Part shown: positions 1-42,118 of the stretch, in pieces
Numbering within the stretch: position 1 is the first letter of the stretch
Layout of the letters: every line of letters begins with the position of its first letter
DNA from: Terriglobia bacterium
Lineage (GTDB): Bacteria; Acidobacteriota; Terriglobia; 20CM-2-55-15
Length of the DNA stretch: 42,118 nt
NCBI GenBank assembly: GCA_036274645.1
Contig: DASUFH010000138.1
Span: 1 to 42,118, forward strand
Direction: 5' to 3'
Made by a program: the position numbers and the translations under genes
The notes under the pieces: generated by a model
Seen by the model: only the letters and a program-made list of their open reading frames with translations
Told to the model about the DNA's origin: nothing
Database searches by the model: none

Positions 1-33
1 ACGACCGCCCCTGCGGGGAGGCGGGGACCCAGG
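1..33. repeat. Partial REP/MITE-like element tail, cut by the window edge
   Basis: GACCGCCCCTGC..GGCGGGGACCCAGG matches the tail motif after the element at 3255-3286 (GACCGCCCCTACAAGCAGGCGGGGACCCAGG) and at 32564-32590. Confidence 0.5.
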
Positions 34-107
34 ATGTTTCTGTGGTGTAAGGCGCGCGCTTCCATGACGTTAGCAGGGGCAGACTGCAATCCTGCTATGC
101 TCGATAT

Positions 108-1760
108 GTGCAACGTGAAATCCTGGAAGTCGATGTCCTGATTGTCGGAGCCGGCCCTGCGGGTCTGGCGGCCGCATACCGGTTACGCCAGCTGGCGAAG
201 GCGGCGAACCGGGACGACTTTTCGATCGCGGTTCTCGAAAAGGGAAAGGAGGTCGGCGCGCATATCCTGTCGGGCGCCGTGATGGATCCGCGCGGAATCG
301 ATGAACTGATGCCGGACTGGAAAGAGCGCGGCGCGCCTGTCGAAAGGCCCGTTGAAGAAGACCATTTCGTCTTTCTCGCGCGGACATGGAGTTTCACGCT
401 GCCCATCACTCCGCCGCCACTGCGGAACCATGGCAATTTCATCGTGTCGCTGAGCCGCCTGACACGCTGGCTGGGCGCCGAGGTTGAAAAGAGCGGCGTG
501 GATGTGTTCACGGGTTTTGCGGGTTCTGAACTTCTGATGGAGGGCGAGCGTGTCATCGGTGTGCGGACCGGAGACAAAGGCGTCGACAAGGCGGGCCGGC
601 CGAAGGGAAATTTCGAGCCGGGCATTGATATTCACGCCAGGGTGACGATCCTTGCGGAGGGAGCGCGCGGATCACTGACCAAGCGGCTCACACAACGCCT
701 CCGCCTCGACAGCGGACAGAATCCGCAGGTGTACACGATCGGCGTCAAGGAAATCTGGGATGTACCGAAACAACGGGAAGCGGGCGGCTGGGTTTTTCAC
801 ACGATGGGATGGCCTTTGCGGGCCGACGAATTCGGCGGTGGATTCATCTACAACATGGCGGAGGGTAAGGTGTCCATCGGTCTCGTCGCGGGCCTGGATT
901 ACCATGATCCGCGGTTCGATCCACAGGTCCGTTTGCAGGAGTTCAAGACTCATCCATTCGTGCGCCGTCTTCTGGAAGGCGGCAGCCTGTACGCTTACGG
1001 CGCAAAGGCGATTCCTGAAGGCGGATACTGGGCGCTTCCTCGCTATTACTGTGATGGAGCGTTAATGGTCGGCGACACGGCTGGATTCCTGAACGCCATG
1101 CGCTTGAAGGGGATCCATCTCGGCATCAAGAGCGGGATGCTGGCGGCGGAGGCCGCCTTTGCGGCCATCGAAGCGGACGACACTTCATCCGTCCGCCTCC
1201 GCCGGTTTGAGGAACTCGTTGAACACAGCTGGATCAAAGAGGAATTGTGGAAAGTCCGCAATTTTCATCAGGGATTCGAGAACGGCCTCTTCATGGGCAT
1301 GCTGCACACCGGGTTGCAGATGATTACCGGCGGCCGCGGTGTCCGAGACCGCTATACCAACCAGCCAGGCCATGCGCGAATGCGCCGGCTCAAGGATTTT
1401 TACGGCGCGCCGGTTCCACCGCCGGTTGCGGTACCCATGGAACGCCCGCTGATGTTCGATAAGTTGACCGATGTCTATCATTCGGGGACCGAGCACGAGG
1501 AGGACCAGCCGGTTCACCTCGTTGTGGTCGAGCCGGACATCTGTCACACGCGCTGCATTGAAGAGTACGGCAATCCCTGCCAGTTTTTCTGCCCGGCGGC
1601 CGTTTACGCCATGGCGCCAAACGCGGCCGGAGACCTGCGGCTCGAAATCAACGCCTCCAACTGCGTCCACTGCAAGACCTGCGACATCATGGATCCATAC
1701 CAGGTGATTGATTGGGTTACGCCGGAAGGCGCCGGTGGGCCGTCTTACGATCGGACATGA
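108..1760 (+). CDS. Electron transfer flavoprotein-ubiquinone oxidoreductase (ETF-QO)
   Basis: 550 aa with GTG start. N-terminal FAD fold VLIVGAGPAGLAAA. C-terminal ferredoxin-like Cys clusters (CHTRC..CPAAVY..NCVHCKTCDI) and overall ETF-QO-like sequence. Confidence 0.9.
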   Translation: MQREILEVDVLIVGAGPAGLAAAYRLRQLAKAANRDDFSIAVLEKGKEVGAHILSGAVMDPRGIDELMPDWKERGAPVERPVEEDHFVFLARTWSFTLPITPPPLRNHGNFIVSLSRLTRWLGAEVEKSGVDVFTGFAGSELLMEGERVIGVRTGDKGVDKAGRPKGNFEPGIDIHARVTILAEGARGSLTKRLTQRLRLDSGQNPQVYTIGVKEIWDVPKQREAGGWVFHTMGWPLRADEFGGGFIYNMAEGKVSIGLVAGLDYHDPRFDPQVRLQEFKTHPFVRRLLEGGSLYAYGAKAIPEGGYWALPRYYCDGALMVGDTAGFLNAMRLKGIHLGIKSGMLAAEAAFAAIEADDTSSVRLRRFEELVEHSWIKEELWKVRNFHQGFENGLFMGMLHTGLQMITGGRGVRDRYTNQPGHARMRRLKDFYGAPVPPPVAVPMERPLMFDKLTDVYHSGTEHEEDQPVHLVVVEPDICHTRCIEEYGNPCQFFCPAAVYAMAPNAAGDLRLEINASNCVHCKTCDIMDPYQVIDWVTPEGAGGPSYDRT

Positions 1761-1857
1761 GACGCGAAAATTAGTTTCTTACGTTTTCGTTTTTGGGCCG
1801 TCGACAACTCTTGCCCTTGCCGGCCTCGATGCCGTCTTTGGTTGGAGGAAAACGTAC

Positions 1858-3165
1858 ATGGTTTGGCGTATTGGAGCGCTTTTGTTGTTTTTGGGCGTTC
1901 TGCCCTTGCGGGCGGCGGGAGGGCCACAGGATTCAAGGATTTCACTTGCGGAGTTGATCCAGCGTCCATTTGTTGAACTCATGGCGTTGACGGAAGACGA
2001 CGCCTATCCGAAGTCGGAGATCAAGGCCCTGAGATCGAGCCTGGAAGACGACCGGCGTCTTCAGCTGGAAGCGTCGCGAAAAGCCGAAAAGGCCTGGCTG
2101 CGCGAGCTGAAAGAGGCCCAGAAGGAACTCCAGAGTCTGAACGCCGCATCGTCCCGCGATTCTGCCTCTGTTGCCAGCCATCGGGAGCAACTGCATCAGA
2201 AAATCGCCCGTCTCGAGAAAGATATCCGCGACGAAAAAAAACAGCAGGAGGTCGGGATACCCCTGACATTTGAGATCAAGCTGGCCAAGGTTCATGTGAT
2301 CGAGCGGTGGCCCGCGAAACGTCGCGAAATCATGGACAGGATCGACAGGGGGGAGGCGCGGTCTCGCAAGCACGGCGACGTTGAGGACATTGGCTACCGC
2401 AAGTGGATCAAAGGACAGGAACAGGACATTGCGGTTGGCGACCAGACGGTCCGGCAGATCATGGCCGGTGGCGGAATGCCGCTGGAATCCACGGACCAGG
2501 ATGTCCAGGCGTACGTTCGCAATCTGGCTGTTCGGATCGCGATGAACTCCGATTTGAAGATTCCTCTGCGCGTTGCCGTACTCGACAACCCGCAAGCGCG
2601 CGCAGTGGCCCTGCCGGGTGGATATCTGTTCGTGACCTCGGGTCTCATCGTGACCGCTGAAAACGAAGCGGAACTGGCCGGCGAACTGTCCCGGGAAATT
2701 GCCCGCGTGGCGGCCCGCCAGGGTACTCGGAGAACAAAGTTGTCGATCATGAAGAAGATGATTGTGCCCGCGGCTCAGATCACCACCGGATTCTTCACGG
2801 GCGGCGTGACCAACGCCGGCGCGTACTACAGCATGAGCTATGGGTTTCAGGGATTGAGTTCGCTCGTCGACCATTCCCTGCAGGGATCCAGTGAAAAACT
2901 CCAGCGGGAAGCGGATCAACTGGGCATCCAGTACGCATGGAAGGCCGGATTCGATCCCTCCGGGTTCGTTGCCTACATCGACGCGCTTTCCCTGAATACG
3001 GAATCCCCCGCCGCCGGGAATCTGTTTCAGCCCAAGTCGGGCCTGGAGCGGCGGATCATGGACGCCTTTACGGAGATCCAATACCTGCCGCCGCAGGAAC
3101 GGACCATCAAGGACTCCGTCGATTTCTACGTGGCCAAACACGCGCTGACCAGTCGGGGCGACTGA
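1858..3165 (+). CDS. M48 (BepA/HtpX-like) peptidase homologue with degenerate zinc motif, secreted, N-terminal coiled-coil region
   Basis: ATG at 1858 preceded by GGAGGA. Signal-like MVWRIGALLLFLGVLPLRAAG. M48-like core LPGGYLFVTSGLI..LAGELSREIARVAARQ and downstream EADQLG..AGFDP. The HExxH position reads REIAR. The track ORF start at 1708 overlaps ETF-QO and is unlikely. Confidence 0.7.
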   Translation: MVWRIGALLLFLGVLPLRAAGGPQDSRISLAELIQRPFVELMALTEDDAYPKSEIKALRSSLEDDRRLQLEASRKAEKAWLRELKEAQKELQSLNAASSRDSASVASHREQLHQKIARLEKDIRDEKKQQEVGIPLTFEIKLAKVHVIERWPAKRREIMDRIDRGEARSRKHGDVEDIGYRKWIKGQEQDIAVGDQTVRQIMAGGGMPLESTDQDVQAYVRNLAVRIAMNSDLKIPLRVAVLDNPQARAVALPGGYLFVTSGLIVTAENEAELAGELSREIARVAARQGTRRTKLSIMKKMIVPAAQITTGFFTGGVTNAGAYYSMSYGFQGLSSLVDHSLQGSSEKLQREADQLGIQYAWKAGFDPSGFVAYIDALSLNTESPAAGNLFQPKSGLERRIMDAFTEIQYLPPQERTIKDSVDFYVAKHALTSRGD

Positions 3166-3170
3166 ACCGG

Positions 3171-3268
3171 TTTAGCGGTCTATGACCGCCCGACGCTTCG
3201 GAGCGGGAATCTTTGACTAAACAGAAATTCACCCTGAAACGCTGGGCGGTCAATAGACCGCCCCTACA
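3171..3268. repeat. REP/MITE-like element, ~98 bp, inverted orientation relative to the copy at 17512
   Basis: Ends TTTAGCGGTCTATGACCGCCC ... GGGCGGTCAATAGACCGCCCCTACA. The internal 52 nt is about three quarters identical to the reverse complement of the core of 17512-17611. Lies between convergent genes. Confidence 0.75.
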
Positions 3269-3346
3269 AGCAGGCGGGGACCCAGGCGCCGAGCCCCGGC
3301 AGGGCGAAGCAAGCGCCAGTGAATCGCTACAGGAGTTCCGGGACCA

Positions 3347-3853
3347 CTACTTTGTTTCTTCTCTCGGCGTTTCTTCTCTCGGCAGATTCGTATTGTCGAT
3401 GTCGTGGGTCACTTTCCACGATCCGTCCGACTGGCGCTGCAACAGCACCAGGTATTTCCCTTCATCCATGATCGGATTGCCGCCGGCTTTGGGCGTCAGT
3501 TCAAGCGTAAACGTCCCGCGGTCCATGCCCCGGTCTCCATAGACCTTTGTTTCAGCGGGCGTAATGCTGATTTTCGCCGTATACATGTCGAACATCTGTT
3601 TGTTGTAGTTTTCGATTGCGTCGTGGCCCGTGATCGCCGGCTGATGCGCAGGCATGACAACGCCATCGGCGGTATAGAGACCGGCAACCCTGGCTGCGTC
3701 ACCGGCATTGAACGCATCGGAAAAATCCGTGCGTACCTTGTCGATTGGCGTTGTGTCGGAGTTGGATGGGGACTCATTACTCGGCGGCGGAGCACAACCG
3801 ATAAGAGCGCAGGTGAGCAAGGTCGCGGTCAGAGTCAGCATGATCCGGTTCAT
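3347..3853 (-). CDS. SnoaL/NTF2-like (DUF4440-type) lipoprotein
   Basis: Start at MNRIMLTLTATLLTCALIGC (lipobox LIGC). FNAGDAARVAGLYTADGVVMP..G..AI..Y is typical of the NTF2-like fold. C-terminal PREET-PREET repeat. Confidence 0.7.
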   Translation of the reverse strand: MNRIMLTLTATLLTCALIGCAPPPSNESPSNSDTTPIDKVRTDFSDAFNAGDAARVAGLYTADGVVMPAHQPAITGHDAIENYNKQMFDMYTAKISITPAETKVYGDRGMDRGTFTLELTPKAGGNPIMDEGKYLVLLQRQSDGSWKVTHDIDNTNLPREETPREETK

Positions 3854-4203
3854 GGTCGCTCCTTTAGTGGGCAGAGGTTTCAATAAGAGCCTAATGCGCA
3901 TTCGCGCGGGCGCGCAACACTTCCTTTATTGGACTGCTTCTTTGCGGCGAAAATCGCGCGCGTCCCCGACGCATAATGGGTCTCGTGCCCCAGACGATTC
4001 ATCGGAAAGCGAAGCCTGCGTTCGGGTTGTGGATCGGTCTTGGCCTGACGCTCATGTTCACAGTGGCGGCCTGGCTCGATGCGAGGGAAATCGTATCCGG
4101 ATTACCGCATGCGTTCGATCGGGGCCGCGGCCGCGGGCTGGACCATCTTGTCGAACCATCGATAACAGGCAATGGAAAATGAAAACCTGGGCCCGGACCT
4201 GGG

Positions 4204-5892
4204 CTACAGCGCGTCGATCGTGATTTTCATGTCGGCGCCGGCCCATTCCTTTTCAAAGCGCGCGTGAGTCTCCGAGGCCTCGGCGGTCTTCGATTGAGCG
4301 GTCAGCGCCTGTTCGAGTCCGAAGAGGGAGCGGGGATTGTTCGGATTGATTTCCAGGTCGCGGCGAAAGGTTCTTTCCGCTTCACGGTAGCGTTTGGCTC
4401 GCAGGTATTCTCCGCCGAGGGATTCGCGGACCGGGTAGTACCATGCCGGCGGCTCGTCATAAACGAGCCGGTCCTGGATGTCGATCGCGTTCTGCCATAG
4501 CGCGATTGCCTGATTCCGGTTGCCCCCGGCTGCCGCCAGCCGCGCGTCAAGGACTGCCGTGGCGATTGCGAGCAGGTCCCGTCCCCGGTTGGTGTTCACG
4601 AGGAAGTCTTCCGGGATCTTCAGTGTGGCCGTTGCCAGTTCGCGGCGTTCCGCGCGGGCCGCCGCGGTATCGCTTTTGGCGGCATACGCCATTCCACGCG
4701 CATAACGCCACATGGCGAGCGTGAACGGTGTGGAATCGGACGGTGGCGGCGTGGCCAGAATGTCGTCCCATCGCGCGTTTCGGGTCATCGCGTAAAGGGA
4801 CCACGGCAGGACGTACTCCGCCATCGGGTCGTGTCCCGCCATGGGCGCGACGAGCGAAACGGCCTTCGCCGCAGATTCGAGCGCATCCCCGGAGCGGCCG
4901 ATCATGGACGCCGCCGCCGAAAGAAACATGAAGTTGTGCGTGTAGTACATCATCGAATACACGCCGTCGGCCTTCGTCCTGGCAAAATACGTTTCGTCGG
5001 CGCGCGCGGCGTTCTGGTTCGCTTCCATCGCGCCCCGGTAGTCCCCCGTTCGGATATAGACGTGAGCAGGCATGTGCACCAGATGGCCCGCGGCCGGCGC
5101 CAGAGTGCGCAATCGCTGGGCGCTGGGCAACGCCCGGGCGGGATCCGACGAAGCCTCGGTCGCGTGAATGTAGTAGTGGTTTGCTCCAGGGTGCTGTGGG
5201 TCGAGTTTCAGCGCCGATTCGAGCACGCTCAGGATCTCTTCGGTGCCGGGTTGCGGTGTTCCGTTCGTTGTCCACAGTTGCCAGGGTTTCAGATCCATCA
5301 ACGCTTCGGCGTAAAGGACGGCCGCGTCCACGTCGTCGGGATAGCGCTCGTGGAGTGCTTTCATCGCCCGTCCATAGTCCTGATCGAGCGTGGCCCGGTC
5401 CGCTTTGGGGTCGTTTGAGTATCGGGTGGCGATGGCCCCGACATAGGCCTTCTCGGAGTCACTGGCGTGGGCAAGGAGCGCCTGAGCGTTGCGTACGGCT
5501 TCGACGGCGCGGCTGTTTCTTTCCGGATCGATGGGCAGGTTGTAGTTGGGCCCCAGCACGTAGGCCACTCCCCACCACGTCATGGCGCAGTTCGGGTCGA
5601 GCCGCGCGGCCTCACGAAACGCGCGTTCCGCCTCGTCGTGGTTGAAACCGTAAAGCAGCCTCATCCCCTGATCGAAATACCTTTGCGCCATCTCGTTCGA
5701 CGTCGTGACCGCATGATGATGCGTTCCGAGGCCATCGAGCAGTGGCGGGGATCCCGGCGTCTCCGGGGCACTGTGATCATTGCTTGCGGGCTGTTGCGCA
5801 CAGGCTGCCGCCAGCATGAGCATGAAAGCCGCGAGAGCGCATCGGCTGATCAAGCCGCGATTCAAGGCATGGATGACAGGTAAGGAATTCAC
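4204..5892 (-). CDS. TPR repeat-containing lipoprotein/secreted protein
   Basis: 562 aa with GTG start preceded by GGAGG at 6-nt spacing. LMLAAAC lipobox-like signal. TPR-like AERAFREAARLDPN.. and YREAERTFRRDLEINPNNPRSLFGL. Confidence 0.75.
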   Translation of the reverse strand: MNSLPVIHALNRGLISRCALAAFMLMLAAACAQQPASNDHSAPETPGSPPLLDGLGTHHHAVTTSNEMAQRYFDQGMRLLYGFNHDEAERAFREAARLDPNCAMTWWGVAYVLGPNYNLPIDPERNSRAVEAVRNAQALLAHASDSEKAYVGAIATRYSNDPKADRATLDQDYGRAMKALHERYPDDVDAAVLYAEALMDLKPWQLWTTNGTPQPGTEEILSVLESALKLDPQHPGANHYYIHATEASSDPARALPSAQRLRTLAPAAGHLVHMPAHVYIRTGDYRGAMEANQNAARADETYFARTKADGVYSMMYYTHNFMFLSAAASMIGRSGDALESAAKAVSLVAPMAGHDPMAEYVLPWSLYAMTRNARWDDILATPPPSDSTPFTLAMWRYARGMAYAAKSDTAAARAERRELATATLKIPEDFLVNTNRGRDLLAIATAVLDARLAAAGGNRNQAIALWQNAIDIQDRLVYDEPPAWYYPVRESLGGEYLRAKRYREAERTFRRDLEINPNNPRSLFGLEQALTAQSKTAEASETHARFEKEWAGADMKITIDAL

Positions 5893-5951
5893 AACGGGCC
5901 TCCGTTATCAAGAATGGGGAAGTGAATGTTCCCAGATCCGGGACCGTGTTT

Positions 5952-6689
5952 TCAACGATCGTTTGGCGGCTTGAGACCAACCAGGATTTCAAACTGGTCG
6001 GGAGTTCCGCGCCGCTCATAGACGGTGAGGTTGTAGGATCGCAGCGTCTTGACCAGCGCGGCCGCGGCGGCGTTTCCGTCGTCGTGCGTACAGACAATGC
6101 CGTGTTGCGGAGGAACCAGGGCGCCGAAGTTGCTGACGGCGACGTTCCATCCGGCGGACCGGAGCATGCGGGTGAGATCCCGAGCGAATGGTCCGGCTTC
6201 AACGTCGTTGAGTTCGATGAGCGACGCGTGCGCGCTTGTAAATCGGCTCATGGCGGAGACGAGCGCTTGTTCCTGCTCGAGCGAGAGCATGCGTGGTGTG
6301 TGCGCCGAAGCGGCGGCCGCCGGCTGGCGGCCCAGCCGGTCCTCCATCTCCAGGCGCATGCGCCTTTCGCGTTCCAGCGAAATCGCGAGTTCCATGTTTT
6401 CCTTGCGGATTCTTTGCGTGTCGGCCGCGGATGACGCGGCTTCCGAGATGGCGCGCTGGGCGTCTTCGTTGGCGCGCGCGGCGCGCTCGTTTGCCGCCGC
6501 GGTCTGCTGGACAAACTCCAATTGCCGTTTTCTTGTTTCTGCCTCCGCGGCGGAGGACCGCTGCCAGGAGAGAAAAACAACGAACAACCCGGCCGCCAGC
6601 ATGATCACAATGCTGGCGACATACGCCAGGTTGACCCAGAACAGGGTCTTGTCGACAGACGTCAGATCCGCCATGCGCTTGTTCGGCAC
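5952..6689 (-). CDS. Hypothetical membrane-anchored coiled-coil protein
   Basis: One N-terminal TM helix (FWVNLAYVASIVIMLAAGLFVVFL), an Ala/Glu/Arg-rich coiled-coil stretch and a C-terminal globular part. Start is GTG 6689 or ATG 6674. No family recognised. Confidence 0.5.
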   Translation of the reverse strand: MPNKRMADLTSVDKTLFWVNLAYVASIVIMLAAGLFVVFLSWQRSSAAEAETRKRQLEFVQQTAAANERAARANEDAQRAISEAASSAADTQRIRKENMELAISLERERRMRLEMEDRLGRQPAAAASAHTPRMLSLEQEQALVSAMSRFTSAHASLIELNDVEAGPFARDLTRMLRSAGWNVAVSNFGALVPPQHGIVCTHDDGNAAAAALVKTLRSYNLTVYERRGTPDQFEILVGLKPPNDR

Positions 6690-6776
6690 GGAATTATATG
6701 CGAGGGCCGGGAGGTCCGCCCGCCTCCGGCAAGAAATCTCGCCTGTTTGGACCGGCCGCTTCGCCGGCGGCGGTCT

Positions 6777-8237
6777 CTATCGGCCGCGATTGCCGCGCGC
6801 GCCTCGCAGGCCACCCCGTCCGGCATTGGCGCCGGAAAGCGCGCCGACGAGGACCGCCTGTACGGTGTGTTGCAGGACCGCCGTCCGAAACTCGGGCAGA
6901 TCCTCTTCATTCGCGGCAACCAGTTCGAGCGTCATCGCGCCCATCTCGTCAAAGGACTGTTGCCCCCACCACACCTGTTGTGGCGGATTCCGAGGATTGT
7001 TGGGATTGTCCACGGAGTTGTCGTACTCGATCTCCACTTCCAGGCGTGTCCCTTTGGGAAGCCGGATGGGCTCGGTGTATGTATAGCGCTCCTGCCAGTT
7101 GAAGTCCCACTTTGGAACCGAAGCCAGCACGCGCGTGGCGCGACCGGGCAGCGTGGCTCGCAAGGTCATGTGCGTGGCCAGATAGTGCGCGTGCGCGCCC
7201 ATCGAGATCACGTCGACATCCACCGGAACGGTAAAGGTGTCGCGGATGGCGAAGTCCTTTACCCCTGGAGCAAGATTGATGCCGGCCAGCGCGCCAAACA
7301 GCGGCGGCATCTGCACCGCCGAGAGTGTTTTTACCGGAGGTTTGTCCGCGAAGTAAAAGGCCACCGTCGCCTGCTCGCGCTCGACTTTGCCGGTCGGATG
7401 AAAATGCATCTGAAGCACCAGGTCGGTTCCCGCGGCCAGCGGACGAGCCAGACCGTCCGGCAGCGGATGAGCGATAGCGCCTACGGCCCATCCGCCGAGC
7501 CCTCCCCAGAGATTCTGTGAGGAGGTGTCCTCGTTGGGCGACGCGTTTGCGCGGGTCAGCAGGGCTTCCAGACCGCGACCGCCCAGGAAAGACATGCCAC
7601 TGAAGCCGGACTCCTTTTCCTGCGATTGGAGGCGAATGGCTTCACCGGTCTGATCGAGGAAGAACAGCGCGTGGTGCGACACCCGGGCCGAGGGACGGAA
7701 ATCGATCGCGCGCACCCACTTGGTTTCCTTGAGATTCAGCTTGATGGCGAAGTTGCGGAAAACATCGGGCCCTGACGCGGGGACTTCGAATGGCCGCTCC
7801 ATCCGGACAACAAGATCGGGCGTACCCAGACGCCATCCGTCGGTGTACTGCGGAGCGGCAGGGGCTTTCGCGAGGTCGCCGGAGGGCATGCCGTCATCCA
7901 CCCATGCGCGGATCAGGCGGATCTCGTTGTCGTTCAATCCCCGCTCGTCGCGAAAATGCCCCATCTCGGACGCGCCATGCCATGGCGGCATGTATCGCCG
8001 CTCGGTGACCGCGGCGATGGTCTTGCCATGCCGCTTCACTTCGTCGTAGTTCATGAGCGTGAAGGGAACCGCTTCACCCGTATGGTGACAGGTCGTGCAG
8101 TTCTTGTAGACGATCGGCGCGATGTGTTCGCTGAACGTGACCGTGCCGGCCGCCGCCTGCGTCGATGACAGGCTGCCTGCTGCGCCAACGGCGAGCAGGG
8201 AAGCGCCAACAAGGAATCCGACGACGGGTTTTCTCAT
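6777..8237 (-). CDS. Secreted c-type heme domain fused to a PHM/DBH-like type II copper monooxygenase fold
   Basis: ATG 8237 with GGGAGGA upstream and a signal peptide. CTTCH heme c motif in an F..HI.PI....C..CH...PF.L..Y context. Candidate Cu ligand motifs SHHALFF, LVLQMHFHP, GAHAHYL and SFDEMGAM. The track start at 8351 overlaps the upstream gene. Confidence 0.7.
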   Translation of the reverse strand: MRKPVVGFLVGASLLAVGAAGSLSSTQAAAGTVTFSEHIAPIVYKNCTTCHHTGEAVPFTLMNYDEVKRHGKTIAAVTERRYMPPWHGASEMGHFRDERGLNDNEIRLIRAWVDDGMPSGDLAKAPAAPQYTDGWRLGTPDLVVRMERPFEVPASGPDVFRNFAIKLNLKETKWVRAIDFRPSARVSHHALFFLDQTGEAIRLQSQEKESGFSGMSFLGGRGLEALLTRANASPNEDTSSQNLWGGLGGWAVGAIAHPLPDGLARPLAAGTDLVLQMHFHPTGKVEREQATVAFYFADKPPVKTLSAVQMPPLFGALAGINLAPGVKDFAIRDTFTVPVDVDVISMGAHAHYLATHMTLRATLPGRATRVLASVPKWDFNWQERYTYTEPIRLPKGTRLEVEIEYDNSVDNPNNPRNPPQQVWWGQQSFDEMGAMTLELVAANEEDLPEFRTAVLQHTVQAVLVGALSGANAGRGGLRGARGNRGR

Positions 8238-8256
8238 GCCATCCTCCCGGGAAACT

Positions 8257-8844
8257 TTAAAGACCTTCGATGTAACAGCCGACCGCCGGAGTTCGCGGCT
8301 CCGGAACATTCCTGTGCGCAGCCAACGCCGCCAGGGCGTCGCGCAGATCATGCGTGTGGGCCTCGCGGCGTTGCTGGCCCAGTTCGATCCACAGATCGTT
8401 GATGCGGCCGCGATAAAGCAGACTTCCCGATCGGGAAAACACCGCCGCTTCCGGTGTGACCGTGGCGCCCGCAGCGGTAGCGAGCTCGTGTCGGGTGTCC
8501 ATGACTGCCGGAAGTGTATACCCGAATTCCTGCAAGTGATTCTTTAGGTCTTCGGTGGTAAGTCCAGACTCAGGAAAAACAAGATAGCAATCCACGCCAT
8601 TCGAGCGGAAATCGTCGCAAATGCGCATGATCTCGGGCGCGTACTGCCGGGAAATCGGGCATGTCGTCCCCAGAAAGAAGAGGGCCGTGAACTCCGTTTT
8701 CGCTTTCTCCAGGCTGCCATGCAGGACGCCATCGATGTCGCGCAGGGGATGGGCGTTGCCGGATCCGGGCCAGAAAAGAAACACCGCGGCGCTGATCGCC
8801 ACAGCTGCGATGAGGGAGAAAACGATGGGTTTCATTCCGTGCAT
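8257..8844 (-). CDS. Thioredoxin-fold (TlpA/redoxin-like) secreted protein with a CxxS motif
   Basis: Signal/anchor MKPIVFSLIAAVAISAAVFLFW. FFLGTTCPISRQYAPEI is a redoxin-type motif with Ser replacing the second Cys. Its stop lies 19 nt upstream of the next gene on the same strand. Confidence 0.7.
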   Translation of the reverse strand: MHGMKPIVFSLIAAVAISAAVFLFWPGSGNAHPLRDIDGVLHGSLEKAKTEFTALFFLGTTCPISRQYAPEIMRICDDFRSNGVDCYLVFPESGLTTEDLKNHLQEFGYTLPAVMDTRHELATAAGATVTPEAAVFSRSGSLLYRGRINDLWIELGQQRREAHTHDLRDALAALAAHRNVPEPRTPAVGCYIEGL

Positions 8845-8994
8845 TAGACAGTCCCCCCACGTTCAGGTTTATTGCGTAGCGCCAGCATAGCTTATTCCGG
8901 CGCGGCCGGTATCTGCGAAATCCCGGCAGACGTCCTTGTCCGGAGCCATTCCTTCGATTACGATTCCGCCATCTTACAGAAAGAGACAACGCGT

Positions 8995-10944
8995 ATGAGA
9001 GGACGAATCGTTCGGATGAGCGCGATCGCCCCGGTTCTGGTGGCCGCGATTGCGTGTTTTCTGGCATGGGCAGAGGATTCCATTCCCGCGAACACCGAGT
9101 GGCGATATTGGGGAGGCGATGCGAGAACCACTCATTACGCGCCGCTCGATCAGATCGGACCGGCCAATGTGTCCCGGTTGCAGATTGTATGGCGCTGGAA
9201 CACGGCAAGCCTGGGCGGCCGCGCGGACTCGAACTGGGAGGTCACGCCGCTGATGGTTGGCGGTATTCTCTATTTCACTGCGGGGCAGCAGCGCCATGCC
9301 GTGGCGGCCAATGCCGCGACTGGCGAGACGCTATGGACGTACGTTCTCGACGAGGGCGCGCGCGCGGCGCGTCCCGTGCGTTCGAACAATCGCGGCCTGG
9401 CGTACTGGTCCGACGGCCGCAACGACTCGCGTGTCCTGTTCATTACGCCGGGCTACCAACTTGTCGCTCTCGAGGCCAGGACCGGCAAGCCCATCCCGAC
9501 GTTCGGCGCCAGTGGCGTGGTGGACCTGACGGTGGGGCTCGATCGGGACGTCGTGCGGCCGAGCGAGATCGGCGCTACGTCGCCGGCCATGATCGTTGGC
9601 GATGTGGCGATCGTGGGCGCCGCGTTGCTTTCCGGCACGACTCCGCGGTCCATGACCAACGTGCCCGGATATGTGCGGGGCTATGACGTTCGTACCGGTG
9701 AACGGCTCTGGACATTTCACACGATTCCGCGTCCGGGCGAGTTCGGTCATGAGACCTGGGAGGAAGGTTCCTGGGAATATACAGGCAACACGGCCGTCTG
9801 GGCCCCGATGAGCGCGGACCTGGAACTCGGGTATGTCTACCTTCCCGTCGAGTCGCCGACGGGCGATTACTACGGCGGGCACCGCCCCGGCGACAATCTG
9901 TTCGCCGACACGCTGGTGTGTCTGGACGCGAAGACCGGAAGGCGTGTGTGGCATTACCAACTCCTCCATCACGACATCTGGGACTACGACATCGCATCGG
10001 CGCCGACACTGCTGGATGTGACGATTGACGGAAAGAGAGTCAAGGCCGTTGCGCAGCCAACCAAGCAGGCCTTTTTGTTCGCGTTTGACCGGGTCACCGG
10101 AAAGCCCCTCTGGCCGATTGAAGAACGGCCGGTTCCCCAGTCGGATGCGCCGATGGAAAAGACCTCCCCGACGCAGCCCTTTCCCACCAGGCCGGCGCCG
10201 TTCGATCGGCAGGGCGTGACGTTAGATGACCTGATGGATCTCACGCCCGAGCTGAAAGCGGAGGCGGCGCGGATCGCGTCCGAGTTCAAATTGGGGCCGT
10301 TGTTTACACCCCCCATCGTCGAGGGCGCGGGCGGCAAGCGGGCCGCGCTTCAGGTGCCGCACACCCAGGGGGGCGCGAACTGGCAGGGCGCCGGCGCCGA
10401 TCCGGAAACAGGAATCGTCTACGTGCCATCCGTGACCAACTGGTACGGGAATGCGCTCCGTCGCAATACGCAGCGGTCCGACATGGCTTTTGTCGGACGG
10501 AGTGTCGCGCCGGAGCGGCCGATGGGTCTTCCGCTGATCAAAGGGCCCTGGGGACGGATCACCGCGATCGATCTCAATACGGGCGATCACCTTTGGATGG
10601 TTCCCAACGGAAAGGTCCCCGAGTACATTCGGAACCATCCGGCGCTTCAGGGCGTCGATCTGAGCGGACTGGGTAACCCCGAACGCGCCCCCCTGCTCGT
10701 GACGAGGACCCTGCTTTTTGCCGGAGACGGAAGCGGGATGTTTTCCTCCGGACCCAATGGGGGTGGTCCAATCTTCCGGGCGCTCGACAAGAGAACTGGA
10801 GCGCTCATTCATGAGATGCGGTTGCCCGGGAACGAGACTGGTTTACCAATGACTTACATGCTGGATGGGCGTCAGTACATTGTAGTCGCCGTTGGCAATC
10901 GAAACGCCGCCGCAGAGCTGGTGGCCCTGGCGCTGCCGAAGTAA
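8995..10944 (+). CDS. PQQ-dependent dehydrogenase (8-bladed beta-propeller quinoprotein, glucose/quinate-like, no Cys-Cys ring seen)
   Basis: Signal-like MRGRIVRMSAIAPVLVAAIACFLAWA. WRYWGGDARTTHYAPLDQI..NVSRLQIVWRW, TPLMVGGILYF..AANAATGETLW and repeated W-containing propeller motifs. Confidence 0.8.
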   Translation: MRGRIVRMSAIAPVLVAAIACFLAWAEDSIPANTEWRYWGGDARTTHYAPLDQIGPANVSRLQIVWRWNTASLGGRADSNWEVTPLMVGGILYFTAGQQRHAVAANAATGETLWTYVLDEGARAARPVRSNNRGLAYWSDGRNDSRVLFITPGYQLVALEARTGKPIPTFGASGVVDLTVGLDRDVVRPSEIGATSPAMIVGDVAIVGAALLSGTTPRSMTNVPGYVRGYDVRTGERLWTFHTIPRPGEFGHETWEEGSWEYTGNTAVWAPMSADLELGYVYLPVESPTGDYYGGHRPGDNLFADTLVCLDAKTGRRVWHYQLLHHDIWDYDIASAPTLLDVTIDGKRVKAVAQPTKQAFLFAFDRVTGKPLWPIEERPVPQSDAPMEKTSPTQPFPTRPAPFDRQGVTLDDLMDLTPELKAEAARIASEFKLGPLFTPPIVEGAGGKRAALQVPHTQGGANWQGAGADPETGIVYVPSVTNWYGNALRRNTQRSDMAFVGRSVAPERPMGLPLIKGPWGRITAIDLNTGDHLWMVPNGKVPEYIRNHPALQGVDLSGLGNPERAPLLVTRTLLFAGDGSGMFSSGPNGGGPIFRALDKRTGALIHEMRLPGNETGLPMTYMLDGRQYIVVAVGNRNAAAELVALALPK

Positions 10945-11225
10945 ACCTGCAGCTTTTCCCGCAAAAGTGTAGCTGTTCTTTACGATCCTGGGACGAAGGC
11001 CGAATTGAGGCGTTATGTCTTTTCGCTACAGTGGTTTCCGGGCCTTCGCCAGTGAAGTGGGGAAGTGGCCGTAGGGTATCTTTACACGTTTGATGGAGAT
11101 CATTTTTAGATAGCTGCTTAAGAATCAGCGACTTGACGGATTGGTCATGATCTTGCTATTCCCTGGGAGGATCTGATTGGATCGATCCAAAAGAGACAGC
11201 TGGAATTCTGATGAGGAGTAACGGA

Positions 11226-11930
11226 ATGACAAAGCAGGTAATCACTCGACTGGTCAGCGCGTTAGCCGTGGGCATCGCGCTGATGGCTGCGCCGGCGATC
11301 AGTCAGGCTACGACGGTCACCAGTATCAGCGTTACGATCGGTACCACGACCTTTTGCGACACGACGGGAGTTTGCGCGAACAAGATCTGGAACCTGGGTG
11401 GCGGCGTCGATCTGACGACCACCTCGGCGCTGATCCTGACGCAGACGTCTGGTTTCAACTTCGATACCAGCGATCTGAGCAACATGGGCACGCCCGTGAT
11501 CACGATCAACGGTTTCACGTTCATGGATACGGCGCACATTCTCAATGAGCCCAACGGATTCGATGATCTGTCGACCTCCCATCAGGAAGCCGTCGACTGG
11601 ACCGCGATCCCGACGATCCTGGGTAATCTCCAGGTGTGGGTTGGATACGCCGACACCGCGCACGGCCCCGGGCCCTGCGCCGATTCGAACGGCACCTGTC
11701 TCCCGGAAAATCCGTGGGCGGGTTCGCCGAATGTGACATTCCTTGGGGCCCCGACCGGGCCGGAAGGCTGCGTGCGGGCGGGCATCACGTCCTGCTTCGA
11801 CGCGGGCGCGATCCGGATCCAGCAGGCGAACATTCCGGAAGCATCCTCGGTGTTGCTCCTCGGCATGGGTCTCGTGGGAATCGTTCTCGTGGGCCGGAAG
11901 CGGTCCAGGACACTTCAAGGCAGATTGTAG
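11226..11930 (+). CDS. PEP-CTERM sorting-domain secreted protein
   Basis: GAGGAG RBS before ATG 11226. Signal peptide ending AISQA. C-terminus IPEASSVLLLGMGLVGIVLVGRKRSR has PEP-like motif, TM helix and basic tail. Confidence 0.8.
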   Translation: MTKQVITRLVSALAVGIALMAAPAISQATTVTSISVTIGTTTFCDTTGVCANKIWNLGGGVDLTTTSALILTQTSGFNFDTSDLSNMGTPVITINGFTFMDTAHILNEPNGFDDLSTSHQEAVDWTAIPTILGNLQVWVGYADTAHGPGPCADSNGTCLPENPWAGSPNVTFLGAPTGPEGCVRAGITSCFDAGAIRIQQANIPEASSVLLLGMGLVGIVLVGRKRSRTLQGRL

Positions 11931-11960
11931 GATTCAACTTCAGAACCAGCTTCTCTTTGA

Positions 11961-11997
11961 AAGGCCGACCGGTTGGACCGGTCGGCCTTTTTGTTTT
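11961..11997 (+). terminator. Rho-independent terminator
   Basis: AAGGCCGACCGG-TTGGA-CCGGTCGGCCTT followed by TTTGTTTT, directly after the PEP-CTERM gene. Confidence 0.8.
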
Positions 11998-12103
11998 ACC
12001 TCTCGTTTCTCGCTCCGCAAACCCCGCTTCGTACCCTTCTCGGTGATGAGGTATAAAGCAGTCAGCGCAAGGTTGATGTTGGCTACGGCCTCAACAGGAG
12101 ATT

Positions 12104-12493
12104 GTGGTGGAAAACGGTATGAAGTCCGCTCTGAAATGGACTCACGCGATTTATGGCTTGCACGCGTTCAGCCTCCTTGTCGGCATTCTCACGACGGCTA
12201 CCGTGGTTGGCGCATTCCTGACCGGCTGGCCGTCGATCATTGCCGTCATCCTGAACTACGCCAAACGCAGTGAGGTCCGGGACACATGGCTGGAATCCCA
12301 CTTCAGATGGCAGATCCGCACGTTCTGGTTCGGTTTGCTATGGATTGGGATCTGCCTGATATTTGTCGTCCTCACGCTCGGCCTGGGATTGCTGCTTGTG
12401 TGGATTCCGGTGGCGTTTGTCGGCGTCTGGTTTGTCTATCGGATTGTCCGTGGCTGGCTTGCCCTGAAGGATGGCCGGCCGATGTACGTATGA
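12104..12493 (+). CDS. Small integral membrane protein (DUF4870/COG3671-like)
   Basis: 129 aa with three or four hydrophobic helices. AGGAG RBS at 12096-12100 with GTG at 12104 or 12107. Confidence 0.6.
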   Translation: MVENGMKSALKWTHAIYGLHAFSLLVGILTTATVVGAFLTGWPSIIAVILNYAKRSEVRDTWLESHFRWQIRTFWFGLLWIGICLIFVVLTLGLGLLLVWIPVAFVGVWFVYRIVRGWLALKDGRPMYV

Positions 12494-12557
12494 CGGGCAA
12501 GCGCGTCGGGTTTCCCCGGTTCCGTGCCCCCGACAGAGAATTGGTACACTTGCCGTC

Positions 12558-13166
12558 ATGACGCCGATGAAGCTGGAAGTATTTACAGACCTTGTCTGTC
12601 CCTGGTGTTATCTCAGCACGCCGCGGGTGGACAGGCTGGAACGCCACTTCGAGATTGATGTGGAGTGGGTCTTTTTTCCGCTGCATCCGGAAACGCCACC
12701 GGAGGGCCTTGCCCTCAAGGATCTGTTTGCGGGGCGGACTGTAGATCTGGAGGCGGCGCACGCGCGGTTGAAAGCCATGATGGAGTCTGAAGGCCTGCAG
12801 TTCAATGAGCGCCGCTACACCTACAACAGCCGGCTTGCGCAGGAACTGGCGAAGGCGTTTCCGCAGCTTCGGGGAAGGTTGTATCGGGCCTACTTTGAAG
12901 AGGCGAAGAATATTGCAAATCCGGACATCCTTGTCGCGATCGCGGAATCTGAGGGCGTTTCCGCGGAGGCGGCGCGTCGCGTTTTGACGGAACGTCTCTC
13001 CAGAGAAGCCGTAGACGACGACTGGAGGCGGGCGCGCAGGTATGGTGTGACGGGAGTTCCTTCCTTCGTTGCCGGCGGGCAGATGCTTGTGGGCGCGCAT
13101 CCTTACGAAACGCTTGAACGTTTCGTTCGCGCAGCCGGAGCGCGCTCACGTTCCACCCTTTCCTGA
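12558..13166 (+). CDS. DsbA-family (FrnE-like) thiol:disulfide oxidoreductase
   Basis: MTPMKLEVFTDLVCPWCYL has a CPWC active site near the N-terminus, followed by GVTGVPSFV. The track start at 12471 overlaps the previous gene. Confidence 0.8.
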   Translation: MTPMKLEVFTDLVCPWCYLSTPRVDRLERHFEIDVEWVFFPLHPETPPEGLALKDLFAGRTVDLEAAHARLKAMMESEGLQFNERRYTYNSRLAQELAKAFPQLRGRLYRAYFEEAKNIANPDILVAIAESEGVSAEAARRVLTERLSREAVDDDWRRARRYGVTGVPSFVAGGQMLVGAHPYETLERFVRAAGARSRSTLS

Positions 13167-13182
13167 GCCGGGCGCGATTCAC

Positions 13183-13692
13183 CTACGGTGTGGGCGCAGG
13201 GGGTTGGAACAGGGCGCTTTGCAGGAAGATTTCCCCATCCTGGTATGTGGCTGCGAGGGAGTCTGTGCCTTCGACCTGGAACTCCGCCTTCTCTCCCCCG
13301 ACGACATTCCAAGCCCGCCCGATGATCCGGACGATTTCAGCCTGTCTCGAAGAAGGCATGGTTTCCCACTGGAGGTCCCATGTGACAACCAGCGTCTTTC
13401 CGTTCATGTGAAAGTCAAGCTGTCCGGAGCGGCGGTATTCCGAGTGGCGGAGCGCGCGGAGAAAGCGGAGTTTGTCGGTGGGGCCGATCTGTTCAAACTC
13501 CGATCGAAACAGATACTGAGGAACGATGCCGAACAGGATGATCGCCGCGATGGCGTTCAACACGATTGCCTGCCAGCGGACCCGACGCCGGTTGCCGCCG
13601 GAAACATCCAGGGCAGCCTTGAGACTGGCGCCGCACTGAGGGCATATTCCGGTCTGTTGTCGTGTTCGATGGCCGCAGCCCTTGCAGTACAT
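13183..13692 (-). CDS. Zinc-ribbon membrane protein, function unknown
   Basis: MYCKGCGH..CPQCG zinc ribbon, one TM helix (AIVLNAIAAIILFGIV) and an extracytoplasmic domain. Convergent with the DsbA-like gene. Confidence 0.55.
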   Translation of the reverse strand: MYCKGCGHRTRQQTGICPQCGASLKAALDVSGGNRRRVRWQAIVLNAIAAIILFGIVPQYLFRSEFEQIGPTDKLRFLRALRHSEYRRSGQLDFHMNGKTLVVTWDLQWETMPSSRQAEIVRIIGRAWNVVGGEKAEFQVEGTDSLAATYQDGEIFLQSALFQPPAPTP

Positions 13693-13836
13693 GGGGTCCC
13701 ATTGTCGTCACGTGGACATTGAAACTGCAAATTTCGGTGTTTTGTACCCTGTAATCGGGGTCGAGCCCGCCCGTAATCTGGTAGCCTCTCCTAGCCCATC
13801 GGCGCGTGTTTCTGAGGCGCCAAGGAGAATCTGGTG

Positions 13837-14664
13837 ATGGCACTGGCGCAATGGTTCGAAAACCTGGGCGGGGCTTTCGACGCAATCCGACAGGCGATTG
13901 TCGGGCATCTGCCCAATCTTGCTGGCGCGTTTGTCCTGATCGTTCTGGGATGGTTTGCGGCGACGGTTCTGCGGGCCGGCAGCCGCAGGCTGGTCATGCG
14001 GCTGAGCCGGCTGGCGCCCGGCCGGGCATTTCAGCGGAGTCTGCAGACTTCCGGGATGGAGCGGCTGATATCCGAGTCCACCGCGGGAATCGTGTACCTG
14101 GTGGTCTGGCTGCTGTTTCTGGCGGCGGCCACGGAGTCGCTGGGATTGCCGGTGGTTTCCACACTGGTGTCCGCGCTGGTGCAATACATGCCCAGCGTGC
14201 TGGCGGCGGTTCTCATTATTGCGCTCGGGGTGGTGCTGGCGAATGTGGCGCAGAACGCAATCATTGCGACGGCCGCATCGACCCACGTCGCGCATGGGCC
14301 GGAACTGGGCAGCGCGGTGCGCATCCCCATTCTGCTGATTGCCGCGGTCGTGGCCATCGATCAGATCGGCATCAACAGCACATTCCTGATGGTCTGTATC
14401 GGTATCGTGCTTGCGGCCACGGCCGGCGGTCTCGCGCTCGGCTTCGGGTTGGGCGCGCGCGCGACGGTCAGTAATCTGCTGGCCATGCGCTACGTGGCCC
14501 AGGCCTACCACGTGGGACAGAGGGTTCGGGTCGGCCAGGTGGATGGCCGCATCGTGAAGATCGGAACCGCTTCGGTTGAACTGGACACGCCTCATGGACG
14601 GGCGCTGGTTCCGGCCAGCCAGTTCAATGAAGTCACTTCCATTCTTGTGCGTGAGAACGAATAG
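13837..14664 (+). CDS. Mechanosensitive-channel-like protein (conserved TM-helix repeat, MscS beta-domain only)
   Basis: AAGGAGA RBS and ATG 13837. Several TM helices, then YHVGQRVRVGQVDGRIVKIGTASVELDTPHGRALVPASQF, which is MscS beta-domain-like. No long C-terminal vestibule domain. Confidence 0.65.
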   Translation: MALAQWFENLGGAFDAIRQAIVGHLPNLAGAFVLIVLGWFAATVLRAGSRRLVMRLSRLAPGRAFQRSLQTSGMERLISESTAGIVYLVVWLLFLAAATESLGLPVVSTLVSALVQYMPSVLAAVLIIALGVVLANVAQNAIIATAASTHVAHGPELGSAVRIPILLIAAVVAIDQIGINSTFLMVCIGIVLAATAGGLALGFGLGARATVSNLLAMRYVAQAYHVGQRVRVGQVDGRIVKIGTASVELDTPHGRALVPASQFNEVTSILVRENE

Positions 14665-14666
14665 GC

Positions 14667-15530
14667 ATGGGCGTCTCAAACGAAATGGCGCGGGCGTTCA
14701 TTGAATCGCATCCTGACGAGGCCGCCGCGGAAATGGAGCGTATGCCGCTGGTGGACGCGGCCGCGCTGCTCGAGGATCTTCCACATGAACTGGCTTCCGG
14801 GATAACGGCCCGGCTGTCGACCTTGTTTGCGGCAGAATGTCTGCGGCGGCTTCCGGCGGGAGTTGCGGGAGAGTTGCTGGCTGAAATCCCCCGCGATTCC
14901 GGGGCTGCGTTGCTCCGTCGGCTGCCTGCCGACGATCGTGACCGCCTGCTGACGGTCATGCCGCGCAACGCGTCAAGCGCGCTGGCGCGGCTGACGCGCT
15001 TTCCGGAGGGAACGGCGGGCGCGCTGATGGATCCCGAGGTGCTGGCCGTGCCTGTCGATACTCCGGTTTATTCCGCCCTGGACCAGGTGCGGGTTTCGGG
15101 CGCGCGCGTTCTCTATTACGTCTATGTGGTGGACCGGAACAATCATCTGGTGGGGGTGGTGAACCTCCGCGAGTTGATGTCCGCCGGCGCCAACAGCGCG
15201 CTGGGCGATGTGATGCGTCCACACGTGGAACGGATTTCCGTATACGCGGATCGTGTTGGCGCGCTGGCGCACCCGGCGTGGCGGACGTTCTATGCGCTGC
15301 CGGTTGTGGATGACACCGGCCTGCTGGTCGGCGTGCTGCGGCACAAGCGTTTGTACGCTTCAGAAGACGAAGCCGCGGCGGACTCGCCCAACCTGCTGGC
15401 GGTCGGCATATCGCTCGGAGAGATGTACTGGTCGGTCGCCGCGCAGCTGCTCGAGAGTCTCTGGCCCGCCGCGCGCCGAACGGCGGAGGAGCCAGAGGGG
15501 ATGGAGACGGAGATAGAAAATGAGCGATAA
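14667..15530 (+). CDS. Soluble MgtE-like cytosolic sensor module (MgtE N domain plus CBS pair, no TM domain)
   Basis: 287 aa, collinear with the first ~260 aa of the downstream MgtE. GTAGALMDPEVLAVP.. and VVDRNNHLVGVVNLRELM are CBS-like. Starts 2 nt after the upstream stop and overlaps mgtE by 11 nt. Confidence 0.7.
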   Translation: MGVSNEMARAFIESHPDEAAAEMERMPLVDAAALLEDLPHELASGITARLSTLFAAECLRRLPAGVAGELLAEIPRDSGAALLRRLPADDRDRLLTVMPRNASSALARLTRFPEGTAGALMDPEVLAVPVDTPVYSALDQVRVSGARVLYYVYVVDRNNHLVGVVNLRELMSAGANSALGDVMRPHVERISVYADRVGALAHPAWRTFYALPVVDDTGLLVGVLRHKRLYASEDEAAADSPNLLAVGISLGEMYWSVAAQLLESLWPAARRTAEEPEGMETEIENER

Positions 15531-16827
15531 CGCGGACCTTGCCGCCGGCCGCCTGGCCATCCGGTTCATGGAGCAGTTTCCAGAAGAAGCGTCTCTGCGC
15601 CTGGAGAGCGCGGATCCCGCCGAGGCGCAGGCCATGCTGACGCGAATTCCGCCGGTCAACGCCGCGCGGGTGATTGAGCGAATGACGGTGGACGCCGGAG
15701 CTCGCGTGATCGAAGAGATGGAGCTGGATTCGCTGAAACCGGTCCTCGCCGCGATCGATCCGGCGTGGGCGGCCACGCTGCTGACGCGGCTGGACGAGCC
15801 GGCTCGGGAACAACGGCTGAAGTTGTTGCATCCCGCCGCCGCAGCGGAGTTGAAGTCGCTGATGAGCTACGAGCCCGGTTCCGCCGGGAGTCTGATGGAT
15901 CCCAAGGTCCTTGCGTTTCGTCCGGAGGCGACCGCGGGGGACGCGCTGGACCGCCTGCGCCGCAGCGGCATCCGAAGGATTCAGGACGTCTTCCTGGTTA
16001 ATGGCTCCGGGGAACTGGCCGGTTCCGTCACGCTGCAGGACATCGCGGTTGCGCCCAGCGACGAACGGCTGAAGGATCTTGTGCGGGCTGTAACCCCGCG
16101 CGTCTACGCGACGGCGAGCCGCGAGGAAATCGGCGAGACGATGGAAACATCACGCCTCGCCACGCTGGCGGTGGTTGACGCCGAAGAGCGCCTCGTGGGC
16201 GCCATCCGCCAGGACGCGCTGTTTGTGGCGGCCCAGGAAGAGGCGACCATCGACATCCAGACTATGGTTGGCGTCAGCCGCCAGGAGCGCGCCTTGTCCA
16301 CGCCGACCTTCGCAGTGAAGAAGCGCCTGCCCTGGCTCAGCATCAATCTGGGCACAGCGTTTCTGGCGGCTGCCGTCGTCGGCATTTTCGAGAACACCAT
16401 CGCTCAGGTGACCGCGCTGGCCGTGCTCCTGCCGGTCGTGGCCGGTCAGTCCGGGAATACCGGCGCGCAGGCGCTGGCCGTAACAATGCGTGGCCTGGCG
16501 CTGCGGGAGATCCGCGCGCGACAGTGGTTGCGCATCGCGCTCAAGGAAATCAGCGTCGGTTTTCTGAACGGTCTCGCTATTGCGGCGCTTACGTCCGTGG
16601 CTGTTTTCGTCTGGAGCGGCTCTTCCGGACTGGCGGTCGTTATCGGAACATCAATGGTGATCTCCATGGTTGCCGCCGGATTCGCGGGCGCGGCCATTCC
16701 CATGCTGCTGACCGCTCTTGGCCAGGATCCCGCTCAATCGTCATCGATCATCCTGACGACCATCACGGATGTGACAGGCTTCTTCAGTTTTCTCGGAATC
16801 GCCACATTGATGCTGCGCATGCTCTAG
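15520..16827 (+). CDS. mgtE: Magnesium transporter MgtE (full length)
   Basis: 435 aa with N domain, CBS pair and C-terminal 5-TM domain. Motifs PVVAGQSGNTGAQALAVTMRGLAL and ILTTITDVTGFFSFLGIA. Confidence 0.9.
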   Translation: MSDNADLAAGRLAIRFMEQFPEEASLRLESADPAEAQAMLTRIPPVNAARVIERMTVDAGARVIEEMELDSLKPVLAAIDPAWAATLLTRLDEPAREQRLKLLHPAAAAELKSLMSYEPGSAGSLMDPKVLAFRPEATAGDALDRLRRSGIRRIQDVFLVNGSGELAGSVTLQDIAVAPSDERLKDLVRAVTPRVYATASREEIGETMETSRLATLAVVDAEERLVGAIRQDALFVAAQEEATIDIQTMVGVSRQERALSTPTFAVKKRLPWLSINLGTAFLAAAVVGIFENTIAQVTALAVLLPVVAGQSGNTGAQALAVTMRGLALREIRARQWLRIALKEISVGFLNGLAIAALTSVAVFVWSGSSGLAVVIGTSMVISMVAAGFAGAAIPMLLTALGQDPAQSSSIILTTITDVTGFFSFLGIATLMLRML

Positions 16828-17118
16828 CTGCCCATGGCAGAATTGGTCGAAACCGCTGGAAACGCTGGTCCCTTCGTTTCGATCGCGGTTTTCAGGCTTT
16901 TGGACTTCTGCTGCGGGCTGTAGCCGCCCCAGGCTCCCAATCAACTCCGGAGATGACTTCCCATGTCCCCGCGTTAGGCTCTAACGAGTCTGGCCGAAGG
17001 AGTTTCGAACACCAGCTCGAAAAGTGTTCTCTCGTCCGGCCGTGCCGGCCGTCTGATTGTTTTCGCATCGGCCGGGCTGATCACCGGCGAGTTTTGACAC
17101 GGAAGGAACCTGGAAATC

Positions 17119-17502
17119 ATGCGATGGCGTGCTGCCCTGACCCTGACACTGCTGGCGGTTGTGTTTGGATTGAGCGTGACTGGCTGTGGTCCCCGGCGCC
17201 TCAACGTGATGCGCACGCCGCAGCGGACGCTGCTGACGGTGGGATATTCCGCGGACCGATCGCAGTCGGTCTTTCGCGCAAACAATGAAGCGCAGGAATA
17301 CTGCCGGAGGGAAGAGAAGGATGTGGTGTTTCTGAAAGAGGATACGGTTTATCAGGGTCGCTATCCCGAAGACGTGACACAGACGGCGAGAACCGCCGCG
17401 CGTGTGGCGGACGCGCTGGGAAGTCCCAAGGCCGGCAATGCAACCCGTTCGCTTTCATCCCCCACCGACTACAAGACCTCGCTCGAATTTCAGTGTGACT
17501 AG
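17119..17502 (+). CDS. Small lipoprotein, function unknown
   Basis: Lipobox LSVTGC after a hydrophobic signal. GGAAGGA RBS. 127 aa. Confidence 0.6.
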   Translation: MRWRAALTLTLLAVVFGLSVTGCGPRRLNVMRTPQRTLLTVGYSADRSQSVFRANNEAQEYCRREEKDVVFLKEDTVYQGRYPEDVTQTARTAARVADALGSPKAGNATRSLSSPTDYKTSLEFQCD

Positions 17503-17511
17503 TTCTGCTCT

Positions 17512-17611
17512 TGTAGGGGCGGTCTATGACCGCCCAACGTCTCAGGGTGAACTTCTCTTAAGTCAGGGATTTCCATTCCGACAGGTCGGGCGGTCATAGA
17601 CCGCCCCTACA
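17512..17611. repeat. REP/MITE-like element, 100 bp, with 24-nt perfect terminal inverted repeats
   Basis: TGTAGGGGCGGTCTATGACCGCCC (17512-17535) is the exact reverse complement of GGGCGGTCATAGACCGCCCCTACA (17588-17611). Each end also contains the GGCGGTC/GACCGCC mini-palindrome. Sits between convergent genes. Confidence 0.85.
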
Positions 17612-17623
17612 TTTAGGCGAGCG

Positions 17624-18844
17624 TCAGGCGTGCGGTTCCGCCGGCGGAGGCGGTGACATCTCTCCATTCCACTTCTTTCCGCCTGCGACCACGGCGCGGG
17701 CGAAGAGCCGGCGCCGTCCGGTCCGCTTACCCCCGATGTTGTCGGCAAATTCGAAGTTGCCCTCCACCAGTTCCAGAACCGTGACGTCGGCAACGGCGCC
17801 CGTTTTCAGCGTGCCCAATTCCTTCAGCGCGGGAATGGCCCTGGCGGAACTGACCGTGGCGCGCGCCACCACCTGGTCGATGCTCATTCCCAGCAGCAGA
17901 AATTTCGACAGCACATTGGGAAAGTCAAAAACCTGGGCAATGAGGCCGTTCCCGTTCAGATCGGAAGTGATGGTGTCGGGTAAGAAGTCCTGCTGCAGCG
18001 CGCGATCCGCGGTTTCCCACGTGAAGTGTCCGTTCAGTCCATGTCCGACATCGAAGAGAATCCCGCGCCGGCGCGCTTCACGGACCGGTGGCAGGATGCG
18101 TCCGGCGTTGTCGAAGATGTTGTTCGGAGGTGGCGAGTAGACGTGGGTGACGATGTCGCCCGGTTCCAGCAGCGCGAGAATCTCCGGCATCGAAGACCGG
18201 GTATCGCCAACATGGACCATGAGGGGAATGCCGAACGCCTTCGTGACTTTGTGCGCCAGTCGAATGGCTTCCAGGTCGTTTTCTCCGGCCGTCGCCCTGG
18301 AAAGGCGCGCCTTGACGCCGACGATCACATTGCGGCGCGCGCGAATGGCGTTGCGGGCCGCGTCCTGATCAACGTTCTTGAGGTCCAGCAACTCCCCATC
18401 CGCGAAGTTTCCTTTCTTGCAGATGTTGATCAGCGCGCGCAGGCGGTTGGGCGCCTTGTCGGATACGTCGACCATGTCCTGAATGTTTTCGGCCCCGCGC
18501 GATCCACCGTCGACGACGGTGGTGACACCGCCGGCCAGGACACGCTCCGCGGACAACTCGCCCGGCCGTGGATGCGCGTGAATGTCGACGAGGCCCGGCG
18601 TAACGAGCTTTCCCGTTCCGTCCAGAACCTCGGCGGCTTCGGACGCCGGTATTCCGGCGCGGACGGCGGCGATCCTGCCGTTCCTGATAGCGACATCGAA
18701 GAATCCGTTCATCTTTTGAGCGGGGTCGATCACGCGTCCGCCCTTGATCACCAGATCGTATTGTGTCGCGGCAGCCGCCGGAACCCTGGCCATGAGAGCG
18801 GCCGGCAGCACGGATGAAAACAGAAAATCGCGTCGAGTTACCAT
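17624..18844 (-). CDS. Amidohydrolase-superfamily metallohydrolase (deacetylase/dihydroorotase-like) with a Tat-type signal
   Basis: MVTRRDFLFSSVLPAALMARVPAAAA twin-arginine motif. GLVDIHAHP HxH metal motif. 406 aa. Confidence 0.75.
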   Translation of the reverse strand: MVTRRDFLFSSVLPAALMARVPAAAATQYDLVIKGGRVIDPAQKMNGFFDVAIRNGRIAAVRAGIPASEAAEVLDGTGKLVTPGLVDIHAHPRPGELSAERVLAGGVTTVVDGGSRGAENIQDMVDVSDKAPNRLRALINICKKGNFADGELLDLKNVDQDAARNAIRARRNVIVGVKARLSRATAGENDLEAIRLAHKVTKAFGIPLMVHVGDTRSSMPEILALLEPGDIVTHVYSPPPNNIFDNAGRILPPVREARRRGILFDVGHGLNGHFTWETADRALQQDFLPDTITSDLNGNGLIAQVFDFPNVLSKFLLLGMSIDQVVARATVSSARAIPALKELGTLKTGAVADVTVLELVEGNFEFADNIGGKRTGRRRLFARAVVAGGKKWNGEMSPPPPAEPHA

Positions 18845-18883
18845 GCGGTCAGAACTACCTTTCTCGAGTCGGCGGCCGTCATT

Positions 18884-19753
18884 CTATCTCCTACGCACCG
18901 CAACGCTGACGCCTCCCAGGACCATGACGCTTGCGGCGAGCAACCGGAAGGACAGGCTCTCTGAGAGGAAGGTGATCCCCCCGAACGCCGCCAGGACGGG
19001 CGCCAGCAACTGCACGATGGACGCCTGCGTGGTCGTCGATACACGGAGGACCCGGTACCAGAGAACGTACCCCAGTCCGGAGGTCAGAACGCCCGAGACC
19101 AGCGCCAGGGCAACGCCGATCGGTTCCAGGCGAATGGACTGCGCGGCGACGAGGACGGTGGCGAGGACAGCCGCGAGCGCCATGGGCGCCGATCGCAGGA
19201 AGTTGCCGGCAGTCATGCGGGCGGGCGCCTGCGCGTCTTTGCCCCGGAGTGAGTAGATGCCCCATGCCATTCCGGCGACGCACATCATGAAAGCGCCCAA
19301 CGGGTTCGGCGCTGAGATTCCGGGCAACAGGAGATAGATGAGGCCCGCTACAGCGACGCCGAGTCCGATCCAGTGCCGGCGGCGCAGCCTTTCGCCGGAC
19401 TTCAGGGCGGCGCCAATCATGGTCACCTGGACGGCGCCAAACAGCAGCAGCGCCCCGGTTCCGGTCGTGAGAGAAACGTATGCCAGCGAAAAGGCGAACG
19501 CATATGCAAACAGGGCGAGACCGGAGATCCAGGATGCCCGACTTTCCCCTGATGCGGACTCTCCGAAGAGACGAGAAATCGGTATGAGCGCGGCAGCGCC
19601 GCTGGCGAGCCGAATCGCTGTGAACGAGACCGGGTCGATGTGGTGGGATCCCAGCGCCATCCGGCAGAGCAGGGAATTGCCGGCAAAAGCAATCAGTGTA
19701 AATGCGGTTAAAACGACGGTCATCATGCGCGCGTGTCCAAAGCGCGGCGACAT
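18884..19753 (-). CDS. DMT-superfamily (EamA-like) transporter
   Basis: About 10 hydrophobic helices and a duplicated EamA-like architecture. Start is uncertain (ATG 19753 or ATG 19726). The 19861 start of the track ORF adds an unlikely basic extension. Confidence 0.7.
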   Translation of the reverse strand: MSPRFGHARMMTVVLTAFTLIAFAGNSLLCRMALGSHHIDPVSFTAIRLASGAAALIPISRLFGESASGESRASWISGLALFAYAFAFSLAYVSLTTGTGALLLFGAVQVTMIGAALKSGERLRRRHWIGLGVAVAGLIYLLLPGISAPNPLGAFMMCVAGMAWGIYSLRGKDAQAPARMTAGNFLRSAPMALAAVLATVLVAAQSIRLEPIGVALALVSGVLTSGLGYVLWYRVLRVSTTTQASIVQLLAPVLAAFGGITFLSESLSFRLLAASVMVLGGVSVAVRRR

Positions 19754-19883
19754 CCTACAACGATGCGCCTTTCCAGACACGGGTTTGCCGTCCTGAGGGC
19801 GGCGATTCGCGCGTTTCTCGAAAAGAACGGTCTCGCGCTGAAGTAGACGGACCGGCGGCACGGAGGAGCATCCACGCCTCCGG

Positions 19884-19996
19884 CCACCGGAACCCGCGTT
19901 CTTCGAGGTTCAGATCATCGGATCGCAGGTCGCGCTGAGGCCCATTCATCCATTGAACCACCGGAACCCGCGTTCTTCGAGGTTCAGATCATCGGA
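19884..19996. repeat. 39-nt perfect direct repeat, two copies (19884-19922 and 19958-19996)
   Basis: CCACCGGAACCCGCGTTCTTCGAGGTTCAGATCATCGGA occurs twice, 74 nt apart. The second copy covers the stop codon and last codons of the DUF3365-like gene. Confidence 0.9.
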
Positions 19997-20589
19997 ATAC
20001 GCACCACGACGCCGCCCATGGTTTCGCCCATCTTGAAATCGTGACGCGGGCTGTCCTCATGGTCGTTGTGGCAGTTGATGCAGGCTTCCGCGACCGCCAC
20101 GTCGGGATAGACGGCCGTGAAGTATTTCTTGCCGCCCAGGGTTTCTTCCGAATAGTAGGGTTCCTGCTTGGCGACAACGGCTTCCAGTCCGGCCTTCTCG
20201 ACATCCGTCTTGGGCATGTTCTGCTTATTCACCGCCCACAGGGACAGCAGCGCGTAGTTGAAGTCCTTGGTCTTTTCGGAAACCATTTCCGATCCCATCC
20301 GGAACATCTGGGCCGGCAGCGGGAGAGCCTTGGCGTCCTTCCAGTGCTCGTTGGCGCGGATCACGTTTTCCTGCTGAAGCCGGTTGACGACCTGTTTGGT
20401 GTAGATGACCCGATCGGATTCCATGACAGCGTGCAGGGAGTCGGCCATCATCTTTGGCGTGATTCCGGAAGACGCTGCCGATTCTCCTTTGCCACAGGCG
20501 GCGAGACCGGTTGCGATTGCGCAAACCAGCGCCGCGAAGGCGATTGCTCGGATTCCGTGTGCGGGCGTTTTCATCAGCGTAACTTTCAT
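19984..20589 (-). CDS. DUF3365/Tll0287-like c-type heme lipoprotein
   Basis: Lipobox GLAAC and a single CINCH heme c motif near the C-terminus. AAGGAGAG RBS abuts the stop codon of the upstream cytochrome gene. Confidence 0.7.
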   Translation of the reverse strand: MKVTLMKTPAHGIRAIAFAALVCAIATGLAACGKGESAASSGITPKMMADSLHAVMESDRVIYTKQVVNRLQQENVIRANEHWKDAKALPLPAQMFRMGSEMVSEKTKDFNYALLSLWAVNKQNMPKTDVEKAGLEAVVAKQEPYYSEETLGGKKYFTAVYPDVAVAEACINCHNDHEDSPRHDFKMGETMGGVVVRIPMI

Positions 20590-20602
20590 GAGGAAACTCT
20601 CC

Positions 20603-21925
20603 TTATTTTGAACGCGGGTTAGCTGCGGCCTTCCGTAGAGCCATATCGATGCTCTCGATGTGGCGCGCTGGCCGGCCGCGGAAGTTGGTTTCGATCAGGA
20701 CCGGGTCGGCCAGGGCATCGATGGAAAAGCCCAGACCGTGGCAGTTGAGGCAGACGCTGCGAATCATCTTTTCGTTGGGTCTCAGGTTGGCGTTCTGGTT
20801 GTGGTCGACACGAACGGCCGAAGACCCGCCCGTTTCTCCTGTAACGCGGGGAAGGTGGCAGGTGGCGCAACCGACCCCGCTGCCGTCCGGGGCGCGTCCT
20901 TCCGACTCAGCGCGCCAGAGGGCGAAGTGCGGCGAGTCTTTGTAGGCCAGGGAGTGCCGGTCGGCGTGGCAGTCCAGGCATCCATCCGCCGCGGCGCGGC
21001 GGGTATCGAAAGTGTGGGGCGAGTGGCACGAGCCGCAATCCAGCGTTCGCTCTTTCGCGCTGGAGTTCATCGGAAGGCGCGCCAGGGATGGCGACATCGG
21101 TCCCAGACCGGCCGCAAGTCGCATGCCGTGTCTTCCCCCGGAGAAACCCTGCGATTCGCTCTTGTGGCAGGTCTCGCAGGACTGGTATCCCGGATGATCG
21201 GTCCAGGCCTTGTTCGCCGAGCCACTCGCGACGACATGGCAAGCGGAGCAGTTCACCCCGCTTTGGGCATGCGCAGTGGATGCCCATTCTTCGACCAGAC
21301 GGGGATCCGCCACCGTCCCGTGAGGGTCGTCACGCCGGCTTGCGTCCACTGGCGTTGCGGAGGTCCGGCGGGGCCGTCGAGTTACCAGCGCAACGCTGAG
21401 AACTTCCGGTTCGCTTTGATGCTTCAGGAGAAAATCGGTATACAGCGCTCGATTGTCATGAAAGTTGTGGCAGCCTGCGGACGCGCAGGAGTCGAAGGCC
21501 ATGTTCTGATGACTGGGTCTTTCCCTGGCAATGTCGGAGTGACAGTAGAAACAGACATCCGCGGGCAGCGTGACTCCCATCGTTCCCGTGATCTCGGGAC
21601 GGTGTTCGACATGGCAGGTCACACACGATGTCGCGTCCAGCCTGGCAATCCGCTCCGCATTGCGGGGATCGGTGAACTTGCTTTTGGGGTGCGAGTCTTC
21701 TCCTTCCGCCAGATCGGTCTGGTGGCACTTCATGCAGGAATCCGAAATCGCGCCCTGAAACGGGACGTGACAGCTGTCGCATGCCAGCTCGATCTGGTAA
21801 TGTCCGGAGGAGGTCTGCCCGGGCAGAAACATGCCGCGATCCTTCGACTGCAGTTTGATTGCGATTCCGGCCACCGCCAGAATCGACGCCATCGACCATC
21901 CGAGCCAGACAAGCCGTCTGCGCAT
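20603..21925 (-). CDS. Membrane-anchored multiheme cytochrome c (10 CXXCH plus 1 CX4CH)
   Basis: Start MRRRLVWLGWSMASILAVAGIAI (ATG 21925, or GTG 21928), 5 nt after the upstream stop. Motifs CDSCH, CMKCH, CVTCH, CFYCH, CASAGCH, CSACH, CETCH, CGSCH, CLDCH, CATCH, CLNCH. The track ORF to 22765 is an out-of-frame overlap with the upstream gene. Confidence 0.85.
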   Translation of the reverse strand: MRRRLVWLGWSMASILAVAGIAIKLQSKDRGMFLPGQTSSGHYQIELACDSCHVPFQGAISDSCMKCHQTDLAEGEDSHPKSKFTDPRNAERIARLDATSCVTCHVEHRPEITGTMGVTLPADVCFYCHSDIARERPSHQNMAFDSCASAGCHNFHDNRALYTDFLLKHQSEPEVLSVALVTRRPRRTSATPVDASRRDDPHGTVADPRLVEEWASTAHAQSGVNCSACHVVASGSANKAWTDHPGYQSCETCHKSESQGFSGGRHGMRLAAGLGPMSPSLARLPMNSSAKERTLDCGSCHSPHTFDTRRAAADGCLDCHADRHSLAYKDSPHFALWRAESEGRAPDGSGVGCATCHLPRVTGETGGSSAVRVDHNQNANLRPNEKMIRSVCLNCHGLGFSIDALADPVLIETNFRGRPARHIESIDMALRKAAANPRSK

Positions 21926-21930
21926 CACGT

Positions 21931-23943
21931 TCAGAAGTAGTACGCGGAAAGAATGTGAAAGGCCACCAGCGCCGGCAGCGGCCACACCAGGACGACATGT
22001 CCCCAGACCACACATTTTCGTAAGGCCATGGCGCGCGTTGTCGCGAGTCGATGGTCGGCGGAGACAACGCCGCCGGCGGCCGCGCCCGCGAGATTGGCCA
22101 AAGCAAAGACGGTCATGAGCGCCGCGTTGAGGTTGGCGCCGAACCGGAGCCCGGTATGGGCGACGAGGACGATCAGCGCGCCGACGCCGAGCAGGGCATG
22201 GACGGCGCGCCACAGTCCAAAGTCCCCGCGAGTAAAGGAGCGGAGTCGTTTGCGCGCCGACAGCAGCATGCCGAGGCCCGTCAACCCAAGAAGGGAGAAT
22301 CCGGTGACCTGCTTCCAGACGCTGTTGCGCCAGATCACATCGTAGGGAAATGTTTGTACCGATGCGGCGTAGGGAAGAGAAGGGGCGAAAAATATCGCCG
22401 CGACGAGAAGCAAGGCCGCGCCGGCCGCTACCGCCAGACCACGCGCGCCGCGGGCCGGTCCCGTTGTGGCCGCAGGCTGTCCGGCGAGCTCCGCGAGCAA
22501 TGGCTTGCAGGTTCCGCACAGCGTGGATGCGCCGGTCGCTGCGGCCATCGCTTCCACGGTTGCGCAGCCGGCGGTCTGGGCCGCGGCGAGCATTCCGCGT
22601 GAGACGTTCATGCAGTTGCAGACGGTGGCCGCGGCCGGCCACTGTCCAACGGGTTGCCTCCGCGCCGGCCAGAGGGTTCCCTGCCGCATGAAACGGCGCG
22701 CCTGCCAGGTCCATACCCGCCGCTCGACCCGGACGGCATCCTGTACTTCGCCCGCCTCGGGCCACGCGCCAAGCGCGCTGGCGCCGACGAGGCGGTTGTC
22801 ACGGACGACAATGCGACGGTAGACGCCATCGGATTCCCAGCAGTGGGTGACAGCCGGCTGGTTGTAGTCTCCAAAGACCGAAACGTCGAGACCAAGGACT
22901 TTCAAGCGCGTGGACATATCCGCGCCCCGAAACTCCGCGCCGCCACCCAGCAGCCGGTCCACGAGGACCTCGGCCATCTGGTATGCCGGCGCGGCCAGGC
23001 CATAGGTGACGCCGCGGTGGTTCGCGCATTCGCCAATCGCGTAGATGCTGGGATCGGAGGTTTCCAGTCTGTCGTTGATCTGTATGCCGCCGGGAATGGC
23101 GATGGCCAGTTCACAGGACTCCGCCAGCTCCTGCCGCGGACGAATGCCCGCCGCAACGACCACCAGGTCCACGCTGATGGGCTCCTGATCCTTGTCGGCG
23201 AAGTGCAGCGATCGGCGCCGGCCGTCTGCGGCTATCCGGTTGACGCGCACGTTGACATGAACGCGCAGGCCCATTTCTTCGATCTGCCTGCGGGCCAGCT
23301 CTCCCGCTCGTGGATCCAGCTGGACGGGCAGCAGCTGCGGCGCGAATTCGACGACATGGCATTCCAGGCCCAGTCCCTGCAGCGCCCGCGCGGCTTCCAG
23401 TCCGAGAAGTCCACCGCCGATGACCGCCGCGGACGTGGCGTTTCGGGCGCGCGTCCGGATTTCGTTCAGATCGCCGATCGTGCGGTAGACAAAAACGTCG
23501 GAAAGGTCCGCGCCCTCCACGGGGGGAACAAACGGACGCGAACCCGTGGCGAACACCAGCTTGTCGTACGCCAGCCAGCGGCCGGATTCCGTGTGCGCGA
23601 TGCGTGTTTCGCGGTCGATCGCGATGACGCGGTCGCCCGTGCGCAGCGTTATGCCATTGGCGGAGTACCAGGCCCGGCTCTGGAGACACAGTTCCTCTTC
23701 GGGCCGGCCGGCCAGAAAATCAGTTAAATGAACACGGTCGTAGGCGGGACGCGGCTCTTCGCCGACAACAACGACTTCGTAACGCGCCATTCCCTGGCGC
23801 GCGGCCAGCTTCTCGCAGAGCTTGTAGCTGGCCATGCCGTTGCCGACAATGACCAGCCTCTCTCTGGGAGGAGCCGCCCCCTCCGACGGGCGTGAGGCGG
23901 CGTTCCTGTGACCAGCCGCCAGAACTTCCGTTGCCGCGTCCAC
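21931..23943 (-). CDS. Fusion protein: NirB-type FAD/NAD(P)H pyridine-nucleotide-disulfide oxidoreductase, BFD-like [2Fe-2S] domain and a 5-TM bis-His (putative di-heme b) module
   Basis: RLVIVGNGMASYKL and AAVIGGGLLGLEAA Rossmann motifs. IYAIGECA. C-N-C..x31..C-G-T-C BFD-like cluster motif. Five C-terminal TM helices, with H-X13-H on TM3 (AVHALLGVGALIVLVAHTG) and TM5 (WGHVVLVWPLPALVAFHIL). Start is uncertain: GTG 23943 lies 2 nt after the globin stop, while ATG 24021 would overlap the globin by 76 nt. Confidence 0.8.
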   Translation of the reverse strand: MDAATEVLAAGHRNAASRPSEGAAPPRERLVIVGNGMASYKLCEKLAARQGMARYEVVVVGEEPRPAYDRVHLTDFLAGRPEEELCLQSRAWYSANGITLRTGDRVIAIDRETRIAHTESGRWLAYDKLVFATGSRPFVPPVEGADLSDVFVYRTIGDLNEIRTRARNATSAAVIGGGLLGLEAARALQGLGLECHVVEFAPQLLPVQLDPRAGELARRQIEEMGLRVHVNVRVNRIAADGRRRSLHFADKDQEPISVDLVVVAAGIRPRQELAESCELAIAIPGGIQINDRLETSDPSIYAIGECANHRGVTYGLAAPAYQMAEVLVDRLLGGGAEFRGADMSTRLKVLGLDVSVFGDYNQPAVTHCWESDGVYRRIVVRDNRLVGASALGAWPEAGEVQDAVRVERRVWTWQARRFMRQGTLWPARRQPVGQWPAAATVCNCMNVSRGMLAAAQTAGCATVEAMAAATGASTLCGTCKPLLAELAGQPAATTGPARGARGLAVAAGAALLLVAAIFFAPSLPYAASVQTFPYDVIWRNSVWKQVTGFSLLGLTGLGMLLSARKRLRSFTRGDFGLWRAVHALLGVGALIVLVAHTGLRFGANLNAALMTVFALANLAGAAAGGVVSADHRLATTRAMALRKCVVWGHVVLVWPLPALVAFHILSAYYF

Positions 23944-23945
23944 GG

Positions 23946-24371
23946 CTACATTCGCGCGGCCATGGCGGAGCGCGCGCCTTCCTTCATGGTGGACGCGAGA
24001 ACAGTGTAGACGGCCACCCACGCTTCCTTTGTTTCCGGCGTGAACTCGTTTCCAAGCCCACGTTCCAGTGTCCAGAGAAGCGCCTCGGCGACAGTATCGT
24101 AGTGCCCGTCTTCCACTCCGTAGCCCTTGTGCCGCGCGCCGAGATCGCGCACGACGGGTACCAGCGCTTCGAGATTGTCGAGGCCCTTCACTGCGGCCGC
24201 CAGCATCTGCATCAGCTTCTTCTTCTGGTCGCTGAGATCTTCCTTGAACATTGGCCGTAGCTTCGGATCCAACGTGAAGAGCCGGGTGTAAAACACATCG
24301 GCGGCCTGATCGGCAATGGGCGCGACCATGGCGAATGTTGCCTGGACACGCTCTTTCTGCTTCGTCGTCAT
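23946..24371 (-). CDS. Single-domain globin (sensor/protoglobin-lineage-like)
   Basis: 141 aa from MTTKQKERVQATFAMVAPIADQAADVFYTRLF..DP.LRPMF, then LGARHKGYGV (proximal His region). GGAAGGAG RBS about 10 nt before ATG 24371. Confidence 0.8.
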   Translation of the reverse strand: MTTKQKERVQATFAMVAPIADQAADVFYTRLFTLDPKLRPMFKEDLSDQKKKLMQMLAAAVKGLDNLEALVPVVRDLGARHKGYGVEDGHYDTVAEALLWTLERGLGNEFTPETKEAWVAVYTVLASTMKEGARSAMAARM

Positions 24372-24629
24372 CAAAAAAACGCTCCTTCCGTTATGTCCGT
24401 CGACGAGCGTCATGCAATGACGGGACCTTTGCAGTTTCTTTAGCGCATGAGGTTTTGAAATCGCTAAGCCCACTGCAGTTGTGCGGGCAGCCGGGCGTTC
24501 TCAGTCGAGATGACGTCGCGCAAGGAGAGGCACAGTTCTGTTTTGAACGCGTTTGTTTTCCGACAATCTTGTTTCGGATGGAAGGGGAGCGGTGGACCTG
24601 TTGTTCCGGGATCGAAACGAAGCCGGCGA

Positions 24630-25586
24630 TCAGCTTTCCGATTGCGAGGAAGCCAGGGAGCGCAGACGCCGGGTGGCCTGTTCCACGGCGCGCCGGGCCT
24701 GGGTCAGCGATTCTTCCGCCGCATCCGATTCGGCCGTCATGCGGATGGCGTGAGCCGTGGCCTCGCGGGCCTGTGTTTTCGCCTGTTTCAGGCGTTCCTC
24801 AGCGTCGCGCTTCCGGTCTTCGAATCGTTGCGCGTCCGATTCGGCCTCTCGCGCGGCGGTTGCGGCATGTTCGGCTCTCGTTCGGGCCACGCTGAGCGCA
24901 CGCTCCGCCTCGGCCAGCCTGGCTTGCGCCTGGGCGATTTTGTCTGCGACGGGATTAAGAGGCGGTGGGGCGCCTGGTGGCGCGGCCTTCTCCGGAACGG
25001 CAGCGATGACGGCAGGCTTTCGCGCCGGCGTATCAGAAACGAGTGTGACGAGAAAATCGAATCCCGGGGCGTCGAGATCGCTCGTGAGGCGTCCCGGAGG
25101 AGGAGAATCCGAACGCGCCGATAACGCCTCGAGCGTGGCGACAATGCGGCGCATCGTTTCGGGCGCCGGGCTGTGGCCACTCTGCCGCAGAAGCGCATCG
25201 GCCGCCCGCGCAAGCTCGGCAATGGCTTCGCGGCGCGCTTCGAGGGGTTCGCGAATATCTCCGGTCTTTCCGCCCAACTGCGCCAGCTGCGCTTCACGCA
25301 ACCGTTGGCCCGATGTGAGCAGGTGGTCGAAGGACTGGCGTTTCCGCCAGTACAGTTGATTGACCGTCCATGCGGTCACCGGCGGTTTGGAGAGCGATTG
25401 AACCTGTCCGGCCTCGGTCTTGCGTCCTTCCCGTTTAAGCCGGCCTGCCAGAGCGTTCCGCGCTGCCGTGAAATCGGCCAACGGGAGTTGGAACAACTCG
25501 TCGATGCTTCGTTCAACTTCCGTTTCGAATGTGCCGCTCCGGGACGGGACCGGCTTCCGGTCAGGCATGAGCAAGGAGTCTGTCAC
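24630..25586 (-). CDS. Hypothetical protein, N-terminal globular domain plus Ala/Glu/Arg-rich coiled-coil tail
   Basis: 318 aa with GTG start 25586, preceded by GGGGAG located in the palindrome arm. No family recognised. Confidence 0.5.
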   Translation of the reverse strand: MTDSLLMPDRKPVPSRSGTFETEVERSIDELFQLPLADFTAARNALAGRLKREGRKTEAGQVQSLSKPPVTAWTVNQLYWRKRQSFDHLLTSGQRLREAQLAQLGGKTGDIREPLEARREAIAELARAADALLRQSGHSPAPETMRRIVATLEALSARSDSPPPGRLTSDLDAPGFDFLVTLVSDTPARKPAVIAAVPEKAAPPGAPPPLNPVADKIAQAQARLAEAERALSVARTRAEHAATAAREAESDAQRFEDRKRDAEERLKQAKTQAREATAHAIRMTAESDAAEESLTQARRAVEQATRRLRSLASSQSES

Positions 25587-25595
25587 AGAGGAGCG

Positions 25596-25784
25596 CTCCC
25601 CACTTATTCATTAATTGTTGGCTGTTCGCCATTAACTGTTTCGCTTAATGGCATTGATACTTCCGTTGACTCCCGCTCTTGCGTCGAAAAACAAGAGACG
25701 CCGCAACCTGTCAACGGAAGGACTAATGCCACCAAGCGAAACAGTTAATGGCGAACAGCCAACAATTAATGAATAAGTGGGGAG
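25596..25784. repeat. 189-bp near-perfect palindrome (51-nt perfect arms), relatively AT-rich
   Basis: 25596-25646 CTCCCCACTTATTCATTAATTGTTGGCTGTTCGCCATTAACTGTTTCGCTT is the exact reverse complement of 25734-25784. The next 24 nt inward pair at 19 of 24 positions. The centre has a small CTCTTG/CAAGAG hairpin. Confidence 0.9.
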
Positions 25785-25844
25785 CCTCCCCTCCGAGACG
25801 TCCGTAGAAATACGGTCTGGTTGCCGCCGGGAATCTTTGAGAAA

Positions 25845-27233
25845 ATGCTTCGCCCTATGGTTAAGGGATCGTGTCGGTTACGGTTCAATTCAGGCGTTCT
25901 TTCTGTGGCGTTCTGTCTGTTGGTCGGCGGACACGTGGCCGCGGCATTGGCGCCGGCGGCGTCTCAGGGAGTGACGTTATTGGATGAGACCCCGGTTATG
26001 CTGCCCGCTGCAGGAACGATGACGGAGCGCCCCTTCTTTTCATCGCGCCGGCACCCCGCCATCAACTACGATCTGCCGCCGTCCGATGCGGTGAGCGCCC
26101 TTGCCCAGAAAGTGTCAAGCGGTGAGACCCGGCTCCGGTTCGACCCCACCAGCGGTTATTTGATGTCCGTGCTGGAAGCGCTGAAGGTTCCAGTGGAATC
26201 CCAGGCGGTGGTCTTTTCAAAGACCAGTCTGCAGTCGCACTACATCAGTCCGGCCAATCCCCGCGCTCTGTTCTTTACGGACGAAGTGGCGGTGGGTTTT
26301 ATCCGCGGCGCTCCGCTGCTGGAGATCAGCGCGCTGGACCCGCGGCAGGGCGTCGTGTTCTTCGTCATCGACCAGAAGGACGCGGCTCGACCGCTGATTG
26401 TCCGGAGCGACTCCTGTCTTTCCTGTCACGAGAGCCGGAACTCCATGGGCATTCCCGGCATGCTTGCGCGCTCCATGGCCGTGGGCGATGGGGGACAGAT
26501 CAAGCTGCAGTTTGGAACCTTCAATTCCGACCATCGCAGTCCTTTTGAGGAACGCTGGGGCGGATGGTTCATCACCGGGCTGGCGGGAACGGCCGCCCAC
26601 ATGGGCAACACGATGGTTGCGGCCGACGCCACCGGCCGGCCGGCCGGGCAGCCGAAGCCCCTCGCATCGCTTGATGGCGCCTTTGCCCCGGATGGGTATC
26701 CGGCTCGGTATAGTGATGTCGGCGCGGTCATGACGCTCAATCATCAGATCGGCATGACGAACCTGATGATCCGTATGGGATGGGAATCCCGTATCGCGGT
26801 CCATCAGGGACAGAAGAACCCGGCGGATCGCGGCGCAGGCGAACGGCTCATTGAGGCCGACGCCCGCGAACTTGCCGATTACATGCTGTTTGTGGATGAG
26901 CCGGCGCTGCCCGGAACGTTTGAGTCCACCTCCGGATTCAAAACCGCATTTGCCGCGGCGGGTCCCCGCGACAGTCAGGGACGAAGCTTACGGCAGCTCG
27001 ATCTCGGAAAGCGGCTCATGCGGTATCCGCTGAGCTACATGATCTATTCCCGAGCCTTTGACGGTTTGCCCGACGTTGCCCGTGAAGCGGTCTACTCCCG
27101 TCTGTGGACCATCCTCTCCGGACAGGACAAGTCGACGCGGTACTCCCGCCTTACGGCCGCCGACCGCTCCGCGATCGTCGGTATCCTTTTGGAAACGAAA
27201 CCCGGTCTGCCGAGTTATTACAAGGCTTTGTAG
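25845..27233 (+). CDS. Secreted hypothetical protein with a single CXXCH heme c motif
   Basis: Signal-like LRFNSGVLSVAFCLLVGGHVAAALA and the motif DSCLSCHESRN. Start is uncertain (TTG 25821, ATG 25845 or ATG 25857). No family name recognised. Confidence 0.6.
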   Translation: MLRPMVKGSCRLRFNSGVLSVAFCLLVGGHVAAALAPAASQGVTLLDETPVMLPAAGTMTERPFFSSRRHPAINYDLPPSDAVSALAQKVSSGETRLRFDPTSGYLMSVLEALKVPVESQAVVFSKTSLQSHYISPANPRALFFTDEVAVGFIRGAPLLEISALDPRQGVVFFVIDQKDAARPLIVRSDSCLSCHESRNSMGIPGMLARSMAVGDGGQIKLQFGTFNSDHRSPFEERWGGWFITGLAGTAAHMGNTMVAADATGRPAGQPKPLASLDGAFAPDGYPARYSDVGAVMTLNHQIGMTNLMIRMGWESRIAVHQGQKNPADRGAGERLIEADARELADYMLFVDEPALPGTFESTSGFKTAFAAAGPRDSQGRSLRQLDLGKRLMRYPLSYMIYSRAFDGLPDVAREAVYSRLWTILSGQDKSTRYSRLTAADRSAIVGILLETKPGLPSYYKAL

Positions 27234-27268
27234 GCGGTATTGCGGGGGATTCCCGGCAAAAAACCGGG

Positions 27269-27297
27269 TTGACACACCGGGCTGGCCCTCCTATCAT
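27269..27297 (+). promoter_or_regulatory. Sigma70-type promoter of groES-groEL
   Basis: TTGACA (27269-27274), 17-nt spacer, TATCAT (27292-27297), immediately followed by CIRCE. Confidence 0.8.
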
Positions 27298-27324
27298 TTA
27301 GCACTCGATAATGCAGAGTGCTAA
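27298..27324 (+). promoter_or_regulatory. CIRCE operator (HrcA binding site)
   Basis: TTAGCACTC-N9-GAGTGCTAA is a perfect match to the CIRCE consensus, about 80 nt upstream of groES. Confidence 0.95.
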
Positions 27325-27403
27325 CACTAGGCGGCGCCGCTGCAATCATTCCTGAAGATTTTTTTGAACCCAAATTGACCAACTCAAACAAGGAGCGAAA
27401 GCG

Positions 27404-27721
27404 ATGAGAGTGCGACCGTTACATGATCGTGTCTTGATCAAGAGAGTGGAGGAGCAGGAGACCGTGCGGGGCGGCATCATTATTCCGGACACCGCCAAGG
27501 AAAAGCCCCAGGAAGGCGAGGTTATCGCCGCGGGCACCGGCAAGCGTCTGGAGAGCGGCCAGGTCATTCCCCTGGAAGTGAAGGCCGGCGACCGCGTGCT
27601 CTTCGGCAAGTACTCCGGGACGGAAATCAAACTGGACGGCGAAGAACTTCTGATTCTGCGGGAAGACGAAATCCTGGGAATCCTGTCGGCGAACACTGCG
27701 AGCGCGAAATCCAAGAAGTAG
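27404..27721 (+). CDS. groES: Co-chaperonin GroES
   Basis: [42 protein letters not shown].. is the canonical GroES sequence. Confidence 0.97.
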
Positions 27722-27724
27722 TAG

Positions 27725-29365
<1,641 letters not shown>

Positions 29366-29430
29366 TTTCCATTTCTCTCCCATCCCGTGGGAGAGCGTCC
29401 GAAATGGCCGGGTCAGGCTGCCGGATCGTT

Positions 29431-29458
29431 ACCGGCGCCGGGCCCGGTCCCTTTTTTT
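29431..29458 (+). terminator. Probable intrinsic terminator after groEL
   Basis: GC-rich hairpin ACCGG-CGCCGGGC-CCGGT followed by CCCTTTTTTT. An additional hairpin CTCTCCCA-TCCCG-TGGGAGAG lies at 29375-29397. Confidence 0.55.
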
Positions 29459-29700
29459 GCATCTCCTCCTGGGCGGGTTCCGGCGTTTACCGGGTGTTTT
29501 GTACGGACGCGTCATGTTCGTATTCCGGACGGTCACTGCCAGGCTTTGGCGCGCAAAGCCAGGGGCCGCATTGGCGGGAAGTCTTCAGACGTGCTTGTTT
29601 TTTGGCCTCATGGTAGCCTCCCTGAGCCGGGATTGCTTCGCAGCAATGGACGCTGATTTCGGATTCCGGCGGGCGAACGGAGTCGCTCAGGAGTAAACAC

Positions 29701-30291
29701 GTGTCTAAACGGTATCCCTGCAACACCGATAATTCTGCGGAGTCCTGCGCGGAGAGTTCATCCTCACCGGTCCGTCGAAAGGGATCAGGTCTGGTCTTTC
29801 TGGCGGTCGTGGTTGGGGTGAGTCTTGGCGCTGCGGCCTCGGTTCTTTACATCAATCCGGACATGGCGGAGATGGCCAGAACCGCCTGGTGGAGCATTCG
29901 CCGCGGTATTGCCGCCGGGGATATGAGTGGGGTGGAAGCGGCTGCGCCCGAGGTTGCTCCGGCCAAAACCGCGACGCCGTCGAGCCGGAAGTCTTCCGCG
30001 GGGAAAAGCGCGCCTCGTTCGGTCCGGCCGACGCGGCCGGTGGAACGTCCCGGCGTCGAACCGATCCAGGCGGCGAGTCCTTCGGTGAAGCCCGGGGCTT
30101 CCGGAACCAGGGTGGTTAACCTGCCGCCATTCGAGTCGGAATCGGGCGCTGTTCCACGAAACCTGGATGGAGCGTCGCCGGCTTACTCGTCTGCGCCGGG
30201 GGTGATTAATCTTCCTCCCTTCGGCGCCGGGCCCGGCATGGTCCGGGAGGGCGCGCCGGTTCCGTCTTCTTCCGGGTCATCGAATCCATAG
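29701..30291 (+). CDS. Hypothetical single-pass membrane protein with a Pro/Ser/Ala-rich tail
   Basis: GTG start after AGGAG. TM helix LVFLAVVVGVSLGAAASVLYI. Repeated V(V/I)NLPPF motif. Confidence 0.45.
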   Translation: MSKRYPCNTDNSAESCAESSSSPVRRKGSGLVFLAVVVGVSLGAAASVLYINPDMAEMARTAWWSIRRGIAAGDMSGVEAAAPEVAPAKTATPSSRKSSAGKSAPRSVRPTRPVERPGVEPIQAASPSVKPGASGTRVVNLPPFESESGAVPRNLDGASPAYSSAPGVINLPPFGAGPGMVREGAPVPSSSGSSNP

Positions 30292-30330
30292 CCGCGATCC
30301 GTTCCCTGAAGCGCCCGCGTCACGCCTCGT

Positions 30331-32442
30331 TTATCGATCGGTTGACGGGATCAGCCTGAGTGTGGCGTTCCAGACGCCACGCTTGTCAACTGCGCCGCTC
30401 ACGGCCCGGTCCTCATAAGCCTGTATGAAGTCCGCGCTCCGGAACGCGCCGGAGGGGATCTCTGCCCACGCAAAGAGGCGGTAGGACCCCGGCGGCAGAT
30501 TGTTAAAGGAATAGCTTCCGTCCCGGGCGCTCGTTGTGGAGAAATACAGATCCGTGCGGCCGCTGTGCGCCTTGTCGGGCACAAGAGCGACGACTGCGCC
30601 GGCGTATGGCTTGCCGGCGGCGTCCATGACGGATCCGGAAACGGATCCGCCGGAGAAGCCAATCTGCAGCTGGAGCGCAGCGTTGGGATCCCCGCCTGAA
30701 AAGGGAGCGCCCAGCGCGTCCGTGGATCCGAAGAGTCCCTTGACGACATATCCTCCGCCCTGAATTCCATTAACGCGAATCTGATATTGGAGCGCGGCAG
30801 CAACGTCCTTGAGCAGGAACGATCCATCTTCTTCCACCCTGGCGGTGATGAAGTCGCCGCCGGGAAATACTCCTCCCGGCGAACGAACGGCCAGCACGAA
30901 ATCGCCGCCTCCTGACGGGGGAGGGGGAAGCGCCGGGGCCCCTTCCGGGATCAGCCGCACTTCAAGATCCGTCATCTTGAACGATCCCGGCGCCGGCGGG
31001 TCGACAAAGATGCGGCCGCGTATGTCATGTCCGGGTTGAAGGGGAACCACCAGTTCCCGGATGTCATCGAGGCCGGCTTCGATGGTCATTCGAGCCGAAT
31101 GCTGCAGGCCGGCTGGATCTTTAGCGATGGCAGTCAGGACGTACGAGCCCGGGGTCACATTCGCAATTTCGAAGGTTCCATCCGGACGAACCGGCGTGGG
31201 CGCCGGGCCGGAAGGTCCAAGGACGCTTTGCGCCGAACCGGCGCGGCGCAGTGTGAGTTCGACTCGCGAACCTCCGATTCCTGGTGGCGCATCGATGGTC
31301 ATCACCTGTCCGACCATGATCTGTGGAGTTCCACGCGCGACGGCGACTCCGGCCGGCGCGTTGGGTTTTGCGCCGTTCGCGCCGGACGGGGGAGCGTCGG
31401 ATGCGGCCGGCGCCTGCAAACGTTCGAACTCGGCGGGCGGTGGCGCGGCCAATGAAAACGGCGCAACAATACGTCCAGTGACCCGGATCGTCCGTATCGG
31501 ACGCAGATTGAAATCAATGCCGGGGACGTCGACGCCGGCGGTGACGCGGACCAGCGTCGCTTCGGCCGGATTGGCAACCCCGGGATAGTAGATCGCGTCG
31601 GAACCTCCAGCCGGTATCGCGACCATCTGAACGGAGGTCGTTTGTCCGGCGTCGTCAAATGAGCCGTTAAATGAAAAGAACTGGGCGTTGCGCGCTCCGG
31701 AACCCGCCGCTCCGCCCGGTGGAACGCTTCTCCCCGAGAATCCACCGCGGGGCATGGTGGCGACAAGATAGTCCCCCGGCTGCATCCAATAGAGGCGGTA
31801 CTCTCCGCGATCGTCCGTTTGCGCAGTAGCGACGGGTGTGAGCGCCCGCTTGCCGTCGGTATAACGGTAGGTGTACGCCTGCACCGGCGTCTTGATGAGT
31901 GGTTCCCCTTCCGGATCGAAAACCCGACCGCTGATGACGCTGGCGGTCGTCAGCTGGAAGTCGAGCGTCAGGGGTTTCCCTGCGGATGCCGATACGGGCA
32001 AGCCGGGGCCTGTCGCTGTCCGTTGCCCGTATTCCTGACGCACGAATCCCTCTCCGTCCGCCGTCACCCGGTAGTCGCCAGGGGACACATCGGGCAGGGA
32101 ATAGCGCCCCATCGCATCAGTCTGGGTGGACAGGCCGTTGGAGCCCGCCACTGCTGCGCTGATGAATCCCCGCGCGGCAATGGTGAACCCCGGGCCGGCC
32201 GGAGCGGGCGGCGCTCCCGGATTCCACTCCAGGGCGTCTTCATCATCCTTATCCGCCGGGCGCAGGGTAATCCGGACGTTTCGCAACGGTTGTCCCGTTC
32301 CCAGGTTGGTCACGGTTCCTTCAATCCTGGTTTTCTCGCCAGCCGCCTGCAGCGCGCCGTAAGCGCTCGTTGTCGGCGCGGGGACCAGTCCAAGGAGCAG
32401 AGCGTACGCCGCCGCGCTCACCGCCAGGGCCCAAAACTTCAT
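30331..32442 (-). CDS. Carboxypeptidase-regulatory-like (CarboxypepD_reg) multi-domain secreted protein
   Basis: ATG 32442 with GGAGG about 10 nt upstream. Signal MKFWALAVSAAAYALLLGLVPA. Repeated G.V.D..G.P...A.V.L-type beta-sandwich modules (e.g. IEGTVTNLGTGQPLRNVRITL, ISGRVFDPEGEPL, VSGSVMDAAGKPYAGAVVALV). The track start at 32745 is an unsupported extension. Confidence 0.75.
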   Translation of the reverse strand: MKFWALAVSAAAYALLLGLVPAPTTSAYGALQAAGEKTRIEGTVTNLGTGQPLRNVRITLRPADKDDEDALEWNPGAPPAPAGPGFTIAARGFISAAVAGSNGLSTQTDAMGRYSLPDVSPGDYRVTADGEGFVRQEYGQRTATGPGLPVSASAGKPLTLDFQLTTASVISGRVFDPEGEPLIKTPVQAYTYRYTDGKRALTPVATAQTDDRGEYRLYWMQPGDYLVATMPRGGFSGRSVPPGGAAGSGARNAQFFSFNGSFDDAGQTTSVQMVAIPAGGSDAIYYPGVANPAEATLVRVTAGVDVPGIDFNLRPIRTIRVTGRIVAPFSLAAPPPAEFERLQAPAASDAPPSGANGAKPNAPAGVAVARGTPQIMVGQVMTIDAPPGIGGSRVELTLRRAGSAQSVLGPSGPAPTPVRPDGTFEIANVTPGSYVLTAIAKDPAGLQHSARMTIEAGLDDIRELVVPLQPGHDIRGRIFVDPPAPGSFKMTDLEVRLIPEGAPALPPPPSGGGDFVLAVRSPGGVFPGGDFITARVEEDGSFLLKDVAAALQYQIRVNGIQGGGYVVKGLFGSTDALGAPFSGGDPNAALQLQIGFSGGSVSGSVMDAAGKPYAGAVVALVPDKAHSGRTDLYFSTTSARDGSYSFNNLPPGSYRLFAWAEIPSGAFRSADFIQAYEDRAVSGAVDKRGVWNATLRLIPSTDR

Positions 32443-32489
32443 CGTTAAATGCCTCCTGCCAGAAAAACTTTGCAAAACGGAATCATTTT

Positions 32490-32590
32490 GAGCCCCCGAC
32501 TGCTCCAGGGACGATCGATGAAACCCACTGAAATGGCTCCATTCCGAAACGTCGGCGGTCACAGACCGCCCCTGCAGCAGACGGGGAGGG
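32490..32590. repeat. Degenerate REP/MITE-like copy (right end well preserved)
   Basis: CTCCATTCCGAAACGTCGGCGGTCACAGACCGCCCCTGCA parallels TTCCATTCCGACAGGTCGGGCGGTCATAGACCGCCCCTACA of the 17512 copy. The tail GCAGACGGGGAGGGGA resembles the tails at 1-33 and 3269-3286. The left end is eroded. Confidence 0.55.
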
Positions 32591-32853
32591 GACTCACAAC
32601 GTTCTCGTTTGTGCGCCCGCCAGGATCCCGAAGTTGTCTTTCCAAGCGAAAGAAAAGAGGAGTTGGATTCGCTGAAAAGGAAAAAGTTTACGTCGCTATA
32701 AAAGAATTCTGCGACTTTCGCCGTGCTTTGGAGTCCAACCCGCATCCTGGGGGCGCTTGTAAAAGGTTGTTATACGCCTTGGCAAGCAATTGGGGGATTC
32801 GTTATTCTAAGGCGCCAATATTCTGTTTGGCGATCCTATCCATGGAGGAGGCA

Positions 32854-33621
32854 ATGAACCGTAGAATCTGGCTCGCGTCCACAATGGCCGCCCTGTTGCT
32901 GAGTTTTGGATACTGGCGGGTTGAAGCGGCTGAACCCGGCATTGCCGGGAAGTGGGCATCGGATGCCGCTGTGGCTCTCAAGAAGTGGAGAGACAAGCGG
33001 GATGACGCTACGCCCGCGGATCGTGGACTCTTCAACGTGGATTCCGGACTGCGCGGGAACGGTGGATTTGGTGGTGGCGGTCTTGGAAATGGCGGCGGCT
33101 TCGGCGGCGGTGGTCTCGGGACCGGTGGTCGCGGCGGCCTCGGTGGCGGAACACGCGGCGGCGGATTCGGTGGCAGAGATTTTGCCCAGCGCGCCGGCGC
33201 CAGGGGAGGTCGTGGCGGCCTCGGAGCGGGTGGCATTGGCGGTGGAGGTTTTGGCAGGGGCGGCGGCCTCGGCGGTTTGCCCCCGGACTTTGTTGGCGCG
33301 GTTGCCAATATGCCTCGGCCGGAACTTCCCGAAGGCCCGACGGTGACCATGGATGTCAAAGTGGACAGCAAGGGAAAGATGACGGGTACGCTGGTCCTCC
33401 TGATCATGGAAACCGACAAAGACGAGAAATATAAGGTTGAAGAAGCCAAGGTTGATGGGAAGGAGTTCACCTTCACCACGTATCAGAAGGTGAATGGTAT
33501 TCAGATTCCCACCGCATGGCAGGGCAAGATGCTGTCCGACAATGTGATCGCCATGACGCGCTCTCTGCCTTCGGGCGCGGCGGTCGATGAAGAACCGTTC
33601 GCCATGCGCCGCCAGAAGTAA
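32854..33621 (+). CDS. Secreted protein with an internal ~80-residue Gly-rich (GGF/GGL/RGG) tract
   Basis: GGAGGAGG RBS before ATG 32854. Signal MNRRIWLASTMAALLLSFGYWRVEA. The Gly-rich tract is encoded at about 33046-33292. C-terminal beta-rich domain. Its stop lies 15 nt before msrA. Confidence 0.65.
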   Translation: MNRRIWLASTMAALLLSFGYWRVEAAEPGIAGKWASDAAVALKKWRDKRDDATPADRGLFNVDSGLRGNGGFGGGGLGNGGGFGGGGLGTGGRGGLGGGTRGGGFGGRDFAQRAGARGGRGGLGAGGIGGGGFGRGGGLGGLPPDFVGAVANMPRPELPEGPTVTMDVKVDSKGKMTGTLVLLIMETDKDEKYKVEEAKVDGKEFTFTTYQKVNGIQIPTAWQGKMLSDNVIAMTRSLPSGAAVDEEPFAMRRQK

Positions 33622-33636
33622 TCGCGGAGGCCTCCA

Positions 33637-34230
33637 ATGGTCAGCGATCCCAGCGCCGTTGCGGATCCTGCCCGGGATTTCCCGCTGTCGCCAGCGCCGT
33701 CCGTAGAGACGGCGGTGCTGGCGGGTGGTTGTTTCTGGTGCGTCGAAGCGGTTTACCGGCAGATCGATGGTGTGACGGAAGTCCGGTCCGGATACGCCGG
33801 AGGAACCCGGGAAACCGCCAACTACCGCGCCGTCTGCAGTGGGCGCACCGACCACGCCGAAGCCGTCGAAATCCAGTTCGATTCGAGCAAGACCACTTTT
33901 GGCCGGCTGCTCAAGATCTTCTTTTCCGTGGCGCACGATCCCACCCAGCTCGACCGTCAGGGAAACGATCGCGGCCGTCAATATCGGTCCGCCATCTTCT
34001 ACCGGGACGACGAGCAGCGCGCGATCGCGGAAGCCTACATCCAGCAGCTTGATCGCGCGCGCATTTTCCCGCAGCCCATTGTGACCAGACTGGAGCCCCT
34101 CGATGCGTTCTACATCGCGGAGGACTACCATCAGGACTACGCCGCCCGGAATCCCGACCAGCCCTACATCGTTTACGTTGCCGCTCCGAAAGTCGAACAG
34201 ACGCGCAAATATTTCTGCAGCCTGAAATAG
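33637..34230 (+). CDS. msrA: Peptide methionine (S)-sulfoxide reductase MsrA
   Basis: LAGGCFWCVEAVY..GY.GG....NY..VCSG.T.HAE.V.I.FD is the canonical MsrA motif. Confidence 0.95.
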   Translation: MVSDPSAVADPARDFPLSPAPSVETAVLAGGCFWCVEAVYRQIDGVTEVRSGYAGGTRETANYRAVCSGRTDHAEAVEIQFDSSKTTFGRLLKIFFSVAHDPTQLDRQGNDRGRQYRSAIFYRDDEQRAIAEAYIQQLDRARIFPQPIVTRLEPLDAFYIAEDYHQDYAARNPDQPYIVYVAAPKVEQTRKYFCSLK

Positions 34231-34336
34231 CGAACGGTGGGTCGATCCGCCTGCGGCAGAATCGACGAAACCGCGAAGAATTCCCGGGAATCGGTCGCGG
34301 CGAATTCTCGGCTTCGTGGGCTTTCTGCCGCGGTTA

Positions 34337-35212
34337 CTAGCGCTCCTTTTCCAGAGTCACGCGCAGTTTTTGCAGTTGATCAGTTTGCGCGCGATCCAGT
34401 CGGGGATACTCCAGCTTCAGGGATTCCAGCGCGTCGAGAATCACGCTGGAAATCATCAGGCGCGCATTCTTCTTGTCGTCCGCCGGAATGACGTGCCAGG
34501 GAGCGTGGTCGGCGCTGGTCGCGCCGAGACATGCTTCATACGCTTCCATGTAATCGTCCCAGCGCTCCCTCTCGGCCAGGTCCGCCTGGCTGAACTTCCA
34601 GTTCTTGGTTGGATCGTCGATGCGCTTCAGGAATCGTCTTTTCTGTTCCTGGCGGGAGATGTGAAGGAAGAATTTCAGAATGCGTGTTCCATTGCGGAAG
34701 AGGTGCCGCTCCATGTCCGTGATGGAGCGGTACCGGTTCTCCCATAGGTCCTTGTCCCCGGCCACCTCCGCAGGCAGATTCTCAGCCTCAAGGATCTCCG
34801 GATGGACGCGGACGATCAGTACTTCTTCGTAGTAGGAGCGGTTGAAGATGCCGATTCGTCCGCGTTCCGGAAGGCTGCGGGTGGTGCGCCAGAGAAAATC
34901 ATGATCGAGTTCCTCGGCGCTCGGATGTTTGAAACTGAATACCTGGCAGCCCTGCGGGTTGACGCCGGACATCACATGTTTGATCGCCCCGTCTTTACCG
35001 GCGGCGTCCATGGCTTGAAAGATCAGCAGCAGGGCATAGCGGTTGTGCGCGTATAGAATGTCCTGGAGCTCGCTCAGCTTTTGGGTGTGCGCTTCGAGCA
35101 TCCGCTCGTAGTGTCGTTTCGAGGAAAAGAGCGGTTTGACCTTCGTCGGCCAGCGGTCCAAACGCACTTTCATTCCCGGCCGGACGCGTGAATCGTATTT
35201 ACCGTGTTTCAT
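34337..35212 (-). CDS. ppk2: Polyphosphate kinase 2 family protein (single-domain PPK2)
   Basis: [48 protein letters not shown] is the PPK2 signature. True start is MKHGKYD at 35212. The track extension to 35344 reads through a REP copy. Confidence 0.9.
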
Positions 35213-35235
35213 GATTGCGCAAGATCTGGTTGTCC

Positions 35236-35273
35236 CCTGTAGCGGCGGTCGATGACCGCCCGCGATGTCTCGG
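35236..35273. repeat. Solo end of the REP/MITE-like element
   Basis: CCTGTAGCGGCGGTCGATGACCGCCCGCGATGTCTCGG parallels the left end TGTAGGGGCGGTCTATGACCGCCCAACGTCTCAGG of the 17512 copy. Confidence 0.6.
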
Positions 35274-35517
35274 ATTGGCCTGTCAGAACATCGAGGCGGG
35301 CAGGGGCGCCTGCGCCGCGCCGCCGCCACGCCTGCCCGCGTCACGCCCTCCGGCGGCGAGCAGCAGGGTGAGCATCATTCGAGATTCCTCCTATCGAGAA
35401 TGGCGGTTTTACGAAGCGGGGTCAGAAAATGGCGAGAGGCGCCGAATTCGGAAAAACTCCGGATCATCTGCCGTCGCTTCACCGAATTCGCCGGCTTCCG
35501 ATTATTTGCGCCGATAC

Positions 35518-36054
35518 TCATTTGCCGAAACACACCGTTTCATATCGGCTGTCAACGCCGCTCGAGCTGTACTGTGGAGTCCATCCAGCGGGATCCTGAA
35601 ACAGCCGGATCGCCCGAATCTCGCGGCTGGCGCAGAGATCGAACCAGTGCAGCGTTCCGCGCGGCACCCGTATCAGGTCTCCCGGTTCCACCTCGATTGC
35701 GGTCACCGGGCCGTCTTTGGGCCGGATGTGAAAAAGACCCCGTCCATGGATGATGAAGCGCACTTCATCTTCGTCGTGCCAGTGCTCTCGATTGAACTTC
35801 TGGAGCATGGCGTCCAGACCGGGCGTGCTTGAATTGACGCTGATCACGTCGGCCGTCACGTAGCCTCCGGATGCCTTAAGACGGTCGATTTCATCCTTGT
35901 AAACTTCGAGGATCTCCGCCTGGGACGCGTCCGGGGCCAGCGGATGCGCCGGCTTCCAGACTGCGTAATCGATGCCGATACTTCCGAGATGCTCCGCTAT
36001 CGGCCCGGCGCCGTGAAAGGCGCGTTGCTCATCCGGGATTCGGACGATCGCCAT
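35518..36054 (-). CDS. mtnD: Acireductone dioxygenase (ARD, methionine salvage)
   Basis: Start MAIVRIPDE. Cupin motifs [22 protein letters not shown] and [15 protein letters not shown]. Confidence 0.85.
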
Positions 36055-36647
36055 AAGACCTCCATCAGAAATTCCAGTATTTCCACGTGCCGTGTCGCTT
36101 CGGCCAGATCGCGGCCCCACGTATACAGGCCGTGGCGGCGGATCAGGAAAGCCCGAAGCGACGGCTTTTCCGCGAGCAGCGTTTCCACTTCGGCGGCCAG
36201 TTCGCGCATATTCTGGCTGTTTTCGAGCACGGGAATCCATTCACGGTGTTCATGCGTGTCGATGCCTGCGAGTCCCTTGAGCATTTCATATCCGTGGATG
36301 ACGAACCCGCCATCAGCCGCGGCCCGGTCGGACATCATCGTTCCGTGGATTGAATGCGTGTGCAGCACCGCTCCCGCGGTCCGGTTGCGATAAATTGCCA
36401 GATGAAGCAGGGTCTCGGCGGAAGGCCGCGCGCCGGCCGGCCGGAGAACCGCGCCATCGCCATCGATCTCCAGAATCTGATCCGGTGTGAGAGAGCCCTT
36501 GGCGGCCGCGCTTTCCGTGATGGCCACGCGCAGGGGTTCGCGGCCGGCCACGGCGCTGAAGTTGCCGCTGGTGCCCAGGACCCAGCCGCGTTCGTAAAAT
36601 CCCTTTCCGGCCGCGGCCAGTTGCCCGGCCAGTTCAGAGAAGCTCAT
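35997..36647 (-). CDS. mtnB: Methylthioribulose-1-phosphate dehydratase (class II aldolase fold)
   Basis: [12 protein letters not shown].., [35 protein letters not shown]. Its 3' end overlaps the mtnD start by 58 nt. Confidence 0.85.
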
Positions 36648-36680
36648 GGAGCGGCATTATATAATCCCGCGATCGTTGTT

Positions 36681-37766
36681 ATGGATGAACCTCGCAACCT
36701 CGGGCCGTCCATCCCGATCAAGGGACGCGGCGCCGTCAGCAACCCTGCCAATCGATTTGAGCGGCTGAGCTACGGCGCGCCCGATGACGAAACCTCGGGT
36801 GAAGAGGGGCCGGGTCTCCAGACGATCCTGCTGAAAGACACCTCCCGTTCGATCATCAACTATAACGACAGCCCGGATGTGGGATTCGACGCCAGTGTGA
36901 ATCCTTATCGGGGATGTGAACATGGCTGTGTTTATTGCTTTGCGCGTCCGAATCACGAGTACCTGGGTTTTTCCGCGGGACTCGACTTCGAAACGAGAAT
37001 TCTCGTGAAGGAAGACGCGCCGGAGTTGTTGCGTCGGGAACTGGCCCGGCAGTCCTGGAGGCCGCAGACGATTGCCATCAGCGGCGTGACGGACGCCTAT
37101 CAGCCGGTCGAGCGACGGTTGGAACTGACCCGCCGCTGTCTGGCCGTGTTGGCGGAGTGCCGCAATCCCGTCGTCATCATTACCAAGAACGAGTTGGTTA
37201 CCCGCGACATCGACCTGCTTGGCGAACTGGCCCGGTATCAGGCCGCGCTGGTATTCATCTCGGTTACCACGCTGCAACCGGAACTGGCGCGTGAACTTGA
37301 ACCGCGCGCGTCGCAGCCGGCGCGTCGTCTGGCCGCAATTGAAGCGCTGGCCACGGCCCGTATACCTGTCGGGGTGTTGACCGCGCCGGTGATTCCCGGC
37401 CTGACCGATCATGAAATGCCGGCGATCCTCGCCGCCGCGGCCAAATCCGGCGCGGTTGCCGCGGGCTATGTGGCGTTGCGTTTGCCGTACGGCGTGTCCG
37501 ACCTGTTTGAGGAGTGGCTCGAACATCACGCGCCCGCGGCGAAAAGCAAGATCCTGAATCGCGTCCGGTCCATGCGGGACGGCCGGTTGAACGATCCCCA
37601 ATTCAGCAGCCGGATGCGGGGGAGTGGCGCCTACGCCGGCCACATCCGGCAGCTGTTTGATATTTCGTGCCGGAAGGCCGGCCTCGACCGCGAACGCCCG
37701 GCGTTGAGCGTAGAGAGTTTCCGGCGGCCGCTGTCCCCGCAGATGGAATTGTTTGCTCCAGATTGA
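36681..37766 (+). CDS. Radical SAM protein, PA0069 family (SplB/COG1533-like)
   Basis: IKGRGAVSNPANRFE..YRGCEHGCVYCFARPNHEYLG with a CxxxCxxC-type cluster motif. Start at MDEPRN (ATG 36681). Confidence 0.85.
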   Translation: MDEPRNLGPSIPIKGRGAVSNPANRFERLSYGAPDDETSGEEGPGLQTILLKDTSRSIINYNDSPDVGFDASVNPYRGCEHGCVYCFARPNHEYLGFSAGLDFETRILVKEDAPELLRRELARQSWRPQTIAISGVTDAYQPVERRLELTRRCLAVLAECRNPVVIITKNELVTRDIDLLGELARYQAALVFISVTTLQPELARELEPRASQPARRLAAIEALATARIPVGVLTAPVIPGLTDHEMPAILAAAAKSGAVAAGYVALRLPYGVSDLFEEWLEHHAPAAKSKILNRVRSMRDGRLNDPQFSSRMRGSGAYAGHIRQLFDISCRKAGLDRERPALSVESFRRPLSPQMELFAPD

Positions 37767-37893
37767 CGCGCTGGCGTAAAGAGGCTTTCCTCCACGGATG
37801 GGACGGACTGCCTCAAGCTTGACGCGCTTTCGGAACCGTTGATATAAGCCTCCACGTTTTTCAAATGTCAGCCCAGTGTGAAAGGAGACATCC

Positions 37894-38709
37894 ATGAAGT
37901 GTGTACTGCATCGGTTTGCGGTCGTATGTGTTGCCGGAATGTTCTTCATGACAGCCGTCATTGCCGCCTCGCAGGCGCCTCGCGGCGCGGGAACTGGAGC
38001 GCCGGGACAGGGACCACGCGCCGGCGGCGCCCCGGGCGGGCGCGGCGCCGGTGGGCGTGGCGCCGGACCTGCCGTTCCTGCCAACCAGCCACAGCCGCGC
38101 GACGATGCGAGACACCAGGATTTCGTCGGCATGACGAACATTGCCCGAAATGGAGGCAAAATCGATCTGCTCTTCGTGGGGGATTCCATTACCGAACTGT
38201 GGGGACGTACCGGAAGAGCGGTGTGGGAGAAGAACTTTCTTCCTCTCCGGCCCGCGAACTTCGGTATATCCGGCGATACCACGCAGGGCGTTCTCTGGCG
38301 CATGCAGAATGGCGAACTCGACGGCTTCAAGGCGAAGCTGATCGTGTTCATGCTGGGTACCAACAATATCAACCGGAATCCGGACGACGAGATCGCGGAC
38401 GGCGACCGCCTCATTGTCGAGGAGTTCAAGAAGCGGCAGCCGCAGGCAAAGGTGCTGGTGCTGGGGATCTTTCCTCGCGGCGCCCAGGCGACGGATCCGA
38501 ATCGCGAACATATCAAGAACATCAACGGCAAACTGGCCCGGCTTGCCGACAACAAACAGGTGTTCTACATGGATATCGGTGAGAAATTTCTCACTGCCGA
38601 CGGAACCTTGACTACCGAAATCATGGCGGACGGCCTTCATCCCACGGCCAGGGGGTATGAGATCTGGGCCGCCGCAATCATGGATAAGGTGAGGGAACTG
38701 ATGAAGTAG
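37894..38709 (+). CDS. Secreted SGNH/GDSL hydrolase (PAF-acetylhydrolase-like esterase)
   Basis: Signal peptide, then a Gly/Arg/Pro-rich linker. Block I FVGDSIT, block III LGTNN, block V DGLHPT. Confidence 0.85.
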   Translation: MKCVLHRFAVVCVAGMFFMTAVIAASQAPRGAGTGAPGQGPRAGGAPGGRGAGGRGAGPAVPANQPQPRDDARHQDFVGMTNIARNGGKIDLLFVGDSITELWGRTGRAVWEKNFLPLRPANFGISGDTTQGVLWRMQNGELDGFKAKLIVFMLGTNNINRNPDDEIADGDRLIVEEFKKRQPQAKVLVLGIFPRGAQATDPNREHIKNINGKLARLADNKQVFYMDIGEKFLTADGTLTTEIMADGLHPTARGYEIWAAAIMDKVRELMK

Positions 38710-38863
38710 GGAAGTCCGGACACTCAGGCGCCGTTGGGAGACTTGCGCACTGGACCAACCGGCGCCCCGGCCGCCGGATGGCGCCATACCTGCCCTCAAA
38801 ACGAAACGCTTGAACCCGGATGGCCCCAAGGTAGCATGGGCTTTCGATCATGGAGGTCGAGCA

Positions 38864-39427
38864 ATGAGCATCAGAAGGAGTCTGGTCGTTTTGGGGGCTG
38901 CGGCGCTTTGTCTGGCGCTGGTTCCCGGCGTATATGCCCAGCGGGGCCGCGGCGGCGGAGGGGGCGCTCCAGGCGGCGGCTTCAGAGGCAACTCCAATCC
39001 TGGCGGTGGACGTCCGGCCACGGCGCCGGCGCGGCCATCCAATGCCGCTCCCAGGCCGGACAGGCCCGAATCCAGAGGAGCGGAGAAGAAGTCATCCGGC
39101 GGCGCGGCCTCGTCCAACAGTGTCGCGAGCCAGATTGAAAAGAACCCACGCGCTGCCGCCAATGTTGAGCGCCTGCTGCCGGTCGGAATGACCCTCGACG
39201 AAGCTTCAGAAGGATTCAAGAATCGCGGCCAGTTTATCGCCGCGCTGCACGTGTCCAAGAACCTGAACATCCCTTTTACGGATCTGAAGGCAAGAATGAC
39301 CGGAGAAGATCCGATGTCGCTCGGCAAATCCATCCACGCCCTGAAACCGGACATGAACAGCGGGGATGTGGATGACGCGGTGAAAACGGCCGAGAAGGAA
39401 GCCCGGGAGACCGAAAACCCGACTTAG
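38864..39427 (+). CDS. Secreted hypothetical protein with an N-terminal Gly/Arg-rich tract
   Basis: GGAGG RBS. Signal MSIRRSLVVLGAAALCLALVPGVYA followed by QRGRGGGGGAPGGGFRGNSNPGGG. C-terminal helical domain of unknown family. Confidence 0.6.
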   Translation: MSIRRSLVVLGAAALCLALVPGVYAQRGRGGGGGAPGGGFRGNSNPGGGRPATAPARPSNAAPRPDRPESRGAEKKSSGGAASSNSVASQIEKNPRAAANVERLLPVGMTLDEASEGFKNRGQFIAALHVSKNLNIPFTDLKARMTGEDPMSLGKSIHALKPDMNSGDVDDAVKTAEKEARETENPT

Positions 39428-39639
39428 AGCAGGACTGCTTCGCAGAGTAGACCGGCGTGCGGAAATCCCCTCCTGGTCAAAGAGGGGGACGCGCCGTTAG
39501 GAGCCTTACCGAAGCTGTCCCTGGACGTGGAGTTTCATCGGCGGCAGAATGTCTGCCGAGAGATGGAACAACCTCCCAGACTACGCCCGGTCAGACGGTT
39601 CGCGGTGGGCTCCAATGGACGTCTCCCTCCTTGGCCAGG

Positions 39640-40512
39640 ATGGGAACCCCCCGAAATCTCCATCGAACGGAAAAACGATACGGAGTGAGCATCAGCGTTC
39701 AACGAATCCCCCTCATCTTCATTCTCCTGACCGGTCTGGCGTTTCCCGTTCTCGTCAACGCGGCGCCGGATCCGGACGCATGGACCTTTTCGGAGACGTT
39801 TCAGGGCAGCCACGAAAACTCCGGTTCCGTCCTCAAGCTCGATTCCTCCATCGGCTACCGCTTCAGCGAACGTTTTACCGGGGGAGTCGGCGCGCCCCTG
39901 TATCTGACCCACAGTTCGTCGGCTTCGACCACCACAAACGGATCTTTCGCCGCCGGATTGGGCAACGTCTATCTGACACTCGGCTACTTTCGCGATCTTT
40001 CCGAACTGCAATACTCCTCAACCATCACGGTGACCGCGCCAACCGGGGACGAAAGCAAGGGGTTTAGCACCGGCCGCGTTACAGTGGACTGGAACAATCG
40101 CCTGGCTGCGGATCTGCCGCATGGTTCGGCGTTCGTCAGTCTGGGATTCGCCAACACGGTTTCGGACACCGCGTTCTTTGTCCGCCCATTCAGTTCGCTT
40201 GGCTTTGTGACTCACATGGAAGGTGGAGGGACTCTCCGTCTGGCGCCTGCTGTCAGCGCGGGTGGATCGGCTTATGGCGTCATCGCCTCGGGCGAACAAA
40301 CGATCGTCAATAAGGTCAACCGGTCCGGGGGATCGTCCGGCGCCGGCGGAAGACGCGTAACCAACGCTTCTGAAGCCAACGATCACGGGTTTTCGGGTTG
40401 GCTGGATTTCCTGGCAGGTCCATCTGTGGACCTGGAGGTGGGTTACAGCCGCAGCATTGCTTACGAACTGAACTCGGTGTTCTTTCTGCTGCGGTATACC
40501 TACCGGCCCTGA
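39640..40512 (+). CDS. Putative outer-membrane beta-barrel protein (MetA-pathway/transporter-like)
   Basis: Signal-like IPLIFILLTGLAFPVLVNA. Alternating hydrophobic beta-strand pattern with Gly/Ser-rich loops. Start is ATG 39640 or GTG 39685. The 3' end overlaps the argH 3' end by 13 nt (convergent). Confidence 0.55.
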   Translation: MGTPRNLHRTEKRYGVSISVQRIPLIFILLTGLAFPVLVNAAPDPDAWTFSETFQGSHENSGSVLKLDSSIGYRFSERFTGGVGAPLYLTHSSSASTTTNGSFAAGLGNVYLTLGYFRDLSELQYSSTITVTAPTGDESKGFSTGRVTVDWNNRLAADLPHGSAFVSLGFANTVSDTAFFVRPFSSLGFVTHMEGGGTLRLAPAVSAGGSAYGVIASGEQTIVNKVNRSGGSSGAGGRRVTNASEANDHGFSGWLDFLAGPSVDLEVGYSRSIAYELNSVFFLLRYTYRP

Positions 40513-41828
40513 GACGCGTCAGAGCCGGCAAACGACCCGGCCTTGCGCCGGACGATATTGGCGGGCAGGAGATAATCCGCAGGGAGACCCGCAAACTCCG
40601 GCGAGAACGCCGTCAGATCGATGGCCGCAAGAGTCTTTCCCTCGGACAGCGCCTGGCGCACGGCGCGGGCAACGATGTCGTGCGCGTCCCGGAAGGGGAC
40701 GCCCCGTCCTACGAGAAAATCCGCGAGATCGGTTGCGCCCATGAAGGAATCGGACGCGGCTTCATTCATGACGGCCGATTTGACCTCCACCGTCGACGCC
40801 GCCAGGCGGAGCACGCTCACCGAGAGATGCAGGTTTTCGAATACGGCCAGGAACGCTTCCTTGTCTTCCTGCAGGTCCTTGTTATATCCGGTCGGAAGAC
40901 CTTTCATGACGGAAAGAAGGCCGGTCAGTGATCCGATCGTCACTCCGGCTTTGCCCCGGATCAACTCCAGCCCGTCGGGATTTTTCTTCTGCGGCATCAG
41001 GCTGCTGCCGGTGGTGATCTTTTCGGAGAGTTCCAGAAAGCCGAACTCCGTGGTCGAATAGATGATCCAGTCTTCGGCCAGACGGCTGGCGTGAGTCATG
41101 GCGATGGCGGCGTTGGAGAGAAACTCCAGCACGAAGTCGCGGTCCGACGTCGCGTCCAGGCTGTTGGCGGAGACATCCGTAAAACCGAGTTCCTGCGCAA
41201 TGGCTTTCCGATCGAGCGGAAAGTTCGATCCGGCCACGGCGCCCGATCCCAGGGGAAGGATGTTGACGCGGCCAAGAGACTGTTCAAACCGCTCGCGGTC
41301 GCGGCGGAACATCTCGACATAGGCCATGCAGTAGTGCCGCCAGCGAATGGGCTGAGCCCGCCGCAGGTGCGTGTAGGCCGGCAGCAGGGTGTCGGGATGT
41401 CCGGCGCCACATTCCTCGAGCGCCTGCGCCAGCGCCTCAAGCTCCGCGACCACGAGTTGGACAGCCTGCCGCACAAACAAACGGAAGTCCGTTGCGACCT
41501 GATCGTTCCGGCTGCGTCCGGTGTGCAACTTTCTGGCGACCGCCCCAATCTTGCCGAGAAGCGTCGCTTCGACGAAGGTATGGACATCTTCGAAGGGCAG
41601 GTCTCTGATCTTTTCGGGCGTGTATTCGGCGAGGATGCTTTCGAGGCCCTGATCGATGGCCTGCCATTCGCCCTCGCTGAGCACGCCATACCGGTGTAGC
41701 CCGCGCGCGTGAGCCCGGCTCGCCCGGACGTCGACATCCAGGAGGATGGCGTCGACCGGCAGCGAGCGGTTTAACTTCTCGAAGACCGGGTCCTGGTCTT
41801 CCTCAAACCGTCCTTGCCAGAGTTTCAT
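40500..41828 (-). CDS. argH: Argininosuccinate lyase
   Basis: MKLWQGRFE.., TGRSRNDQVATD, GSSLMPQKKNPD are canonical ArgH/fumarate-lyase signatures. Confidence 0.97.
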   Translation of the reverse strand: MKLWQGRFEEDQDPVFEKLNRSLPVDAILLDVDVRASRAHARGLHRYGVLSEGEWQAIDQGLESILAEYTPEKIRDLPFEDVHTFVEATLLGKIGAVARKLHTGRSRNDQVATDFRLFVRQAVQLVVAELEALAQALEECGAGHPDTLLPAYTHLRRAQPIRWRHYCMAYVEMFRRDRERFEQSLGRVNILPLGSGAVAGSNFPLDRKAIAQELGFTDVSANSLDATSDRDFVLEFLSNAAIAMTHASRLAEDWIIYSTTEFGFLELSEKITTGSSLMPQKKNPDGLELIRGKAGVTIGSLTGLLSVMKGLPTGYNKDLQEDKEAFLAVFENLHLSVSVLRLAASTVEVKSAVMNEAASDSFMGATDLADFLVGRGVPFRDAHDIVARAVRQALSEGKTLAAIDLTAFSPEFAGLPADYLLPANIVRRKAGSFAGSDASQGR

Positions 41829-41870
41829 AGCTGTTGCGTTCGCAGATTGTTCTCGAAGACAGGGGCCGGG

Positions 41871-42118
41871 TCAAACCGTCTTTGCCAGGGTTTCATAGCT
41901 GCTGCCCGTGAGACGGGCCCGGACTGCGGCGGGCAGTCCGAGCAGGTTGATGAACCCTTCGGCGTCCTGATGGTTGTAGCTGTAGCTGCCTGTATCGAAA
42001 GAAGCCATGTCGTGCCGGTAGAGGCTATACGGCGATTTGCGGCTGACTACCGTCAGATTGCCCTTGTACAGGTTCAGCGTGACCGAGCCGGTGACATACT
42101 CCTGCGTCTTGTCGAAGA
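41871..42118 (-). CDS. argG: Argininosuccinate synthase, C-terminal fragment (continues beyond the window)
   Basis: My translation of the minus strand gives ..FDKTQEYVTGSVTLNLYKGNLTVVSRKSPYSLYRHDMASFDTGSYSYNHQDAEGFINLLGLP..ETLAKTV-stop, a typical ArgG C-terminus. Not in the ORF track because no start lies in the window. Confidence 0.85.
   Translation of the reverse strand, partial: FDKTQEYVTGSVTLNLYKGNLTVVSRKSPYSLYRHDMASFDTGSYSYNHQDAEGFINLLGLPAAVRARLTGSSYETLAKTV

Follow-up and report, generated by a model that had tools for sequence, protein, structure and literature searches.

The window analyzed here is a stretch of 42,118 nucleotides from a Terriglobia bacterium (contig DASUFH010000138.1), and four coding sequences on its minus strand are separated by gaps of only 2, 5 and 13 nucleotides, as re-read directly from that strand. 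The first is a globin gene (23946..24371; ATG at 24371, TAG at 23948-23946; 141 amino acids), preceded on the same strand by the ribosome-binding site GGAAGGAG at 24389-24382. The reductase gene redTM (21931..23943; 670 amino acids) begins with a GTG at 23943, 2 nucleotides past the globin stop codon, and ends with TGA at 21933-21931. After 5 nucleotides comes the cytochrome gene mhc11 (20603..21925; ATG at 21925, TAA at 20605-20603; 440 amino acids), and after a further 13 a gene for a DUF3365 lipoprotein (19984..20589; ATG at 20589; 201 amino acids), whose ribosome-binding site AAGGAG (20604-20599) overlaps the mhc11 stop codon. The same 670-residue gene call for redTM, with an identical start and the exact sequence, is present in a public collection. 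Sequence scans across the operon revealed no excess of internal promoter-like sites (1 versus 0.7 expected) or terminator-like sites (7 versus 4.8 expected). Re-reading of the strand and domain searches bear out every detail of the four-gene anatomy that an initial annotation had described, including its operon-like packing, and Pfam searches gave matches for Globin, Pyr_redox_2, Fer2_BFD, Cytochrom_c3_2 and Tll0287-like.

The globin has no signal peptide and is a single-domain, cytoplasmic protein. It matches the Pfam Globin model (1.8e-18) and the NCBIfam model for the N-terminal domain of the flavohemoglobin Hmp (8.9e-22), and among PDB entries it comes closest to Methylacidiphilum HGbI (3s1i; 6.7e-30). 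Judged by its sequence, it is nearest to the HGbI/neuroglobin-like lineage and not to Hmp itself. Comparison with Hmp, Vgb, Cgb and HGbI gives a similar picture, with a fold that fits the N-terminal domain of Hmp and with HGbI as the closest structure. A globin fed by an NAD(P)H-FAD reductase would follow the logic of Hmp, although here the globin is on its own polypeptide and the reductase of redTM does not belong to the fold family of the FNR-like domain of Hmp.

RedTM is a fusion of three parts. Residues 29-405 (22729..23859, minus strand) form an FAD/NAD(P)H head of the NirB/NorW type, with Pfam matches to Pyr_redox_2 (2.8e-55), Pyr_redox and Rubredoxin_C and with NADH oxidase and rubredoxin reductases as its PDB relatives. 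The protein matches the NCBIfam NirB model at 6.4e-141, covering only positions 1-465 of 794 and scoring 471 bits, which is under the 578-bit cut-off, and it matches NorW at 2.8e-44. Residues 440-486 (22486..22626, minus strand) form a BFD-type [2Fe-2S] domain carrying Cys442, Cys444, Cys476 and Cys479 (Fer2_BFD, 1e-7), which superimposes on Pseudomonas Bfd (6e6r) with a TM-score of 0.82 on the target in Foldseek. Compared with NirB, NasC of Klebsiella, NasB of Bacillus and NorW, the head and the BFD-type domain have their homologs in the N-terminal half of NirB and in NorW. However, redTM lacks the siroheme/[4Fe-4S] NIR_SIR domain of NirB, and has at its C terminus a five-helix, di-heme-type membrane module instead.

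This transmembrane module (residues 500-670; 21934..22446, minus strand) is modeled by AF2 as five long helices with a pLDDT of 81. Two His-X13-His pairs, His582/His596 and His649/His663, lie in the model on TM3 and TM5, respectively, and are predicted to ligate two bis-His b hemes, one near each membrane face. Across 110 full-length homologs, neither these four His nor the four Cys ligands vary. The K/R-rich loops SARKRLRS and RLATTRAMALRK are located between TM2 and TM3 and between TM4 and TM5, which assigns the N-terminal head and both loops to the cytoplasm. The module has no Pfam match above threshold; weak DUF4405 matches were obtained for 12 of 17 members (best 7.6e-4), Ferric_reduct was matched by a single one of the 17 (E of 2.1), and Foldseek found no significant match among PDB folds, NOX and DUOX included. 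Nonetheless, the design resembles that of NOX, SpNOX and Fre-MsrQ-MsrP, in which electrons pass from cytoplasmic NAD(P)H through a flavin and two b hemes to an outside acceptor, and in which His pairs are likewise spaced by about 13 residues on alternate helices, the third and fifth (PMC5676040, PMC11564096, PMC12525009). It differs from NOX in that the reductase is N-terminal and of the Pyr_redox_2 plus [2Fe-2S] type rather than a C-terminal FNR-type domain, and in that the bundle has five helices and not six. The apparent acceptor is also a multiheme cytochrome c, not O2 or a molybdenum enzyme as in NOX or MsrP.

Mhc11 has ten CXXCH motifs and one CX4CH (CASAGCH), all of them invariant, and matches Cytochrom_c3_2 (8.6e-14) and Cytochrom_CIII (1e-7) in Pfam. 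An N-terminal helix (residues 2-26) is modeled with a pLDDT above 90, and the protein is predicted to be a membrane-anchored periplasmic cytochrome c. Residues 42-170 (21416..21802, minus strand) form a pentaheme cytochrome-c3-like domain with hemes 1-5, including the CX4CH site, and residues 215-440 (20606..21283, minus strand) form a hexaheme domain with hemes 6-11 and a strongly conserved HNQN...PNEKM.R loop. In profile searches of the PDB, the hexaheme domain shares heme-pair motifs with NrfA (6.8e-9) and octaheme nitrite reductase (ONR; 7e-7), as local matches only, and its best Foldseek match is Brocadia HAO (E of 2.7e-3, TM of 0.29). There is no global fold match of mhc11 to NrfA, ONR or HAO (TM ≤ 0.29), and NCBIfam scores fall far below the cut-offs for DmsE (45 versus 192) and NrfA (27 versus 595). 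Eleven hemes on a membrane anchor without a CXXCK motif set mhc11 apart from cytochrome c3, NrfA/NrfB, ONR, HAO and MtrA/DmsE. Twelve invariant His residues outside the motifs would suffice for bis-His ligation of all eleven c hemes, and thus no five-coordinate catalytic heme is evident. The statement of the initial annotation that no terminal catalytic module is recognizable is nevertheless uncertain. Mhc11 retains approximately 50% identity across phyla and 77 invariant alignment columns, and conserves Arg, His, Tyr and Lys residues in addition to its heme ligands. Because of this conservation and the local NrfA/ONR-like motifs, mhc11 may have an enzymatic role instead of serving as a wire.

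The last protein is a clear Tll0287-like match (Pfam, 1.8e-20; 74 bits versus a 24-bit cut-off) with a lipobox LAAC (Cys32) and a single CXXCH (Cys170/Cys173, His174). An alignment of 57 sequences (the window protein and 56 orthologs) contains no conserved additional Cys; Cys residues outside CXXCH are nearly always confined to the signal peptide or lipobox, with one exception (L049). It resembles sCache_haem proteins and Tll0287 (Deshpande et al. 2026 preprint, which cites Tll0287 structure 5B82) in its Pfam match, conserved CXXCH and stand-alone periplasmic form, but is without the axial Cys by which the Cys/His type of Tll0287 and Pseudomonas putida is defined, and it is a lipoprotein always encoded beside a multiheme cytochrome. 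In missing this Cys it is like the NO-binding receptor type, although it has no signaling output. A Cys-less heme-Cache protein binds NO, whereas stand-alone heme-Cache proteins have so far displayed redox behavior and not NO binding, the protein tested having the axial Cys that the window protein lacks (10.64898/2026.02.01.703092).

Synteny was assessed in a sample of 80 GTDB species that represent at least six phyla, counting only loci with room. Mhc11 directly follows redTM in all 74 such loci, the DUF3365 gene is present in 70 of 71 and the globin gene in 43 of 58. Since synteny is conserved, the four-gene arrangement is far from chance, and the refutation that the initial annotation had foreseen from a lack of synteny in related genomes fails. 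We conclude that the four genes are a genuine, tightly conserved and so far uncharacterized bacterial module. Searches of Pfam, NCBIfam, the PDB and the literature brought up no characterized system homologous to it, as the initial annotation had supposed, and we found no paper describing the module. The principle of passing electrons from NAD(P)H through flavin and two b hemes to the outside does have precedents. A variant in Marinoscillum (Bacteroidota) is the same design rebuilt from non-orthologous parts. Its locus comprises an nrt cluster, HemA, a globin, a Tll0287-like protein, CcmF, an FNR-type FAD/NAD/[2Fe-2S] reductase, a stand-alone 158-residue homolog of the transmembrane module with the same two His-X13-His pairs, and a 5-heme cytochrome homologous to the N-terminal c3-like domain of mhc11 alone (E of 2e-12), the NrfA-like hexaheme domain being absent.

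The only recurrent neighbors of the module are nitrate-assimilation genes and their regulators; as with NirB, nitrate assimilation is its genomic context. Of 51 long loci, 31 have genes for NrtABCD, NasT, NasA or NIR_SIR at a distance of no more than 10 kb, often with a canonical siroheme nitrite reductase among them, and in the closest relative a porin gene, nrtABCD and the four genes, in the order globin, redTM, mhc11 and DUF3365, follow one another on a single strand, with a permease that scores 229.9 bits, above the NCBI nitrate-permease cut-off of 209. A sigma-54-like -24/-12 element occurs upstream in 22 of 69 loci (approximately 2 expected), together with NtrC-like half-sites TGGTGCA/TGCACCA. 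In a crude scan of the same 69 loci, no NorR-like pattern was found and only 3 had FNR/Dnr-like boxes, so that the promoters speak for nitrogen control and not for NO sensing.

Because nitrate-assimilation genes usually surround the module elsewhere, it most likely handles nitric oxide or nitrite. This context lends independent support to the NO/nitrite lead of the initial annotation, which also fits the published NO binding by Cys-less heme-Cache domains. The cofactor order given there (FAD, [2Fe-2S], two b-heme sites, c hemes) agrees with the predicted domains and motifs. We give about an even chance to the interpretation that the genes, as one transcription unit, form a transmembrane electron-export module that is functionally part of nitrate/nitrite assimilation. 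The redTM head would oxidize cytoplasmic NAD(P)H and pass electrons through the [2Fe-2S] cluster to two b hemes stacked through the five-helix bundle, ligated by His582 and His649 on the cytoplasmic side and by His596 and His663 on the periplasmic side. Electrons would then flow through mhc11 to the DUF3365 heme-c Cache lipoprotein and reduce a periplasmic nitrogen oxide, most likely NO, or nitrite or hydroxylamine formed or leaked during nitrate assimilation. The head probably supplies the globin with electrons as well, for the dioxygenation or reduction of NO, such that the module would protect both compartments.

In this proposal we infer heme occupancy, direction of flow, quinone independence, substrate and the partnership of globin and reductase; MsrQ, a relative by design, was recently found holding a ubiquinone (PMC12525009). 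Several observations count against electron export within nitrate assimilation. The window has no nitrate genes within approximately 20 kb on either side of the module, and 20 of the 51 long loci are free of them over 10 kb. HGbI, the nearest globin of solved structure, is hexacoordinate with an unusually low potential and has not been assigned a function (PMC11203436). In 20 loci, a gene for a monoheme class-I cytochrome c comes after DUF3365, which hints at exchange with the general pool of cytochrome c. The scarcity of NorR-like and FNR/Dnr-like patterns, the twelve His that could make every c heme bis-His, and the redox behavior of stand-alone heme-Cache proteins weigh in the same direction.

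A precedent for coupling NO detoxification to nitrate assimilation is the Bjgb-Flp-NasC system of Bradyrhizobium (Cabrera et al. 2016, PMC4724949). Its narK-bjgb-flp-nasC cluster likewise encodes a single-domain globin together with an NAD(P)H flavoprotein among nitrate-assimilation genes; both are controlled by nitrate and nitrogen status and protect against by-product NO (PMC4724949). However, Flp is a soluble protein of 418 residues with no membrane or periplasmic branch, the system has neither multiheme cytochrome nor DUF3365 protein, and the window globin is HGbI-like. A NorW-like partner has also been proposed for a single-domain hemoglobin of A. baumannii (PMC11836069).

If mhc11 were instead an NrfA/ONR-like periplasmic enzyme, the module could be an alternative, ammonium-forming assimilatory nitrite reductase fed by NAD(P)H, the C-terminal siroheme domain of NirB being in effect exchanged for a membrane wire and a multiheme catalyst. 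The NirB-like head, the heme-pair motifs, HAO fold match and conserved polar residues of mhc11, and the nas clusters of L001, L009 and L039, which hold the module at the usual place of nirBD, are all consistent with such a role. We nonetheless consider it unlikely. Canonical siroheme nitrite reductases adjoin the module in six loci (L011, L077, L032, L028, L063 and L026), and the module therefore does not simply replace NirB. In addition, mhc11 has no CXXCK or evident five-coordinate heme and is globally a poor match to NrfA, ONR and HAO, and the Marinoscillum variant dispenses with the whole NrfA-like domain while keeping the other parts. It is also conceivable, if rather improbable, that the module is a general NOX- or MsrQ-like reductive outlet with no link to nitrogen, serving periplasmic or extracellular metals, oxidized proteins, peroxides, O2 or the periplasmic cytochrome c pool. 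Its parallels with Fre-MsrQ-MsrP and bacterial NOX, the long run of c3-type hemes, the loci devoid of nitrate genes and the class-I cytochrome c would suit this role. Conversely, no outer-membrane porin-cytochrome conduit, molybdenum enzyme or peroxidase is conserved alongside, nitrate-assimilation genes and regulators are the sole recurrent neighbors, and a conserved cytoplasmic globin would be hard to account for.

The redTM head could, like Flp, mainly feed cytoplasmic NasA/NasC and the globin, leaving the membrane and periplasmic hemes as an overflow, anchor or redox-sensing branch. Known donors of NasA/NasC are diaphorases of the NirB N-terminal type, Bradyrhizobium Flp is needed for growth on nitrate and for NO tolerance (PMC4724949), NasA is encoded near the module in 9 loci, and in some variants a Pro/Ser-rich tether of about 500 residues between the BFD-type domain and the transmembrane module could allow the head to reach soluble partners. 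However, neither the transmembrane module nor its four His vary, its fusion to the head is constant and mhc11 is invariably adjacent, which marks out the periplasmic branch as the conserved core; NasA is not nearby in many loci, and where present it often has donors of its own (an FeS-TM protein, a CysJ-like protein or a NasC-like 451-residue reductase). We thus regard this arrangement as very unlikely. More improbable still is inward flow from a periplasmic donor to the globin or NAD(P)+, or a DUF3365 protein that gates the system as an NO or redox sensor instead of serving as a redox end-point. Transfer of electrons inward to NAD(P)+ is uphill and opposed by the membrane potential. The window DUF3365 protein has no output domain, and no signaling protein is conserved beside its gene, even though the family includes bona fide NO-sensing receptors (10.64898/2026.02.01.703092), the potentials of HGbI-type globins are very low and a role in electron transfer has been suggested for these proteins (PMC11203436), and class-I cytochrome c accompanies some loci.

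A search of 1.84 billion representatives returned 438 clusters of redTM homologs at E ≤ 1e-30, and the best 150 of these are nearly all fusions of approximately 640-710 residues or shorter, apparently truncated sequences. Thousands of full-length homologs bear no more specific name than “FAD-dependent oxidoreductase” or “nitrite reductase large subunit”.

The module occupies positions 24371 to 19984 of the window on the minus strand. The globin gene, whose start is preceded by GGAAGGAG, runs from an ATG at 24371 to a TAG at 23946, and is followed by genes for the reductase (GTG 23943 to TGA 21931, minus strand; 670 aa), the anchored cytochrome c (ATG 21925 to TAA 20603, minus strand; 440 aa) and the DUF3365 lipoprotein (ATG 20589 to 19984, minus strand; 201 aa), the last with an AAGGAG that overlaps the cytochrome stop codon. 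The public gene call on record likewise gives a 670-aa product starting at GTG 23943. Our re-reading of the sequence agrees with the four-ORF layout and junctions described in the initial annotation, and its domain calls were all matched in Pfam and NCBIfam searches. A consensus scan detected no excess of promoter-like or terminator-like sites within the module, and Rfam and tRNA scans of the window returned no matches.

Synteny of the four genes, on which the proposal of a joint electron-transfer function hinged, is decisively retained in relatives. With each GTDB species represented by a single genome, 233 carriers were identified, of which the best 80 were examined; these span Verrucomicrobiota, Planctomycetota, Alpha-, Beta- and Gammaproteobacteria, Poribacteria, Acidobacteriota and Polyangiaceae. 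In all 74 loci with enough contig, the gene immediately after that of the reductase encodes the cytochrome. The DUF3365 gene is present in 70 of 71 loci and lies directly after the cytochrome gene in 66, while the globin gene is found in 43 of 58, mostly after the DUF3365 gene and sometimes ahead of the reductase gene as in the window. Median identities to the window proteins, high for relatives this distant, are 41% for the reductase, 49% for the cytochrome, 58% for DUF3365 and 57% for the globin. Of four look-ups begun from the globin instead, three recovered the same module and one a variant. The module is real and conserved.

The head of the reductase matches Pyr_redox_2 (2.8e-55) and also Rubredoxin_C in Pfam, and aligns with the NirB model TIGR02374 over positions 1-465 of 794 only, with a score (471 bits) below the 578-bit cut-off. 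A Fer2_BFD domain (1e-7) follows the flavin domain at residues 440-486, and the tail carries the pairs His582-X13-His596 and His649-X13-His663. These four histidines and the four BFD cysteines are invariant among 110 full-length homologues, as are the motifs HTG.R.G.NLN, on the predicted periplasmic face, and WPLP...FH..YYF, at the C terminus. An AF2 model of the BFD and transmembrane (TM) part (pLDDT 81) has five long helices, of which the third and the fifth carry the His pairs. Because the loops after TM2 and TM4 are rich in lysine and arginine, the head and one histidine of each pair would lie at the cytoplasmic face, and the other histidine of each pair at the periplasmic face.

No Pfam family accounts for the TM module. 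Of the di-haem cytochrome b clan (DUF4405 / prokaryotic cytochrome b561), DUF4405 matches 12 of 17 members weakly, with E 7.6e-4 at best and no score reaching the cut-off of 26.7 bits, as does Ni_hydr_CYTB in 7 of 17 (best E 0.099), and a Foldseek search of the BFD and TM part against the PDB gave no solved relative except Bfd, with only non-specific helical-bundle matches (E > 0.7). The membrane module is a new family of putative di-haem proteins. A word-indexed search recovered thousands of relatives of the reductase, the best 120 of which are nearly all 630-700 aa long and cover the whole query; their only names on record are "FAD-dependent oxidoreductase" and "nitrite reductase large subunit". 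A profile of the BFD and TM part retrieved 438 clusters (50% identity, E<=1e-30) among 1.84 billion representatives, and nearly all of the best 150 listed are fusions of ~640-710 aa or shorter, apparently truncated proteins. A few variants (homologues P0090 and P0116) carry a low-complexity insert of ~500 aa, rich in proline, serine and alanine, that separates the membrane module from the BFD domain, and this tether suggests that the reductase head acts as a tethered, mobile donor. One homologue of 1020 aa (P0067) appears to be a reductase-cytochrome fusion, but the C terminus of its reductase part, immediately ahead of the cytochrome, is garbled. A frameshift or an assembly artefact is the most likely cause, and P0067 was left out of the evidence.

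The cytochrome has ten CXXCH motifs, one CX4CH and no CXXCK. Its conservation is unusual: across 69 sequences 77 columns are invariant, and the 12 invariant histidines outside the motifs, set against 11 haems, suffice in number for bis-His ligation throughout, so that their count singles out no five-coordinate haem. Residues 42-130 match Cytochrom_c3_2 (52.2 bits, above the 25-bit cut-off), alongside matches to other multihaem models, and we infer a bis-His multihaem packing. A profile search against the PDB returned NrfA (6.8e-9) and octahaem nitrite reductase (7e-7), a likeness confined to local haem pairs. The AF2 model (pLDDT 80) lacks haems and is of limited use for fold searches, in which Foldseek gave a weak match to HAO (E 2.7e-3, TM 0.29) and insignificant ones to NrfA. 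The cytochrome could be either a wire or an enzyme.

The lipoprotein matches PF11845 (sCache_haem, DUF3365/Tll0287-like) at 74.3 bits (cut-off 24.1). An alignment of 57 sequences, the window protein and 56 orthologues, shows its CXXCH to be invariant. Apart from signal-peptide and lipobox positions, these 57 sequences have no further conserved cysteine, and nearly all lack even an individual one, the exception being that of locus L049. In contrast, the Tll0287 subtype has an axial cysteine in the mature protein; the absence of a conserved extra cysteine excludes the Cys/His ligation of Tll0287 for these orthologues. A 2026 preprint reclassifies the DUF3365 family as haem-binding Cache domains, and reports that a Cys-less member binds NO and that a stand-alone Cys/His member acts as a redox protein (10.64898/2026.02.01.703092). 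Among solved structures, the globin is closest to HGbI of Methylacidiphilum (6.7e-30), which is hexacoordinate, has a low potential and interacts with lipids (PMC11203436).

To survey the genomic context, all ORFs of the 80 loci were clustered and representatives were checked against Pfam and NCBIfam. Nitrate genes lie within 10 kb of the module in 31 of the 51 loci that extend for at least 15 kb. The neighbours include NrtA-type binding proteins, clustered together with ABC ATPases (33 loci), NrtB permeases (21 loci), one of which exceeds the NCBI nitrate-permease cut-off (229.9 versus 209 bits), Alginate_exp-type porins (20-23 loci), NasT-like ANTAR regulators (13 loci), NasA-like molybdoenzymes (9 loci), NIR_SIR nitrite reductases and CysJ-like flavoproteins. 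In 20 loci (L002, L005, L010, L011, L014 and 15 more) a 129-aa class-I monohaem cytochrome c of the Cytochrome_CBB3 type comes right after the DUF3365 gene, between it and the globin gene; this cytochrome is absent from the window. Recurrent neighbours in the 80 loci are limited to these nitrate genes, regulators, porins, CysJ-like flavoproteins and cytochrome c. The closest relative, with a reductase 67% identical to that of the window, has the order porin-nrtABCD-globin-reductase-cytochrome-DUF3365 on a single strand, and in several Gammaproteobacteria the module is flanked by nasT and nrtABC. As a caveat, the window itself, unlike the 31 long loci of its relatives, has no nitrate genes near the module.

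Upstream sequences point to nitrogen control. In 22 of 69 loci, the 350 nt ahead of the module contain a sigma-54-type -24/-12 element, compared with ~2 expected from the density of such elements across all loci, and NtrC-type half-sites (TGGTGCA/TGCACCA) occur in 7 of 20 regions with a sigma-54 element. Crude scans of the 69 loci found no NorR-like pattern and FNR/Dnr-like boxes in only three, which is no enrichment; nor was an NtcA pattern enriched upstream. Of the patterns scanned, the sigma-54 elements and NtrC-like half-sites alone stood out.

A variant locus belongs to Marinoscillum sp. MHG1-6 (Bacteroidota), in which a nitrate-transporter cluster is followed by hemA, a globin gene (product 68% identical to the window globin) and a gene for a Tll0287-like protein that aligns with the window DUF3365 protein at 2e-17. 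Downstream are genes for a 158-aa membrane protein, an FNR-type FAD/NAD/[2Fe-2S] reductase, a CcmF-like protein and a 240-aa cytochrome. The 158-aa protein has two H-X13-H pairs, as in the TM module, and an FYY C-terminal motif, and aligns with the TM-module profile (hhalign E 1e-4) with all four histidines in register; the 240-aa cytochrome corresponds to the anchor and pentahaem c3-like part of its window counterpart, with each motif aligned (E 2e-12). Marinoscillum thus appears to have assembled the same design from a different flavoprotein, without the C-terminal hexahaem domain. This design combines an NAD(P)H flavo-[2Fe-2S] reductase with a membrane module of di-haem type, an anchored multihaem cytochrome c, a haem-Cache protein and a globin. 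This rebuilding supports an electron path through these components, and because the variant lacks the hexahaem domain, it suggests that this domain is not an indispensable end-point.

The best-supported reading is that the four genes encode an electron-export module. Electrons would pass from NAD(P)H to FAD, the [2Fe-2S] cluster, the inner and then the outer b haem, and the c haems, to reach DUF3365 or a substrate, and the globin probably would receive electrons from the head as well. The system would act on an N-oxide arising in nitrate or nitrite assimilation, most likely NO. The initial annotation had proposed such a wire from NAD(P)H to the periplasm; its gene anatomy was right, and the comparative evidence strengthens the path that it suggested.

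Several characterised systems share parts of this design. NirB has in common with the reductase an N-terminal FAD/NAD(P)H pyridine-nucleotide-disulfide-oxidoreductase domain and a BFD-like [2Fe-2S] domain, but its C-terminal sirohaem/[4Fe-4S] domain (NIR_SIR, NIR_SIR_ferr) is missing from the reductase, which has no NIR_SIR match. Because the head amounts to "half a NirB", we tested the idea that the module substitutes for this enzyme. As a general stand-in for sirohaem nitrite reductase it was rejected, since true NirB or NirA enzymes adjoin the module in at least six loci: full NirB in L011 (854 aa, with both NIR_SIR-type domains) and L077, and NirA-type enzymes in L032, L028, L063 and L026. 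Hmp joins a globin and an FNR-like FAD/NAD reductase in a single polypeptide, whereas the globin of the module is unfused, comprising 141 aa of globin domain alone and matching positions 3-135 of the 399 in the Hmp model at 77.5 bits (cut-off 432). NrfA has five haems, including a CXXCK catalytic haem that the cytochrome lacks (27 bits against a cut-off of 595), and the cytochrome likewise scores below the TIGR03508 cut-off for the MtrA/DmsE decahaem family (45.4 versus 192.2 bits). By these defining features, the module is not of the NirB, Hmp, NrfA or MtrA type.

The nearest parallels are in working principle. NOX and ferric-reductase-domain (FRD) proteins, like the module, have two His pairs spaced 12-14 residues apart on alternate TM helices of the same direction. 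However, they have six TM helices rather than the five of the AF2 model, and an FNR-type FAD/NADPH domain C-terminal to the membrane part, whereas the reductase of the module is N-terminal and of the Pyr_redox_2 type; the Marinoscillum reductase is FNR-type, but is a separate protein. Ferric_reduct matches only 1 of 17 module members (E 2.1), and DUOX1 appears at rank 33 in Foldseek (E 5.2, TM 0.27), so that membership in the FRD fold is not indicated. NOX/SpNOX and Fre-MsrQ-MsrP therefore share the principle, but the module differs in reductase type, helix number, Pfam assignment and fold. In logic and context the module also resembles Bjgb-Flp-NasC of Bradyrhizobium (PMC4724949), which combines a globin and an NAD(P)H flavoprotein beside nitrate-assimilation genes, as do relatives of the module but not the window, and a proposed globin-NorW-like pair of A. 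baumannii (PMC11836069). Both lack its membrane and periplasmic branch. The undecahaem "Uet" cluster of Tenderiales, multihaem clusters of Gallionellaceae and a DUF3365 protein of Idiomarina proved to be unrelated systems. Targeted literature searches found no published description of the module, and no characterised system of such composition surfaced there or in Pfam, NCBIfam or the PDB, in line with the initial annotation, which named none. We rate the module as a putative transmembrane flavocytochrome electron exporter, a kind already known, in which the membrane-module family and the link to nitrate assimilation are new.

Electron export might serve a more specific role, which, taken as a whole, we propose tentatively and with somewhat less than even confidence. 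The module may be an unrecognised nitrogen-cycle system, a quinone-free, NAD(P)H-powered periplasmic reductase of NO (or of nitrite or hydroxylamine), in which electrons cross the membrane via the new family of di-haem b modules, catalysis takes place on the undecahaem cytochrome c and/or the haem-Cache protein, and a cytoplasmic globin fed by the same reductase works in tandem. This system would belong to the nitrate-assimilation regulon of Verrucomicrobiota, Planctomycetota, Pseudomonadota, Acidobacteriota, Poribacteria and Myxococcota, and would have been rebuilt in Bacteroidota. If so, many aerobic nitrate assimilators, including abundant marine and soil Verrucomicrobiota, Planctomycetota and Gammaproteobacteria, would own a dedicated NAD(P)H-driven route across the inner membrane that bypasses the respiratory chain and handles periplasmic nitrogen oxides, and nitrogen-cycle models would gain an extra source or sink of NO, N2O or NH4+. 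It would also add a membrane di-haem family with no Pfam model or solved relative, place stand-alone haem-Cache (DUF3365) proteins and HGbI-type globins in a physiological context for the first time, and provide a bacterial counterpart of the NOX/MsrQ principle built from quite different parts. At present the components are annotated as "nitrite reductase large subunit", "cytochrome c3 family protein" and "hypothetical", and nitrite-reduction potential is consequently mis-scored in metagenome surveys.

Other features of the homologous loci merit mention. In several Verrucomicrobiota and Planctomycetota, a 575-aa protein is encoded ahead of the NasA-like molybdoenzyme (L001, 14809-18995; also L028, L032, L039, L050 and L074). 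Its sequence has several Cys motifs of the 4Fe-4S ferredoxin type and, after them, hydrophobic membrane segments, which suggests that an "assimilatory-type" nitrate reductase draws on an electron supply linked to the membrane. In two variants, L081 (7724-9004) and L082 (7775-8599), the globin gene is immediately preceded by a tetrapyrrole-synthesis gene, for glutamyl-tRNA reductase in one case and for uroporphyrinogen-III synthase in the other; these genes fit a heavy demand of the cluster for haem or sirohaem.

Within the window, a 318-aa Ala/Arg/Glu-rich ORF without a Pfam match (24630-25586, minus strand) lies 258 nt upstream of the globin gene on the same strand, in the position held by nrtABCD in the closest relative. 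A plus-strand ORF of 470 aa (25821-27233), ~1.4 kb upstream of the module and also without a Pfam match, has a single CXXCH (CLSCH) after a hydrophobic N terminus and may encode an unclassified haem c protein. Elsewhere on the plus strand are genes for ETF-ubiquinone oxidoreductase (108-1760) and a PQQ-dependent dehydrogenase (8872-10944; PF01011, 3.6e-183), and tandem MgtE-related genes (14667-16827), in which the gene for a 287-aa protein consisting of MgtE_N and CBS domains only shares 11 nt with the start of that for a full MgtE channel of 435 aa. PEP-CTERM, CarboxypepD_reg and TPR proteins are also encoded, a gene content that fits an acidobacterial-type genome. Finally, a 65-nt direct repeat is present in two copies at 19858-19996. 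These lie 74 nt apart and are 82% identical, the final 39 nt being the same in both. Copy 2 overlaps the DUF3365 gene at its last codons and stop, and copy 1 lies in the spacer ahead of the EamA-type gene, an arrangement that looks like a local duplication of the 3' end of the operon.

Follow-up and report, generated by a model that had tools for sequence, protein, structure and literature searches.

A NirB-type reductase joined to a five-helix membrane module is a candidate transmembrane exporter of NAD(P)H electrons

Introduction

What might a NirB-type reductase do when the half that reduces nitrite has been exchanged for a piece of membrane? The question is posed by one gene in a 42,118-nucleotide stretch of DNA from a Terriglobia bacterium (GCA_036274645.1 DASUFH010000138.1:1-42118), here called the window; positions are counted from its first letter. 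A sequence-only reading of the window had described a protein in which the siroheme half of NirB gives way to five hydrophobic helices carrying two pairs of histidines, and had proposed a NOX-like logic built from a different dehydrogenase in the reverse domain order. We have followed up that proposal with domain, conservation, structure-prediction and gene-neighbourhood analyses. The explanation we favour, at a probability of roughly 0.6, is that the fusion protein is a one-polypeptide transmembrane exporter of NAD(P)H electrons, probably for the handling of N-oxides.

Results and discussion

The fusion gene

The open reading frame is real and had been placed correctly at 21931–23943. It starts with GTG at 23943, stops at 21931–21933 and encodes 670 residues (Table 1). 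The same architecture is found in more than 100 clusters at 44–67% identity; in the family as a whole, over 100 clusters were counted at 90% identity and at least 470 at 50% identity (E ≤ 1e-30), from independent genomes and metagenomes. A single-protein scan of genomes gave matches in two Verrucomicrobiota MAGs only. The AlphaFold2 model of the full-length protein, which represents the protein chain only and is without cofactors, has a pLDDT of 92.6 and a pTM of 0.83. We note that at one locus (L003) the fusion gene is broken into parts of 443 and 226 aa.

Table 1. Features of the fusion gene and its neighbours in the window
Feature	Position	Strand	Evidence
Fusion gene, 670 aa: NirB-type reductase + BFD [2Fe-2S] + five-helix di-His/di-His membrane module	21931..23943	-	ORF, start codon, Pfam/NCBIfam domains
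FAD/NAD(P)H reductase domain, residues 29-405 (Pyr_redox_2, Pyr_redox, Rubredoxin_C)	22729..23859	-	Pfam, TIGR02374, Foldseek
BFD-like [2Fe-2S] domain, residues 440-486	22486..22626	-	Fer2_BFD E=1e-7, invariant Cys
BFD Cys442, 444, 476, 479	22618-22620, 22612-22614, 22516-22518, 22507-22509	-	CxC..x31..CxxC, codons spanning 22507-22620
Five-TM putative di-haem cytochrome b module, residues 500-670	21934..22446	-	AlphaFold2 helices, invariant His
His582, 596, 649, 663	22198-22200, 22156-22158, 21997-21999, 21955-21957	-	H-X13-H on two helices
Single-domain globin, 141 aa from ATG 24371	23946..24371	-	Pfam Globin E=3e-18; immediately upstream of fusion
Membrane-anchored periplasmic undecahaem cytochrome c, 440 aa	20603..21925	-	Pfam Cytochrom_c3_2 and related families
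Tll0287-like (DUF3365 / sCache_haem) periplasmic haem c protein, 201 aa	19984..20589	-	Pfam Tll0287-like E=1.8e-20

The reductase and [2Fe-2S] half

Pfam matches the fusion to Pyr_redox_2 (residues 29–323, E = 2.8e-55), Pyr_redox, Rubredoxin_C (344–405) and Fer2_BFD (440–486). The NCBIfam profile of NirB, TIGR02374, aligns its positions 1–465 of 794 with fusion residues 30–487 (E = 6e-141) and leaves positions 466–794 unmatched; with no siroheme half to match, the score of 471 bits does not reach the 578-bit cutoff. When compared by BLASTP with a canonical 809-residue NirB from a related locus, residues 27–493 of the fusion align with NirB 3–483 at 36% identity and no alignment extends past residue 493. 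A Pfam scan of the fusion gave no NIR_SIR match; the canonical NirB of locus L009 does carry the NIR_SIR_ferr and NIR_SIR domains. The N-terminal NirB-like FAD/NAD(P)H oxidoreductase is thus borne out by Pfam, profile and pairwise identity. A Foldseek search of the PDB with the full model returned matches to the N-terminal half only, all of the ferredoxin-reductase type, the best being ferredoxin, rubredoxin and putidaredoxin reductases (E ~ 1e-31). The NAD(P)H and FAD domain motifs are nearly invariant among homologues.

Conservation was assessed in 100 diverse representatives (31–62% identity, mean column identity 36%). The four cysteines of the BFD domain are invariant in all 100, and the 31-residue spacer is kept in 95. 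Both the cysteine codons and the Fer2_BFD match agree with the 2Fe-2S motif that had been read at about 22486–22629, and in an alignment-profile search of PDB sequences the BFD columns match the Bfd structures 4e6k and 6e6r.

Residues 27–493 of the fusion are therefore homologous to the FAD/NAD(P)H and BFD [2Fe-2S] half of NirB/NasB, and like NirB the gene is often found in nas clusters. It differs in being entirely without NirB's siroheme-[4Fe-4S] catalytic half (NIR_SIR_ferr / NIR_SIR), and so is by itself unable to reduce nitrite. Some databases, JGI for example, name the protein 'nitrite reductase (NADH) large subunit'; since the siroheme half is absent and the fusion coexists with true NirBD, we regard this label as a misannotation.

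The membrane module

Beyond the end of the NirB match, at residues 487–493 or thereabouts, AlphaFold2 places helices at residues 500–519, 536–564, 575–597, 605–629 and 636–669. The same five were obtained in two independent models, one of the full-length protein and one of the TM module alone. Profile, BLASTP and model thus agree with the proposed exchange of the siroheme half for five hydrophobic C-terminal helices, which are modelled confidently as a bundle. His-582 and His-596 sit on the third helix, His-649 and His-663 on the fifth, with 13 residues between the members of each pair, as had been read from the sequence.

Alignment of homologues had been put forward as a check on these residues. 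The four histidines proved, like the four cysteines, to be invariant, and H-X13-H is found on both helices in 100/100 sequences. Trp-578 and Arg-579, directly before His-582 at the cytoplasmic interface, are near-invariant; Arg-579, Thr-597 and a WPLP motif are also kept in the membrane module. Basic residues average 3.7 per sequence in the loop between TM2 and TM3 and 3.9 between TM4 and TM5, against 1.25 between TM1 and TM2 and 0.63 between TM3 and TM4. By the positive-inside rule these charges put the reductase in the cytoplasm, as had been claimed, and the C-terminus in the periplasm. The chain ends at the periplasmic face, seven residues past the last histidine, in 94 of the 100 sequences. 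Membrane embedding of the C-terminus, a further check that had been suggested, is seen as the confident five-helix bundle with its positive-inside charges.

One could regard the hydrophobic tail as a mere membrane anchor, or as an artefact of assembly or gene calling, in which the histidines are incidental. Artefacts do occur among the entries, for example a frameshift (P0084, below) and the split gene of L003. Against this, the module is common to the many clusters counted above, from independent sources, and a simple anchor would not preserve four spaced histidines, Arg-579, Thr-597 and the WPLP motif. On this conservation we judge the anchor or artefact reading effectively refuted, with a negligible chance of being right. 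The module is instead a candidate to bind two b haems.

A separate entry, P0084 (1020 aa), appears to fuse the TM module to cytochrome c. It is a frameshift read-through: TM5 is garbled, the second histidine is missing and the chain runs on through the start and anchor that belong to the cytochrome. The entry was set aside as evidence on topology.

Relatives of the membrane module

A Pfam scan of the last ~170 residues of the fusion gave nothing above threshold. The sole family with a detectable sequence relation to the module is DUF4405 (PF14358), which the window fusion matches at E = 0.018 with 16.0 bits, against a Pfam gathering threshold of 26.7 bits. Matches to DUF4405 occur in 16 of 73 members of the fusion family (E ≤ 0.05; best E = 9.4e-6), and one member, P0122, has a precomputed PF14358 match. 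Judged by these profile matches, the TM module appears to be a distant five-TM relative of DUF4405. In 2024 haem b spectra were recorded for a purified DUF4405 protein, whose four central histidines resemble those of MsrQ and PepSY-like cytochromes (PMC11334425). Our module likewise has four central, conserved histidines. The described DUF4405 proteins differ in having six TM helices, standing alone and partnering ApbE flavinylation clusters; the window module has five, is fused to a NirB-type reductase and BFD domain, and has a multihaem cytochrome c and nas genes as partners.

Ferric_reduct gave no Pfam match in the window fusion even at E ≤ 10. When PDB sequences were searched with a profile of the TM-module alignment, no NOX, STEAP or MsrQ chain came up, only Bfd proteins and spurious transporters. 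With the TM module alone, Foldseek found nothing significant in the PDB and thus gave no solved fold to assign to it: the best matches were generic helical bundles (E = 0.18), followed by STEAP2 (E = 0.83, TM 0.34) and cytochrome b561 (E = 2.1), figures to be read with the caveat that Foldseek is weak on helical bundles and a remote FRD homology could escape it. The match of the fusion to Ni_hydr_CYTB, a quinone-reactive cytochrome b family, was insignificant (E = 0.099).

A conserved gene module

In the window the fusion gene lies 2 nt from the globin gene, 5 nt from the undecahaem cytochrome gene, which in turn is 13 nt from the Tll0287-like gene. The globin matches the globin domain of the NO-inducible flavohaemoglobin Hmp (E = 1.3e-21). 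The cytochrome has ten CxxCH motifs and one invariant Cx4CH; in its alignment (53% mean column identity) all 11 haem motifs are conserved, together with 13 non-motif histidines, and there is neither a CxxCK motif nor an obvious catalytic signature. Its similarity to octahaem nitrite reductase and NrfA is weak (E = 2e-4 to 5e-3). The Tll0287-like protein of the window has a lipoprotein-type signal, and proteins of this type in the module conserve CxxCH and are without a conserved distal cysteine. Upstream of the globin, a search for an ANTAR-type leader gave no Rfam match and a fold no better than that of shuffles (z = -0.75). No nas genes were found within the ~10 kb scanned on either side of the window copy.

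The arrangement was followed in 80 metagenome loci, seeded on an alignment of the undecahaem cytochrome. The TM module is directly upstream of the cytochrome in 66/66 testable loci and the full fusion in 41/41; the Tll0287-like gene is directly downstream of the cytochrome in 65/65. Of the 59 loci testable for a globin, 49 have one in the module, and about 45% of loci have an extra monohaem cytochrome c. Nine more annotated contexts hold the fusion and cytochrome, from Verrucomicrobiota, Planctomycetota, Poribacteria, Burkholderiales and other contigs, and eight of the nine also hold the Tll0287-like gene. The (globin)–fusion–undecahaem cytochrome c–Tll0287-like haem c protein arrangement is a fixed and widespread gene module, of which we found no description in the searchable literature.

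Nitrate-assimilation genes are common company at these loci, namely NasT/ANTAR, NrtABC, NasA and NirBD. Among the 47 loci of at least 9 kb, 35 have nas markers (ANTAR in 19, NrtA in 21, NasA in 7, canonical NirB in 9) and 12 have no nas genes. Next to the NasA, Rieske and NirA-type nitrite reductase genes of Verrucomicrobia-type loci, the fusion is the sole NAD(P)H reductase seen. For the probable role in the cell, the most pertinent evidence is the operon with its nitrate-assimilation context, neither of which figured in the sequence-only reading.

The reductase is the exchangeable part of the module. In one protein (P0205, locus L091) cNMP-binding, BFD and FNR-type FAD/NAD domains precede the same TM module (40% identity), and the orthologous undecahaem cytochrome follows (46% identity). 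At L010 the TM module is a separate 190-aa gene, followed by the cytochrome and the Tll0287-like gene, with no reductase gene adjoining it. Cytochrome b and multihaem cytochrome form the constant core.

Electron path

We propose the following route. The FAD of the NirB-type reductase domain would be reduced by NAD(P)H and would pass electrons singly to the BFD-type [2Fe-2S] cluster, which would hand them on to a haem b near the cytoplasmic face, ligated by His-582 (TM3) and His-649 (TM5), and this to a second haem b near the periplasmic face, on His-596 and His-663. The outer haem would deliver them to the N-terminally anchored undecahaem cytochrome c encoded directly downstream, and this to the Tll0287-like haem c protein and, in the loci that encode it, the extra monohaem cytochrome c. 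What the analyses show is the architecture, its conservation and topology, the synteny and the exchange of the reductase; that haems are bound, which way electrons flow, that no quinone takes part and what the final substrate is are what we infer.

Quinone independence is the point at which an alternative has to be weighed. The membrane module could be a quinone-reactive di-haem cytochrome b like NarI, FdnI or CybB. The fusion would then act either as an NAD(P)H:quinone oxidoreductase or, like CymA, NrfH or CbcL, as a quinol dehydrogenase with the multihaem cytochrome as its acceptor, and the fused reductase would serve mainly cytoplasmic acceptors (the globin, or NasA/NirA via the Rieske protein). 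The stand-alone TM module of L010 lends weight to this, since without a neighbouring reductase its electrons would come from elsewhere, possibly from quinol. So do the weak Ni_hydr_CYTB match, the fact that NasC and a globin are served by soluble reductases resembling the N-terminal part of NirB (Flp, of 418 aa, is one), and the Verrucomicrobia-type loci with their single NAD(P)H reductase. However, the Ni_hydr_CYTB match is insignificant, and neither a quinone-site motif nor family membership is demonstrable for the TM module. The covalent chain of reductase, [2Fe-2S] and cytochrome b in every testable locus, together with the independent FNR-type fusion, argues for a direct entry of electrons from NAD(P)H into the haems. 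We therefore consider a quinone-reactive module unlikely, while giving it more weight than any other rival.

Electrons might also flow inwards, from a periplasmic donor through the multihaem cytochrome and Tll0287-like protein and the two haems to the [2Fe-2S] cluster. The cluster would then supply the globin, or the enzymes of assimilatory nitrate and nitrite reduction in the cytoplasm, and so spare NAD(P)H. The module does adjoin NasA, Rieske and NirA-type genes, whose products require a one-electron donor, and with haem or Fe–S centres of about -100 to -250 mV as donors, nitrate or nitrite reduction is thermodynamically favourable. Yet a complete NAD(P)H/FAD domain with nearly invariant motifs, superfluous for inward transfer, has been kept; the module encodes no periplasmic substrate-oxidising enzyme; and nas genes are absent from the ~10 kb scanned on either side of the window copy and from a quarter of the long loci (12/47). 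Inward flow seems to us distinctly improbable.

The module occurs in nas clusters under NasT-type ANTAR regulators, usually with an Hmp-like globin. For the outward route, its most probable function is to provide reductant for dealing with nitrogen oxides that arise in nitrate assimilation. On the periplasmic branch the substrate would be NO, nitrite or hydroxylamine, and the fusion reductase may also re-reduce the cytoplasmic globin in a Flp-like way. More tentatively, and at rather less than even odds, the globin, fusion, undecahaem cytochrome, Cys-less sCache_haem protein and (where present) monohaem cytochrome might act together as a quinone-independent, NAD(P)H-driven periplasmic reducer of NO, nitrite or hydroxylamine. 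The module would then be a safety or salvage branch built into nitrate assimilation. It would also represent a kind of NO or nitrite reductase complex not recognised before, its catalytic site lying on the multihaem cytochrome or the Tll0287-like haem, and would be present in Verrucomicrobiota, Planctomycetota, Poribacteria, Burkholderiales, Methylomirabilota and Dadabacteria.

We also considered whether the module is a periplasmic assimilatory nitrite reductase that replaces NirBD. This idea is weakened by the presence of canonical NirB(D) in L009 and eight other loci, from which it follows that the module is no mere stand-in for a nitrite reductase, and by the cytochrome, which is without CxxCK and only weakly similar to octahaem nitrite reductase and NrfA.

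Comparison with known systems

In NOX and FRE proteins, pairs of bis-histidine ligands on TM3 and TM5, spaced by 13 residues, hold two stacked b haems (PMC5676040). Like NOX, DUOX, FRE and SpNOX, the fusion joins a cytoplasmic NAD(P)H flavin dehydrogenase and a membrane domain in one chain, and as in NOX/FRE the bis-His motifs are on the third and fifth TM helices. The differences are considerable. The fusion has five TM helices and NOX has six; its dehydrogenase is N-terminal (as it is in the FNR-type P0205) and not C-terminal, and is of the two-Rossmann NirB/ferredoxin-reductase (Pyr_redox_2) type and not the FNR type. An additional [2Fe-2S] BFD relay stands between flavin and haem. The proposed acceptor is a dedicated multihaem cytochrome c, whereas NOX/FRE reduce O2 or Fe(III). 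As there is no detectable similarity in sequence or fold between the fusion's membrane domain and FRD, the fusion resembles NOX by analogy and not by membership. The NOX-like logic is itself supported: the undecahaem cytochrome is always downstream, a variant with an FNR-type (that is, NOX-type) dehydrogenase before the same TM module has the orthologous cytochrome, and the module appears to be distantly related to DUF4405, where haem b binding is known (PMC11334425).

A second parallel is the E. coli Fre-MsrQ-MsrP system, in which a cytoplasmic flavin reductase passes electrons to a haem b membrane protein and on to a periplasmic redox protein (PMC5676040). The proposed route of the fusion has the same order of NAD(P)H flavin reductase, haem b membrane part and dedicated periplasmic partner. 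Here, in contrast, the reductase and putative cytochrome b are fused and not two components, a [2Fe-2S] cluster is part of the relay, the periplasmic partner is an undecahaem cytochrome c with a Tll0287-like protein and not a molybdoenzyme, and the membrane domain falls outside the FRD/YedZ family by every test run. With the siroheme half of NirB replaced by a membrane wire, the fusion would thus work as NOX/FRE or Fre-MsrQ-MsrP do, from unrelated parts in the opposite order.

A further parallel is the Bradyrhizobium nas operon (narK-bjgb-flp-nasC), in which the Flp reductase and Bjgb globin act in NO detoxification; Flp (B. japonicum blr2808) is a 418-aa, FAD/NAD(P)H-binding, cytoplasmic-type protein implicated in electron supply to NasC (PMC4724949). 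Compared by description, both systems place a NirB-N-terminal-like flavoprotein beside a single-domain globin in a NasT-controlled nas cluster. The fusion, at 670 aa, has in addition the BFD and TM modules; for Flp neither BFD, membrane nor cytochrome c partner is reported (PMC4724949), and nothing in the Bradyrhizobium system crosses the membrane.

Conclusions

Export of NAD(P)H electrons through two stacked b haems is already known from NOX/FRE and Fre-MsrQ. The fusion would apparently be a third route to a NOX-type machine, assembled in reversed order from a reductase of NirB type, a [2Fe-2S] relay and a DUF4405-like cytochrome b with five TM helices, and an example of a soluble enzyme rewired by exchanging its catalytic half for a membrane wire. 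The family spans several phyla, and its misannotation as nitrite reductase would inflate metagenome predictions of assimilatory and dissimilatory nitrite reduction. That the fusion has as fixed partners a haem c Cache protein and an unusually conserved undecahaem cytochrome, in NasT-controlled nas clusters, points to an unstudied periplasmic branch of nitrate assimilation or of the defence against nitrosative stress.

Reductase half

The open reading frame that the sequence-only reading placed at 21931-23943 is right to its start and stop codons. The GTG start lies two bases past the TAG of the preceding globin gene; an alternative start, GTG 24021, would overlap that gene. The NirB model TIGR02374 (NCBIfam) matches residues 30-487 over profile positions 1-465 of 794 (E=6e-141), about 100 orders of magnitude ahead of other reductase families. 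The score of 471 bits is below the cutoff of 578 bits, since nothing in the fusion corresponds to the second half of the model. BLASTP aligned residues 27-493 with residues 3-483 of a canonical NirB (809 aa) encoded at a related locus (36% identity) and gave no alignment to that protein beyond residue 493. Homology to NirB ends after the first half in both comparisons, and the earlier description of a NirB whose siroheme half has been replaced is therefore literally accurate.

Features of the window and of related loci (L handles); domain positions are residues of the fusion
Feature	Position	Strand	Details
Fusion ORF	21931-23943	-	GTG start 23943, TGA stop 21931-21933, 670 aa
Pyr_redox_2 (Pfam)	residues 29-323		E=2.8e-55
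Pyr_redox (Pfam)			in fusion
Rubredoxin_C (Pfam)	residues 344-405		
Fer2_BFD (Pfam)	residues 440-486		
Globin		-	141 aa, single-domain; top likeness globin domain of NO-inducible Hmp, E=1.3e-21
Globin leader	24372-24530	-	
Cytochrome c	20603-21925	-	440 aa, N-terminal hydrophobic anchor, 11 haem motifs
Tll0287-like (DUF3365) haem c protein	19984-20589	-	201 aa, lipoprotein-type signal
Two adjoining MgtE-related genes	14667-16827	+	
Flanking ORF	24630-25586	-	318 aa, no Pfam family
Flanking ORF	25821-27233	+	470 aa, no Pfam family
Flanking ORF	27419-29383	-	654 aa, no Pfam family
L091, FNR-type variant	6001-9042		
L091, its cytochrome	9236-10789		
L010, stand-alone TM module	7418-7990		190 aa, all four His; Dadabacteria-type contig
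L003, fusion gene	6697-8681		two overlapping ORFs, 443 + 226 aa
L014, six genes after module	11999-18866		

Membrane module

The AlphaFold2 model of the full-length fusion (100-sequence alignment; mean pLDDT 92.6, pTM 0.83) has five long C-terminal helices (500-519, 536-564, 575-597, 605-629 and 636-669). The same five appear in a second model, of the TM module alone, as had been read from the sequence. H582 and H596 sit on helix 3, H649 and H663 on helix 5. Conservation was assessed in 100 full-length representatives from 50%-identity clusters, which are 31-62% identical to the window fusion (mean column identity 36%). Invariance of the four His and four Cys had been named as a test by the sequence-only reading; C442, C444, C476, C479, H582, H596, H649 and H663 are all among the invariant columns (100/100), and remain so after FNR-type variants join the alignment. 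H-X13-H, proposed for TM3 and TM5, occurs on both helices in every representative. The proposed BFD-like motif is borne out by the Fer2_BFD match, and its CxC-to-CxxC spacer is the expected 31 residues in 95/100; the last His lies 7 residues from the chain end in 94/100. Lys and Arg average 3.7 in loop TM2-3 and 3.9 in TM4-5, against 1.25 in TM1-2, which is net acidic, and 0.63 in TM3-4. In agreement with the earlier positive-inside argument, the topology predicted from these counts has a cytoplasmic reductase and BFD domain and a periplasmic C-terminus; within each pair, the first His would be near the inner face and the second near the outer face. The near-invariant W578-R579 directly precedes H582 at the cytoplasmic interface and may bind the propionate of a haem there. 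That the module is a mere anchor or an artefact seems to us extremely improbable.

The last 186 residues gave sub-threshold Pfam matches to DUF4405 (E=0.018) and Ni_hydr_CYTB (E=0.099), and no Ferric_reduct (NOX/YedZ) match even at E<=10. DUF4405 was matched by 16 of 73 homologues at E<=0.05 (best E=9.4e-6), and one homologue has a precomputed PF14358 match. A profile search of all PDB sequences returned Bfd matches alone, via the BFD columns; Foldseek with the TM-only model found no significant match (STEAP2, E=0.83; cytochrome b561, E=2.1). At the level of profiles, DUF4405 is the sole family with a detectable relation to the module. A purified DUF4405 protein gave haem b spectra in a 2024 study, and its four central His are arranged as in MsrQ and PepSY-like cytochromes (PMC11334425). 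The sequence-only reading had seen a NOX-like logic built from a different dehydrogenase in reverse order; this interpretation is supported, whereas membership of the FRD family (the membrane domain of NOX/FRE ferric reductases) went undetected. The module appears to be like an FRD domain in its working, yet is not classifiable as one, and is best called a divergent five-TM DUF4405-like putative cytochrome b.

Family and variants

The fusion architecture is recurrent and no one-off. It is shared by over 100 clusters at 90% identity, with lengths of 630-700 aa, coverage of 95% or more and 44-67% identity, from Verrucomicrobiota, Planctomycetota/Phycisphaerae and Poribacteria, named 'FAD-dependent oxidoreductase' or 'nitrite reductase (NADH) large subunit' alone. 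When 1.84 billion representatives were searched exhaustively with a profile, 470 clusters were found at E<=1e-30; all 150 matches listed reach the profile's C-terminal end or stop a few positions short. Homologues of 790-1260 aa (P0107, P0133, P0137, P0116, P0124, P0207, P0245, P0259, P0267) carry an insert of ~100-600 residues, without Pfam assignment, between BFD and TM module. In homologues P0205 and P0262, two or three cNMP-binding domains, BFD and FNR-type FAD_binding_6/NAD_binding_1 precede the same five-TM module; this dehydrogenase is of NOX type, but N-terminal to the membrane part. The cNMP-binding domains hint at cyclic-nucleotide control of a putative electron exporter. The FNR-type variant (L091) has a TM module 40% identical to that of the window and an orthologous cytochrome downstream (46% identity), after which no Tll0287-like gene was called. 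As this variant keeps both, the predicted constant core is cytochrome b plus multihaem cytochrome c; on the cytoplasmic side, the NAD(P)H reductase is apparently exchangeable, being NirB-type, FNR-type or absent. The stand-alone TM module of L010 adjoins no reductase gene and lies directly upstream of the cytochrome, followed by the Tll0287-like gene. It keeps alive the reading of the TM module as a quinone-coupled cytochrome b, which we consider rather unlikely.

Upstream of the module in L010 is a gene whose product, of 455 aa, is secreted and matches dCache_2 faintly. In L003 the cytochrome, like the fusion gene, is called in pieces (301 + 174 aa); these splits probably stem from long-read indels. 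P0084, considered as a natural fusion to the cytochrome, was rejected as a frameshift read-through with a garbled TM5.

Gene neighbourhood

The window genes, in the order globin, fusion, cytochrome c and Tll0287-like protein, nearly abut (gaps of 2, 5 and 13 nt). This arrangement is also found in a Planctomycetota genome (L004), Poribacteria (L005), a 10.3-Mb genome (L006), Limisphaerales (L007), GCA_016124445.1 (L008), Verrucomicrobia MAGs (L001, L002) and a Burkholderiales MAG (L009). For an unbiased count, a metagenome scan was seeded on the cytochrome, not the fusion, and 80 loci were annotated by tblastn with reference proteins. Among testable loci the TM module is directly upstream of the cytochrome in 66/66, the complete reductase, BFD and TM fusion is present in 41/41, and the Tll0287-like gene follows directly downstream in 65/65; a globin lies inside the module in 49/59, and there is an extra monohaem cytochrome c in 25/56. 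This conserved four- to five-gene module, with its nitrate-assimilation (nas) context, is the main addition to the sequence-only reading.

Elsewhere in the window, the globin leader has a 5' CCUCUCCUU stretch able to pair with the GGAAGGAG ribosome-binding site and then a U7 run just ahead of the ATG, an attenuator-like look; it does not fold better than shuffled sequences do (z=-0.75) and has no Rfam match. The 318-aa ORF next upstream of the globin encodes a protein rich in Ala, Arg and Glu that looks helical. The first MgtE-related gene (287 aa) encodes MgtE_N and CBS domains without a membrane domain, the second a complete MgtE (435 aa).

The undecahaem cytochrome is better conserved across phyla than the fusion (53% mean column identity, ~50-67% identity). 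It has ten CxxCH, one invariant Cx4CH and an invariant HNQNxNLRPNEKM motif. None of its 3930 relatives at E<=1e-5 is characterised; they are named 'cytochrome c3 family' or occasionally 'NrfA', nothing else. It resembles octahaem nitrite reductase and NrfA only weakly (E=2e-4 to 5e-3), lacks CxxCK and has 13 conserved His outside the motifs to serve 11 haems; no catalytic site is therefore evident, though the protein may have one. The Tll0287-like proteins (window and L001-L090) keep CxxCH, and in 61/77 the mature part contains no further Cys; Cys/His ligation as in Tll0287 is thus impossible for them. The Met of an invariant PAQMFR motif is a possible distal ligand. A lipobox-like signal is present in just 28/77. 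According to a 2026 preprint, stand-alone Cys/His members look like redox proteins and those whose distal ligand is labile bind NO (bioRxiv 10.64898/2026.02.01.703092); the Cys-less ligation fits an N-oxide-related role without proving it.

Nitrate-assimilation markers occur in 35 of the 47 loci of at least 9 kb (ANTAR regulator 19, NrtA 21, NasA 7, canonical siroheme NirB 9); no nas genes were seen in the other 12, nor around the window copy within the ~10 kb scanned on either side. L007 reads ANTAR response regulator, NrtABC, cyanase, porin, fusion, cytochrome, Tll0287-like, globin and MFS transporter, with a molybdopterin nitrate reductase farther along. L009 reads NasA, CobA, ANTAR, fusion, cytochrome, Tll0287-like, cytochrome c, globin, NrtABC, canonical NirB and NirD. 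As true NirBD is found alongside it, the module is no simple stand-in for a nitrite reductase. We regard electron flow inward, to NasA or NirA, as improbable. Six genes come after the module in L014, a Verrucomicrobia-type nas cluster. Their products are a membrane protein resembling NarI (Nitrate_red_gam), a molybdopterin nitrate reductase (731 aa, lacking a BFD domain), a 4Fe-4S dicluster protein, a Rieske protein, a cupin and a siroheme nitrite reductase of NirA type; apart from the fusion, no NAD(P)H reductase was seen along that stretch. Among characterised systems the closest precedent is the Bradyrhizobium narK-bjgb-flp-nasC operon, in which Flp, a soluble 418-aa flavoprotein like the N-terminal part of NirB, and a single-domain globin detoxify NO from nitrate assimilation under NasT control (PMC4724949).

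Proposed electron path

In the best-supported mechanism (probability about 0.6), electrons would pass from NAD(P)H through FAD to the [2Fe-2S] cluster of the fusion, then to a predicted inner haem b (H582/H649) and outer haem b (H596/H663). The undecahaem cytochrome c would take them on to the Tll0287-like haem c, with or without the monohaem cytochrome c, and to a periplasmic acceptor. Our leading, still tentative, candidates for that acceptor are NO, nitrite or hydroxylamine. The cytoplasmic globin, too, may be served by the reductase. No published account of the fusion or module was found in the searchable literature. In NOX/FRE and Fre-MsrQ-MsrP an NAD(P)H dehydrogenase and a di-haem b membrane domain export electrons (PMC5676040). 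That principle is known; the construction differs, in its NirB-type reductase, [2Fe-2S] relay, five-TM DUF4405-like module, reversed N-to-C order, dedicated multihaem cytochrome partner and residence in nas clusters.
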